Shown here: positions 1-64,000 of the stretch, one piece after another
Layout: each line of letters begins with the position of its first letter
How positions within the stretch are numbered: position 1 is the first letter of the stretch
Assembly (NCBI RefSeq): GCF_009914755.1
Contig: NC_060927.1
Source of the DNA: the human T2T-CHM13v2.0 reference genome, Homo sapiens
DNA length: 64,000 nucleotides
Strand: one strand, 5' to 3'
Made by a program: the position numbers and the translations under genes
The notes under the pieces: model-generated
Told to the model about the DNA's origin: nothing
The model's database searches: none
What the model saw: the letters and a program-made list of their open reading frames with translations, nothing else

Positions 1-250
1 CAGATCTCTGGGGCAGGGAAAAAATGTCTACAGTCTCTTTGCTAAAGCAAAGCAAGAGTCAATTTTACTCCAGTTCCCAACAAGTTCCTCATTTCCATCT
101 GAGACCACCTCAGCCTGGACTTCATTGTCGATATCACTATCAGCATTTTGGTCAAAGCCATTCAACAGGTCTCCAGGAAGTTCCAAACTTTCCCATATCT
201 CTGTCTTTTGTCTTCTTCTCAGCCCTCCAAACTGTTCCAGCCTCTGCCTG
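1..250 (-). mobile_element. THE1/MST (MaLR) internal sequence, continuing beyond the window start
   Basis: Matches the reverse complement of MaLR-int (cagcattttggtcaaagccattcaaca, ctccaaactgttccagcctctgcctg). Resumes at 1008 after an inserted LTR. Confidence 0.9.
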
Positions 251-1007
251 TGTTGATGAAAAGAGTCAAACTCTGTAAAGTATTTTAAGAGATTTATTCT
301 GAGCCAAATATGAGTGACCATGGCTCGTGACACAGCCCCCAGGAGGTCCGGAGAACATGTGCTCAAGGTGCTCAGGGTACAGCTTGATTTTACATATTTT
401 AGGAAGGCATGAGACATCAATCAAATACATTTACGAAATACATGGTGTGGTTCAGAAAGGTGGGACAACTCAAAGCATGGGCTTCCAGGCTATATGTAAA
501 TTTAAAGATTTTCTGGTTGACAATTGGTTGAGTGTATCTGAAGACCTGGGATCAATAGAAATGAAGTGTTCAGGTTAAGATAAAAGATTGTGCAGACCAA
601 GTTTTATTGTGCAGAAGAAGCTCTCAGATAGCAGACTTCAGAGAGAACACGTTGTAAAATATTTCTTATCTGCCTTAAAAGGGTGCCTGGCTCTTAGCTG
701 ATTATCTGTTGGATCTGGAAAGGAAGGAAAGAAAAAAAAAAGGGAAAGGGGATTCGCTATAGAATGTGGATTTTTCCCGTAAGAGACTTCACAGGGCAAT
801 TTCAGGGTATAGCAAGGAAATACATTTTGGGGTAAAACATTTTGATTTTCTTCCTTGTTATGCCAGAGTCAGATGGGAAAGTTAGTCACAATATACAGGG
901 TTAAATGAAACCCATCTGATGAGAATTTATGATTTGTAGGGTATGAGTCCCCAGACTCCTTAGATAGGAATTTAGGCCAGATAAGAAAAATCAGAGTTTA
1001 GTCCTCA
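251..1007 (-). mobile_element. MER4-family (MER4E-like) ERV1 solo LTR inserted into THE1-int
   Basis: TG...CA termini; the minus strand starts TGAGGACTAAACTCTGATTTTT. Perfect 4-bp TSD CCTG (247-250 / 1008-1011). Confidence 0.85.
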
Positions 1008-1088
1008 CCTGTTATCCAATTCCTGAGTCACTTCCACATTTTCAGGTTATCTTTAAAACAGTACCCCACTCTACCAGTACCAATTTCC
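1008..1088 (-). mobile_element. THE1-int 5' end
   Basis: cacttccacattttcagg...ccccactctaccagtaccaattt is the start of THE1-int, adjoining the 5' LTR. Confidence 0.85.
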
Positions 1089-1444
1089 TGTATTAGTCTG
1101 CTTTCACACTCCTCTAAAGAATATCTGAGACTGCATAATTTATAAAGAAAGGAGGTTTAGTTGAGTCACAGTTTCACATGGCTGGAGAGCCCTCAGGAAA
1201 CTTATAATCATGGCAGAAGTTGAAGGGGAAGCACTTTCTTTATAAGGTGGCAGGAGGGGGAGAGCAGGGGAAACTGCCATTTATAAAACCATCAGATCTC
1301 ATAAGAATTCACTCACTATCATGAGAACAGCATGGGGTAAACAGCCCCCATGATCCAGTCACCTTCCACCAGGGCCCTCCCTTGACAAGTGGAGATTACA
1401 TTTGAGATGAGATTTGGGTGGGGACACAGAGCCAAACCATATCA
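1089..1444 (-). mobile_element. THE1D-like MaLR 5' LTR
   Basis: Minus strand begins TGATATGGTTTGGCTCTGTGTCCCCACCCAAATCTCATCTC and ends ...GACTAATACA. Confidence 0.9.
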
Positions 1445-1763
1445 GTACTTTTTCTTTTTTAATATCTGTGATAATTTGTTGCATCTTACAATAAGTACTA
1501 AGCCACAGTCTAATTGCCAGCTTTGTTTTCTTTCTCAGTGCTATACAAGGTAATGAATGGTACCTCTTACTGTCAGTGGTGTCTTGGATTTGGCAGAACA
1601 TGATGCATACCTCTGTAATAGCCTAGCAGGTCCCCAGATGCCCAAATATCAGGTCTCATGCAATGCTTTTATTTCTTCAAAACTTCGTGTCCTGAAAGTA
1701 TGAAACATAAAACTTCCTCCCAATTTAATAACAATTAATTTTCCTCTGGAGAGAGATTCCTGG

Positions 1764-1996
1764 CAGGGCCACCTCACTGATTGTCAGTTTATGTACTGCA
1801 AGAAGGTGCTTGGTCAAAGGAGGTGATGTAACCCTGCCAGTGCTTCCTCCACTTGGCTGGCTGTGGAGAAAGGCCATAGGAAGGAATGCCTTTTGGTAAT
1901 TCATCTGCTCAGACTGGGTGAGGTTTGAATTTGTCCACCCAGAGCAGCTACCTTTTTATAATTCACACAGGCATAGTTGTGCAAGCTGCAGGCCTG
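1764..1996 (+). mobile_element. MER91A-like hAT-Tip100 DNA transposon
   Basis: CAGGGCC...GGCCTG termini and the diagnostic cctttttataattcacac segment; diverged. Confidence 0.55.
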
Positions 1997-2159
1997 ACTC
2001 CCCATATCATAGTTTTAACTTAATCTCTTTCTTTTTCCATCCAGTCATCTCTCTGTCTTCATTGTTTCTTACCTTCCAAGGAGCCTAAATTTAAAGGAAG
2101 CTTAATTTAGTTTTCCTATCTACGTGCAGATAAATTCTATCTCTAGAGGATGTTAATTA

Positions 2160-2696
2160 TTTTTTTGACCTTTCAGCATCCATTTCTTCCTCTTTTCGTA
2201 ACTGTTCTCTGATTTCTCTATGGACAGTCACTGCCTCCCGCATGCTCAGCCCAAGAATTCTGAAACGGTTTTGGGCAGGGGTAGGAACATGTATGACATA
2301 GAACTAAGTCAGAGCATTGTGCCTCTCCGACCATAGAGGAACCTGGTCTGATCAGAGTTAAGAAGATAGAGTGGACCCTCTTCCTAGGAATCCTGGCCAA
2401 CAGACTCTCATGGTTTGCTGTACTTTGAATAAAGAGGAGATAAGGTCTGGAGCTGCTGTTGTGGCCTTGAGCCACAGTGGTGGAACTTCTTTGAGGATGA
2501 AGCCAACAACCTGGAAGGCTGAACTGAAAGGATGAGAGAAACTGAATCAAGATTACATTATTTAGGGTTTGAGAACAGCTGTATCTGAAACCAACAATAT
2601 TCCTGACATTATTATTATGTTAACAGATAAATACCCATTTTTACTTCAGCATGTGTGGGTAGACTACTTTTAATTTGCAGTTGAAGAGTCTGATAC
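2160..2696 (+). mobile_element. Old MLT1 (J/K-like) MaLR LTR
   Basis: ggagctgctg...gaggatgaagccaaca...cagctgtatctgaa...ttgcagttgaagagtctgatac motifs; boundaries approximate. Confidence 0.6.
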
Positions 2697-3735
2697 CCCC
2701 TCTCCCGTAATACCTACTGGTCTAAAACTATATCCAATTCTCTTATAGCTGTACGTGGGATGGGCTTGGTTTGTTCTGTCTTTATCTTTGTTGGCCTCTC
2801 TATGTGTCTCTCTTTTCCTGTTTCTGTCTCTATGTCTCTTGTTCCATTGTTTTTCTCTCTCTTTCTCTCTTCCTTTAGAAAGCTTTTAATAAGCTGTTGC
2901 TGAGACTTTTCATTACGATTATTTAGAAAGAAAATTATCTATTAGCCTAAAAGATAAAGCTTTTGGTGCTGAGTTGAGAGACTTTATTGTTATATCTGTT
3001 CTATTTTTTTCTGATCACCCTGGTTCCTGTGTTTATAGGTAGAAGACTTCTGGGTCTGAGGAGGAAATGTTTTTGTTAGCTAGCTTTGTAAAATATGAAT
3101 GAGCTCTGAATGCATTAGAAGGGTTAGTAATCAGTTGCTGTTTCTGAATGAATGTTCTTAGAACTTGGGAATTACGAAATCTTCAGCAATCAGTCAGGTA
3201 TTGTTAATAGACAGTTCTTAAGAAAAAAACATATTGATTTAAGTCTAGTTGCAGTAACTGGTTTCTCTAGGATGAGTAAGGTGATAGCATGTGACGCCAA
3301 GAGAGTAAAGGTTTTTATCTTTTTCGTTACCATCCAAGTGCTAAGTTAATAGAAGGTACTCAATAAATACTGGCTGAGTTCATGAATGAATGAATTAATG
3401 AAGATTCATTATTTTGGTTAATTGAGAATACTTGGTACTTGAGTTACTGTATATCATGTTCATGATCAATTTTGAGGAGATAAAATATATACAGTCCTAG
3501 TTATTTTGTGATTTAAATGTAGACATTTCTTGCCTGAAAAAGCAATTTCATAATAACATTTACTAGACAGATGTTGCTGATTCCTCTATTTTTCCCCAGG
3601 CCTTATCATTCCAGAATTATCTGTTGTTTATACTTCAAGTTTGGCAGCTCCCTATGGTGAGGTAGCTTCTCATTATTACAGAACCCCCCTTGTGATGCAA
3701 ATTTCTGGCTTGAAGAATCAGATAGCTTACTTCAC

Positions 3736-6148
3736 TATATGGTTTGGATGCTTGTCCCCTCCAAATCTCATGTTGAAATGTAATCCCCAGTATTGGAGGT
3801 GGGGCCTGGTGGGAGATGTTTTCATCATGGGGGTGGATTTCTCATGAGTGGCTTGGTGCCATCCTTATGGTAATGAGTGAGTTCTCACTCTATGAGTTCA
3901 CATGAGATCTGGTTGTTTTAAAAGCCTGGAAATTCCTCCTCTCTCTCTTGCTCCCTTTCTTGCCATGTGAGATGCCTGCTCCCCCTTTGCCTTCTGCCAT
4001 GATTGGAAGTTTCCTGAGGCCCTCACCAGGAGCGAACACTGGAGCCATGATTTCTGTACAGCCTACAGTTCTGTGAGCCAAGTAAACCAATTTTCTTTAA
4101 GAATTACATAGCCTCAGGTATTCCTTTTAGTAATGCAAATGTACTAACATGGAAAATTGGTACAAGGAGTCGGGCATTGCAATGAAGATACCTGATTATG
4201 TGGAGATGTCTTTGGAACTGTGTAATGGGCAGAGGTTGGAAGAGTTTAGAGGGCTCAGAAAAAGGAAGTTGAGAGAAAGTTTGGAACTTTTTAGAGACTT
4301 TTTAAATGGTTATGACCAAAATACTGTTAGAAATATGGACAGTGAAGGCCAGGTTGAGGAGGTCTCAGATGGAATGAGAAATTTACTGGGAATTAGAGCA
4401 AAGGTAACCCTTGCTATGCCACAGCAAAGAATTTGGCTGTATTGTGCCCATGTCCTAGGGCTTTGTGAAAGTGATGATTTAGGGTATCTGATAGAAGAAA
4501 TTTCTCAGTAGCAAAGCATTCAAGATGTTGCCTGGCTGCTTCTAATAGCCTGTGATCAGATACAGGGAACAAACACATGACTTAAAGTTGGAATATATAG
4601 TTTAAAGGGAAGCAAAATATTAAAGTTTGGGGAATTTACAGCCTGGCCTTGTATTAAGAGAAGGAAACAGCATTTTCAGGAGAGAAATTCAAGAGGACTG
4701 TGGAGCAACCACTTGCTAGAGAGATTAGCATGACTCAGGAGGAAATAAGAGTTTAAAAGGCCTCAAAGGCATTCCAAAAGTCTTCAGGATAGTCCCTCCC
4801 ATCCCAGGCCCAGAGGCTTCAGAAGAAAGAATGGTTTCAGGGGCCAGGCCTGGGACCCCACTGTCTAGCACAGCCTCAGAACACTACTCCCAACATACAT
4901 GCTGCTCCAGCTCTAGTTGAAGTTCAAAGAGCCCCAAGTACAGCTTGGAGTGTAAGCCATAAGACTTGGTGGCTTCTATATGGTGTTAACTCTGCCGGTG
5001 TGCAGAAGCAAGAGTGAAGAAGGCTTAGCAGCTTCCACCTAGATTTCAGAAGATGTATTGGAAACCCTGGGTGCCTAGGCAGAGCATGCTGCAGGGGCAG
5101 AGCCCTCAGAGAGACTCTATTAAGGCATTGCCAAGGGGAAATGTGAGGTTGTAATACCCCCACAGTGTCCCACCAGGGAGGACATGCTTAGTCTAGCTGT
5201 GGGAAGGAGGATTCTGCCCTCTAAACCTGAGAATGGTAGAGCCACAAGCAGCTTGCACCCTGTGCCTGGGAAAGCCACAGGCACTTAACTTCAGCCCATG
5301 AGAGCAGCCACAGGGGCCATACCCTGCAAAGCCATAGGGGCAGACGTGCCCAAAACCTTGGGAGTTCACCCTTTGCACCAGTGAGCCATGGATGCAGGAG
5401 ATAAAGTCAAGGATTGTTTTGGAGCTTTCAGGTTTAATGTCTGTCATGCTGGGTTTCTGAATTATGTGGGGCCTACTGCCCCCTTCTTTTGGATGATTTG
5501 TCCCTTTTGGAATGGGAAAGCTTACCCAATGCCTATACTCCCATTGTATCTTGGAAGCAAATGACTTGGTTTTGATTTTACAGGCTCATAGGTGAAAGGA
5601 AGATGAGTCTCAGATGAGACTTTGGACTTTGGACATAGGACTTTTGGTTTGATGCTGGAACCAGTTAAGACTTTGGGGAACTATTAAGAGGGGATGATTA
5701 TATTTTCGATGTGATAAGACATGAGATTTGGGAGGCCAGGACAGAATTATATAGTTTGGAAATTTATCCCCTCAAAACCTCATGTTAAAATGTAGTCCCC
5801 AGTGTTGGAGTTGGAACCTGGTGAGGGGTGTTTGGATCATGGAGGTGGATCCTTCATTAATTACTTGGCCCATCCTCATGGTAATGAGTGACTTCTTATG
5901 AGATCTTGTTTAAAAGAGCCTAGAACGTCCTTCCCTCTCTCATCCATTTTTCACCATGTGACATTCCTGCTCCCCCTTTGTCTTTCACCATGATTGCAAG
6001 CTTCCCAAGGCCCTCACCAGGAGCAGATGGTATTGTCATGCTGCCTGTATAGCCTGCAGAACTATGAGCTGAAATAAACCCCTTTTCTGTATAAATTAAA
6101 TTACCCAGCTTCAGGTATTCTTTATAGCAATGCACGTGGACTAGCATA
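3736..6148 (+). mobile_element. Full-length MSTB-like MaLR element (5' LTR ~3736-4149, internal ~4150-5747, 3' LTR ~5748-6148)
   Basis: Two similar LTRs starting tatat(g/a)gtttgga. Internal region starts gaaaattggtac and ends in purine-rich gggaggccaggacagaa. The internal ORF is broken by stops. Confidence 0.92.
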
Positions 6149-6193
6149 CCCACGATTCTGGACTTCTGTATATCTGAGTGTGCTTCAGACCAA

Positions 6194-6627
6194 TTTTTTT
6201 TTTCTTCAACTCTTAAGTTCTGGGATACATGTGCAGGATGTGCAGCTTTGTTACATAGGTAAACACGTGCCATAGTGGTTTGCTGCACAGATCATCCCAT
6301 CCATAGGTCTTAAGTCCAGCATCCATTAGCTATTCCTTCTGATACTCTCCCTTCTCCTACCCCACTGACAGGCCCCGGTGTGTGTTGTTCCTCCCCATAT
6401 GTTCATGTGTTCTCATCATTCAGCTCCCACTTATAACTGAGAACATGCAGTGTTTGGTTTTCTGTTCCTATGTTAGTTTGCTGAGACTATTGGCTTCCAA
6501 TTCCATCCATGTCCCTGCAAAGGACATGATCTCGTTCCTTTTTATGGCTGCATAGTTTTTCATGGTATGTATGTACCGCATTTTCTTTATCCAGTCTATC
6601 ATTGATGGGTATTTAGGTTGATTCCAT
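6194..6627 (-). mobile_element. 5'-truncated L1PA (L1PA8-like) 3' end
   Basis: Poly-T followed by caactcttaagttctgggatacatgtgcagg...ggtttgctgcac...ccagtctatcattgatggg. Confidence 0.92.
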
Positions 6628-8269
6628 CAAATCAATTCATTTGGATAATTAAAAGAGTAACTTGTAGACAGAGATAGAACATTCTCTCTATTGTTCGATA
6701 ATGCATCCCTAGATTCCTGGTGTGATTCATTAGATCTACCCCCTTTAAACAATGACCTTATTACCGCCATGCTACTTTCAATCTCAGATCCTAACATTCT
6801 TCCTTTTCCAGAACATCTGGCCAGGAGCATCTCTTCAAAGCCATGATAAGCTACTATGTCCCCATTTGAATGCTAAAATCACTTAATTTTTTTGGATAAA
6901 TTCACATAGAATCTCAAAAGTTTTATTTTAGGCAATGACATTTCTTACAGATGATTTTTCCCATATTTCCATCTGTATTGAGGGGAGTCCATGTTTAGCT
7001 CATAATTTGCTCACACAGTCAGTGCTACTTAGGACTAAATGTATGACAAATATTTGTATAGTTTTCTTTTGCTGAAAGCTATTCTTTACAAAGAAGGTGC
7101 AGGTAGCACTTCTACAGAGTGCATTTTACATCTGCTTGAATGACATATTGTATAAAGTCTTCAGAGGGAGTCTTCGCACTGCAGATAAACAATAAAACAG
7201 AGTTATTCCCCACAAGGGATTTGAAGTCATAGCCCATTACATTTATTGACAAAGAACAAATTATTCTCTTCATTATAGTTAATACAGGGAGCCAAGTGAT
7301 TCAGACTCCTAATTCATATACTTTATCCCCTTTCCTCTCCAAAATTACTTACTAGAAATAAAAGTTTAATGACTATATGTTGGGTGATTACATAATTTTT
7401 CACTCTACTGAATTCCTGCTTTTTCATTTAAGGATGATTTTGTAATAACTAGGGAGCTTGCTTACTTACATTCTCAGGCAGTATTTGATATCGCTTGGAG
7501 TGGCTTAGACCTTAAATGTTTAATATCGTTTACATTGCGTTGCGTTGGTAATTGAATCAGCACCACACTCCAGTCACTCAATCTTTTTACTTTTTGAAAC
7601 CACACTTTTCCCTGGACAATTGAAAAGCTACATTTAATGAAGTTAAGGGCTCACACTTGTAAGTGTCAATTTTTGTTGCATCATTTAAATTATCCGTGGC
7701 AATCCATTTACTGAACACTCTTCCTAACTCTTTCCTTGGGTGTCTACACAGGCAAAGGGAGGAGGGAGGTAAGTAGAATTGCCTTAATAATGTAAGCCAA
7801 AACAAATAACAAAATTGTGTGATGACAGTAAGTAGTGTTATACCCAATTGATGAATGTATCTTTTGATGGAGTCTCTGGTCTGTAGTATATTTTTCTCCG
7901 AAATGCAGCCCAAGGTTGTAACAGAGTCAGGGTGCTCATAGATTTCAGATTGACATCTTTTATTCCTCCCTAACTTGACAAAACATTACAGATGTTGTGA
8001 TTGATTTTCACTGGATTCACAAAACTTCAAGGTAGCATCCAACTGGGGAAAGAGAGGCCTCAGCTGAAAGTCGGGCACTTGATTCTCATTGGCTACTACT
8101 TGGCAAGCCATTTAACCCTTTCTATTAGTTTAAGATCTGTTATGATTATTTTATTGTTAGGTAGATAACGTGAACAAGTCACTTCCAGTGAGCAGAAGGA
8201 AGGGAAACTCGCATCTATAGGCTGACTGTGTGGTGATATAAAAATGAGACAAAATTTAGCATAAGACAG

Positions 8270-8480
8270 GCACCTATACACTCAAATCTATCTTGTTGTG
8301 CGACCATGGATTAATCAACCTCCTTGGGCCTTTGTTTTCTTATCTATAAATGGAAATACTGATGCCTTATTTACTTTAAAATTGTATCCATTTTTATACA
8401 TATGTGCAGAAATCCGAATATACTTATTAAACATATTAATCCTGTCTCAGTACCTGCAACATAGGAAATATTTAAATGCA
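8270..8480 (+). mobile_element. MIR SINE fragment
   Basis: tgtgcgaccatgg...aacctccttgggcctttgttttcttatctataaatgg core. Confidence 0.55.
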
Positions 8481-8885
8481 AATTGTGTTGCCTTTCCTTT
8501 CCCACTTTCTTGTAATCATCCTAGGCGCAGGTAAGTATGTAAGAAGCATTTGCATGGTTCATGGCAAAACAAGTATTACCGTAACTTTTATAAAATTTCC
8601 TCTAATGGGGAAGCCTTAGTGAAAACCATATACTGCCTGTAAGTGCATAGCATGGCAGAGGTAAGACAAAGTAGTGAAGGATGCTGGAAAGAAGTGGGGA
8701 TGAGTCCTAGAGAACTTGAAGGTCAAGTCTAGGCACCGAGGCTTTGGACAACAGAAAATAGGAACTGCCGCAGAAGCCTGGATGGGGAATTGAAATAGGC
8801 AACATTTAGACCATGCTGAAAGCCTAAAAGCCAGTGAGAAAGGGTCTATGAAAGTGAATGCTAATGGAACATTACATGGTTTATG

Positions 8886-9183
8886 GGTTGGGCAGTGTGG
8901 CTCATGCCTGTAATTCTAGCAGTTTGGGAAGCCAAGGCAGGTGGATCACCTGAGGTCAGGAGTTTGAGACCAGCTGGGCCAACATGGTGAAACCCCATCT
9001 CTAATAAAAATACAAAAATTAGCCAGGTGTGGTGGCACACACCTGTAGCTGCAGCTACTCGGGAGGCTGGGTCAGAAGAATAGCCTGAACCAGGGAGGTG
9101 GAGATTGTAGTGAGCTGAGATTGTGCCACTGCACTCCAGCCTCCATGACAGAGCAAGACTCTGTCTCAAAAAAAAAACCCCAA
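8886..9183 (+). mobile_element. AluS (Sx-like)
   Basis: Dimeric Alu with A tail. 18-bp TSD aacattacatggtttatg (8868-8885) / aacattatgtggtttatg (9184-9201). Confidence 0.97.
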
Positions 9184-9514
9184 AACATTATGTGGTTTAT
9201 GGCAACAGCAATAAACTGGTGATATGAGGAAAAAATCATTAGGAATTGACAACAAATTGGGAAACATGGGCACATAGAAGATGACTGTAGTTTTCTGTGT
9301 GAAAAATTGGGAATATGTCATTGTCATTAAGAAAGACAGAAACAGTAGAGAAAAAAGTTTTTGGTAAAGATGAAACATGTACAGAATTCAGAATTGATTT
9401 TAATGGTTCCAAAATCAGATTGGATTCCAACACTTAAAGAAATAGTTTTTTCCAACCAGTGGTAATTTATACTACAATTAGAATTTCACATGCATGTTAG
9501 AGAGAGGTTCTGAA

Positions 9515-9927
9515 CCAACCCAAATGCCCATCAAAGATAGACTGGATAAAGAAAATGTGGCACATATACACCATGGAATACTATGCAGCCATAAAAAAGG
9601 ATGAGTTCATGTCCTTTGCAGGGACATGGATGAAGCTGAAAACCATCATTCTCAGCAAACTAACACAGGAACAGAAAACCAAACACCTCATGCTCTTACT
9701 CATAAGTGGGAGTTGAACAATGAGAACACATGGACATAGGGAGGGGAACATCACACACCAGGGCCTGTTGGGAGATGGGGGGCTAGTGGAGGGATAGCAT
9801 TAGAAGAAATACCTAATGTAGATGATGAGTTGATGGGTGCAGCAAACCACCATGGCATGTGTATACCTATGTAACAAACTTGCATGTTCTGTACATGTAC
9901 CCCAGAACTTAAAGTATAATAAAAAAT
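9515..9927 (+). mobile_element. 5'-truncated L1PA (L1PA7-like) 3' end
   Basis: Typical L1 3' end finishing in cccagaacttaaagtataataaaaaa. Perfect 14-bp TSD agagaggttctgaa (9501-9514 / 9928-9941). Confidence 0.96.
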
Positions 9928-11722
9928 AGAGAGGTTCTGAAAAATATTTGATTTTTTGAAATAAAAATTCAGTGCATTAGAAAAGCAGGATCTTTAGAAG
10001 AATTCCTGCTGTGAATCATAAAAGAAAAAAATCTTTTCCTGATTTAGTGTATGCTTATTACCTCCAACTTCCCTCATTCATAACTTGGCAGTTTTACTTT
10101 GTTAGGTTAAGATAACAGCAGCATTAGCAGCAACAAATATCAACCTTTACATCTGCTTTTGCCTGCCGGGTCCTTACCCCAGTCGATGCAACAAATATTG
10201 AGTAATGGGTTGAGTGTCCTTTTCAAAAAGATAACCTAGTGATCTCTGGAAGATCTAGCAACCCATGTTTATAATTTTTAAGACTAACTGTCAAAGCTCA
10301 GGACATTCTGAATCTATTGATTTGTTGGAAAGTATTGGGCCTCCCTTTGTCTGCAGAAGAGATGGGAGGAACCATGAAAGTCTGGTCCATTAATCAGCTA
10401 GTTCATGCTATGCAGGAAATGCATAGGGTGCACAGAGATTGATAGGCCTTTGTGAAAACCTGATTAATGCATTTGTTCCCACCAAGTGGCTTCTAATCTC
10501 TTTTATGGGTGAAGAAATTTTTATGTCTTGCTGGCACCTTATAAAATGTACTAATACTTCCCCATTTCCTGACTTCTGAGTGATTCCATTTTACCTCTGC
10601 AAGCACAGCCCACATTCCATGACCAGAGATTGAATCGCAGATTTTCTGCTACTTGGGAGCTGTACCTAGGGAATAGCAGAAGCGGGTAATTGCCTTACTC
10701 TGCTGGGAGACTGATTAGCGTCAGGGAGGCAACGATTTTCTTCTCTTGGGGACTGGGAGCGGGTACGAGCAGAGTACCAAAAAGGTTATTTTTATTAAGA
10801 CCTGAAGATTGTGTTCAAACAGCCTATAATTTCTTTATAATTACATAGTGGGAACTGTCCCACTCCCTTTCCTTATTCTCTTAATGTCCAGTTTAAAGCC
10901 CTGCCACCCATTCACTGTAAATCTAGAAATACTGGACTTGAGGAGGTAGGTAGGAGGCATTTTATTAGACTTGTTCTGTTTTAAAATGGAGTTTGTGTCT
11001 TATGGTCTTAGACTCTTTCCTAGATACTTTAAATTTTTCTAAAACAAATTCTAATTATTTCAAGTTTAAAAAGAACCCACAATGATTTCAACACTACAAA
11101 AATGCATAGACAGAATGAAAAAAATCAATCCCCCAAATCATCCAAAAACTTCAGGAAAAAATATGAAACAAAGATACAAACTCCATTGTTTGGTCAGATC
11201 TGGAAAGAGCTCCAAAATATTGATAAGACTTTCAAGAACAACTGCATTCCTGCAGAGACCATCTGGAAAGAACTAGAGAAAAGCAGAAGAGAAAGAGCTC
11301 CGTTTTGACAGAGCTCAGAAACTATCAAAAGATATATTTCTTGATGGTGAAAGGCAAAAACTAATACTCATTTTTTCAATACTCACTGTGGAAATAGATG
11401 AACTAGGTGACAGCAGAACTATCTGGATCCAGGATGGTTCAGGAAACAATGAGAGTGGGTCTCCATGAAGAATCATACGAAACATCTATATTTCTGGATT
11501 TTTTAAAGTTTTTTTTTTTTTTTGTAACAACTGAACACAATTAAAATGGGCTTTTTGATAGAAAAAAATATTTGCTAAAAGTGTCCACAGGAAAAATATG
11601 TAATAAGGGCAGAGTGATTTCCATATAAAAAGTAGTAAAAAATGTGATGGAAATGTTCACAAAAAAGCAGCAGGATAGTTTCACAGAGTAGTGCTACCAA
11701 ACTATTAAAGAATAGAAAAATT

Positions 11723-12018
11723 GGCCAGGCGCAGTGGCTCATGCCTGTAATCCCAGCACTTTGGGAGGCTGAGGTGGGTGGATCACTTGAGGCCAGGAGT
11801 TAGAGATCAGCCTGGGCAACATGGCAAAACCCAATCTCTACTAAAAATACAAAAATTAGCCAGCGTGGTGGCATGTGCCTGTAAGCCCAGCTACTCAGGA
11901 GGCTGAGGGAGGAGAATGACTTGAACTGGGGAGGCGGAGGTTGCATTGAGCCAAGATCATGTCACTGCACTTCAGTGACAGAGCAAGACTGTCTCAAAAA
12001 AAAAAAAAAAAAAAAGAA
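11723..12018 (+). mobile_element. Alu (Sz/Jb-like)
   Basis: ggccaggcgcagtggctc...poly-A; TSD agaaaaatt on both sides. Confidence 0.96.
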
Positions 12019-13096
12019 AGAAAAATTACAATGCTGTTGAATATGGTTCAGAACACAAGGAAAAGATTAACAGAAAATTTTACTTGTTTTAAAAGACAGA
12101 ATACAAAACTATTCCTGAAATCTGACATAGATTGTTGAAGAGAGAGAAAAATGATACCATAGCTCACCAAATGCAATAATACCTCCTTGTAAATAATCAA
12201 TATTTATAAATAGTCACTATTAAAAGATTTCCTAATATTAACCACATTGGTCATGACCTAAAGAGAAAAATCATTACTTTCTTCATGCATGCTGAAAAGG
12301 CATTTGATAAAATCCAACTTTCATTCAGAATAAATACAATCAATAAACATATATGAATTCTTCTTTAAGTTGATAAAACATTATAAACCAGCATGGTCCC
12401 TACTGGAGAAACACTGAAAGGTTTCCCACATGAAGTCAGGAACAGGCAGCATTAGGTACCATCACTGCAGTGCTGTACTTCATGTTGCATTAGAAGTGCT
12501 AGCTAATGTAATCCGGTCAAGAACAAGGTTAGAGATATAAAAAATGTGTTAGGAGCATATAAAATATCTTTATTTTCAGATGAAATAATTGTATCCCTGG
12601 AAAATACAAGAGAGTCAACTCTAAGAATAATTCAACAAGTTGTTGGGATTAAAAAGTGTATATATAAATCAATAATTGTCATATATTCACACAAGCCAGT
12701 TAGAAAATATATTGCAAAGAAGACTCTCCTTAATTGCAACACAGAAGATAAAATACAAAGGAATTAACAAGAAATACACAAGATCTTTTCGAAGAAAGCA
12801 TGAACAAATTGAATACATACTATACCCTTGAGTAGAAAGAATGTGGTAATGATCTCAAACTTCTCTCAGTGACTACTAAATTAGGCATGATTTCAGTTAA
12901 AATACCAATAGGTGAGTTTCTCTCTTTCTGAATTGGACAAGGTATTGTAAAGTTTATATTACAAAATAAAAAGTGTTATTATACATCAGAGTGTACAACA
13001 AAGTTTCGTTAAGAGTGTGATACTGGCACATGAGCTGACATATCAATGGACTAGAGTTTAAAGTCGAAGAACAGAAGCATTTAAACACAAAATTAG

Positions 13097-13449
<353 letters not shown>

Positions 13450-15927
13450 TAATAAGTGATCTTAGGACAACTGAGTTGACATCTAGAAAAAAAATAAATG
13501 TGGGTCCATACTTCATACACTATGAAAAATTCCAATGGATAAAAGTTTTAAGTGGTAAAACGAATGAAAATGGAAACTGTCAAATTTCTATAAAAAACGT
13601 GGGAGAATGTGTTTAAACCTCAGGATGAGGATGGCCTTCCTAATGTGAACTCAAAATTCAGAAGTCATAAAAAAGCGACAAAATAAGTGAAATGAAAAAT
13701 AAAGAGATAAAAATAAACTTCTGTTTGCCCCACTATTCCCAGAAGAAAATAAGCAAAATAATGAAAAACATATTTAGAATATTTTCAACACATATCATAG
13801 ACACAGAGCCAATGTTACCAATATATAAAGAGGGCTTAGAAATTAATAATGGAAAGAGTTACATATCAATTTTTTTAAATGGCCAAAATGTATAAATATA
13901 CAAATGACAGAAAAGGAAATAAAAATTGCTCTTAAACCTTTGAAAAGATGTTAAACCTCGCTTGCAATAAGAACAGTGTGAATAAAACCATGCTGAGATC
14001 TAATTCTTCACCTATCATATTGACGAAATCCAAAAGGTACATATATTTTGTTGTGAGTTACTGAGAAAGAAGCACTCACTTGTACAACCCTGTGAAGGGC
14101 TTGTAGTATATGTCAAAATTTGAAATGTGTATGTGTACCCTTTGACCCAGCAAGTCTACCTCTAAAAATTTATCCTATGATTACACTCGAATACACATGA
14201 TATGGCCTATGTAAAATAATTGCATCATTGTAATAGTAAAGGATTAGGTTTAGCCTGGATATCTATCACAGGGCATTGACTAAATGAATTATGGTATATT
14301 TCTACCATAAAAGAATATCCAATTGTTAAAAAGCAAAAATCCACACACCCACACACACATAGAAGCAAGCTCAGTATACGTTGATGTGAAAAGATATTAA
14401 AATTTATTTAAGTGGAAAAAAAAGCAACGTGCAGGACAGCAGGTATAGTTGCTACTATTTGTGTAAAAATGGAAAGAATGCATATTTGTGCTGGTCAGTT
14501 TATGAATAAAAATCTCTGGAATGACAAGACATAAACAACAGTGATTACCTGGATTGAGAGGGAGATTCTTCATTGCATACCTTTTGTACACTTTGATGTT
14601 TAAGCCTTGTTGAATGGATGGCCTCTTTAAAAAAAAAATCAAAGGGGAGAAACCTATACACATAGAAAAAGAAAAGGCATAAAAAATACTGCAGAGAAAT
14701 GAAAAGGAAATTAAGTCACTTTAAACTTAGTAACTCTCTCAAAAAGAAGTTTTATATGATACAAAGTGCAGTAATGTGCATATGATACAGAAAAAAACCA
14801 ATAAATTAAACTCATAACAAATAAAGATGGTATGAGCCCTTTGCAGAAGGGGTATATGATCAGGAGGATTACTGCCTGGACAAATACTTAGGGAGCAACT
14901 GCTGCATGGTTTAAGAATTAATGGTGCCAAAGCTAATATATTGGTCAGTGATTCTCATATGCAGTGGACCAGTTTTTATATCAAGGAGTAGTTTTGGTGA
15001 CTGCTTGGAAAGAAGCATCAGCCCGTACACAAATGGGCGCCAAGCAGTAGATGTAAAGGTAAGTTGGAGATCCCAGAGCTTAGGGGTGTGCTTGCTAATG
15101 GTGATGATGCTTGCCAAAAGCCTCAGTCTACAGGTTACTCACAGCTGAGAATTAGGATGCGATTAAAAGGAAAAATACAGGAAGGCAATTAGAAACAAAA
15201 TAGTTATTTGATTTTGGTGAACAGTAAAAATTTTAGCTACCAGTGTTTTTAATGACCACTTGCTTTGTAATTGACCAAGTCTAGTCACGTGCATTAAACT
15301 GTATGCCATGAAAGAGACAATAAAGTAAAAGCTTTGGAGAGAAAACAGTCTACTTTTTGTTCTGCTATTTGAGAAGAAAGCATAATTTATATAGTCACAG
15401 TCTCTTTTTATTAATAGGAGTAACAATAGTTACTATCTAGTCTGTGTTTATATTTCCAAGTATTGTGCTACATACACAGTTTCTTATGTAGTCTTCCCAA
15501 CTGCTTAATGACATAAGTATATTATTATCTGAAAGCCTGAAGAACTACCAAAGGTTTAAAAAGGTACATGTTAGCCTTTAAGTTCATTCTCTCTGAATCC
15601 AGCTAACTGTGCTAAGATCTACAATTCAATATTTGTGAGTTTCCATCTTTCATTTCTTTTAAATGTTACTAAATATATTGAATGACTCCATGTGGCATCT
15701 TATCTTTAACTTTGGACAGAGGGTTCTGGTAGGATGTGCTGGTATCCAAACCGGGGTTCAGTTGAAAAACAGGCACCCACTTCTTATCTTGCTATAGATA
15801 AGAAGAAAAAAAGATGAGGGATACAGGGCTATAACACAGGGATCTAGACGTTAGGACCAAAACATCTGGCAAGATTTAGCTAAAAGAATCATGGCAACTT
15901 ACCAGACCTATGGGTGAATCAGAAGTT

Positions 15928-15931
<4 letters not shown>

Positions 15932-15967
<36 letters not shown>
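15932..15967 (+). repeat. Pure poly(A)36 tract
   Basis: 36 uninterrupted A with no Alu or L1 body upstream. Confidence 0.95.
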
Positions 15968-15969
<2 letters not shown>

Positions 15970-16309
15970 CAAAGGGGAAAATCTTATACACTATATCTTA
16001 TTCATGAATGTTCAAAGCCATTTGAAGTTAAAAACTTCTTAAATCTGCCCAAGCTCAGAAGGAAGTGAATCCCAGTGCTGAAAATAGAAACAGAACTTAT
16101 TAATGGAAGCTAAATAATTGCAAATATGAGATCAAAATATCACATAGATCATTAAGTGAGTCAATGGGTCTGTTTAAACTTTTATGGGATTCTCACTTCC
16201 AGTAAGCTGCCTAAATACGGAGAAAAGGTGGAATATTGAATAGCTTTTTCTCTACCATAGCAAGAAAATACTCTGGTTATACCAGGTGCGTGTGAGTTAG
16301 TGAAACCCA

Positions 16310-16660
16310 TTTTATTATTCCAGATGTATTTACTGATACCTACTAAGTGCCAGACATTGTGCTAGATGAGCAGTGCAAAAAGCACAGTCTCTGATTACAG
16401 GGAGTTTCTCATCTTGTGAGAAGAAGAAATATTAAAATAAGTATACATAAAAAGAGGAAATTACAACTATGATCACAGCTGTGAAGGAGCAGTGGTTGGT
16501 ACCATATGAGCCTGTCATAGAGGGAGTTGACCTCATCAGGGAAAGCTGGTCTCGGAAATGGTGAATTAAACTGACTTCTGAAGCAAGAGTGGGAGTTAAT
16601 TGGCAAAGAATCATGGATTAGAGCCTTCCAGGCAGAGGAAACAGCGTGTGTTAGGTTGAA
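16310..16660 (-). mobile_element. L2 LINE 3' fragment
   Basis: tatttactgatacctactaagtgccagacattgtgctag...ttccaggcagaggaaacagc motifs. Confidence 0.7.
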
Positions 16661-17331
16661 CCATACGTAATTGCTACTTTTAAAGGTCAAAAATCATTGA
16701 GCGTCAACTGTTTCACACAGTTCAACTTATTTACGGGTCTGTTATACACATAGCAAGGTCCAAAGCACTATGGCTAATGATAAGGTGTTTTATATGCTTC
16801 CTGCACTCATGCTTCTCACAGTTCAGATGGGAGGGCCATGAAAGGATAAACAAAAAGAAAAAATGACAATAGAATAAGAGAGATTATAAGGGCGTGAAGG
16901 ATTCTTCAGAGAGGAGGAGTTCTAGAGAAACCAAGTCCTCCTATTTCAGAGATGTTCCATGCAGATGGGATTATTGATACCTAAAGCTGCTGATGGCTTT
17001 CCATCAGGGAGGTCGGGCAGATGCTTGAGCTGAGTCTGTAATATCCAGTTTTTATCCCTCCGTTCTTCCCTGTTAAAGGAAGCCACAGTGCTGAAATAAA
17101 CGTTAAAAACTTGCCTCTTTGGCTCTGTGCATAGAGTGTCTCATTAACGGTGAGATCAGTGGTGACCACCAAATGACTTTGCAGCACAAGGGTTTGAATT
17201 TATCGGGACCGATTTTTTGGGAAATAGTCTCAGATATTTATGTGGAATCAGAGACAAAGGGAACTCCAGTAATCAGCTGACACAGGAAGAGAAATTTTCT
17301 CTTCCTCACAAACAAGGAAATAAAGTCAAAG

Positions 17332-18060
17332 TGTAACCACCCAGTGGGTTCACCTTACCTGTTGCCCAGACAGAACTGATTTATCAAGACCGGGGAAGTG
17401 CAATGGAGAAAGAATAATTTAAGCAGAGAGCAGAGCTGGCTGTGTGGGAGACTGGAGTTTTATTACTACTCAAATCAGTCTCCCCGAGCATTTGGAGATG
17501 AGAGTTTTTAAAGATAATTTGGCGGGTAGGGGCTTGGGAAGTGGGGAGTGCTGATTAGTCAGGTTGGAGATGGAATCATAGGGGTTGAAGTGAGGTTGTT
17601 TTGCTGTCTTCTGTTCCTGGATGGGATGGCAGAACTGGTTGCGCCATTTCTGGGTGGGGCCAGCTGATCCATCCAGTGCAGGGTCTGGAAAATATCTTAA
17701 GCCCTGATCTTAGGTTTTACGGTAGTGATGTTATCCCCAGAAGCAATCTGGGGAGGTTCAGACTCTTGGAGCCTGAGGCTGCATACCCCTCAACTGTAAT
17801 TTCTAATCTTGTAGCTGATTTGTTAGTCCTGCAAAGGCAGACTGGTCCCCATGCAAGAAGGGGGTCTGTTCGGGAAAGGGCTGTTATCAAATTTGTTTCA
17901 GAGTCAAAACATGAACTGAATTCCTTCCCAAAGTTAGTTCGGCCTATGCCCAGGAATGGACAAGGACGGCTTAAAGGTTAGAAGCAAGATGGAGTCGGTT
18001 AGGTCTGATTTTTTTCTCTGTCATGATTTCCTCAGTTATAATTTCGCAAAGGCAGTTTCA
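17332..18060 (-). mobile_element. LTR8/LTR8A-like ERV1 solo LTR
   Basis: Minus strand starts TGAAACTGCCTTTGCGAAATTATAACTGAG and ends GGTGAACCCACTGGGTGGTTACA; 729 bp. Flanks aaag/gaag (4-bp TSD, one mismatch). Confidence 0.88.
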
Positions 18061-18929
18061 GAAGGGAGTCACATGTGTGCTAGCAGCAGATGTATATGGC
18101 ACTGCTTTCTCTCCGAGGTGCGAGATTTACACTGTGATTGTCCTCTTGTGCTATTAACTATATTTTAGAAAATATTACTTGAGCTTTTGGTGAGGAGGAG
18201 GTGGTAGATGTACACTTTGGTCTGCTGGAAGAAAGAAGAATGGTCTTTTGGTTTAATAGCATATAAAGAAATGAGTTAAAATACTTAAAGATCTCAAAAA
18301 ATTATCCCATACATCCATACATCTCTTCTCAACACCATCCCTTTTGAAATAAAATTCCTTCTATATTCTTCACTTTAGTTTTTGGGAAGGGGTAGATAAT
18401 TGAGGGATGTGGTGTGTCATTCAAAATGTTGAAACCTTTTATTTTCTGAAGAGTTTCTTTCAAATGTAAGGAGTTTGAGAGTAATCTCTTACATTTACTT
18501 TGTCCTTCACACTTTGATAAAGCTTGTTCGCTGCCATTATCACTCTCCACAGCTCCACAGACACCCTGGAGGATTGGCTGTGCCTATTCTCTTTCCACCT
18601 CCATCGTTGCTACCCGCACCTCGATTTGGCAGTGAACTGAAACTTAGGCTGATTGTCTAATTTCCCCTGAAGTCCCCTAGTAAGCCATTTCATTATCTCC
18701 CCCGCCTTTGTAATGGGGGGGGGGGCAGCTACCTGTTTAAATTCAATTTTCATTTTCTAAGAAACATATTACAAAGAGCCAGCCTAAGTGAAAATTCAGA
18801 CACATCAGAAGGATATGATCAGAAGAAAGAAGCCAGACTTGTCTTCTTTCTTCTTTTTCAATAAATGTAGTTGATTTAGATGACAATGATGGTTGTCATT
18901 CTCATCACAGAAGTAAGAGTGGCTAAGAC

Positions 18930-19150
18930 TTGGCACTTCATGAGTGATTACTATGTGCTTGGCACTCGTAAGTGCTTTGCATGGATTATTGTCTTTAAAT
19001 TTTATCAACAAATCTATGATCTAGGTACTTTAAATTATCCTTAGTTTACAAAGAAAGAGTCAGAAGTGCATAGAGGTGAGTAACTTACTCAAGGGACAGA
19101 TGTTGTAAGAGGTGAGGTTGGAATAGCTTTGTTCAACCCCAGAGCCTACA
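18930..19150 (-). mobile_element. MIR SINE
   Basis: ttactatgtgcttggcact...agaggtgagtaacttactcaagg. Confidence 0.65.
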
Positions 19151-19277
19151 TTTTTTTTTTTTTTAAGACAGGTTCTCACTATGTTACCTGTGCTGGTCCT
19201 GAACTGTGCTCAAGTGATCTTCCCACCTCAGCCTTCTGAGTAGTTGGGGTTACAGGCACATGCCACTGTACTTGGCC
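19151..19277 (-). mobile_element. FLAM (free left Alu monomer)
   Basis: Poly-T followed by a single ~115-bp Alu monomer ending cttggcc. Confidence 0.88.
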
Positions 19278-19304
19278 AGAACGTGTATCTGTAACCACTC
19301 AGTA

Positions 19305-19462
19305 TTATCCAGTATGGTCTTTAGAACAGAGGCACTAGAATCAATTAGGGAGCTTGTTAAATATACAGATCACTGAGCTCTACTAGTGGCATACAAAATT
19401 AGTTTTGAAGGTGAGGTTTGGGGACTTGCATTTTAACCACCTTCACCGTTCATGGAGAACAG
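19305..19462. mobile_element. MER5-like hAT-Charlie fragment
   Basis: agaatcaattagggagcttgttaaatatacagat...ttgcattttaac. Confidence 0.6.
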
Positions 19463-19964
19463 CAGAAGCAGCATAGTGCTGAAGTGATTATTCAACCCAC
19501 AGAAGTCCATCAGTGAGATTACAGCTACACGGCAGATGGAACCTAAAAATGATGACTCCACTCTGGACGATATGCGTGCGAAGTGGTATAGTCCAGTGCA
19601 TCCTTAGAGGAGTAGGGGGCAATTGCTACAGACTATGACAAAACACAAAACTCAATGGGAGGGAGATTACTGCTGCTTAGGACACACTCCCTACTTTTTC
19701 TCTCTTCATCAACTGATTCTCTCATGACTCGGGCTGCTTCAGGTTAACTGAGAAACAGGACAGTAGCAAGCCTTCAGGAGCATGCGCCCTCCACTGGCTT
19801 GGATGCCTATCACAACGTCCTCTCCATCTGCCAGTGAATGCACCACACTGGGATGTGTTAAGATGAGCAGCCCTACTGGAAGCAGCTGCTAATGCTGTAA
19901 AGGTTGAGAGAAGTGATTCTCAAGGTGTTTACGACTTTTTCTTTTATACAGAAAATATATATTG

Positions 19965-20192
19965 CAGTGGTTCTTAAACTGGTGCATGCATCAGAATCAC
20001 GTGGAGGATCCTCGGCCTCAGACCCAGAGTTTGTGAATCAGTAGAAACAAGCCCTTGGCTTGGGGCTTGTTAATATAAGTAGGCTGGGCCCTTGGCCTAG
20101 AGTTTCTGATTCAGTAGGTTTGGGAGTGAGGATGAGTCTGTGCATAGTGCAGCTGATGCTACTGGTCTGGGTACCAGACTTCAGGATCACTG
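19965..20192. mobile_element. MER5A-like element with an internal duplication
   Basis: cagtggttcttaaact...atcagaatcac...ggatcactg; the segment agagtttNtgaNtcagtag occurs twice. Confidence 0.7.
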
Positions 20193-20374
20193 GTCTATAG
20201 TTTAAGGGATAGGATGATTTTAGGGGCAGTTTTCCAATGCAGACTATAATCCTGTGATTAAGAATATAAAAGTAGACCATCCATCTATCTTTCCTCTTAA
20301 ACATCAGAGAATAGGGATAGAAATATAGTCATATTACCCAGTTTGGAGATTAAAGTCTATCTTGAGAAATGGTA

Positions 20375-21040
20375 TGGTTTGATAGTTGAGTGATGGGCCT
20401 TGGGAGTCAGAACTGGTTTCAAATGTGGTCTTTTGGTGAGTTAGCTAACATCTTTGAGCTTCTTTGAGTTTCTTTGATTTTCTACATCTATAAACCAAGA
20501 ACAACAAAAATGCCTCCCTCTTAGGGTTTGTGTGGGAGATCTTTGGTTTGTCTCCAGTAGCATTTTCTTCCCTTGGCCATTTTGCAATGCCTTTTGTCCT
20601 TTGCTTTCCGGTGGGGTTCACCCCAGAAGGAATCCCAGCAGGAGCTCAAAGTGTGAAAGGAGAATGAAATAAGGAGTTAGGTGTTTCCTGCTCATCCTCT
20701 GTGGGGTCACTACAGTTGGCTGTGTCCCTCTCAGAAAGCCTACTGCTGGTTAGTGCTGTCTTACAGCCAGACCTCCTGTCTCTGTCTTCTTGAAATTCTA
20801 CTCAGCCCTTGGTGCCTTCTGCTTAGGGATAGTGATGGTTGTCTGTGGTTAATTTACTGAAACACACTATTCCTTGTTCATTCCCTTTAACCTCGCTGCC
20901 ACTTTTGTAAATAGTGCTTTGTGAAGGCCCATTTGACAGTACCCTCAATTGATGCTGGGGCCCTCACGGCTAAAACTGTGGTGAGAATACATGGAGAGAA
21001 TGCAGATAATGTACTTGGCTCAGTGCTGTCATCTAGTGGG
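20375..21040 (+). mobile_element. MIR split by an LTR33-like ERVL LTR (~20535-20976)
   Basis: The MIR left half ends at cttagggtttgtg and resumes at tgtggtgagaatacatggag. The middle carries an LTR33-like ccacttttgtaaatagt motif. Confidence 0.55.
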
Positions 21041-21359
21041 TGTACCCAGTCATGTTCATCATTATTACTGCTTTGTAATATTTGGTCTAAATTGTCCTTA
21101 TTGGTTATTTGTGCCTGTGGCACCTACTGACACATGAACAGCTCATTCATCCATTTTGGTTTCTTTAGACACCACTTAAATCATGTGGACTATCTTGCTA
21201 ATTTTCCTCAAACCTTGGCTAAAGTCATGTTTTCATTTTTTGGCATCTGTATTATTTAAGCCTTCAGATTTTTTTTGTTTCTTATAGGTTAACATTAACT
21301 AGTATGTGACTCCTATTTCTAACTTTGTTAATAAAATATATTGTTGGACACCATCTCCT

Positions 21360-21572
21360 CTTACAGAAGTACCATTATGGAAGATACCAAGTGCATGGCA
21401 AAATGGGGAAGAAGGAGCCTGAGTCTCTGGTGTCACCAAGGAGCTATTTTACCAGTTCTGAATGCACTGCTTCTTGATTCCTTTTTCTGTGAGAAAAATA
21501 AGCTGCAAATGGATAAGCCACAGTCATTAGGCTTTTTGTTGCATCCAGGCAAATGGAATCCTCACTGATACT
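21360..21572 (+). mobile_element. MLT1 LTR 3' fragment
   Basis: gtgagaaaaataagc...taagccac...aatcctcactgatac end. Confidence 0.55.
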
Positions 21573-23083
21573 CTCGTTCGGAGATTGAACTAGGTCTAGT
21601 CAGGGTCATCAAGAAACATTCAACAGAGTCATAAAAGTATTGCTTTGAGAAATGAATGCAACTTTAAAAAATGTGATTGGTTTCTATATTTAATCTGTAG
21701 CTCATGTCAAATGATTTCCTAAAAAAGGACTGTCCCTATCTTGGTCATTGCTGTATTCCAGATGTCTAGTACAATGCTTGACACAGAGTTAATACTCAGC
21801 AAATAAATACTTACTAAATATGTACAGTGTTTGTTTAGTAAAGGTTGTGACTGGTTAAATTTCTGGGCAATGACATGAGGATAAAATCACAGGGCTTATT
21901 CCCTTATTTATTGTCAGTATCTATAATCTGCCTGGGAGGAAAGATAACAGGCGGAAACTCTGGCATCTTTGTATTTATAAGACCTAGGACAATGTCCAGA
22001 GAGTGGTAGACCCTCAAAAAGTGTCAAGTAAGCAAATCAAGAAATGAAAGTGAATAGAAAAATGTTTTCTGTCTATTTACTTAGAAACCCCACAACTTTA
22101 AAGATATGTTGTATTTTCTCTTTACTTAAATTGCTTCTTTATTGCTTTTCCACATTTTTTTAAATTTAGAAAAATTATAATGTAGAAAGACCTGGAAGGG
22201 AAGATAAAATTTTCTGTAATCCTGCCATCATCTAGGCTTAAAAAAATTTCTGGATGCCTTTGATGAATTTTTTTCCCCATCAGCAATACCTTTCTTTTGG
22301 AAGCTTATTCTACTGAATTTTTTTTGCAACTTAGCTTGGTAATTGTGACTGACTTTCCAAATCTCTGTTAAACCAGGATAATGAGCGATACTTAAAGTTC
22401 TCATTTTTGCTTCAATTTACAAACCTTTAGAGCATTCAGTTCCTTTCACTGCATTCTTGATACTGTAATTTGCAACAACAGGCCCTTGTTCTCAAAGTAG
22501 TTTATTTAAAGATGCCTCATTTGCTGTTCCTCTGGGTATGTTATTATTGTACAGTACTTCTGAGTGTTATTATCCTTGTCTTCTTTTGACATACATGCGC
22601 AATAGCTGATATTTTTAGTGTGCTATTAATATTATTAAATCGTATTATGTATTTTATTTGGTTGATGTGTTATTACACAGTTACCTCTCAGATTTATATA
22701 TTTAATCTCAAAAATTAACTAGCATTCGTATTTTTTAAAGTGCTAGCAAAATGCCAAAGAAGTAATTAAAAATATAAGTAAACCCAAGCCAAAGGATTTT
22801 GAAGGACTTTATGACCTAATACTGGTTTGGGAAAGGGGAGAGGGCTGGGAAGGAAGTTGTTCTAGGAGATTTATTCTACGACTGTATAGGCACACAGCTA
22901 ATTTACCTTTAGAACTCTTCTGTGTCTTCCTTTAGTGGTAAATGGTTACTGATAAATGAGAAAGAACTGCCACTTATAATTTTAATATATAAATCCCATT
23001 TTATTCTAGCTTTCTCTCTTCCCTTTCTTTCATCCTCAACAACTGTGCAAATCTATGGGACGTTTTATGTTTTGTTTCTGAAG

Positions 23084-23690
23084 TTCATTCATTCATTCAG
23101 TCAGTCAGTCAATCAACACGTATTTATTAGGTGCCTGCTGTTCTGGGAACAAAACGGTGAGTGAGGCACAGAGGTTGCCATGGTGGGCAAAACCTGAGAG
23201 TCTTAGTTCTTCCGGGACTTGCAATCTAGTGGAGGGAGACGGGCGATTATCAACTAATCACAGTCAGGAGTCTATCATTATACAGCGGTATTAGTGCAAT
23301 GAAGAAAAGGATCACAGTTTAATGAGAAAGTAAAGGACCCTGGGACTGACTAGGGTCTTGGGCTCAAGGTCAGAGAGGATTCCCTGAGGAGGTAAAGTTT
23401 CAGCTGAGAGCATAGGATAAGTAGCAGGTCAAAGTTAAAAGGCTATAGAGAGGTGGTGGGGCATGAGGAAGTGTTCCAGATAGAGGGGGCCCGATTTAAG
23501 CTTAGTGACTGGAGAGGATATGGAATGATTGAGGCATTGGAAGAAAGACAGGTGGCTGTAATTCAGAAAGCCAGAGATAGAGTGAAGCTAGACATGGCTA
23601 GACAGGGAACTGGGCCCAAAATTATGCAAAGCCTTGAAGGTCATGTCAAGAATTTGGTCTATACCCTAAAAGCAATGGGAGGAAGCTGTG
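23084..23690 (-). mobile_element. L2 LINE 3' end
   Basis: (TTCA)n/(TCAG)n tail, tatttattaggtgcctgc, gccttgaaggtcatgtcaag...aagcaatggga. Confidence 0.75.
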
Positions 23691-23780
23691 AGGAACTTCA
23701 TTCCATTCTTTGGCTCTTAATCCTTTCTCCTTTGCATTATTGTCTTTTGTATACATGGTTTGTGGCTCTAATTAGGATAT

Positions 23781-24190
23781 TATGATGACTAGTTTTATTT
23801 GTCAGCTTGGCTAAGATATAGTGCCCAGATATTTGACCAAACATTATTCTGAATGTTTCTATGAGGCTGTTTTTAGATGAGACTAACATTTAAATTGATG
23901 GAGTAAAGCAGATTGCCTTCTGTAATGTGGGTGGGCCTCATCTAATCAGTTGAAGGCCTGAATAGAACAGAAGACTGAAATTCCCTAAGTAGGATGGAAT
24001 GTTGCAGCAGATGATACTCAGACTTGAGCTGCAACGTTGGCTTTTCTCAGCTCTCCAGCCTGCTAGCCGTTCCTGCAGACTGAAACGTGCAAGGCTGCAT
24101 GATCACGTGAGCCAGGTTCTTAAAACAAATCTGTCTGTTTATCTACACAACCTGTTGGTTCTGTTTCTATGGAGAACCCTAAGATAGATA
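23781..24190 (+). mobile_element. MLT2 (D-like) ERVL solo LTR
   Basis: cccagatatttgaccaaacattattctg...gtaaagcagattgcc...ggagaaccctaa. Confidence 0.85.
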
Positions 24191-26499
24191 TCATTATCTC
24201 CTTGAACACAGAGAATATGTTTCACTCATCTTTGCATGTTCCTAGTACCTAGTACTCTGCAAACAGTGACTGCTCAGAAAACTGGCATTTCATGAGACTG
24301 TCACATCCCAAAGGATGCTATTTGTACTATGCTTAAAATATAACTTATCAATGCTAAAAAGCTGTTTTCAAAAAATGTGTAAAAATCCCCAGACCTATAT
24401 AAGTTAAACTGTCTTATTGTATGCATTCTCAGGATACTTAATATACTGATATCTGGTGTGACAAAGATATCATCAAATATTCATAAGCCTTCTTTTAGTT
24501 CAGCCTCTTGTGGAACTTGTGTTTTCAGAACTTGCCTTGGGTAGTAGTAGAGAGAACATTCACTGAATCAGAGGGTAAATAATTACCCTTTATCTGGACT
24601 GGAATTATATATTTCTGTGTCTGGTTAATACACTGGGGGAAGAAAATGTTTTGTTTTATTTTGTTTTGGATTACTGAAGTTAGGCCAGATAACAAATCCG
24701 TTGACTAAAACTTTAGTGAGACAGTCTTTGTTTAAGAGTTTCACCCTACCTAGTATTATATGACATATTCAGGAGATCTAATAACTGAGTGAGAAGTTGC
24801 CAAAATGTTTATAGTTAATAGAGGAGAGAGGAAGACAATATCAGCATTACCTAGAACAGAGCCACTCAAAATGTGGTTGATGAGCTTGTATTGGTCTATA
24901 AACTGTGTCATGCTAATCTGCACAAAAGTGGATAGGAAGCATGGAGAAACATTTATAACCATTGAACAGAGTAATTTATGTCTGTTGATACAATTTAAAA
25001 AATTGGACACGTATTTATGTGCCTTCTTAAATATAATTTTTCTAGTAGTTAATCTTAATTGAGTTTCACAAAATTATTGATCTGTGATGAATTGAAGATT
25101 AAAATAATAAAGAAACAAATAACTGGTTAATCACCATAGACTAAGAAGCACTGGCCTAGTCTCACTGAGAAAAGTTTCCTGGGGAAGGGAAACTGCTCAG
25201 GGATAAGCCTAGGAGCAATGAATGACATTTTTGAGGAGGGACCACTATGAACAAAGGCCCAGAGACTGCACTGAACGGGTTTGTAGAGGACAATATGAGG
25301 TCAGCCTGGGTGGGTGGGCAAGGCAGGGGAAGGAGGGCCCAGGAATCCATTTGCACAACTTTCACGGAGACCGACCCCGTCCCTGTGTTTTTGTCAGACA
25401 GCATGGTGCTATAGACAAGCAACATTAGGAGGCTTGGCTAAACTCTGCTACCCTTTGGGAGGTCATTCCAGTTGTGTTCCCATTTCTGTATGAGTTTTAC
25501 TCGTTCATTTCTAAACAGGAGTGTTAATCTGAAGGTTGATTATTCCTCCAGTGGTTATGAGAGTGTGGTTACTTGGCAGAGACAACTCGAATTAAAGTGT
25601 TTACAGTAAACCAAGGCCAATTCAATGTTACTAGTTATCACTTGTTTACAAGATAATACTTCCGTTGCCCTGCCTCTGTACCCCTCCCCTCCAATCATGG
25701 GTGAATTTAAGAATATTATTTGATTCGATTCCATCTAGGAAATAGAAGACACTTGTCAAGTTCCTACGCCTGCCGGGTGTGTATTTTTTGCAGAACGTCC
25801 CTCATGTTGGGTTATTAAAATGATGGTTTTCCTGGCAAATACATTGCTTAGTTCCCCAGGAGATTTTAGTGGTGATGTTATATGCTCAAAAACAAAAATT
25901 CCATCCCGATGAAGAGGATATTTATAAAATTAATATTTTAGAAACTTGGAAAAAGCAACTGGGAGACCAAGTGGGACTAATATATTCATGCAAATGGCAG
26001 GTATATATTTTTTAACCTGATACTGTTTTTCTTTAAGTTATTGAAGTGACCATATTCCTAAGCTGAATGGAATTCCTTTTCTGTTTCCTGGTGAATTGTG
26101 AATACATAAGGTTTTAGACAAATATGAATCAGGGGGATTAGTTTGCAAAGTACAGATGATGGTGAAAATTGAGGGCTTATTTTAATTGGTTTCTTTTGAT
26201 TTTGCTTTTGTTGATATCTTAAACAATTTTTCTTTTCTCTTCTTTCCTTTATGATGTGATGTCCTAGTTAGTATTTTTATTTCTTTAATTATTTCATTCA
26301 ATATTATACCTATAACAAAGTATTGTTCTACTAGAAAGCTATTGAACTGTTGGCTATTCCAGCATAGGCCTGGTCAGTGACCTGGACTGTGAAGATACAA
26401 GAATAATTATCATTTCTGGCTGCTCAAGGGAGTGGCCTGGGGAATGGATGCATGGATAGATGAATGGATTCGTTCATTCATTAAAGCAAGCAAGCAAAA

Positions 26500-26656
26500 A
26501 TCTGTGTTACATCACAGATTGCTGTTCCCTGCTGCCCCCATGGCTTGCTGAGTTTCTAATTCAGCCAGGCTGGGGTTGGGGCCGGAGATTTTGCATTTCT
26601 GACGATGTCCCAGGCGGTGATAATTCTGGCCCTGGGACTGTACTAGAGAACCATGG
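26500..26656. mobile_element. MER5A-like fragment
   Basis: gagtttctaattcag...ttttgcatttctgac...gagaaccatgg. Confidence 0.6.
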
Positions 26657-27198
26657 TCTTAAAGGATTTGAACAGACTGAGTATGACTTTATTACCCAGC
26701 ACTTAACTAGAAGGTGCCCTCCCAAGCTTGAGAGAAAGACTTTGGAATAAGGGGTGGTATTCAGACAGACAGATCAAGGATCAAAGAGAGACAGAGCAAA
26801 TGGAGAAGGATGCAGGAGAAAGAATGAGTAGAACTGGAGGCAAGAAAGGGACATGGCATCTTAGCAGGAAGCAAAGATTTTCAGAGCAGAAGAGCAGAGG
26901 CATAGAGCGAACGTCCCCCCAGATCACAGGTTTATGTTTCATACTTAGACTTCAAGATGTGTTCCTTCAGAGATGACACCAGTCAGCTATGCTTTGGCTT
27001 AAAACTCTTTGTTCTCTGTTTATACAATCAGTATTCCTTCAACACGTGATGCCCTGTACACACAGTGTGCTCAAAATGAGAGCTTTAACATGTCAAAATT
27101 ATTATTTTCTCATCTCTCTGTATTATGTATTTTTACTCTGGAACAGACACTTTTAAGTGCTGGACATGTTGGAATTGAAAAAAAAAAAAAAAAATCAA

Positions 27199-27508
<310 letters not shown>

Positions 27509-27521
27509 GCACTTAACTTAG

Positions 27522-27702
27522 TGAAGGGATCAACAAGCCTTTTCTGCAAAGGACCACATAGTAAATATGTTAGACTTCTGGGCCAAGAGGAAAATGAATT
27601 ATGTACGTACATAGATAACACTTAAAATGTTACCATTCTTAGCTTGCAGGCTGTACAAAAGCAGGCATTGGGCCACCACAGGCTGATGTTTATCAATCCC
27701 TG
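27522..27702 (+). mobile_element. MER58-like hAT-Charlie element
   Basis: ttttctgcaaaggaccacatagtaaatat...atcaatccctg. Confidence 0.65.
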
Positions 27703-27750
27703 CTCTAGTGAGAAACACCAACATTAATTAACACACATATAGATATATGA

Positions 27751-28077
<327 letters not shown>

Positions 28078-28079
28078 AA

Positions 28080-28365
28080 TTTTTTTTTTTTTTTTGAGAT
28101 GGAGTCTCACTCTGTCACCCAGGCTGGAGTGCAGTGGCATGATCTTGGCTCTGCAACCTCCGCCTCCAGGTTTCAAGCGATTCTCCTGCCTCAGCCTCCT
28201 GAGTAGCTGGGATTACATACACGCCACCACGCCCAGCTAATTTTTGTATTTTTGGTAGAGACAGGGGTTCCACCATGTTGGCCAGGCTAGTCTCGAACTC
28301 CTGACCTCAGGTGATCTGCCCGCCTCAGCCTCCCAAAGTGCTGGCGTAAGCCACCGAGCCCGGCC
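28080..28365 (-). mobile_element. AluSx-like
   Basis: Full dimer with a small deletion near its 5' end. ataaataa flanks the two-Alu block on both sides. Confidence 0.95.
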
Positions 28366-28899
28366 ATAAATAAATTTTTTTAAATTGGAAATTGGTTCTG
28401 TGAGAGAGGGCAAGAGGGGCTGTTATCTAGTTTAGCATATGAGGTCACAGTTGCTTTGAGAAAGGGTCATTTGCATTGAGTCTTCAAGAGAGTTTTGGAG
28501 TCAAGGAGTTGAATACTGAGGGGTGGAAGGAGCGGAGTACGTGAAAGAGAAGAACCAAGAGGTGAGGATGGTAAAACTAAAGGGAAGCCATGAGGATGAC
28601 CAAGGTGGGCTTGGAGAGGAGGCAGAGCCTCTAGTTCATGTTAAAGCACTTTCCATCTTTTCAGAGAAGAGATGTTGCCACCATTGAGAACCTGAGGGGG
28701 CAGCACAGGTTGTAAAGTGGGAAGGCTCACTAAAGAGATAACTCATGATTTTTTAGTAAAGGGATAAGGGGAAAATATATTGAGTTAATAACCTGATGGC
28801 CTGGTTAACTTCCTGACAGAAGGAAAAATCTCTGTTCTACTAGACTTTGTGTGGTCCACAGGGTGAAAGGGGTAGAATGCTGTGAGGTAAAAGCTACAT

Positions 28900-29100
28900 T
28901 TATTTCATGCTTGTTTAAAGCCAGGCACTATGCCTTAAATGTTTAATATCTAAATAATATACTAATATTATTCCTTCAGAGAGGAAGAAATTGAGGCATA
29001 GAAAAATTTAGTGAATCTCCCGCCTGAGATTATACCATAGTTTGTAGTAGAGATGGGGTTTATACCTGTCCATTCTGATTCCAGAACTCATGCTATCTTT
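28900..29100 (-). mobile_element. MIR SINE
   Basis: gccaggcactatgc...agaggaagaaattgaggcatag...ctgattccaga. Confidence 0.6.
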
Positions 29101-29282
29101 ACAAATATCTTTCTATTTTTTTGTGGGGGGTGGGGGTTGGGGAAAGGAAAAAAAAAAAACAAGAAACAAGGGGAATGAAAAGATAGGGGAAAATGTGATT
29201 TGGTTCTTGCCAAAATCAACAAAAACCTTTTCGCTTTTTGGAAGGAAGACAAAATCCAAGATGCAAGTATCTAACAGATATG

Positions 29283-29492
29283 TTTTCCCCTCCCCTCCCC
29301 TTCCCTCCCCTCCCCTCCCCTCTCCTCTCTCCCTTCCCTTCCCCTCCCCTCCCCTCTCTCCTTTCCCTCCTCCTCCCCTCCCCTCTCTCCCTTCCCTTCC
29401 CCTCCCCTTCCCTGTCTCCCTTCCCCTCCCCTCCCCTGTCTCCCTTCCCCTCCCCTCCCCTCTCTCCCTTCCCCTCCTTTCCCCTCTTCCTT
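29283..29492 (+). repeat. (CCCCT)n-type polypyrimidine low-complexity tract
   Basis: About 210 bp of almost pure C/T built from CCCCT/CCCTT units. Confidence 0.95.
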
Positions 29493-29748
29493 GTTCCTAT
29501 GAGTCTCTGAATCCTTTTCTGTACACAGATGAAGGCTAGCCCACAAGCCGATAAGTGTTCATTGCTCCTGCATAAATAAAATATATGAACATTGTCCTGA
29601 AGAAGGAAAAGCTTGCACAGTTCTTGGTTAATAGAGTCCATAGACTCTGAGTAGGACCCAGGCCTGTTGGTGACTTTCCACATTTGTACAAGCTTTTCCC
29701 TCTTTCCTTTCCCCTCAGTTTCCTGGCAAACTTCTTCTTTAGACCACC

Positions 29749-29968
29749 TAGGGTTGGCAAACTTTTTGAGTAATGTGCCAGAAAGGAAACATTTTCATCT
29801 TCGTGGGACAGTCTCTGTTGCAACTACTCACCTCTACTGTTGTAATGCAAAAGCAGCCATAGACAGTACATAAACAAATGAATGTGCTGTGTTCCAATAA
29901 AACTTTATTTAACAAGAATAAGCAGCAGGTCAGATGGGACTATGGGCTATAGTTTGCTGACATTTCTT
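29749..29968 (+). mobile_element. MER58A DNA transposon
   Basis: tagggttggcaaact...gtctctgttgcaactactca...ccaataaaactttattt...tagtttgctgac. Confidence 0.88.
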
Positions 29969-30508
29969 CTAGACCAAGCATAAATGTTACATCTTAAATC
30001 TATGTTGGTAGCATTTATTTGTCGTTCCTCCATGTTTTTTTTTTTTTTTTGGCTCAAATCTCTGTAATATATTATCTTTGAAAATCTTTTTGCAAAGCTG
30101 TCTTTTCACCCTGTTGTGATCTTTTCTGAGGCAAATACTAACTTTTATTTACCTGTTGTTTACTATGGGACTTGGCAAGTATCTCATTAAAATGTGTTGG
30201 TGTTTTGAGTGAGACAGTGTAAAGCTGTACTTTCCAAAAATAGCCAGATCAATATTTCCAATCTACAAGCACTTCTGGAACCCTGATGCTCCCCAGTGAG
30301 AGACAGTCTCTTCCCTGTCTCTTCGAACCCAGTTTGGACTTAGTGACTGCTTCAATGAATACAATGTGATAGAAGTCATGCTGCATGATATTGGAGACTA
30401 GGTCATATAACTTCCATTTGATGCTCTCTTTCTTTCTCTCTCTTTTAGGACTCACATCCTTGGATCCCAGACTCTTTGATGACAGGAAGGCCAAACTATC
30501 TCAAATGT

Positions 30509-30703
30509 AAAATATGAAGTAGTTTACTAATTTTCTTCAGTTTCTCTTAGCATAGAGGACTGGGGAGTTAAGAAGGGTTCTTAGAAAGCTTCTGTTGAAA
30601 CTGCCTTTCCTATCTAAGTTTATCTTTTATTCCCATGAGATGAAAGTGAAGAGTAGGGATGTATGTGTGAGAGAAAGAGCAATAAAGAAAGCAGTGTACC
30701 ACA

Positions 30704-30747
<44 letters not shown>

Positions 30748-30811
30748 TATATGTAACTAAGAAGCTTACATGTGAGTTGTCCATTAGGGTTTTCATGAAG
30801 AACTTACAGTG
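30509..30811 (+). repeat. Dispersed direct duplication, derived copy (of 32225-32505), containing (AC)19
   Basis: Direct alignment: 5 mismatches over 30531-30660, and 2 over the last 65 nt. Confidence 0.97.
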
Positions 30812-30934
30812 AGCCTACACGGAGTTGTCCATACACAGAAGAACTGAGACCCCCCAGCCCCTGTCACTAGTGACAGCTCTCATTAACCTCCTGACATGCA
30901 GGCAAATGAGCATTCAGGGCTCCAGGGAGCGACA

Positions 30935-31121
30935 TCCAGCCAGCGGCTTGTTTTCATAAATAAAGTTTTATTGGCACATATTATGTTCATTCATTTACAT
31001 ATGATCAATGGCTTCTACTACCCTGCAATAGCAGAAATGGGTAGTCATGGCAGAGCCTATGCCCTGCAAAGCCAAGAATACTTACTCTCTGGCTCTTTAC
31101 AGAAAAATGTCTTGCCTCCTG
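30935..31121 (-). mobile_element. MER58A fragment
   Basis: aaataaagttttattgg...gcaaagccaagaatacttactctctggctctttacagaaaaa. Confidence 0.8.
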
Positions 31122-32224
31122 TCTCTCAGCCTTCACGTCTTCCATTAAGGTGTGGTAATCTGGAGCAGAGACAACCATGCCTGCTGTGTCTTGAGTTCCT
31201 GATTTGCAGAAATCATGAACATAATAAGTAGTTACCCTATAACATGACATTTGACAATAGTTTGTTATGCAATCAGAGTACCTGGAACACAGTTGAATAC
31301 AGAGCTTGGGAAAACTCAAACTTATGTTTGTTAAAATACCAGAAGATCTAAACCTCCTTTCTTCTTTACCTGTTCCTCCATCCCCCAACACACACCCCTA
31401 TTCAGACTTTTTGTAGTCTTCAAATTCCAGCTAAGACTAAGGAACATGACTACCTATCTCCACTTTATTGTTTGCAGTATTAAGTTACATTTTCCTTCTA
31501 GAGGGAAAATATTAGTTATAAGTGTCCTGATTAACCTTAAGAAATAAGAATATTTTGTCTATATAGGAGAACTATAGTTTCAACTATTGTTTCCAGATCT
31601 CTCAAACCATGAAGTCTCATTAAAAATGAAAAAAAAAGATAGTCTTTTTTTTTTTTTCTTAATCACTGCGAGCATCTCAAATGGATAAGCAACAACCTCC
31701 AATCTCACAGCACTGGTAATTGTGGCTCAGAGTTCATGCAGATGGAGACATCAGTAAAATACCCGGAATCAGGTTCTGTATTTTCTCCGTTTGCCGTTCA
31801 TCAAAATGAAACGTTTTCATGAAGAGGATTAAAGGCCACAAATAAAATATATTGTAATGCTCCCTTTGAAATATTTAAGGCATTTATTAAAAAAAGGGCA
31901 GTTTAAGATGAAAGGTCAGTCAGTGATAATCAATTTCTTTAACATTGATATGATTCTTATTAAACATTTATCATTTGGGTGTCACTTCAGAGGGCTCTGG
32001 AAATCATTTTTCATTGTCTACATATCATTTTGCAGTTGTCAACTGCCCAGCAGCAACAAACATTACACCTCAATTCTTCTTCACAGTATAGTATTTATGG
32101 ACTTATTTTTCTGAACTTCTGGGTTCTGAGAAATTACATAGTGGATAGGCATTTATAGCATGCAATTGTTCACACAGTTTTCTGTAAGTTGGAGAGGGAG
32201 TTTTTCTTTGATTACACTTTTAAC

Positions 32225-32505
32225 AAAATATGGAGAAGTTGGATGCAGTTTTCTTATTTTCTTCAGTTTCTCTCAGCATAGAGGACTGGGGAGTTAAGAA
32301 GTGTTCTTAGGTAGCTTCTGTTGAACCTGCCTTTCCTATCTAAGTTTATCTTTTATTCCCATGAGATGAAAGTGAAGAGTAGGGATGTGTGTGAGAGAGA
32401 AAGAGAAATTAAGAAAGCAACATACAACACACACATACATTTATATGTAACTAAGAAGCTTACATGTGAGTTGTCCATTAGGGTTTTCATGAAGACCTTG
32501 CAGTG
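32225..32505 (+). repeat. Dispersed direct duplication, probable source copy
   Basis: Same sequence as 30509-30811, embedded in non-repetitive DNA. Confidence 0.97.
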
Positions 32506-32589
32506 CCAATATTCTCCTGCTTCTTTCTTTACCCCGATGTTGGGTTATTGATTTGACTTTTAGGGTAATATCAATTAACTCCTGGGGGC

Positions 32590-32855
32590 AAGGTAGCATT
32601 GTGGAGAAGAGCAAGAGCTTTGGTTTCATGTATCACAAACTTTGAATCTTAGCTCTGCTATTTTTTAGCTCCTACCTTTTGGTGAGTTACTTAAATTTTC
32701 TAAACCACAGTTTTTATAAACCCTCAATTTCTGTTAAATGGAGATAGTAATGCTTACCTCATAGGGTGGTCATTGTGTGGATTAGATGAGATACAATTAT
32801 TTTGCATGATGCCTGTGCTTGGCATATAGCAAGCCATGATAAATATTAATAGTTC
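32590..32855 (+). mobile_element. MIR SINE
   Basis: ttgaatcttagctctgcta...tgagttacttaa...ttacctcatagggtgg...gattagatgagat. Confidence 0.75.
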
Positions 32856-33522
32856 ACATAGTTCTTATTACTACATTTGCTGTCTCTACCAAGGGCTTAG
32901 CTATATGGGTAGAAAGTGTTTACTGTTTCAAAGAAACCACTGGAGATGTTCACGTATGGGAGAACTGTTCAAAAATGTTTCTCCTATTTTGTGTTACATT
33001 GTCTACATTTTGACACCATTTTAGTGTCAATTCCTTAAAACACACTTTCTGGGATAAACATTAATCAAAGTATGAATGTTACCTGGGAAATGTCACATGT
33101 TAAAATTCAGATCCATGGATTTGAAGATCAGATTCACTAACTGTTGTATGGGGCACATCAAATTATCAGAATTGTGTGACCCTGAATGGGATGAATTTTT
33201 CCAGGGCAGGAGATGGAGAGAGGAGTACAAAGCAGAAAGGACAAGCCTGGATATTGTGGCACCTGTGTACCTGTATGATAGAGTATTGAAAACTTGGAGG
33301 AAAGAGATACCAAGAAAATTTCAACAGTTTACAAATGTCTTGTGAAGCAGGGTGTCGTCAAAAATAGTGTTTCACCTAGCTCCTGTTTAACACGTTTGTG
33401 TACCCCTTTCCTAGATGATTTTGGTTCTAACAACCAACCCTCATGGCCTATTCTTGGAGAACTTCCATCAGGGTACTTGAGCCAACTTGTACTCACAAAT
33501 GCCCAAGAAGTGCCTGGATGAC

Positions 33523-34470
33523 TGTGATGGTTAATTTTCTGTGTGCCGAAGGCAAAGGGAATACAGATTTTGTAGTGGAAGAAAGTAAGTATAAATACCA
33601 GCTACAACCATGTGACCAGTTAAGAAATGACCGTAATTATCATCAGTATTTCCTCCTTATTTTGTCATTAATGTTGGTGTATATATATATGATATACATG
33701 TGTGTATCTATGCATATATGAGAAAACTTTTCTTACCCCTCTATTCTCCTCTTATATAACATAAGCTGTATTGTATTTATATCATAATATTTAGGTATTA
33801 TTAATTTTACATCATAATATTAAAGTTTGGGGATATAAAGAGAAGAGTAAACATCTTAATGACTTTGGAGAAGAGTTCAATGTATTTTCAGTTGTACACA
33901 GGATAGTTGTATCACGGTAGGCATAATTGGCATAATTAGGATCTTGTTATTGTCTTTATTTGGAGATTATGTATGGTTTAGGGATATGCCTATAGGTGCC
34001 AAGTTGAGAAGGGGTGGGCTTGAGATGGTTAAGTTTATGTGTCAACCTGATTAGGCCACAGTGTTCTCAGATATTTGGCTAAACATTATTCTGGGAGTGT
34101 CTGTGAGGCTGTTTCTGGATGAGATTAATATTTGAATTGGTGGACGGAGTAAAGCAGATTGCCCTCCCTAGGATGGGTGGACGTCATCCTATCCTTTGAG
34201 GCTTCAATAGAGCAAGAAGGCTGGGCAAGGGAGAATTCTCTCTCTCTAATTCAGATAGGATACTTGTTTTTTCCTGTTTCAACTTGGACTCATACTGAAA
34301 CTTCACCGTTGGCTCTACTGGGTCTCCAGCTCACTGACTGCAGATTTTGGGACTTTTTGATCTTTATAACCACATGAGCCAATTCCTTATAATAAATATT
34401 ATTTCTGTATATAATATATAATATGATAATTTAATCTATTACCTATCTTCATATCTGTATTTGTCTATCA

Positions 34471-34516
<46 letters not shown>

Positions 34517-34547
34517 TCTGTTTCTCTGGAGAACCCAGACTAATACA
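33523..34547 (+). mobile_element. Internally deleted ERVL provirus: 22 nt of 5' MLT2 LTR, 3' internal region, PPT and complete 3' MLT2B LTR (34021-34547)
   Basis: tgtgatggttaattttctgtgt is joined to gaaggcaaagggaatacag...aaataccagctacaaccatgtgaccag. PPT aagttgagaaggggtgg. TSD atgac / atgat. Confidence 0.88.
34471..34516 (+). repeat. (ATCT)11 microsatellite inside the MLT2 LTR
   Basis: Directly visible tandem repeat. Confidence 0.95.
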
Positions 34548-36613
34548 ATGATCCTTAGCCAAAGACTCACACTTGCTGCCTACTTGGGACAGCTCTGAGC
34601 CATAGCTTATATTCCAGAGTTTCCCTGTGAAATCAGGCGAAACATAGCCTCTGAACAATTTTGCATGAGGTCTCATTTTTGCTTAACTTTTTCCTCTTCC
34701 CTGGGTGAAAAGGAAAAAGTCTGTCTCTCCTGGGAGAGCCCTTCCTCAATAAATCACTTGTACACAAATCCTTGTCTCAGGGTCTGCTTCTGAGGAAACT
34801 GACCAGAGGCAGGATGAAAGTAAATACAGTTTTCTGTTACTTCAACAGAGCTGGCAAAATATATTTAGAGAGAGAGAGAGAAAATAGACCAGTTGTTTTG
34901 GTGGAGACTTTGAAGGACTAACTCGTCATTAAAGGAGATCTTGAAAAAAACAGTGGTTCACCTGTCCTACATAACAAATTTATGGGTGCTTGCACGATAG
35001 AACATATAGCAAGGGATAAGGAGGACAGAAGAGATGAGACCAAGAAACACGGATGGTCAAACAAAATTTCCCATGGAATTTTATCCTATATTCCCCCTAG
35101 CAGGTATGTCTTTCATTCCATTCTAAGTTATTTGCTGCAATATCAACCACCTCTTCTTTAGCTTGATGCTGTGAACCTTTGTCTGCTACACACATAGCCC
35201 CGTGCTGGGAGAATTGGGGGAAGTAAAACTGGGAGGTAGGGTCTAATTGTAAAGAGTCCTGGAGCAAAAATGCTGCATTTAAGAAATCTGTAAACTGGAA
35301 TAATTCATTAGAATCAGGAATTTGCAGCCAGTGATGATTATGAGAAATATATGTACCATCTCCCAAATTTCCAAAGCATTTTAGGGAGTAGATGGATGTC
35401 CCATTATTTAATAGATAGATAGAACCCTGAGCGATTTTATTTCAATTGGGAAGGACTGAGTGAACCCAGCTGACATCTGGCTCTGCTTGCTTCTCTATTA
35501 CATTGAATGGTCTATAGTTAGCTTTGCAGGAAGCAAATATTTCTAGTTCTTTAACTCCAAAGTGTTTTTTTCCATTTATGTTTTTCATTGGCATAACCTG
35601 AGAAAAAGGGCTAAAAACAGGGCAGAACAGAAAATTCATTTATTGACAGCCTATGGGGGGCAGAAGAGGAGGGTGCCTGAAAATATCTCCTTTCACATGC
35701 AGGAGAAAAAAAGAATGGATTTAATTACCATGATTAGAACCAATTAAGTACCTAATTCTGCTCCTGAGAGCTAAAGGCCATTTGAGGGATTGCTAACTTG
35801 AAACACTTATAAACCAGGGTAGAAAGGATAACCTCCCCTAGACAATGAATATCCACCATTTTGGAAAAGATACTGAGAGAGAGGTGTCGGAGTCTATCGG
35901 AAAGAATGTCCCCAGCGTCCATGAATACTCCTAAAATTGGGAACACTGTTCATTTTCTCATTCCAGAATCTTCATTTGACCATTGGACAGTTTCTCTTCT
36001 CCAACCTACCTTATATGGTTTTTATGAGAATTAAATTAAAGAATGAGTGGGTAGATGAACCCTACATTATAGTTGCCCAAAGTGGGGGTCAGAGGACAGT
36101 TTCCAATGGTATTGCTGATCCTTACTAGTCCAAAAGCTTGGCTATAGACCTTTCTTTAGCTCTATTTTTTTTCCCTCCCCAAATTCTGTTCTTGTCTGTG
36201 TCATAAATTAGCTTACTCTCCTTCTGAAGGAATATCTATATCTGTGTTCATAGTAATATATTTTAATTGTTGCATAGTCTACAAATTTCTTAAAAAACAG
36301 ACCACAGAAATCTAAGCATAGATTAATAATTACTAAGTGCACATGACTGAAATTTATTGAAGACTAACATCTTTGGTTTATGTGAGAAACATTTGATACA
36401 CTGTGAATACCTCTTATCAGAGAACATGTAGCTCATATATTATCCCCATCTGTACGCCAGTAAAGAACACGGCTAACTAATCATGGCATTCTTTCTCACT
36501 GTGTCTAAATGTAGACAGAGAATCCTCAACACTGGACATCACAAGAAAATGATCAGAGTTGGTGTGTGAGCAGAGCCTGTTTGCAATTTCTCCTCTAAAA
36601 TCTGTCAACTCTT

Positions 36614-36661
36614 ATTTTTCCTTCTTTTAATTATTTTTTCTAGCCACTAGACAACCAGGTA
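36614..36661 (-). pseudogene. Retroposed 22-nt tRNA-Glu 5' fragment with A-rich tail
   Basis: Minus strand 36661-36640 TACCTGGTTGTCTAGTGGCTAG matches the tRNA-Glu 5' end TCCCTGGTGGTCTAGTGGCTAG at 20/22. A-rich tail follows; TSD tgtcaactctt at 36603-36613 / 36662-36672. Confidence 0.75.
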
Positions 36662-36670
36662 TGTCAACTC

Positions 36671-36778
36671 TTTTTTTCTTTCTTTCAACTTTGAAGTTCT
36701 GGGGTATGTGTACAGGATGTACAGGTTTGTTTCCTAGGTAAATGTGTGTGTTGGTGGTTTGCTGCACTAATCAACCCA
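36671..36778 (-). mobile_element. Very short L1PA (PA8-like) 3' end
   Basis: tttcaactttgaagttctggggtatgtgtacaggatgtacaggtttgt...ggtggtttgctgcac. Confidence 0.88.
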
Positions 36779-36992
36779 ACGAGTATGTTTTTGAGTTCTT
36801 GCTCACATGACAGCTAGCTAAGAGTATTTCACAGCAAGGTGAAGACAGGCAATGAGATAACTGTTGCCTTGAGATGGGGTGAAAAGTTGTGAATTATTGT
36901 ATAATGAGACGATGCTCAAAGGGCAGATGGGATTGTAAAGGGAAAAGAGGAAGTTCAGGAAAACAACCTTCCATTACTTCTTTCTTTAGAGC

Positions 36993-37304
36993 TGCACTGT
37001 CCAATATGGTAGCACCAGGCATAGGTGGCTACTGAGAATTTGAAATGTAGATAGCCTCAGTTGAGAAGTGCTATAGGTGTCACATATAACACTAGATTTT
37101 GAAGACAGAAAAAATAAGGTAAAGTGGTTTATTAGTATTTTTTGTATTAATTACATATTGAAATCACGAGTTTGGTTATATTGGGATAAGTAAAATATAG
37201 TATTAAGCTTAATTTCACCCGTTTCTCTTTGCTTTTAAAAAATGTGACTACTAGAAAATTAAAATTACACATGTCTTTCCTTGTGTTTTCATTGGATAGC
37301 TCTG
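36993..37304. mobile_element. MER33 hAT-Charlie element
   Basis: ctgcactgtccaatatggtagc...cattggatagctctg termini. Confidence 0.8.
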
Positions 37305-37829
37305 ATCTAGGGCATGGGTTTTTGCTTCGGTTCCAATACCTGTAAAAGTATCCATGTATAGAGTTTTAGAAGACTGGGAAATCTCTGAAATTATATGCCC
37401 CATGTTATATGCATCTACATATGTGAATTTTTCTGAAAGAGTATCAGTAACTTTTGATCAGAATTTGTGATACAGAACAAGGGTAATCACCATTGGTCTA
37501 GAGTCTTTCATAGAAGGGTATGAGACCTTAAAGTGGAATTTTAGAAGGTAAAATGCAAGACCTTTCCTCACTTCTGAAATCCTCGGAGAAGAAATCTAGG
37601 ATTCATTATCACAGGGTTGAAACTATATCTAGGTAAAGGCAGTGGTTGGGTACCTTATTCACCATCTTATTCCCAGCATCTGACATGCAGTGTTGGCATC
37701 CTCCAAAAATTTTGTCATTTAATGTCTTTGAGATCATCACCTGTGAAAATTTATAGGTCATTATTTTCTGCATAGATACTAAACATATTTTTGGAGAAAA
37801 AATGACAACTTGGAACTCATTTGGAAAAT

Positions 37830-38275
37830 GTGTTTGCATAGGTGGATTCTCTCAAATCTAAGGATTTGAAACAATGATATGAAAGCAAGTAGTTTAATTG
37901 CAAGGCAACCCAGGAAGCACCCGTAGGGAAGTGGAGAAGTAAGGCAAGGACAAAAGGAAAGCAAGTTCAAGGTAGATTAATGAGCAGGTTATTGCTGTTG
38001 GTTCTTTGGGAGACTACATAGATCATGTCTCAGAGTTGTCCCATGTGAAGGGCGAGGAAGCCATCAACTCTTATGTGTCATGGGTTGGAGGCCATTTCTG
38101 GGTCAGAAATTTCCCAGATCTTCTATCTTCCTGGGGTGAGGGCTGAGGGGTCCCTTCTACCAGCCAAGGAAAGCACTCAAGCTTGAGATGTGGCCACATG
38201 CAATCAGAGGCAGTCCATAGGTTTGGAGAGGGTGAGTGTTAAGGGAATGTAGGCAGGATACCAACAACTTAAGCT
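37830..38275 (-). mobile_element. LTR16-like ERVL LTR
   Basis: gcaagtagtttaattg...cccaggaagcacccgtagggaagtggagaagt. Confidence 0.6.
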
Positions 38276-39529
38276 AAGTGTCGCATGGAGTGCTGTGGCT
38301 AGAAGTCACTCTTTAGTTTTGTAGCAGTAAACAGGACAGATGTGTTTATTATAAGATAATGGTCCCAATCCAGTAGACGCAGAAAACTGTGCATATAAGA
38401 ATTTAATGAAGATGGCAGTCTGCTTTCTGTGGATAAAAGAAAATTCTAAATTTATACCACAGGCTTGTTTGCATATAGACCCATCCCAACTAACATTGTT
38501 TTTCAAGTATTGTAATATGAATGTGTACTCATAAGAAAGTGGATCTTTGAGTGTTGTTGAAAAACCATTTGAAAAGCTGTAATTATTGTGAAACAATTTG
38601 GCAAGGGTAAGGTTTGTTGGTAGAGATGAAAAGCAGTTTTGAGGCCAAGAGTTTGCTATTTTCCCACAAACAAGCTTAATGGAAAACACAATTATTTCCT
38701 CTTCTTGGCCAACTTAAAATGTGTAAATGTTCTCTACAAGCAGTAAGTGCAAATTTTGTCCCATTAATATAGATGAAGGCGGTCTGTTTCTAGTATTGAC
38801 AACACCAAACTTTTAAAGTATTTTAAGAAGAACTATAATGCATATCAAACTGGAGGGGAAAAAAAGTCATCCGATAGATCAATAGATTACAATGTTTATT
38901 CTTTCAAATCTATTCTCCATTAGAAATGCTCAAGTATTAGGATAAAAATGGTATATAAGTAAAACAGTTTTCACTTTGTCTATGAGAAATTTGAAGGGAA
39001 GTGTGTCTCAACTTTTTTTTTTTTTACCTTAGAGAAATACATAGCTGTCCTTTATAAAGTTTATTTTATTCATTTTCAGGAACACTCTGGCCCTCATCTC
39101 CTAAAGGCAAAAACATGATATAGATGAGCTTGAGCTCTGCTATAAACAGGGCTATTCAAACTTTTGAATTGGCTGACCTCCAGCACTGCATTTGTGGGAG
39201 GCAATGGGGCAGGACAATAGAAAGAAAATAACCAATAGCATTTTATTCTATTTCTAATTTATTTTCCCATTAGCAAATTATAAAACATAATTACTCAAGT
39301 AATATAACCTATTCATTCAAATTAGAATGTCTGGAAATGTTCTGTTTGCCTTTTTTTAAGTGAGGTTTTACTGGAGAACAGCTAGAAATATCTACATAGT
39401 GTTTTTGAAACTATGTAAACTATCATAACAAGGTTGCCCTCCCTATACAAATTCAAAATCTGTAGACTTTTCTGCAGGGTTTACAGGCTAGTTCCTACCT
39501 GTCTCTAGCATCACCCCATGACTGCCTTG

Positions 39530-39905
39530 TCTTTCTGACTGTACTTCAGCTGCCTGGACCTTCCCTTCTTCTCTATCACCCCAAACACTTTCTCTCCTCA
39601 AGGTCTGGGTGTGCTGTGTGCTGTGCCCTCTGATTGGAATGCCCTCTCCTGTTACCTCCCACACATCCTTGCTACTTATCTTCCTATTTATCTGCCCTTC
39701 CCAGCTGACCCCTGTCATCTGCTGGAGCACCCTTCACTTTTTACTCATTGTGCTTAAATACCATTGTGGTTTTTATAGTTATTCAAGGGCTAATTTATTT
39801 ATTGTTTGGCTTTTTCACCTCAACCATGACTGTTCAAAATTCATCCTATGATACAACAGTCAACATATAGCAGGTATTTAATATGTTTTTGGTGAATAAA
39901 TGAGT
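39530..39905 (+). mobile_element. L2 fragment
   Basis: ctgtgccctctgattggaatgccctc...ggtatttaatatgtttttggtgaataaatga. Confidence 0.6.
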
Positions 39906-41089
39906 AAGTGTATGACTCGAGATGCTGATCCATTTGCCTTCTTGGTGGTTTCTATGTCATTATGACTTTTCTTTTGACTTAAACATGGTATCTCCCCTGT
40001 AAGGTTAAGGGTTGAGCAATTATACCAAATCATAAAGTGCTGGATTTGTTCATTAGGGAAAGTCCCGTAGGGTTTTCCTTGAGATCTATCTTTGCTGTTT
40101 ACATCAGCGTCTGAATTCCTCATTTTGTAATTGTTCAAATATCTTGTTTCACTTCGTCTCCATGTGGGCACTGCTGTACCATGCTTATCTGGCACAAAAT
40201 GTTCATCGCACACTATTTGTTGAATAAATGAATGAATGAAGAGAATGCAATCAGAAATGTTCCTTTCCAAATGTATATATCATTGATGGACTGGGCTATC
40301 TTCTGGGAAATTTGCAAGTTTTAGATTGGATCAAATAATGGATCACTCATTTACTTTGATGTCTTCTGAGACAAAGAGTTCATGAAGGGAGTTTGCTTCA
40401 TGGGCTTATGCTTCAGGGGCCTGAGATGTCCAACCTGACTGACATCAGTGCTTTAGAGATGCAAGTGCAACCAGGATGCCTAGTAGGACAATCGGCTGGG
40501 GGAAATCACTAGGGCAGAGTGAGGATGAGCTGCCATTGACTTTAATGAAAGAGACAATCTCTATGGGAAATTCAGGTCAGATGGAAATGACCCACACTGA
40601 GCCTGTGTAGATTTCTATCATGACAACCTTCTGTTATATACCATCTCTTCCCTTTTTAATGTGAGAGCCATGGTTAATTGTTGTCTTTCCACTTCTTGGC
40701 TCTTTACCTTGTCTGCTATAGGACACTGAGAGTAATTACTTGAAAGAATTCCTTTAGTGCAATCCAGAATCCTCAGGCATCTGAGAAACTTTTCTTAAAA
40801 ATTTTAACTCAGCAAAAAGTTAGAAGTTTTTTTTTTTTTCCTGACAAAGCATTTTTTAGATCACCCTAAAATATTTGGATAATGCAGGCAGTGGCACTTC
40901 ACTTCTGCTAGGAATAGGATCTGCTCCATAGCAATGTCTATATATCCATTCATTAATTAATGTATCATATGTGTGTCCAGACTGTATTGATAAGGATATG
41001 TTTTAGATAAAATAATGGCTATAGAGACAACACTGAATCATGTTTTTGGTTTTCTGCTCTGATACCCTCCTTTCTTGTGGCAAGGTCTG

Positions 41090-42245
41090 TTTATCCTTCA
41101 ATTCCATCTTACAGCTTTGTTTGCTGCCACCTCCTTAGTGCAAGCCACCATCATCCCTCATCAAGACTACTCTAACAGCCATCTGATTACTCTCATCCAT
41201 CTGTGCCTCTCTCTAAGCTGCTGTTCTCGGCAACTAGATCCGGAGGGACACTTTCAAATCTCAAATTCTCTCATGTCATTTTCTTTGTTTAAAACATTTC
41301 CAAGGCTTTCCATTTTTCTTAGAATACATTTAACGGACCAGTCTCTCCAGCCACATGGTTCACTGGGCATCTTGTTGCCCTCCATGTTTACCCATACAAA
41401 CTGTCTTTCTACCACAGATGCTTTGTAAATGCTGTTCCTTCTGCCTAGAATGCCCTTTCCTCCCTCCCTCCCATCTTCACCTAGTTTACTCCTATTCACC
41501 CTTCAGATTGTAACTTAGCCATCAGTTGCCTGTTTAGTACCCTGGTTAATTTTATGCGTCAACTTGACGGGCCTTGGGGTGCCCCGGCATTTGGTCAAAC
41601 ATTATTTTGGGTGTGTCTGTGAGGGTGTTTCCGGATGAGATTAACATTTGAATCAATAAACTGAGTAAAGCAGATCTGGCATTCCCTAATATGGGTGGGT
41701 CTAATCCAGTCAACTGAAGATGTGAATAGAACACGACAAGTGAGAAGGAACTCCTCCTGTTTGAGCTGGGACGTTTGGTTTCATCTGGTCTTAGGACTTT
41801 GACTAAAACACTGGCTTTTCTTGGGTCTTGAGCCTGCCAGCTTTCAGACGGGAACTTATATCATTGGCTCTCCTTGTTCTCAGACTTTGGGACTCAGACG
41901 GGCGCTACTACGTATTGACTCTCCTGGATCTCCAGCTTGAGGACGGCAGAACTGAGAACTTCTCAGCCTCCTTAGTTGGATGAACCAATTGCTTATAATA
42001 GATCTCTGGAGAACCCTCACTAATACAACCCACCCTCTCACATACACACACTTTTATCCACTCTTCTAGAGAAGTACTTTGTAGGACATACATATTTGAC
42101 CTTTTACATCTATTTGTGTGATTATTTAATGAAGTCTCTCTCTCCATTACAGTGACTGTCCCAAATGGGCAGAGACAGGGACTTTTCTGAGATTTTACTA
42201 GAGTGTAGCACATAGCACTGTACCAGGCACATATTTGATGATGAG
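41090..42245 (+). mobile_element. L2 LINE split by an MLT2 LTR
   Basis: caagccaccatcatc...gctgttccttctgcctagaatgccc; resumes after 42027. Confidence 0.7.
41537..42027 (+). mobile_element. MLT2B-like ERVL solo LTR
   Basis: ggttaattttatgcgtcaacttgac...ggtcaaacattatt...ggagaaccctcactaataca. Confidence 0.88.
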
Positions 42246-42815
42246 ACAATGACATTACCTCCCACAGGTAAGACCTAGGCCATTGTGGGATATAGAATAC
42301 ACCTTTTCCTAAAGGACTTTTCATGGGATCTTAGTTCAACTGCACCAAGTTAACTTCCTTTTTGTCTTGTCTGATTGAATTTCCCAAATCAAGCTACTTA
42401 GATTCTGCCATGTTTGTGACCTGGTTTCCATTTATAATATTTCTTTGCTGTTCCAGGGTCTCTGCCTTGATAGTCTGCAGTGCATCCCATGAACTCAGTA
42501 TGGAGAAGTTGCCTTGTCCCCATCAATCCAATGGAGTCCATTCATGTCTCCAAACCTTGGCTTAATGATTGTATCCCTGCTGTCTGTTATAGGAACATTT
42601 TTCCCTGACCACCCTATCTGTCACCTCTTGTTAGACCTCCCTTTCACTAACCACAGCCTGAACTCTTACCTGCTGCCATACTCTCAGAAAATCATACCAA
42701 GCCTATTAGCTCAATTTCCTCTAGCTTCCATTACCAAAACCAGGGTTTTCAAATACATGGTCTCTTCTGGGAAATAAATCCCTTTGCCAACCTGGAAATG
42801 CCCAAGATGCCCTAG

Positions 42816-43150
<335 letters not shown>

Positions 43151-43479
43151 ACTCAAGTTCTTCTATCACATTTTAACAGTTTCTCTGCAGGTCAACCTGA
43201 CATTCATTTGGACTCATCCAAAAAGAACAGCATGTTCCCTTTGATGTCTGCATTTTCCAGAATAAATGACTTTCTCTCCCTTAATTTCTACTTTTAGAAT
43301 CTTAATGAGCATTGAGTTTTGGAGACAGTGACCTTGTTTTCAAGTGTAGGAATTAATTACTTTAAAAATGTCACTGTTTAAAGGAATATCAGCACCCTGT
43401 TCTCACTCATGAATTATCACCACATAAAATCTCACAAAGATTATATGAATCTCTTCCAACAAAATGGTTTGCCTTTTTA

Positions 43480-43988
<509 letters not shown>

Positions 43989-44768
43989 TGAGTACTGTCA
44001 AAAAGAAAAAAAAAAAAAGCTGGCACCCTGTCATATATCTGTTTGTTTATGTACTATACTGATATAGTAAGTGTGTTATAAATGATACCTCAAAAACGGA
44101 AATTTTAAAAGTGTAGAGAAAGGATATATATAAACAGAGTTATATTTGCTTGCCATATTACACAGGGGTCATTCTGCATACCCCACAGGCTGTAAGCACT
44201 CTACTTTGAAAACTAATGTTTTATAGGATGCAGATTATTACGTTTACCTCTAAGATTGACGTGTTCTATTCTAGCAGAGAATGAATACTAGCTGAGATGG
44301 GTTACAGGATAAATCTTGTTGAAGGTGATAAGGGGAGATCTAGGTGCGAGGAACTTGAAGGAAGGATTCTGGGTGTGCAAGAGACAGTTTGAGGGCATTG
44401 AGACCCAACTTAGTGTGTGGGGGGAGTCAGAGGTGGCACAGGGAAGCAATTCTGAGAGGTGCATTGTTTCTGAAGGACAGGGGAGGGCCACCAGACTGCT
44501 TCTTGCAGAACTGAGAATTGTATGCTGTCTCATGTATATTCTCTCTCTTTCCTGTTCCCTGTATTGTGCTGCTCAAAGTGTCAGTGGTCAGAGGCCCAGG
44601 GCCAAACCACAAACTGTTGTCCCAGTGGCCCATGTCAAGATAAGTGTAGAAATCGAGAGCGTTTAGGCATTTTTAGAGCAATTTGCCCTTGCTGTGACAT
44701 CTAGTAATTAATATTTTTGTGTGTTTGCAGAAGTATTGGTCTGCTATAAATTGGACATTTAAAAATTT

Positions 44769-45180
44769 GTGAAATAAGCCAGACACAGAAAAATATTGCA
44801 GGATCTCATTTAGTGGAATGTAAAAAATAAATAAAAAAAAAAAAAGTCAAACCACACATAGAGAATAAAACAATAGTTACCAGAATGTCGGGGAGGGGAA
44901 GAAACAGAAAGATGTAAGTCAAAGAATGCAAAGTAGCAGATGTATAGGATGAAGAAGTAGAAAGAGCTAATGTAAAACATGAGGACTATAGTCGATAATG
45001 GTGTATTGTAGTCACGATTTCTGCTAAATGAGAAGATTAAAGGGGCTATTGCCCCGGGGTAAAAATGGGTATCTGTATGAAATAATGGATATGTTAATTT
45101 GTTCCACTATAATCATTTTACTACATATATAACATCATGTTGTATACTTTAAACATACACAATAAAATTTATTTAAAAAA
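44769..45180 (+). mobile_element. L1MA-type 3' UTR
   Basis: gtgaaataagccagacacagaaa...catgaggactatag...aacatcatgttgtatac...aataaaa. Confidence 0.82.
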
Positions 45181-45455
45181 CATAGACTGTTTTTCTATAA
45201 AATTGTGAACTGGTCTTTAACTCTAGATAGTTTTTGAAGCACTGTTCCATATGATGCGTAGGCTGAATTCTCCCACCTTTGCTTCAGTCCTAGGGCCCAG
45301 GAGCTGCAATGGGCCATTCTCATCTGAAGGAATTGCCTCAGCTTGTTAGAGGACTGGCATGAAAGGAACAATCGTGATAGTGGGCATAACACATAAACCC
45401 TCTGGGACTCCCTTTGGTCATCCACAAATGGCAGTAAAGAGATGAGCGCCTCCTT

Positions 45456-45698
45456 GTTCTCACTCACAGGTGGGAATTGAACAATGAGAACACTTGGACA
45501 CAGGGTAGGGAACATCACACACTGGAGCCTGTGGCAGGGCGGTGGGGTGGTCTGAGGGAGGGATAGCTTTAGGAGAAATACCTAATGGAAATGACGAGCT
45601 GATGGGTGCAGCAAACCAACATGGCACATGTATACCTATGCAACAAACCTGCATGTTGTGTACATGTACCCTAGAACTTAAAGTATTATAATAAAAAA
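45456..45698 (+). mobile_element. 5'-truncated L1PA5/6-like 3' end
   Basis: catgtaccctagaacttaaagta then A tail. 20-bp TSD aaaga(g/a)atgagcgcctcctt (45436-45455 / 45699-45718). Confidence 0.96.
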
Positions 45699-45969
45699 AA
45701 AGAAATGAGCGCCTCCTTTACTGGATACAGCTGCTACTTTCTTAGGAAAGTTAGGCTTACAACTAAGGAGGCAGATATCCCAACTGTTAGCATCCAGGAG
45801 ATGTTTAAAGAGCTTAATAGTCACATTTTTGTTGCACCACAGCCTGAGCTTCTAGAAGCTTCTTTTCCTGAATTTCTCCCTAATTACAACCTGCTTACCT
45901 GGCTACAGGGCAGAGAAGGCCAGGATGATAAAGCTATTGGGGTTGCTAAATTTAGAATCTAATAGCATT

Positions 45970-46130
45970 GTGTCAGATCTCAGCTTGGTGACCTCCTAGC
46001 TAGTGACACAACTTCTCTGAACCTCAGCTTTTTAATTTTACAATGGGCATAGTGATTTCTATCTAAAATGTTTTAGTGGGGGAATAAATGTGTTTATTTT
46101 TATAAAGCACTTAGCTCTGTGAAAATCTGT
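45970..46130 (+). mobile_element. MIR SINE
   Basis: ctagctagtgac...acttctctgaacctcag...taaagcacttagc. Confidence 0.6.
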
Positions 46131-46469
46131 AGAACATTTAAAGTGCATTGTACTGTCATTATCATGCTTTTTATTTATTCAGTAAATAGTTGAGCAAGTA
46201 CAATCTGCTGGGAATTGTACTCATTCCTGAGGGAGCCATAATGAGAAATCAAGCATCTTACTGTACCTAAGAAATTTATGATCTAGGTGACCTCAATGCA
46301 ACTCATTTCCAACACCTTCACGTTCCTAACGAGACTGTAAATCCTGTGTGGTCAGGAAACACATCTGATTCATCTCTGAATCTGCAGTGGGTAGCCTAGT
46401 GTGGGCCTGTGGAAAGTACTCAAGAAATTCACGTGGAACAGAATGCCATCATCTTCCAAGTCTTGGTTT

Positions 46470-46845
46470 GACTTGATACAAGGGTTTAAAAACAAGTGTT
46501 TATTTAGGAAATGATCCCAAGTAACAGCCATCGGGGTGTGGAGGAGTGTGAGAGAACAGGGAAAGGAGCCATTTAGGGATGTTTTATCTATAGCACACTA
46601 GAACCTAATCCTGTTGGGGACATCTTGGGAGATACAGCAGTGAGAGAGAACTGGAATATTTATCCATCAACTACCATTGGTTGAGAGCTTCTTGGGGAGG
46701 AACATTAATCTAGCATTTTTGCCCTGCCTTTATGGCTGCAGGAAAGTCTCTGGCACCAAATCACAGAGGCTGGCAGTTGAAAGTCAGCCTGCTTGCATGG
46801 CAATGGTAGGCACCATGAGGATATGGGTGGGACACACATCTTCAC
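46470..46845 (-). mobile_element. LTR16-like ERVL LTR fragment
   Basis: tttatttaggaaatgatcccaag...gagaacagggaaaggagcca. Confidence 0.5.
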
Positions 46846-47384
46846 TCCATTTCTCAGCTCAAGTCTACCACCCGGGCCGGTTTTCCCAGATTCCCAGAAA
46901 TCTGTCTTGCTCAGTGTTGTCCCCCTCCTCCACACTGGGAATATCCATAACACACTCGTGCCTATACTTGTCTTCTCCCAGCACTCCAGCTTATACTGAT
47001 TCTTTCTTCTTCTCAGTTCCTTGTTCATTTATTTATTAATATTTTTAAATAGCTCTCCCTTTGGCACAGACCCGCACAAAGTTATTTCAATGCTGTATGT
47101 GGGTGTCTCACCTTCCCACATCCGTGTGAACTCCTGAGGACAGATACCATGAGTTATTCATTTTCTGTTCTTGCCACATTGCCCACAACCAGAAAGTCTG
47201 CAAGAAATTAAACTTAGGGCTGAATTTAACTTTGCGATGAAAGACTGGTGATCTGTGCTTCTCAGCTTCTGCTTTTTCAGCCACATTTTCTGCTCTGACT
47301 TGACTAAGCTGACAATTTGCAATTTTATTGATTCTAAAGTATTTTGATGAGAATCATGACTGCCACAGCCACAGCGGGTAGCTG

Positions 47385-47600
47385 TCATTTATTCAGCACA
47401 TATGTGCTTCGCATTGTGCACTTAATATATTCTCTCATGTGATCCTCATAACAAAGCTAGTGTCATCATTTTACCGATGGGAAAACCGAATCTAAATAAT
47501 CAAATGACTTACCTAAGATCATATAATTAGCAGAAGGGCAATAATTTAAACTCAGGACTAACCTAGAATTCTAGACTTTTAACTATTGTACTATATGTCT
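47385..47600 (-). mobile_element. MIR SINE
   Basis: cattttaccgatgggaaaaccga...tgacttacctaagatcata. Confidence 0.65.
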
Positions 47601-47798
47601 CCCAAATATAAGAAACAGTAAGAAATACTGAAAATAACCAATTCATTATTTCATTCCCCTATCAGTTCAACTGTCCAACTAAGAAGTATCCAAATTCAGT
47701 GAGTTTATATTGTCTTTAGACTTTGTTAGTCAAGACAAATGAGACTTATTCTTGGAGATGAAGTGCAGAAACATTCTCAGGGACCCCCTCAGCGTCTA

Positions 47799-48322
47799 AG
47801 TTACCATTATCCACAAGGCAGGTGGGTTCGATTGCCTGCCGGGTGACAGTCCAATGACCACAACCAAGGAAGATTTAACAAGGGGACTTTATTACTTGCA
47901 ACAAGCGAGGACACCAGGAATAGTTCCCAAAGTGGTGCCTCCCTGAGCAAAGGTGAAAACAGGGCTTTCATTGGGCTAGTTAGTTAGCTGAGTTAAGTTA
48001 GTTAGTACGTAAAGGTGGAGAAGGCAGTGCAGACGCAGTTGCTGATCATGCTTCTAGACAGGGCGCATGTATGGACAATGGAGAATAAGCTCCTCCTCTG
48101 GTGGGGTTTTTAGTATGGAAATGAGGGGAGTTTGCCAAACCTCATCTCCAGCTGAAGTATCTGAGGATCCAACCCGTTTTTTTTGTTTTGCTGGAGGTGG
48201 GCTTCTTCCCGGAACTTTTCTGAAACAAGAACTCAAGGTGTATCAGTTACAGGTGGGTACTTTCACCTGTAACTTTTCCCAGTTACAGTGTGTGCTGGGA
48301 AACCCAAGGACCCTGGCTTACA
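47799..48322 (-). mobile_element. ERV1-class solo LTR (subfamily not assigned)
   Basis: Minus strand starts TGTAAGCCAGGGTCC. Contains TATA-like CATACTAAAAACCCC and an AATAAA poly(A) signal; ends near ...GGTAAC. Confidence 0.65.
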
Positions 48323-50454
48323 TTGCCTTTCTCTTTTCTTTGTTTTCTGGCCCTGCAACTCCAAAGACAAGCCCATCTAGTTTGAGGACTAGAAAACATT
48401 GCCTCCGATATCACATATCTTCCGAAATCGTTTGTTTATGTCTAGGTTTTGGATTTCATAAACACAGAAACATGTATTGTTACAACATGAAGAAAATATT
48501 TCCTTATCCATGTGGGAGTATTTTCTCCTTGTCCCTGAAGCTCAGTCTGAATGGCTCAGGCCCGCTTTAGGTTTCAGCTCTTTCTTCTCCCTTCCATATC
48601 CTCCATTACCTAGAGAATCATCATTTATCGTGGGAGGTGCAAAGTCTTGCTCTGAGTCATCATATGTGTTCCCAAAACCATTGTCTCCGCTGGGACATTT
48701 TATTTTCCCTGCAGGATCTAAACTCTCGAAAGGCAAAGCCAGGAAGAGCTGTTTTGTTTCTCTGCTCGTCCTCCACATCCTTGAAGCCGGGATTGGTGAA
48801 GCTAGACTTATCTGGCTCAATAAGGAAATGGCTCTTGGATACAAGATAATATGAGATTAAAAAAAAAAAAACTGCACCAACTAATATTTTAGAAAAGAAT
48901 GGCTCATGTTTGTATTTACGTGTTTGTGAACATGTGTGTTCATGATAACAGATTAGCTTATTGGTCCTTCTTACACAAGGCAGGGAATAAAAGGCAAAAG
49001 TAATTCAAGTCATACATTGTTTAATTTCAGTTTTGTGTAGCTTGTTGAATTGTTGCAAAGCCAGCTGCTTTATCTCATAGGCCTTATTTTTGTACTATAA
49101 TACCAGCATTCAAATGCTCTGACCCCGAATGTTTGCTCAGTATGGAATGTGGAGTTAAATCTTGTCTGAAATTTCATTAGAAGACAGTCTAATTAGCCTG
49201 AATCAGAAGCCACCTTCCAAATAGCGTATTCAAAAACGTTAGTGAGTTATCTAGAATTTTCTAAAAGGAAAACATGATTTATTGACTTCAGAGCATTTTT
49301 CTTGGTGCAATAGAGAATTACAGCAGCCTTGTTTGAATAGCTATTATTAAGATTGCTTTGCTGTTTTGGAGACAGATCCCTATTTACTAGATTTTTGAAT
49401 GGGAAAAAAAAATCCTGCTTTGGTAAGCCCTTAAGTGTAAAGGATCACAGAGTGATAAATGCCAAGGTGATTTTTTAAAAAATGTAATATGTGGTTCGTT
49501 GAACTTTCCTAGCTGTCAGTATGTGAAGAAATCCCAGTGTCAGATATTAAGCGAGCATTTTCTGTATATAAGTCACACATTTCAAATGGGTATTTTTCAG
49601 CCCATTAATCTGTAACAGTGTGTTGGAAAATTTGAAAATGACCAACTACTGGTTTAGTTTGCACCTCACTAAATTGTCCGCAAGGATTAACTAGAAAAAC
49701 CTGCCCATCAGAAACCCCCCGCCCCCGCCCACTCTCCCTGCCCACAATCACACAAGCACACACACTCCCCTTCCAGGATTGCCTCAGCACAGGCCCCAGG
49801 TAAGCATTTCCACTGAAATGATAGCCAGTCCTGGCTTCAGATCATCCATTACAGGCTATCACCTGTGAATCTTCACACTGGGAAGGTTTTCCTACCCAGT
49901 TTTAATGGCTGTTTTCAGAACTATTGACATTTACCAAGTCAAGGGCAATCTGTCTTTTAAAGAAGTGCCAAAATAGCCTTGCACTTGGGTCCCAAACGTG
50001 CTGGGAAGGGGGATTAACGTTATAGGAGGAGAGGAGGCACAGAAAGTAGAGGTGGAGAAACATAGAGCTTAGCTGGGATTCTGTGTCAAAGATGGTATTC
50101 TATGAGTGGGAAATCTTGAGGTGAATGCTGCCAAGTCCTTACCTTCCAGTAGAGAAATGGGCTTAACTTGGGCACTTAAAGTGTATTTGGGGACTTTTTC
50201 TTCTGGATAGCTATATATTCTCTGAAATTAAAGGAAAATAAGGATGGAAATGACTTTCTTTGGTGTTTATTGTTGCTGTATCTCTGTGGTATGGCCAATA
50301 TTTTGTCTTTTTGAAAAAAAATTTCTTTCATTTTTTTCCCACAAATATTTATGAAGTACCTATTACTGTAATCAGACATTGTGCCAAACTTTGGAGATAA
50401 AGTAGTAAGCACAGTAGTCTCTTCTCTTATGGAACAAGATATTCTAGAAACAAG

Positions 50455-50754
50455 TTTTTTTTTTTTTTTTTTGAGTTGGCGTCTTGCTCTGTCGCCCAGG
50501 CTGGAGTGCAGTGGCACGATCTCAGCTCACTGCAACCTCTGGCCTCCTGGGTTCAAGCGATTCTCCTGCCTCGGCCTCCCAAGTAGCTGGGATTACAGGT
50601 ATGCACCACCACACTCAGCTGATTTCTGTATTTTTAGTAGAGACAGGGTTTCACTATATTGGCGAGGCTGGTCTTGAACCCCTGACCTCAGTGATCAGCC
50701 CACCTTAGCTTCCTAAAGTGCTGGGATTACAGACATGAGCCACCATAGCCAGCC
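50455..50754 (-). mobile_element. AluS
   Basis: Poly-T plus full dimer. Degenerate TSD tctagaaacaa / tctaggaccaa. Confidence 0.96.
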
Positions 50755-50839
50755 TCTAGGACCAAATATTTTATCAGTGGAAACATCTATTGAGGAAAGT
50801 GCATCTGGGTAAGAAACAGAAAGCAAAATTTCACCAGTG

Positions 50840-51160
50840 TCTATGATGGGCCAGGTACTGCTCAAGTCACTGTGCTTACATCGTGTTACTAAATTCTCAA
50901 AAAAATGCAGAGACACAGGAATCATTCTTCCTATTTTACAGACAGGTAACCAGATGGAAGGACAACTACAAAAACGACCAATATTTATTGAGCCCTTATC
51001 ATATGCCTACCACTGTGCTGCAAACTTACATGACTTAGCTTATCCAACCCTCTTTACAGTCTTGAAAGCTAATGTTATGGTCCCCATTTTAATGGGGATG
51101 AAACTTGGACAGTCACAATGCTATTAGATTGAGAAGCTGGGTTTTAAAATCACGAATGCA
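50840..51160 (-). mobile_element. Two adjacent MIR fragments
   Basis: cctattttacagacagg and tccccattttaatggggatgaaact cores. Confidence 0.55.
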
Positions 51161-51885
51161 GAGATTTTTCTGTCTGCGAGTGACTAACTCTGGACAGAGG
51201 CTTATCAATAGGAAATAGCCAGACTGTCATAGTACTTGCTGGTGATCCTGGGTCAATGAGTGATTTCTTTGCCTTGCATCTTCCTGCAGGCAGATCCCTG
51301 TCTTATTAAGAAACTGAATTAACAGTCAAAAATTCTAGAAGTGTAGCATGGGTAAAGCATACTTGATAGAGTTAAGCAGTTATACAGTATAGATGAGCAT
51401 GCAAACACACACACACGCACCCTTGTGTAGATGTAAATGTGGAGCCAGGGTACTGGACATGGTGGTGACACTGCAGAGTACATGGTGAGTGTGAAATTAG
51501 ATTATCAAAAGGAATTAATCTGAAGAATGTCAGAGCTGGAAGGAGATTACATTAGAGAGATTCTAGTCCACCCTCTTTGTTTTACATATGGGACAATTCC
51601 TTAAGAGATGAGTTACTAAGGGAAAGTGTTTTCTTGAACAGCCCATCTTTGAATATTGCTCCCAATGGTGAAGAGGCAATTCAGACAAAATTCCTTTGAC
51701 TTATACCTTCATCTTCTGTTCCATTGTTGTGTGTGTGGCCTGAGGACGTCACTCAAATTCTCAGTGTGCAATGAGAAGGGAAGCAGTTATGAGGTGACTC
51801 AAAGCTGTGCTTTTAATTGTCTCAATGACCCAAGCAAGGGGAAATTATCCTTCAGGACTAAAATATTGCTTTGATCAAGCCACTC

Positions 51886-52054
51886 ACAGTTCCCAAACTT
51901 TACAGCTCATTGGAGTCACCTGGAGATCTTTTCAAAAACTGCTACTTGACTCCCACCCCAAGGCACTCTGATTTGATTGGAATAGAGTGTGGCAAGGCAT
52001 CGGGAGTCTTAAAATCTCCCGATTCTAATATGAAGCAGAGTGTGGAAACCACTG
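51886..52054. mobile_element. MER5B-like element
   Basis: cacagttcccaaactt...gagtcacctggag...ctctgatttgattgg...gaaaccactg. Confidence 0.7.
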
Positions 52055-53480
52055 TCCTACCTGCTTAAACACTTCCAGTGGCTACATATTGCCATCCAAT
52101 ATCTAATAGTATAACCTAATGTTAATTGAATGCCCACCAGGGTGTCAGACAGTGCTCCATTTTTTTTTTTCATTTAATGGCCACATGCATTTTGTGCTGG
52201 CAGCTACTTTTATGACATCTGCTTAGCAGATGAGAAAACTGAAGATCAGAGGACTCATACAACTTGTCCAGGGCTACACAATTAATGAGCGGCAGCAGTG
52301 GGATGGCAGTACTATAAGTTTCTCGGTCATGTTGCTTTAGTACAATGACATAAAGACTGATTTCCAAGCCTCTTCAGAGTCCATCTCCAACATACCTTCC
52401 TCACCTTATCTCTCAAAGCATACATGTACACAGTCTTCCTGATACAACTTGTGAGATTAACTGATCTCTATGTGCATATGGACTTATTCTTACTCAGCTA
52501 TATTTTGGTAGCCCAAGAGTATCTGGAATTGCATTGACTTTGGCAAGAGTATTTTCTAGTGTAGGAAGAGGAGTTTGGGATGTGGCAGTTACTATGAGTT
52601 GTCATTCCTGTGACTACTGATTCCCATCCTCCTTTCTATTAGAACCTTCGTTTTATCTACCTTCCTTCCACTGGACAGGTGCTTAAGGGAATTTGACCTC
52701 TGCCATAGCTTCCAGGGTGAATCAGGCCAGTAACTGTTTAAGTATGGGAAGATACTCAGATTCTAGGTAATGAGACATGAGGGGAAAAGAGCTGAGTGGG
52801 TTTCTTTCACTCTTAAAAAAAGAATGTGTTATATTGTATGTATGGCAAATTGCTTAAAAAATACATCACTATAACAAAAGTTGTGTGTTTGTGTAAGGTA
52901 GCTTTATACCTGATGTACCTCCAAAGCAAATCCACATTATAGAGTAGCATATGTAATCACTTCAAATATGGTTACTGAAGTTTATATAAGAAGGTTTCCA
53001 AGTAAGTAGAAAAGAGGTTGGAAATAACTGTTCATTGGGGATAGACACAATAAGTTGACTAGAGAGTTATGTCTCTTCCAAAGTAAAGTAACTAGCTAGC
53101 CCAGATGTCTAATAACCTTGTAATGGCACTCAAGGTCTAGATCTCTGTTAGTTCTGTTTTCGATCCTCAGCATCACAGTAAGCCCTGTTGTATGATTTAA
53201 CTATATGGTTGACTGGTCATGCCTTCAAACTACTGGTGCAGCCACCACCTTGGAGAGAAATTTTCGCATAAGGTCCTTGTTGGAATGGCTGAGCGTATGT
53301 ACCTAAAAGATTTTATAACTGTTTTTGTACCTGACTGGTAGTATTTCTGAATTGTGTCAGTCCTGAGGTTAACTGATTTTGTGATTTCTTGCTATTTGAG
53401 ATAGCTTTCTCCATGTTTTAAGCCAATTTTGGCTGGGTTTATTTGCAACCCAAAGAATTCTGACATACGGTTCTTATGAA

Positions 53481-53657
53481 CAGGGTCAGATACTTAATTT
53501 GTGGGGTTCACTATAGAATGGAACACGGGGCTTTTAATTAAAAAATTATTAAGAATTTCAAGACAGTGGCAACAGTCTATTAAACTAAATGAGGGATTCT
53601 TCAAAGCGCAGGAGTATGTGCGAATGTCTAGATTGCATGCCCAAAAAGTTGGCACTG
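53481..53657 (-). mobile_element. MER45A hAT-Tip100 element
   Basis: taatttgtgggg...aaaaattattaagaatttcaagacagtggcaacag matches the MER45A reverse complement. Confidence 0.75.
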
Positions 53658-55414
53658 CCTGTCAGGAGCCTGGGTGAAATGTTTCCCAGCAGACCCAGGA
53701 GGAAAATCTTAAGATTGGTGGGAATCCTCTTTCCTTGGGAATTAGGGCTTGTGATTACCTCTTGCTCTGAGGAGATTTTTGAACTAGGCTTACTAGGAAA
53801 AACTGAACCAAATGAGCAGGCACTGCAACAGCTAGTCTCAATTTAAAAAAATATTGTGACCTTTAAAAAATCAGAATCAACTATTTTCTCAGGTTAATTA
53901 GGTAAAAAAAGAAAAAAACATATGATATCTTCGAACCTTAAAATCTGTTGTTCTCAGCTTCATGGTTAAAACACATTACATTCGGTCTCATGGAATCGTG
54001 AACAACTTATATGTATTTGCCTTATAAAGAAAGGACCAACCATTCTCCTATTAATAAGGTGTGAAAGGTGGGGAGCTAAAAGATTAGCTTTGTAAGTGTC
54101 ATTTGGGGTGACCAGCTACAGATAGAGATGATCAGATGCTAATTTTTGCAGTAAACTTTTGGTGCTTAGACTGTCAGCTAGAGCATCTTCTCCAAGAATG
54201 ATGAAACAGAAAATTTAATCACGTAGGAAAACCCAAAGAAGGCAAATGAAGCGATGCAAAGTGAACTCCACTCCAGGCTTTAATGTTTGTTGGCTTTAAG
54301 CAAAGATGTCCAAAGTTATGGGCTGGCCCTTGAGTCAGCTTTTTGACTTAAGGATCATGATCTTTGGGGTCTAAGGCAGTTTGTTAACTGATTTTTGAAT
54401 AATTCCAGTGTGGCATTTTCCCCAGGAAAGAAGGCAAAAGTGACTATTTCTAAATCCATAGAGACTGCAGTGACTCTTTGGTAGGTCAGGCAACCAAGAA
54501 CTGTCTGTCTTGATGATAGTGGCAGTTAAGATTCTTATAATTTAGGAGGGTCTGTCAACATCCCAACCCTGCCTTGATGATATTTCCTTTGGTATCACTT
54601 GATTGAAAGAAAAAGAAAACCCAGAATGACAAAAGGATAGTGCAAATTCCACATATAAATTATTCACATACATTAAAAACAAGGTGCATACCAGTGTAAA
54701 ATGTGGTTTCGTTAGATCTACAGAAAGTTTGTGATGTCTATATGGCTTTAGGTAATAAAGGCAAAGCCCTTCAGGTTGATGGAGGAAAATTTGTTCTTTA
54801 TTGGAGAAGATGTGAGGTGGAAGAGTTCACCTGTGGATTCAGTGTAAAGACGGCAACAGATATCAAAGGAGAGGAAGCAGAGTTTGCTTCTAGCCAATAC
54901 TTCCAACATAAAGAAGGCTTCTTTGCTCAAATTTGGAAAATATACACATTGAATAAATAACATAGGCCAGCTACTTATAGAGCCAATTCATTATTCCCAA
55001 ATGCACATTAAGCTTTCCTGCCTCCCAGCTTACTTTTCTCATATTAGTCTCCCTCCTAGAATTTCCTGCACATCCATTTCTAGCCAGCCCTACTTTAACC
55101 ATTATGAAAATGGAGGTCATGTGCCAACCTCCCTGAGAAACTTTCTCTGAACTAGCATTTATTTTGAATAGGCTCTGCATTTGCTTGTTTCAATGTAATT
55201 GTTTCCTACATGTTCCTGTGTTCCATTTTGAAGGTGCATATCTTGTGGTACTAAATATCTTTTTAAATAAAAGGACTCTGTCATATGCTTTGATGTATGA
55301 CCATGAACTCCTGGATGGATGCTTGGCAATGGTAAGTACTTCACAACAATTCATTTTTTTTTTATGCTTAGACATTCTTCTTTGGCTATTAATTTCAAAT
55401 TATAAAACTTAGAC

Positions 55415-55985
55415 CATATGAGTACATGTGTCTTTTTGGTAGAATGATTTATATTCCTTTGGGTATGTAGCCAGCAATGGGTTGCTGGGTTAAATGGTAG
55501 TTCCATTTTAAGTTCTTTGAGAAATCTCCAAATCGCTTTCCACAGTGGCTGACTTAATTCACATTCCCACCAACCTAACAGTGTATAAGCATTCCCTTTT
55601 CTCCGCAGCCTTACCAACAACTGTTGCTGTTTTTACTTTTCAGTAATAGCTATTCGTTCATTGTGTGGTGGATAGCAAAGACACGGAATCGACCTAGGTG
55701 TCCATCAGTGGTGGGTTAGATAAAGATGAGAAAAAGAAAAGGTGGCACATCATTATATATACACTGTAGAATATTACAGAGCCACAACAAAGAATGAAAT
55801 TATGTCCTTTGCAGCAACATGGATGAAGCTGGAGGCCATAATCCTAAGCAGACTAATGCAGAAACAGAAAGCCAGACGTCACAGGTTCTCCCTTATAAGT
55901 GGGAACTAAACATTGAGTATATATGGATATAAACATGAGAATAATAGTAATTGGGGATTACTGGGGGGAGCATGGGTTGAAAAAT
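55415..55985 (+). mobile_element. Older L1P (PA15/16-PB-like) with 5' inversion (inverted 55415-55655, sense 55656-55985)
   Basis: The inverted and sense segments are contiguous in the L1 consensus (...aaagacacatgtactcatatg | gttcattg...atagcaaagac). Confidence 0.85.
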
Positions 55986-56173
55986 GGGAACACATGGACA
56001 CAGAGAGGGGAACGACACACACCAGGGCGTGTTGGGGGTTGGGGGGTGAGGGGAGGGAACTTAGAGGATGGGTCAATAAGTGCAGCAAACCACCATGGCA
56101 CATGTACATCTATGTAACAAACCTGCAGGTTCTGCACATGTATCCCATTTTTTTAGAAGAAATAAAAAAAAAA
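55983..56173 (+). mobile_element. L1PA8-like 3' end fused to the older L1
   Basis: gggagggaacttagaggatgggtcaata...catgtatcccattttttagaagaaataaaaaa. Confidence 0.85.
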
Positions 56174-57464
56174 ACAATGAAAAAAGTTTAGTTAGACATA
56201 TAAGCAGCTCAATGGAGAAATAGAGAGGTAATTAAAGGGCATGTTAAACATTGTTTGATTTTAAACATTGGGAAATAAGAAGACATATTTCTAGTCAAAA
56301 ATTGTCACCATGCCATACGTTGTATGGCTAAATCTGCAGTGCTTGAACCGGTGCTTGACAGGTACTCATTACATATTTGTTGAATATGTAAATAGTGAAG
56401 AAATTAAAGAGTGAAAATGATAGGACCTGTAGGTAAAATCATTAAAGGGATCACATCAGAATATCTTTTCAAAGTCTTCGAGATCATTTCCCTGATCAAT
56501 GTGATTTCATACCTCCAAACAAAGCATCATGATTACGTGACATGATTTGTAGAGTGTTCAGAAACTACTGTGTTCTAAAATATCTCCTCCTGTTTGTCAG
56601 AGTGTCTGAGATTTCACAGTTGAAAAGGAGCACTCCTTTGCATTTTTTGTTAGTTGAAATTTTCCTATTAGTAAATCTTTATCAGCTCACACCTTAGTGG
56701 GGCCATTTTGGGCAACTGAGTGGTTTGGTGTTAGATAAGTGTCACTGAGTGGGAGTAGCAAAGGTTCAAACTTGAGCATGGGAGATGTCACAGAGCTGCC
56801 TCTGGCCAACTCTGGCAAGGGCACTCAATAGTCAGTCCTGGGAGCCTAGCAGCTTGGCTGTGGGTGTGTTTGAAAGAGATCTCAGGTCGAGATTAATTCT
56901 TGGCAGCTGGTGAATCTATCAGCTGTATCTCTATTAGACTTTAACAGGAATAATTGAATTTTTCTTAAACTAATGTTTGCTGTTTGTTGTTGAAGATTTC
57001 TGTAAATAAGAGATACTGTTCTCCCTGATCATTTATCTTCAGAGTGGAATCACTTTTAGTTGAGATTAGGTTTTAAGGCAAAAATTTATTTGATTTACCT
57101 TTTGAAGCTTTTTAGCAGGCACTTTGTTATAAAACAATATAAGCAATGTGTAGCTCAAGATAGCTGTCTTTTTCTTAAGTATTGGGGTGAGTCATATTTT
57201 CTTTATCTGATTGCCAGCAGATGGAGTTGGCTTATACTTGAGGGCCATAGTTTTTTCTGGAAAACATGTCTCTTTAAATGCTGAGGTCATACTCCTACAC
57301 TACACTCAGTGTAACAAGAAGCTCATATAATAGGAGTTACTTAGGGCCTGGGAGTCACTCATGAGCACCAGATTCAGGTTCCCTGAAGGCGTGTGCCCAT
57401 TGAGTGGCACGGTGGTATCCCAAGATCACAACTATAGAAATTGTTCTCTTTCTCTCTCTGCCCC

Positions 57465-57784
57465 TGGGCCTGTGTCCTCAAAGCCAGCAATGGCGGGTCA
57501 AGCTCCTCCAAGTGTCCAATCTCTCCAGCCTCTTTTTGGTCCTTTTTCTGTCAGTGCTTTTTTTATTTTTTCTAGCTGGCCCTTCTCACTCTGAAAGGGC
57601 CATGTGACTACATTGGGCTCCCTGGAATAATTCAGGATAACATTCCTAATTTCAGACCTGTAACTTTGATTCCATCTCCAAAGTCCCTCTTGCCATATAA
57701 TGCAACTATATTCTTAGGTTCCAGGGATAGATAAGGATGCAGGGATCTTGAAGAGGTGGGATGAGATTTAGTCTGTCTACCACG
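57465..57784 (-). mobile_element. MLT1D/E-like LTR 5' part
   Basis: aaagccagcaatggc...tgactacattgggc...caggataa...aaagtccctcttgccat...gtctaccac. Confidence 0.65.
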
Positions 57785-59209
57785 GATCACCTGACAACGG
57801 TTGGTCTTTTTCTTTTCTCTAAAATCCAGAGAAGCTTCATTCTATTAACCATTCCAAGGAATGATTTTTATAAATAGTTACTTTCAGTAGATGAGGAACA
57901 GAAGAGGCAGAAGTTGGAACTGGCTGTATGTCCCTTGTTGACCACACTTTTTCAGATAATAGATGAATTCAACATTTAACTGGTAGGTAGGCAGCCATGA
58001 TATGGTTTCCTGGGAAGCATTGTTACTGCTGGTTAGCTGGAGGATAAGAGTAAAAGTGGAGGTGAGCCCAAATGAGGAAATGCTGTTTTGATTTTGGGGT
58101 TTTTTTTAATGTAAAAAAGTATTACGAATTACAAACTACACAAAGAGTCAAATCCCTATTTTGAGCTTGGAGAATTAAACATCAAACACAAATGCAGTCC
58201 ATCATCCTGCCAGAGCCACGAACTTCCCCAAATAGCTCTTTAAGATGTCACAGCTCCTTTGGTGGGCTGCAGTTTTGACATTTCTAAGCTTGAAATTTGC
58301 CTTTCGTGTATTATACAGTGTCTCATCAAGGGACCAACAAAACCCTGTTCCAATAAAGCCGATATATTAGCACCATCAAAAGTACATTCCCTTGATTCTT
58401 CAGTCACTTCATATAAGTAATTAACTCCACTTTTCTAGACGGCAGGCTAGTTTTCAAAGCCAGAGATGCGCATGGTTGGTTTCAGATCCAGTTCCTTGCA
58501 AACAGAGCAGAGCAGATGGAAATGAGATGCAGAGACAGTGTAGTTGAGAGAGGCAGATAATTCAATCCAAGTGACATTTGGATGCTAGGGATTTGAGATG
58601 GTTCAATTATTTTTCAGTTTCTCAACCAGACTTGTCTATGCACAGGAAGCTGGGCTTTAAAATATGACACCTGCTTCAGAGTTCTGTGCTCTTGAATAGG
58701 AGGAAGTGTTTCCAGTTAATATGATATTCTAGGAAGAGATGGTGATGGCACAGACTACCCCCACCAAACCCCCCCACCTTTATTTTGAATCTCAGGAAAT
58801 ACAGATTTTCAAAGTAAAAGTGAAACTTCTAAGAGGTATGTTAGATCATGTCACTCCTCTGCCCCAAACCCTTCAATTGTCTGCCGTTTGTCTCAATGTA
58901 AAGACCTTGAATCTTACTTTGACCTCCACTGCCTTTAGTCAGTGTTACTTGATGTGTTGTCAGTGCCAGTCCACAAACTCTTACTGGTACCCTTCAGGAT
59001 AAAGGGCCTGTCCCAGAATCCAAGTCAACAATATCAGTAAGCACCATTTAAGTCAGCTGACATTTTTTTTTTTTCTGTAGAAACATGTTCTCCATGAGGA
59101 GGGATACACTGAATGTATATATGTATAAACACATATATGCATATGTGTGTATGAGTATATGTGTGTGAGTACATATAAGCATTTGTGTGTATTTTTAATT
59201 TGCCTACCT

Positions 59210-59640
59210 TTTTTTTTTTTAGTCCTTGATTTAAAAGTTATCTCAAAAGTCACCTTTTCAGTGAGACTTCTCTGGTTACCTAACTAAATTTTTACCACCT
59301 TCAGCTGATATAACATTTGCTATTCCACTTTCTTACTTTCTTTTTTCCCCTCTTTTGTACTAATCTTTAATTAATTTGCTATATATTTTACATATATATT
59401 ATTTTTTGATCATTGTTGTTTATTGTTTGTCTTTCCTTGTGGAGGTAAGCTCCAAGAAGGCAGAGATAATAGTCTGTTTTGTTTAATTCCTTTTTCACAG
59501 CTTCTAGAAAAATTAAGTGGCCCATTGTAAAGAGTCAATAATTATTTTTTGACTACAATATTATACGAATAATTGAAGGACTAAATAGCTTAGTGAATAA
59601 ATGGATAAATAAGTGAACAGATAAATGATTGAATGAATAA
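59210..59640 (+). mobile_element. L2a 3' end
   Basis: gtcaccttttcagtgag...gtaagctccaagaaggcagag...tgaatgaataa tail. Confidence 0.65.
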
Positions 59641-59642
59641 AT

Positions 59643-59670
59643 ACACACACATACACACACACACACACAC
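59643..59670 (+). repeat. Imperfect (AC)n microsatellite
   Basis: Directly visible tandem repeat. Confidence 0.9.
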
Positions 59671-59673
59671 CCA

Positions 59674-60459
59674 TAAAACGGGAAAAGTTCTCTTGTCCCC
59701 CTTGCAAAGCGTGTGACAAGGGTGTGGCTGGCTTCTTCGCTTCTTTGGTGCCCTGCTGCTCTAACCCCTAGTGGGAGCCTGCAGATGAGCAGGTCGTGGG
59801 GAGCATTCTGTGGCTCTGAACCCATGGCAGCCTCTAGGGTTGAGTGTTTACAGCTCCCGAAGCCCCAGTGGGCATGTATGACAGTATGCTCTTTCAACTT
59901 TCCTGTCTGCAGGTGGCTTGTGTTAATCAGCTCAGTTAGACCCACTGCTTTATCTCAAGGACAGAGGGCTTTCTGTATCCCAGGTTCTTGCCCTAGTGTA
60001 CTGGAAAAATTGGACCACACGTGGGCTTGGAGAATGAGTGCAAGGTTTTATTGAGTGGTGGAAATAGCTCTCAACAGATGGATGGGAGCCAGAAGGGGGA
60101 TGGAGTGGGAAGGTGGTCCTCTCCTGGAGTCTGTTCTTCTGACTGCCCCTGGCTGAATTCCACGCTGTCCATCGTTCTGCCGTTGATGACCTGCTGGCGT
60201 CTGTCGTGTGTTCTTCTGCCGGTGTGTTCCTCTCGACATCCAGCCACTTGTGTCTGTATCTGCTAGGGTCTCGGAGTTTTTTTTAGGCACAGGATGGGGG
60301 ATGCAGCGGGCCAGAGTGGTCTTGAAAGATGAAACATTTGGGCAGGAAAACTGGAGTGCCTGTCCTCACTTAGGTCTTTGGGCATAGGCCCGAGGGTGGA
60401 GCCCTCACCAGGGACTCCGCTTTCTCTACCCAGCACTTCCCTGCCCTCCTCTGGTATCA
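59674..60459 (-). mobile_element. LTR1B-like ERV1 solo LTR
   Basis: Minus strand starts TGATACCAGAGGAGGGCAGGGAAGTGCTGGGTAGAG. 4-bp TSD CCCA (59670-59673 / 60460-60463). Confidence 0.85.
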
Positions 60460-61514
60460 CCCATATATGTATATATATGTACATGTAGATAAATAAACGA
60501 ATGGATGGATGGATGAATATATGATGTTATATTTGTTTGTCTATTTATACGAACCTGAAGGCGAGTAACTAATTTCTGGTTTAAATGGATTGACTTTCTT
60601 CACTAGTACTATAGTAACAATGTCTTTTCTTTTAATTAATGACTATGTGTGTGGATTGGTTGTCTCCTGTTCTGCTGCAGGGCACATTTCACTTGCTTAT
60701 AAAAGAATATCCTATGATCTTATGATGACTTTCAAGAATATGGCTTTAGATACTGGTTGCTACCCAATAAGATTGAATAAGCATGAGTGAGCAAAATCAA
60801 AAGCAATTGAAACTTCATGCTTTAGGAAGCAAAGGATCATGGTGACTAACATTTTTTTTCCAGTTTCTTAACAGGACACAAATAATCAGGTTGTACATAT
60901 ATTGCAAGAATTTATGAGATATATTTAGATACATCAAACATTTAAAATTCTGTTATACATTTTAATGTCTATGAGAATAAAACTATAGGTTATACCAGGA
61001 AGAGTAAAAAGCTTTAAAATATAAATTAGAGTAATAGGTAATCGATAGAACATACACTATGTGGACAAGGCAAAAAAAATGCAGTAGCCCTAAACTTTTG
61101 GAAATGTTGATTTCATTATTGGCAGTTTTAACAGCCAGTCACTGACAAGAGATTGTAATTGTCATGTGTTTCCAGACCATCTCTCCTTGTTGCAGCTCAT
61201 TCTTGGTTGTCGCATTTTTCTTAGTTCATTGCTCACTTGCCTTTCATATTGTTAACAACCTGCTCAAATAGGTAGGGACAATGTTAGAAAAAGCAATATG
61301 TTTTGTGCTGTTTTTGTAGTCTTCAGTAATGATCTAATTTAATAATAACACTCTATGCCATTAGTAGTATTATTTACACTTTACAGACAGAGAAAATAAG
61401 GCTTACAGAAAGGTTGAGAAGATGAGTGACAGAAACAACTTAAATCTCTCTGACCCTGATATACCTTTTCTTTATCCTGCATTACTGATTTTCCTCCTGG
61501 AACTCACATTAGAA

Positions 61515-61770
61515 AATAGTAAAATAGCAGTTATGTAGGATGAATAAATCTAGAAATCAGATGTACGATATGAGGACCATAGTTAATAATATTGTATTGT
61601 ATTCTAGAAGTTGCTTGAGAATGTAGATTTTCAGTACTCTTCCCACAAAAAATAGGTTCTATGTGAGATTATAGATATGTTAAATTGATTATCTGTAGCA
61701 AATATTTCACTATGCATATGTCTATGAAAACATCATATTGTACACCTTAAATTTTTACCATTAAAAAGTA
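61515..61770 (+). mobile_element. L1MA-type 3' UTR fragment
   Basis: atgaggaccatagttaataatattgtattgtat...aaaacatcatattgtacaccttaaat. Confidence 0.75.
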
Positions 61771-62007
61771 TGATGTTTAGGGTTTCACAACAGGCTAGTT
61801 GATTCAGAATTCTGGAGTAAGGTCTGAACATGGTATTTTATGTTATTTATTTTTTTTCTAACATTTTTTCTTGGAAATTTTAAACCCACAGTAAATTTGA
61901 AAGAATAATACAATGAACACCCATTCCTTCATCTAAAGCTATCAAGTAATAATATTTGGCCTCATTTACTTAATCTTCACTCCTTTCTCCCTTCCCTGGC
62001 ACCCTCT

Positions 62008-62011
<4 letters not shown>

Positions 62012-62061
<50 letters not shown>
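62012..62061 (+). repeat. (AC)25 microsatellite
   Basis: Perfect repeat at the MER2 terminus. Confidence 0.97.
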
Positions 62062-62066
<5 letters not shown>

Positions 62067-62376
62067 GCCCTCTATCTGCAGGTTCCTCATTTGAGGATTC
62101 AACCAAACTTGGCTCAAAAATATTTGAAAAAAATAACAATAAAGCAACAACTAATAAAAATTTAAAACACAGTATAACAGTTATTTACATAGCGTTTATA
62201 TTGTTTTAGGTACTATAATAATCTAGGAATAATTTAAAGTATATGGGAGGAAGTGCGTAGGTTATATGAAAATGCTACGCCATTTTACATAAGGAACTTG
62301 AGCATCAGAGAAATTTGGCATTTGCAGGAATCCTGGAATCAATCCTGCTTGTCAAGGGGATGTCAAGGGATGATTG
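62060..62376 (-). mobile_element. MER2 (Tigger/TcMar) DNA transposon
   Basis: gtataacagttatttacatagc...tttaaagtatatgggagg...cttgagcatc...cctggaatcaatcc; TA follows the right end. Confidence 0.85.
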
Positions 62377-63079
62377 TACTCATACACAAATATCTATTTA
62401 ACTCTTTTATTTCTATTTGGTTTGTTTAGAAGTAAGTGGTAGACATCATGATACTTTACTCTTAAATCTTCAGCATGCATTTATATAGAAGAAAGATATC
62501 CTGTTCCACAACCATGATATTATTTTGATACCCAAGATACCTAAGAATGATAAAATGCTTATTTTACATATGGCATACTGTCCATTTTCAAATTTCCAAA
62601 ATGTACTTTATTTTATTACTTATTTGTTTTGTAAATTCAGGATCCAATCAGGGATCACACCTTGAATTTGGTTTTCATTGAATAGTTTTCTGACCCCAGT
62701 CTAGAACATTTCACTCACTATTTTATTTTTAAATATTTCTATGACTTAGATATTTTTTAAAAATCCAAGTTTTGTAGTAAAATATTCCAACCTCTGGAAT
62801 GTTTTCCTAATTTTTAGATTCAGAAAAAATACTTTTGGCAAGAATTGAATTTGGCGATGTTATAAACTTTCTACTGCTTCAAATCAGGTGTTGTACAATA
62901 CTGGTTTATTCCATCACCTGGTTCAGGTGGTGCCTGACAAATCTCTCCATTGTAAAGGCACCTTTTCTCTTTGAAATTTATAATCAATGGGGTATCGATT
63001 TGATTTTCTATTTTGTTTCTCTATCTTCTTGAGATTGAAACTTGGCTCACTTTTTTGGGGTGAAGGGGGCATTCTTCCA

Positions 63080-64000
63080 TTTTAATACACACATTTAAAA
63101 TTGCAAACTTACTTATATGCTCCTGAATTTTTATGTCATGTTTTATCATCCTTCCATTAAAAACATTTTCCAATTTCTGTATTTCACCCCGGGATTATTC
63201 ATAAGTGTACTGCTTAATTGCCAAGCAGTTGGAGATTTTCTAGTTATATCTATGTTACTGATCCCTAGCTTATTTTCACCAGGGTTGGAGAAAATACTCT
63301 TGACAAATTTCAGTTCTTTGATGTTTTTGAGGCTTGCCCATGATGAACATATGATCAATTTTGCTACATATTTTATGTTCACTTTTTATGTCACTTTGGC
63401 TAATTTTATGATCATGTTTTTCAAATCTTCTGTATTATTGTCTTTTTTTGGCTAATTCTACTGACCATTGAAAGAAGTATGTTAGTTTCCTACTACTGTA
63501 GCTTTGTGCCAAGTTTTGAAATTAGGAAGTATGAGTACTCCAACTGTGTTCTTTATTTTCAAGATTGTTTGGCTATTTGGGTTTCCTTTTGATTTCATGA
63601 GTTTTAGGATGGAATTTTTCTATTTCTGCAAAAAGCATCATTGGGATTTTGTTAGGTTTTTGCACTGAATCTCTAGATTTCTTTGGGCAATATTGACATT
63701 TAAACAATATTAAGTCTTCCAATCCATGACCATGGGATGTCTTTTTACTTATTTATGTTTTAAAACATTACTTTCAGGAATGTTTTGTAGTTTCTATTTT
63801 TTGATTTTTTTCATGATTCAGTCTTGATAGGTTATATTTCTAGAAATTTGTCCATTTCATCTAGGTTATATAATTTGTTGGCATATAGTTCTTCATAGTA
63901 ATCTTTTAGAATCCTTTATATTAATGTAAAATCAGTAGTTACCTTCTCTCTTTCATGTCTGATTTTAGTTATTTGCCTCTTCTGTTTTTTCTTCTTAGTC
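63080..64000 (-). mobile_element. L1M ORF2 fragments (several discontinuous pieces)
   Basis: T-rich strand; ttcaagattgtttggctatttggg, gcactgaatctctagatt, tagaaatttgtccatttcatctagg. Confidence 0.75.

What the first reader, a model, noticed from the sequence alone, without database searches (positions are those of the whole stretch)
30499..32505. ~300-bp templated insertion: unique DNA copied 1.7 kb upstream into an MLT1 LTR, no TSD or poly(A)
Seen: 30509-30811 is a direct copy of 32225-32505 (5 mismatches in the first 130-nt core, 2 in the last 65 nt). The copy splits an MLT1 LTR cleanly: ...aggaaggccaaacta (30498) rejoins gcctacacggag (30813). There is ~10 nt of filler (tctcaaatgt) at the left junction and no tail or TSD. 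The motif gagttgtccat occurs both near the insert end and just beyond the right junction. Inference: this is a double-strand-break repair or template-switch insertion (synthesis-dependent or polymerase theta-type), much younger than its host LTR. The direction is inferred from the interrupted LTR.
Basis: partly seen in the sequence, partly recalled or inferred. Interest (0 to 1): 0.7.

Follow-up and report, generated by a model that had tools for sequence, protein, structure and literature searches.

The report
DNA-repair patch inside an old LTR
A 300-base piece of unique human DNA is copied 1.7 kb away into the middle of an old retrovirus-like repeat, likely as a patch made during DNA-break repair in a primate ancestor; more than 800 such cases are already catalogued, so it is an ordinary new example.

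Summary
Real, but a known class. 30509-30811 is a direct copy of 32225-32505: 254 matches, 17 mismatches, 42 gap columns, with only these 2 matches genome-wide. The two LTR halves are in register in 15 of 30 sibling copies (within 2 nt; shuffled mean 0.77), so the upstream copy is the insert. It has a 10-nt filler, no TSD and no tail. This is a proximal 'repair-mediated duplication' as defined by Pace et al. 2009 (824 human cases); the locus is not among the 130 chr3 cells of their Table S1. Divergence is 2.7-5.5%, so it is roughly 6-23 My old and probably fixed. Polymerase theta alone is unlikely to have made the 300-nt tract. Three extras: (1) the filler supplies the GT splice donor of the predicted lncRNA LOC105376940; (2) the filler matches a 10-mer in the spacer (p 0.02-0.12); (3) a neighbouring 150 bp (31840-31989) has a second copy on chr4 with an 11-nt flanking repeat, a TTTT/A site and an ATTAAA, but no poly(A). 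Two copies from one 670-bp stretch hint at germ-line transcription; this is untested.

The parts
30261..30498 (+). 5' part of an old dispersed LTR (MLT1/MaLR; name recalled), the acceptor element
   Evidence: Matches 5 other loci at 71-83%; aligns to sibling copies from 30261; in register with the 3' part
30343..30506 (+). Exon 1 of the predicted lncRNA LOC105376940 (XR_007073287.1); starts in the LTR, its last 8 nt are filler
   Evidence: Hub annotation; exon end read off
30499..30508 (+). 10-nt junction filler; its last two bases (30507-30508) are the GT of the lncRNA's first intron
   Evidence: Not in the donor's left flank; donor site fits 6 of 9 consensus positions
30509..30811 (+). Acceptor copy (the insert); ragged first 12 nt, base 30812 can be given to either side
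30700..30744 (.). (CA)22.5 microsatellite, long only in the acceptor; the donor has a short interrupted CA run
30813..30933 (+). LTR continuation right of the insert; holds the 11-mer at 30822 shared with the insert end
30934..31107 (.). A second, high-copy repeat nested in the same LTR (MER58-like DNA transposon; name recalled)
   Evidence: 539 candidates, 39 non-self matches at 72-78%
31110..31292 (+). Probable 3' remainder of the LTR
   Evidence: Weak alignments to sibling copies; no direct genome match besides itself
31674..31683 (+). Possible template of the filler (exact 10-mer match to 30498-30507)
   Evidence: chance 0.024 for spacer plus donor on the + strand, 0.042 on both strands, 0.12 for 6 kb on both strands
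31840..31989 (+). Source of a second copy, on chr4 (G000:C4:144982604-144982753, minus strand); ATTAAA at 31959, 25 nt before the end
   Evidence: 134 matches, 15 mismatches, 2 gaps
32225..32505 (+). Donor: unique DNA, no ORF or RNA family claimed, no TSD
   Evidence: Rfam 0 matches in 28000-36000

Best explanation
A 300-base copy of nearby unique DNA sits inside an old LTR whose two halves still line up, and it likely arose when a germ-line double-strand break in the LTR was patched by synthesis from a template 1.7 kb downstream, probably 6-23 million years ago. Shown: the copy, its uniqueness, its direct orientation, the unbroken LTR register, filler at the left junction, no TSD or tail. The ragged left junction (filler, 10 missing bases, clustered mismatches) likely marks the end-joining side, where short stop-and-restart synthesis added the filler, perhaps from 31674-31683. 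The CA array likely grew afterwards. The insert is most likely neutral; its one visible effect is that the junction provides the splice donor of a predicted lncRNA.
For: Unique pair. LTR halves in register in 15 of 30 siblings against a null of 0.77; of the 12 of 30 siblings that aligned across the insert, 10 gave a skipped length of 307-322 nt, mode 314, equal to filler plus copy. Filler, no TSD, no tail. Size 314 nt and gap 1.4 kb sit inside Pace et al.'s ranges (maximum 619 bp, peak distance about 1.2 kb, filler 1-68 nt; none of 39 inspected proximal cases had a tail). Mismatches are denser in the 10 nt next to each junction (4 of 20 against 9 of 218, Fisher p 0.016, windows chosen after looking), as expected of error-prone joining.
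Against: No clear priming microhomology at either end (at most 3 nt). No empty site from another primate could be seen, so breakpoints rest on 25-30%-diverged siblings that seem to be of a different subfamily; 18 of 30 did not align across the insert and the skipped stretch slid left by up to about 65 nt in 11 of the other 12. The end product cannot tell SDSA from a fork template switch, a captured fragment or a cDNA patch. The shared 11-mer (absent from 30 of 30 siblings) stays unexplained.
Confidence: 0.62

Rival explanations
1. Replication-fork template switching (FoSTeS/MMBIR type): the fork in the LTR jumped forward to the donor, perhaps by way of 31674-31683, copied it and jumped back to the base it had left.
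For: Both the filler match and the donor lie downstream on the same strand and in order; mismatches cluster at junctions.
Against: The return is exact to within about 2 nt, which is simpler for two held break ends than for a free return; the filler match is borderline (p 0.02-0.12).
Confidence: 0.15
2. RNA-templated patch: a transcript running from the LTR across the donor was reverse-transcribed (L1 ORF2p without its endonuclease, or a repair polymerase) into a break in its own promoter.
For: Copy is sense to the LTR and to the predicted lncRNA, and lies in its first intron (annotation). The neighbouring 150 bp has a chr4 copy with an 11-nt flanking repeat, a TTTT/A site and an ATTAAA 25 nt before its end, which hints at germ-line RNA here. 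Class 2 templated insertions lack TSD and tail and were linked to RNA in cell experiments (PMC5110952).
Against: No splicing, tail or poly(A) signal at the donor's end. The donor lies 236 nt beyond the inferred RNA end at 31989. The chr4 copy has no poly(A) and is older (10.1% against 5.5%; intervals overlap). Orientation is a coin toss.
Confidence: 0.12
3. A free DNA fragment from nearby (excised flap or small circle) was captured at the break by end joining, with no synthesis on a chromosomal template.
For: Little microhomology at both ends; filler is typical of end joining.
Against: Does not explain well why the source is intact and 1.4 kb away, the modal distance of the class.
Confidence: 0.06
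4. Two steps: tandem duplication of 30812-32505, then loss of 1.4 kb from the first copy.
For: Gives the same final order of segments (what the sequence shows).
Against: The deletion would have to start within about 2 nt of the duplication's own breakpoint, and no remnant of a second LTR 3' part or spacer exists.
Confidence: 0.04
5. The 300 bp is an unrecognised repeat family, or the downstream copy is the derived one.
For: The genome search is insensitive to old copies: two LTR pieces found only themselves.
Against: 2 matches of 2 candidates; 94% identity between the two neighbours; only the upstream copy interrupts an element; no TSD at the donor.
Confidence: 0.01

Closest known systems
Proximal repair-mediated duplications (RDs), Pace, Sen, Batzer & Feschotte 2009, PMC2671141 (main text parts 1-6 of 8 read; Table S1 part 1 of 15 read and all 130 chr3 cells seen)
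   Same: Transposon interrupted by a single-copy sequence whose donor lies under 5 kb away; 50-619 bp; filler, no tail; divergence like their HCO/HCOR rows (about 2.5-14%).
   Different: About twice their mean size (162 bp); not listed in Table S1; carries a microsatellite that grew in the copy; the junction makes a splice donor; a neighbouring stretch has a second, interchromosomal copy.
'Doublets', short paired duplications (Thomas et al.; seen only as described in Pace et al.'s Discussion)
   Same: Short, local, non-tandem pair, proposed to come from break repair.
   Different: The studies cited there dealt with near-identical pairs under 100 bp; this one is 300 bp and 5.5% diverged.
Class 2 templated sequence insertion polymorphisms, Onozawa & Aplan 2016, PMC5110952 (parts 1-2 of 4 read)
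   Same: No TSD, tail or poly(A) signal; junction filler.
   Different: Those are polymorphic and come from distant sites; this is local and, by divergence, probably fixed.
Polymerase theta templated insertions (TINS), PMC7165422 (12 passages seen)
   Same: Locally templated, AT-rich short patches from repeated rounds of synthesis; the 10-nt filler would fit.
   Different: First-round tracts are rarely over 10 bp; the main tract here is about 280 nt from 1.7 kb away.
Class 1 TSIP / L1-mediated retrocopy of non-genic RNA (for the chr4 copy only), PMC5110952
   Same: 11-nt flanking repeat, TTTT/A site, ATTAAA 25 nt before the end.
   Different: No poly(A) tail; 10 of the 11 repeat bases are also the donor's own first bases, so they may be priming microhomology.

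Membership tests
Proximal repair-mediated duplication (Pace 2009) | Interrupts a transposon whose two parts are within 30 bp in family coordinates and share orientation | tested here: met
   15 of 30 siblings within 2 nt, 18 within 7 nt; null 0.77 and 2.33. Tested on sibling copies, not on a Repbase/Dfam model.
Proximal repair-mediated duplication (Pace 2009) | Insert of at least 50 bp found at exactly one other place | tested here: met
   314 nt; 2 matches of 2 candidates
Proximal repair-mediated duplication (Pace 2009) | Donor more than 50 bp and less than 5 kb from the acceptor | tested here: met
   1412 nt between copies
Proximal repair-mediated duplication (Pace 2009) | Junctions show filler, deletion or microhomology and no poly(A/T) tail | tested here: met
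   10-nt filler; no tail; no TSD over 4 nt
Proximal repair-mediated duplication (Pace 2009) | Flanks not duplicated (not a segmental duplication) | tested here: met
   Self-comparison ends at the copy's edges; 31300-33200 gives no long second match
Proximal repair-mediated duplication (Pace 2009) | Empty orthologous site in an outgroup | not testable with these tools
   No relative of this genome is held
Polymerase theta TINS | Synthesis tracts rarely over 10 bp, templated next to the break | tested here: not met
   Main tract about 280 nt from 1.7 kb away; only the filler fits, and its template is borderline
L1-mediated retrocopy / class 1 TSIP (local insert) | TSD, poly(A) tail, poly(A) signal near the 3' end | tested here: not met
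   None at 30499-30812; no signal in the last 100 nt of the donor
L1-mediated retrocopy / class 1 TSIP (chr4 copy of 31840-31989) | TSD of 5 bp or more and TTTT/A site | tested here: inconclusive
   11-nt repeat at L040:1490 and 1641 followed by A, but 10 of its bases coincide with the donor's start
L1-mediated retrocopy / class 1 TSIP (chr4 copy of 31840-31989) | Poly(A) signal 10-30 nt before the end | tested here: met
   ATTAAA at 31959; 3.3% of window positions and 7.5% of local positions have such a signal by chance
L1-mediated retrocopy / class 1 TSIP (chr4 copy of 31840-31989) | Non-templated poly(A) tail | tested here: not met
   No A beyond the donor's last base and the flanking repeat
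MLT1 (ERVL-MaLR) solo LTR as host | Match to a curated family model | not testable with these tools
   No repeat library is held; shown only to be a dispersed repeat (770 candidates). Name recalled.

The most novel reading that the evidence does not exclude
This LTR drove a germ-line transcript in ancestral primates, and the stretch downstream of it was copied out twice through that transcription: once to chr4 (L1-type site, ending 25 nt after an ATTAAA) and once back into the LTR itself, where the repair junction created the splice donor that today's lncRNA uses. Proximal repair-mediated duplications would then be, at least in part, transcription- or RNA-templated rather than purely DNA-templated, and repair scars would be a source of new exon ends.
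Probability: 0.1. Interest if true: 0.55.

Novelty: new member of a known kind. Interest (0 to 1): 0.22.

Why it matters
On its own it adds one case to a list of 824. It is a tidy example: both LTR halves in register, a datable pair, and a microsatellite long in one copy only. The two side findings give it some value. A junction-made splice donor would show a repair scar shaping a transcript, which Pace et al. raised as a possibility for duplicated splice sites but not for filler. A second copy from the same 670 bp has a rough prior of 3 in 10,000 for a given locus (0.6 expected among all such duplications genome-wide; scaled from Pace et al.'s counts), so coincidence is not excluded, but it suggests a cheap genome-wide test of whether these donors are transcribed in the germ line.

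Tried and rejected
Tandem array or inverted-repeat origin: only the CA array and unrelated simple repeats. Structured RNA: 0 Rfam matches in 28000-36000. Direct genome searches with the two right-hand LTR pieces found only themselves, so siblings were reached through L006. A first long-gap alignment with cheap gaps fragmented and was not used; one search used a higher penalty. The 11-mer as joining microhomology: rejected on geometry; as a native LTR motif: 0 of 30 siblings have it. Background rate of stray copies: 13450-27100 was swamped by one repeat family (39 of 9364 candidates scored) and 36850-41450 gave only one repeat family (40 of 835 scored), so both are weak controls. Identity of the chr4 host sequence (it looks like old antisense L1 to me, from recall): not shown; genome searches, local BLAST and nhmmer over 331 kb of held DNA and three PDB searches found no relative, and one search returned no loci to align, so direction chr3 to chr4 rests on the flanking repeat being present only on chr4. 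No L1 source seen by eye in 28380-29820, so 3' transduction has no support. Literature: Table S1 of PMC2671141 has no chr3 row between 0.1 and 8.6 Mb (prefix searches). LOC105376940 is named in 2 papers, both as a table entry only. Searches for the class. Supplements held in the 'store' were not listed; later catalogues in subscription journals were not searchable.

Full report
Observation. The window shows a direct repeat pair, 30509-30811 and 32225-32505. A gapped alignment gives 254 matches, 17 mismatches and 42 gap columns. The gaps are 10 donor bases missing near the left end of the upstream copy and about 31 extra bases of a (CA)22.5 array in it. Searched against the whole genome, the donor gives 2 matches of 2 candidates, itself and the upstream copy.

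Direction. The left flank is a dispersed repeat (5 other loci). One of these, L006, led to 29 more copies (top 40 of 770 candidates). Each half of the window's element was aligned on its own to these 30 copies. The right half began within 2 nt of where the left half ended in 15 of 30 and within 7 nt in 18 of 30; 100 shuffles of the right half gave means of 0.77 (max 4) and 2.33 (max 10); the start of the insert continued the left half in 0 of 30. With the insert left in and one long gap allowed, 12 of 30 copies aligned across it, 10 of them skipping 307-322 nt (mode 314; the other two 278 and 294); 18 stopped at the left half. The skipped stretch slid left by up to about 65 nt in 11 of the 12, because the siblings are 25-30% diverged and the insert's end resembles them slightly. 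So the upstream copy is the insert, with little or nothing lost at the target; the exact base is good to about 2 nt.

Junctions. Left: 10 nt not found beside the donor (30499-30508), then a ragged 12 nt. Right: the copy runs to 30811 and the LTR resumes, with one base that either side can claim. No TSD, no tail, no poly(A) signal at the donor's end. The filler plus the base before it matches 31674-31683 exactly; 15-mers drawn at random reach a 10-nt match in 2.4% (spacer plus donor, + strand), 4.2% (both strands) or 12% (6 kb, both strands) of 3000 trials, so templating is possible, not shown. The 11-mer shared by the insert end and the right flank has a chance level of 4.2% and is absent from 30 of 30 siblings. 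It cannot be the joining microhomology, since sequence on both sides of it survives. It may be chance or a brief slip of the polymerase back into the new copy; an outgroup would decide. Mismatches are denser in the 10 nt beside each junction (4 of 20 against 9 of 218; p 0.016, post hoc).

Age. Outside the microsatellite, 13 of 238 aligned bases differ (5.5%; 95% interval 2.9-9.2%); in the two clean cores 5 of 187 (2.7%). That is 6-12 My at Pace et al.'s rate of 2.2e-9 per year or 11-23 My at a recalled 1.2e-9. Table S1 chr3 rows of similar divergence are mostly shared by great apes or by catarrhines, some by all primates. The insert is far younger than its LTR but probably fixed. The longest identical tract is 62 nt, short for recombination between the copies (recalled).

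What is known. Pace et al. 2009 (PMC2671141; parts 1-6 of 8 read) found such events by exactly this logic: a transposon split by single-copy DNA. They list 824 with the donor under 5 kb away, mean 162 bp, maximum 619 bp, peak distance about 1.2 kb, filler 1-68 nt, and no tail in 39 of 39 inspected; they ascribe them to SDSA. This locus meets five of their criteria tested here; the empty site could not be tested. It is not in their Table S1: all 130 chr3 cells were seen and none lies between 0.1 and 8.6 Mb. Class 2 TSIPs (PMC5110952, parts 1-2 of 4) share the junction type but come from far away. Polymerase theta's first tracts are rarely over 10 bp (PMC7165422, passages), so it fits the filler at most. 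Template switching in meiotic break repair, with an excess of variants under 2 kb, is reported in PMC7615360 (passages). RNA-templated repair in human cells appears in a search listing (PMC12065846, abstract start only).

Mechanism. Most likely (0.62) a germ-line break in the LTR, one end extended on the donor for about 280 nt, released and end-joined, the ragged left side being the join. Rivals: fork template switch (0.15), RNA-templated patch (0.12), captured fragment (0.06), tandem duplication plus deletion (0.04), unknown repeat or reversed direction (0.01). The first four differ only in the route; that this is an inserted local copy at a break-like junction is about 95% sure. All routes are inferred from the end product.

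Side finding 1. RefSeq's predicted lncRNA LOC105376940 starts in the LTR and its exon 1 ends at 30506. The last 8 exon bases and the intron's GT are filler, and the next four bases are the start of the copy. The site is weak (6 of 9 consensus positions, lacking both the -1 G and the +5 G), a better one (8 of 9) lies unused at 30772, and the model is only predicted. If reads support it, the repair junction made this splice donor. Two papers name the gene, as table entries only.

Side finding 2. 31840-31989, 236 nt left of the donor, has a copy on chr4 (134 matches, 15 mismatches, 2 gaps). On chr4 it is flanked by an 11-nt direct repeat ending at a TTTT/A site; the chr3 source has no such repeat at its edges; an ATTAAA lies 25 nt before its end (3-7% by chance). 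There is no poly(A) tail, and 10 of the 11 repeat bases are also the source's first bases, so an L1-made retrocopy and a microhomology-primed DNA capture both remain (about even). The chr4 host sequence was not identified. Scaling Pace et al.'s 254 interchromosomal cases gives about 3 in 10,000 for such a donor in a given 1.7 kb, but 0.6 expected across all proximal duplications; my two background searches were too crowded by repeats to help. It is a hint of germ-line transcription from the LTR, no more.

Verdict. Observation confirmed, interpretation supported, class known since 2009. New member of a known kind; interest 0.22.

Noticed in passing
window 31840-31989 and L040:1501-1650 (G000:C4:144982604-144982753): Second, interchromosomal copy (90% identical) of unique DNA 236 nt from the donor; 11-nt flanking repeat, TTTT/A site and ATTAAA, no poly(A).
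   Followed up: partly
window 30499-30512: The insertion's filler and first bases form the 5' splice site of exon 1 of the predicted lncRNA LOC105376940; a better-matching GT site at 30772 inside the copy is not used by the model.
   Followed up: partly
window 30694-30746 against 32420-32440: A (CA)22.5 array in the copy faces a short interrupted CA run in the donor: a paired case of microsatellite birth or decay; polarity needs an outgroup.
   Followed up: partly
window 30934-31107: A high-copy DNA-transposon-like repeat (MER58-like, recalled) is nested in the same LTR, so the element carries two insertions; a related element lies inverted at 29763-29929 (67%).
   Followed up: no
window 31814-31826: A 13-nt stretch just left of the chr4-copied segment also occurs near the ends of both the donor and the insert (seen by eye); no longer similarity, probably chance.
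   Followed up: no
window 45288-45705: The lncRNA's last exon overlaps another dispersed LTR-like repeat (matches 9691-9926 at 84%), so the model both starts and ends in LTR-like sequence.
   Followed up: no
window 17330-18065: A 730-nt repeat with many 84-88% genomic copies that is not in NCBI's masked list for the window.
   Followed up: no
window 36985-37310: Repeat whose copies include several near chromosome ends.
   Followed up: no
window 29285-29487: 200-nt C/T-rich pentamer array about 1 kb upstream of the insertion site; possible non-B DNA, no link shown.
   Followed up: no
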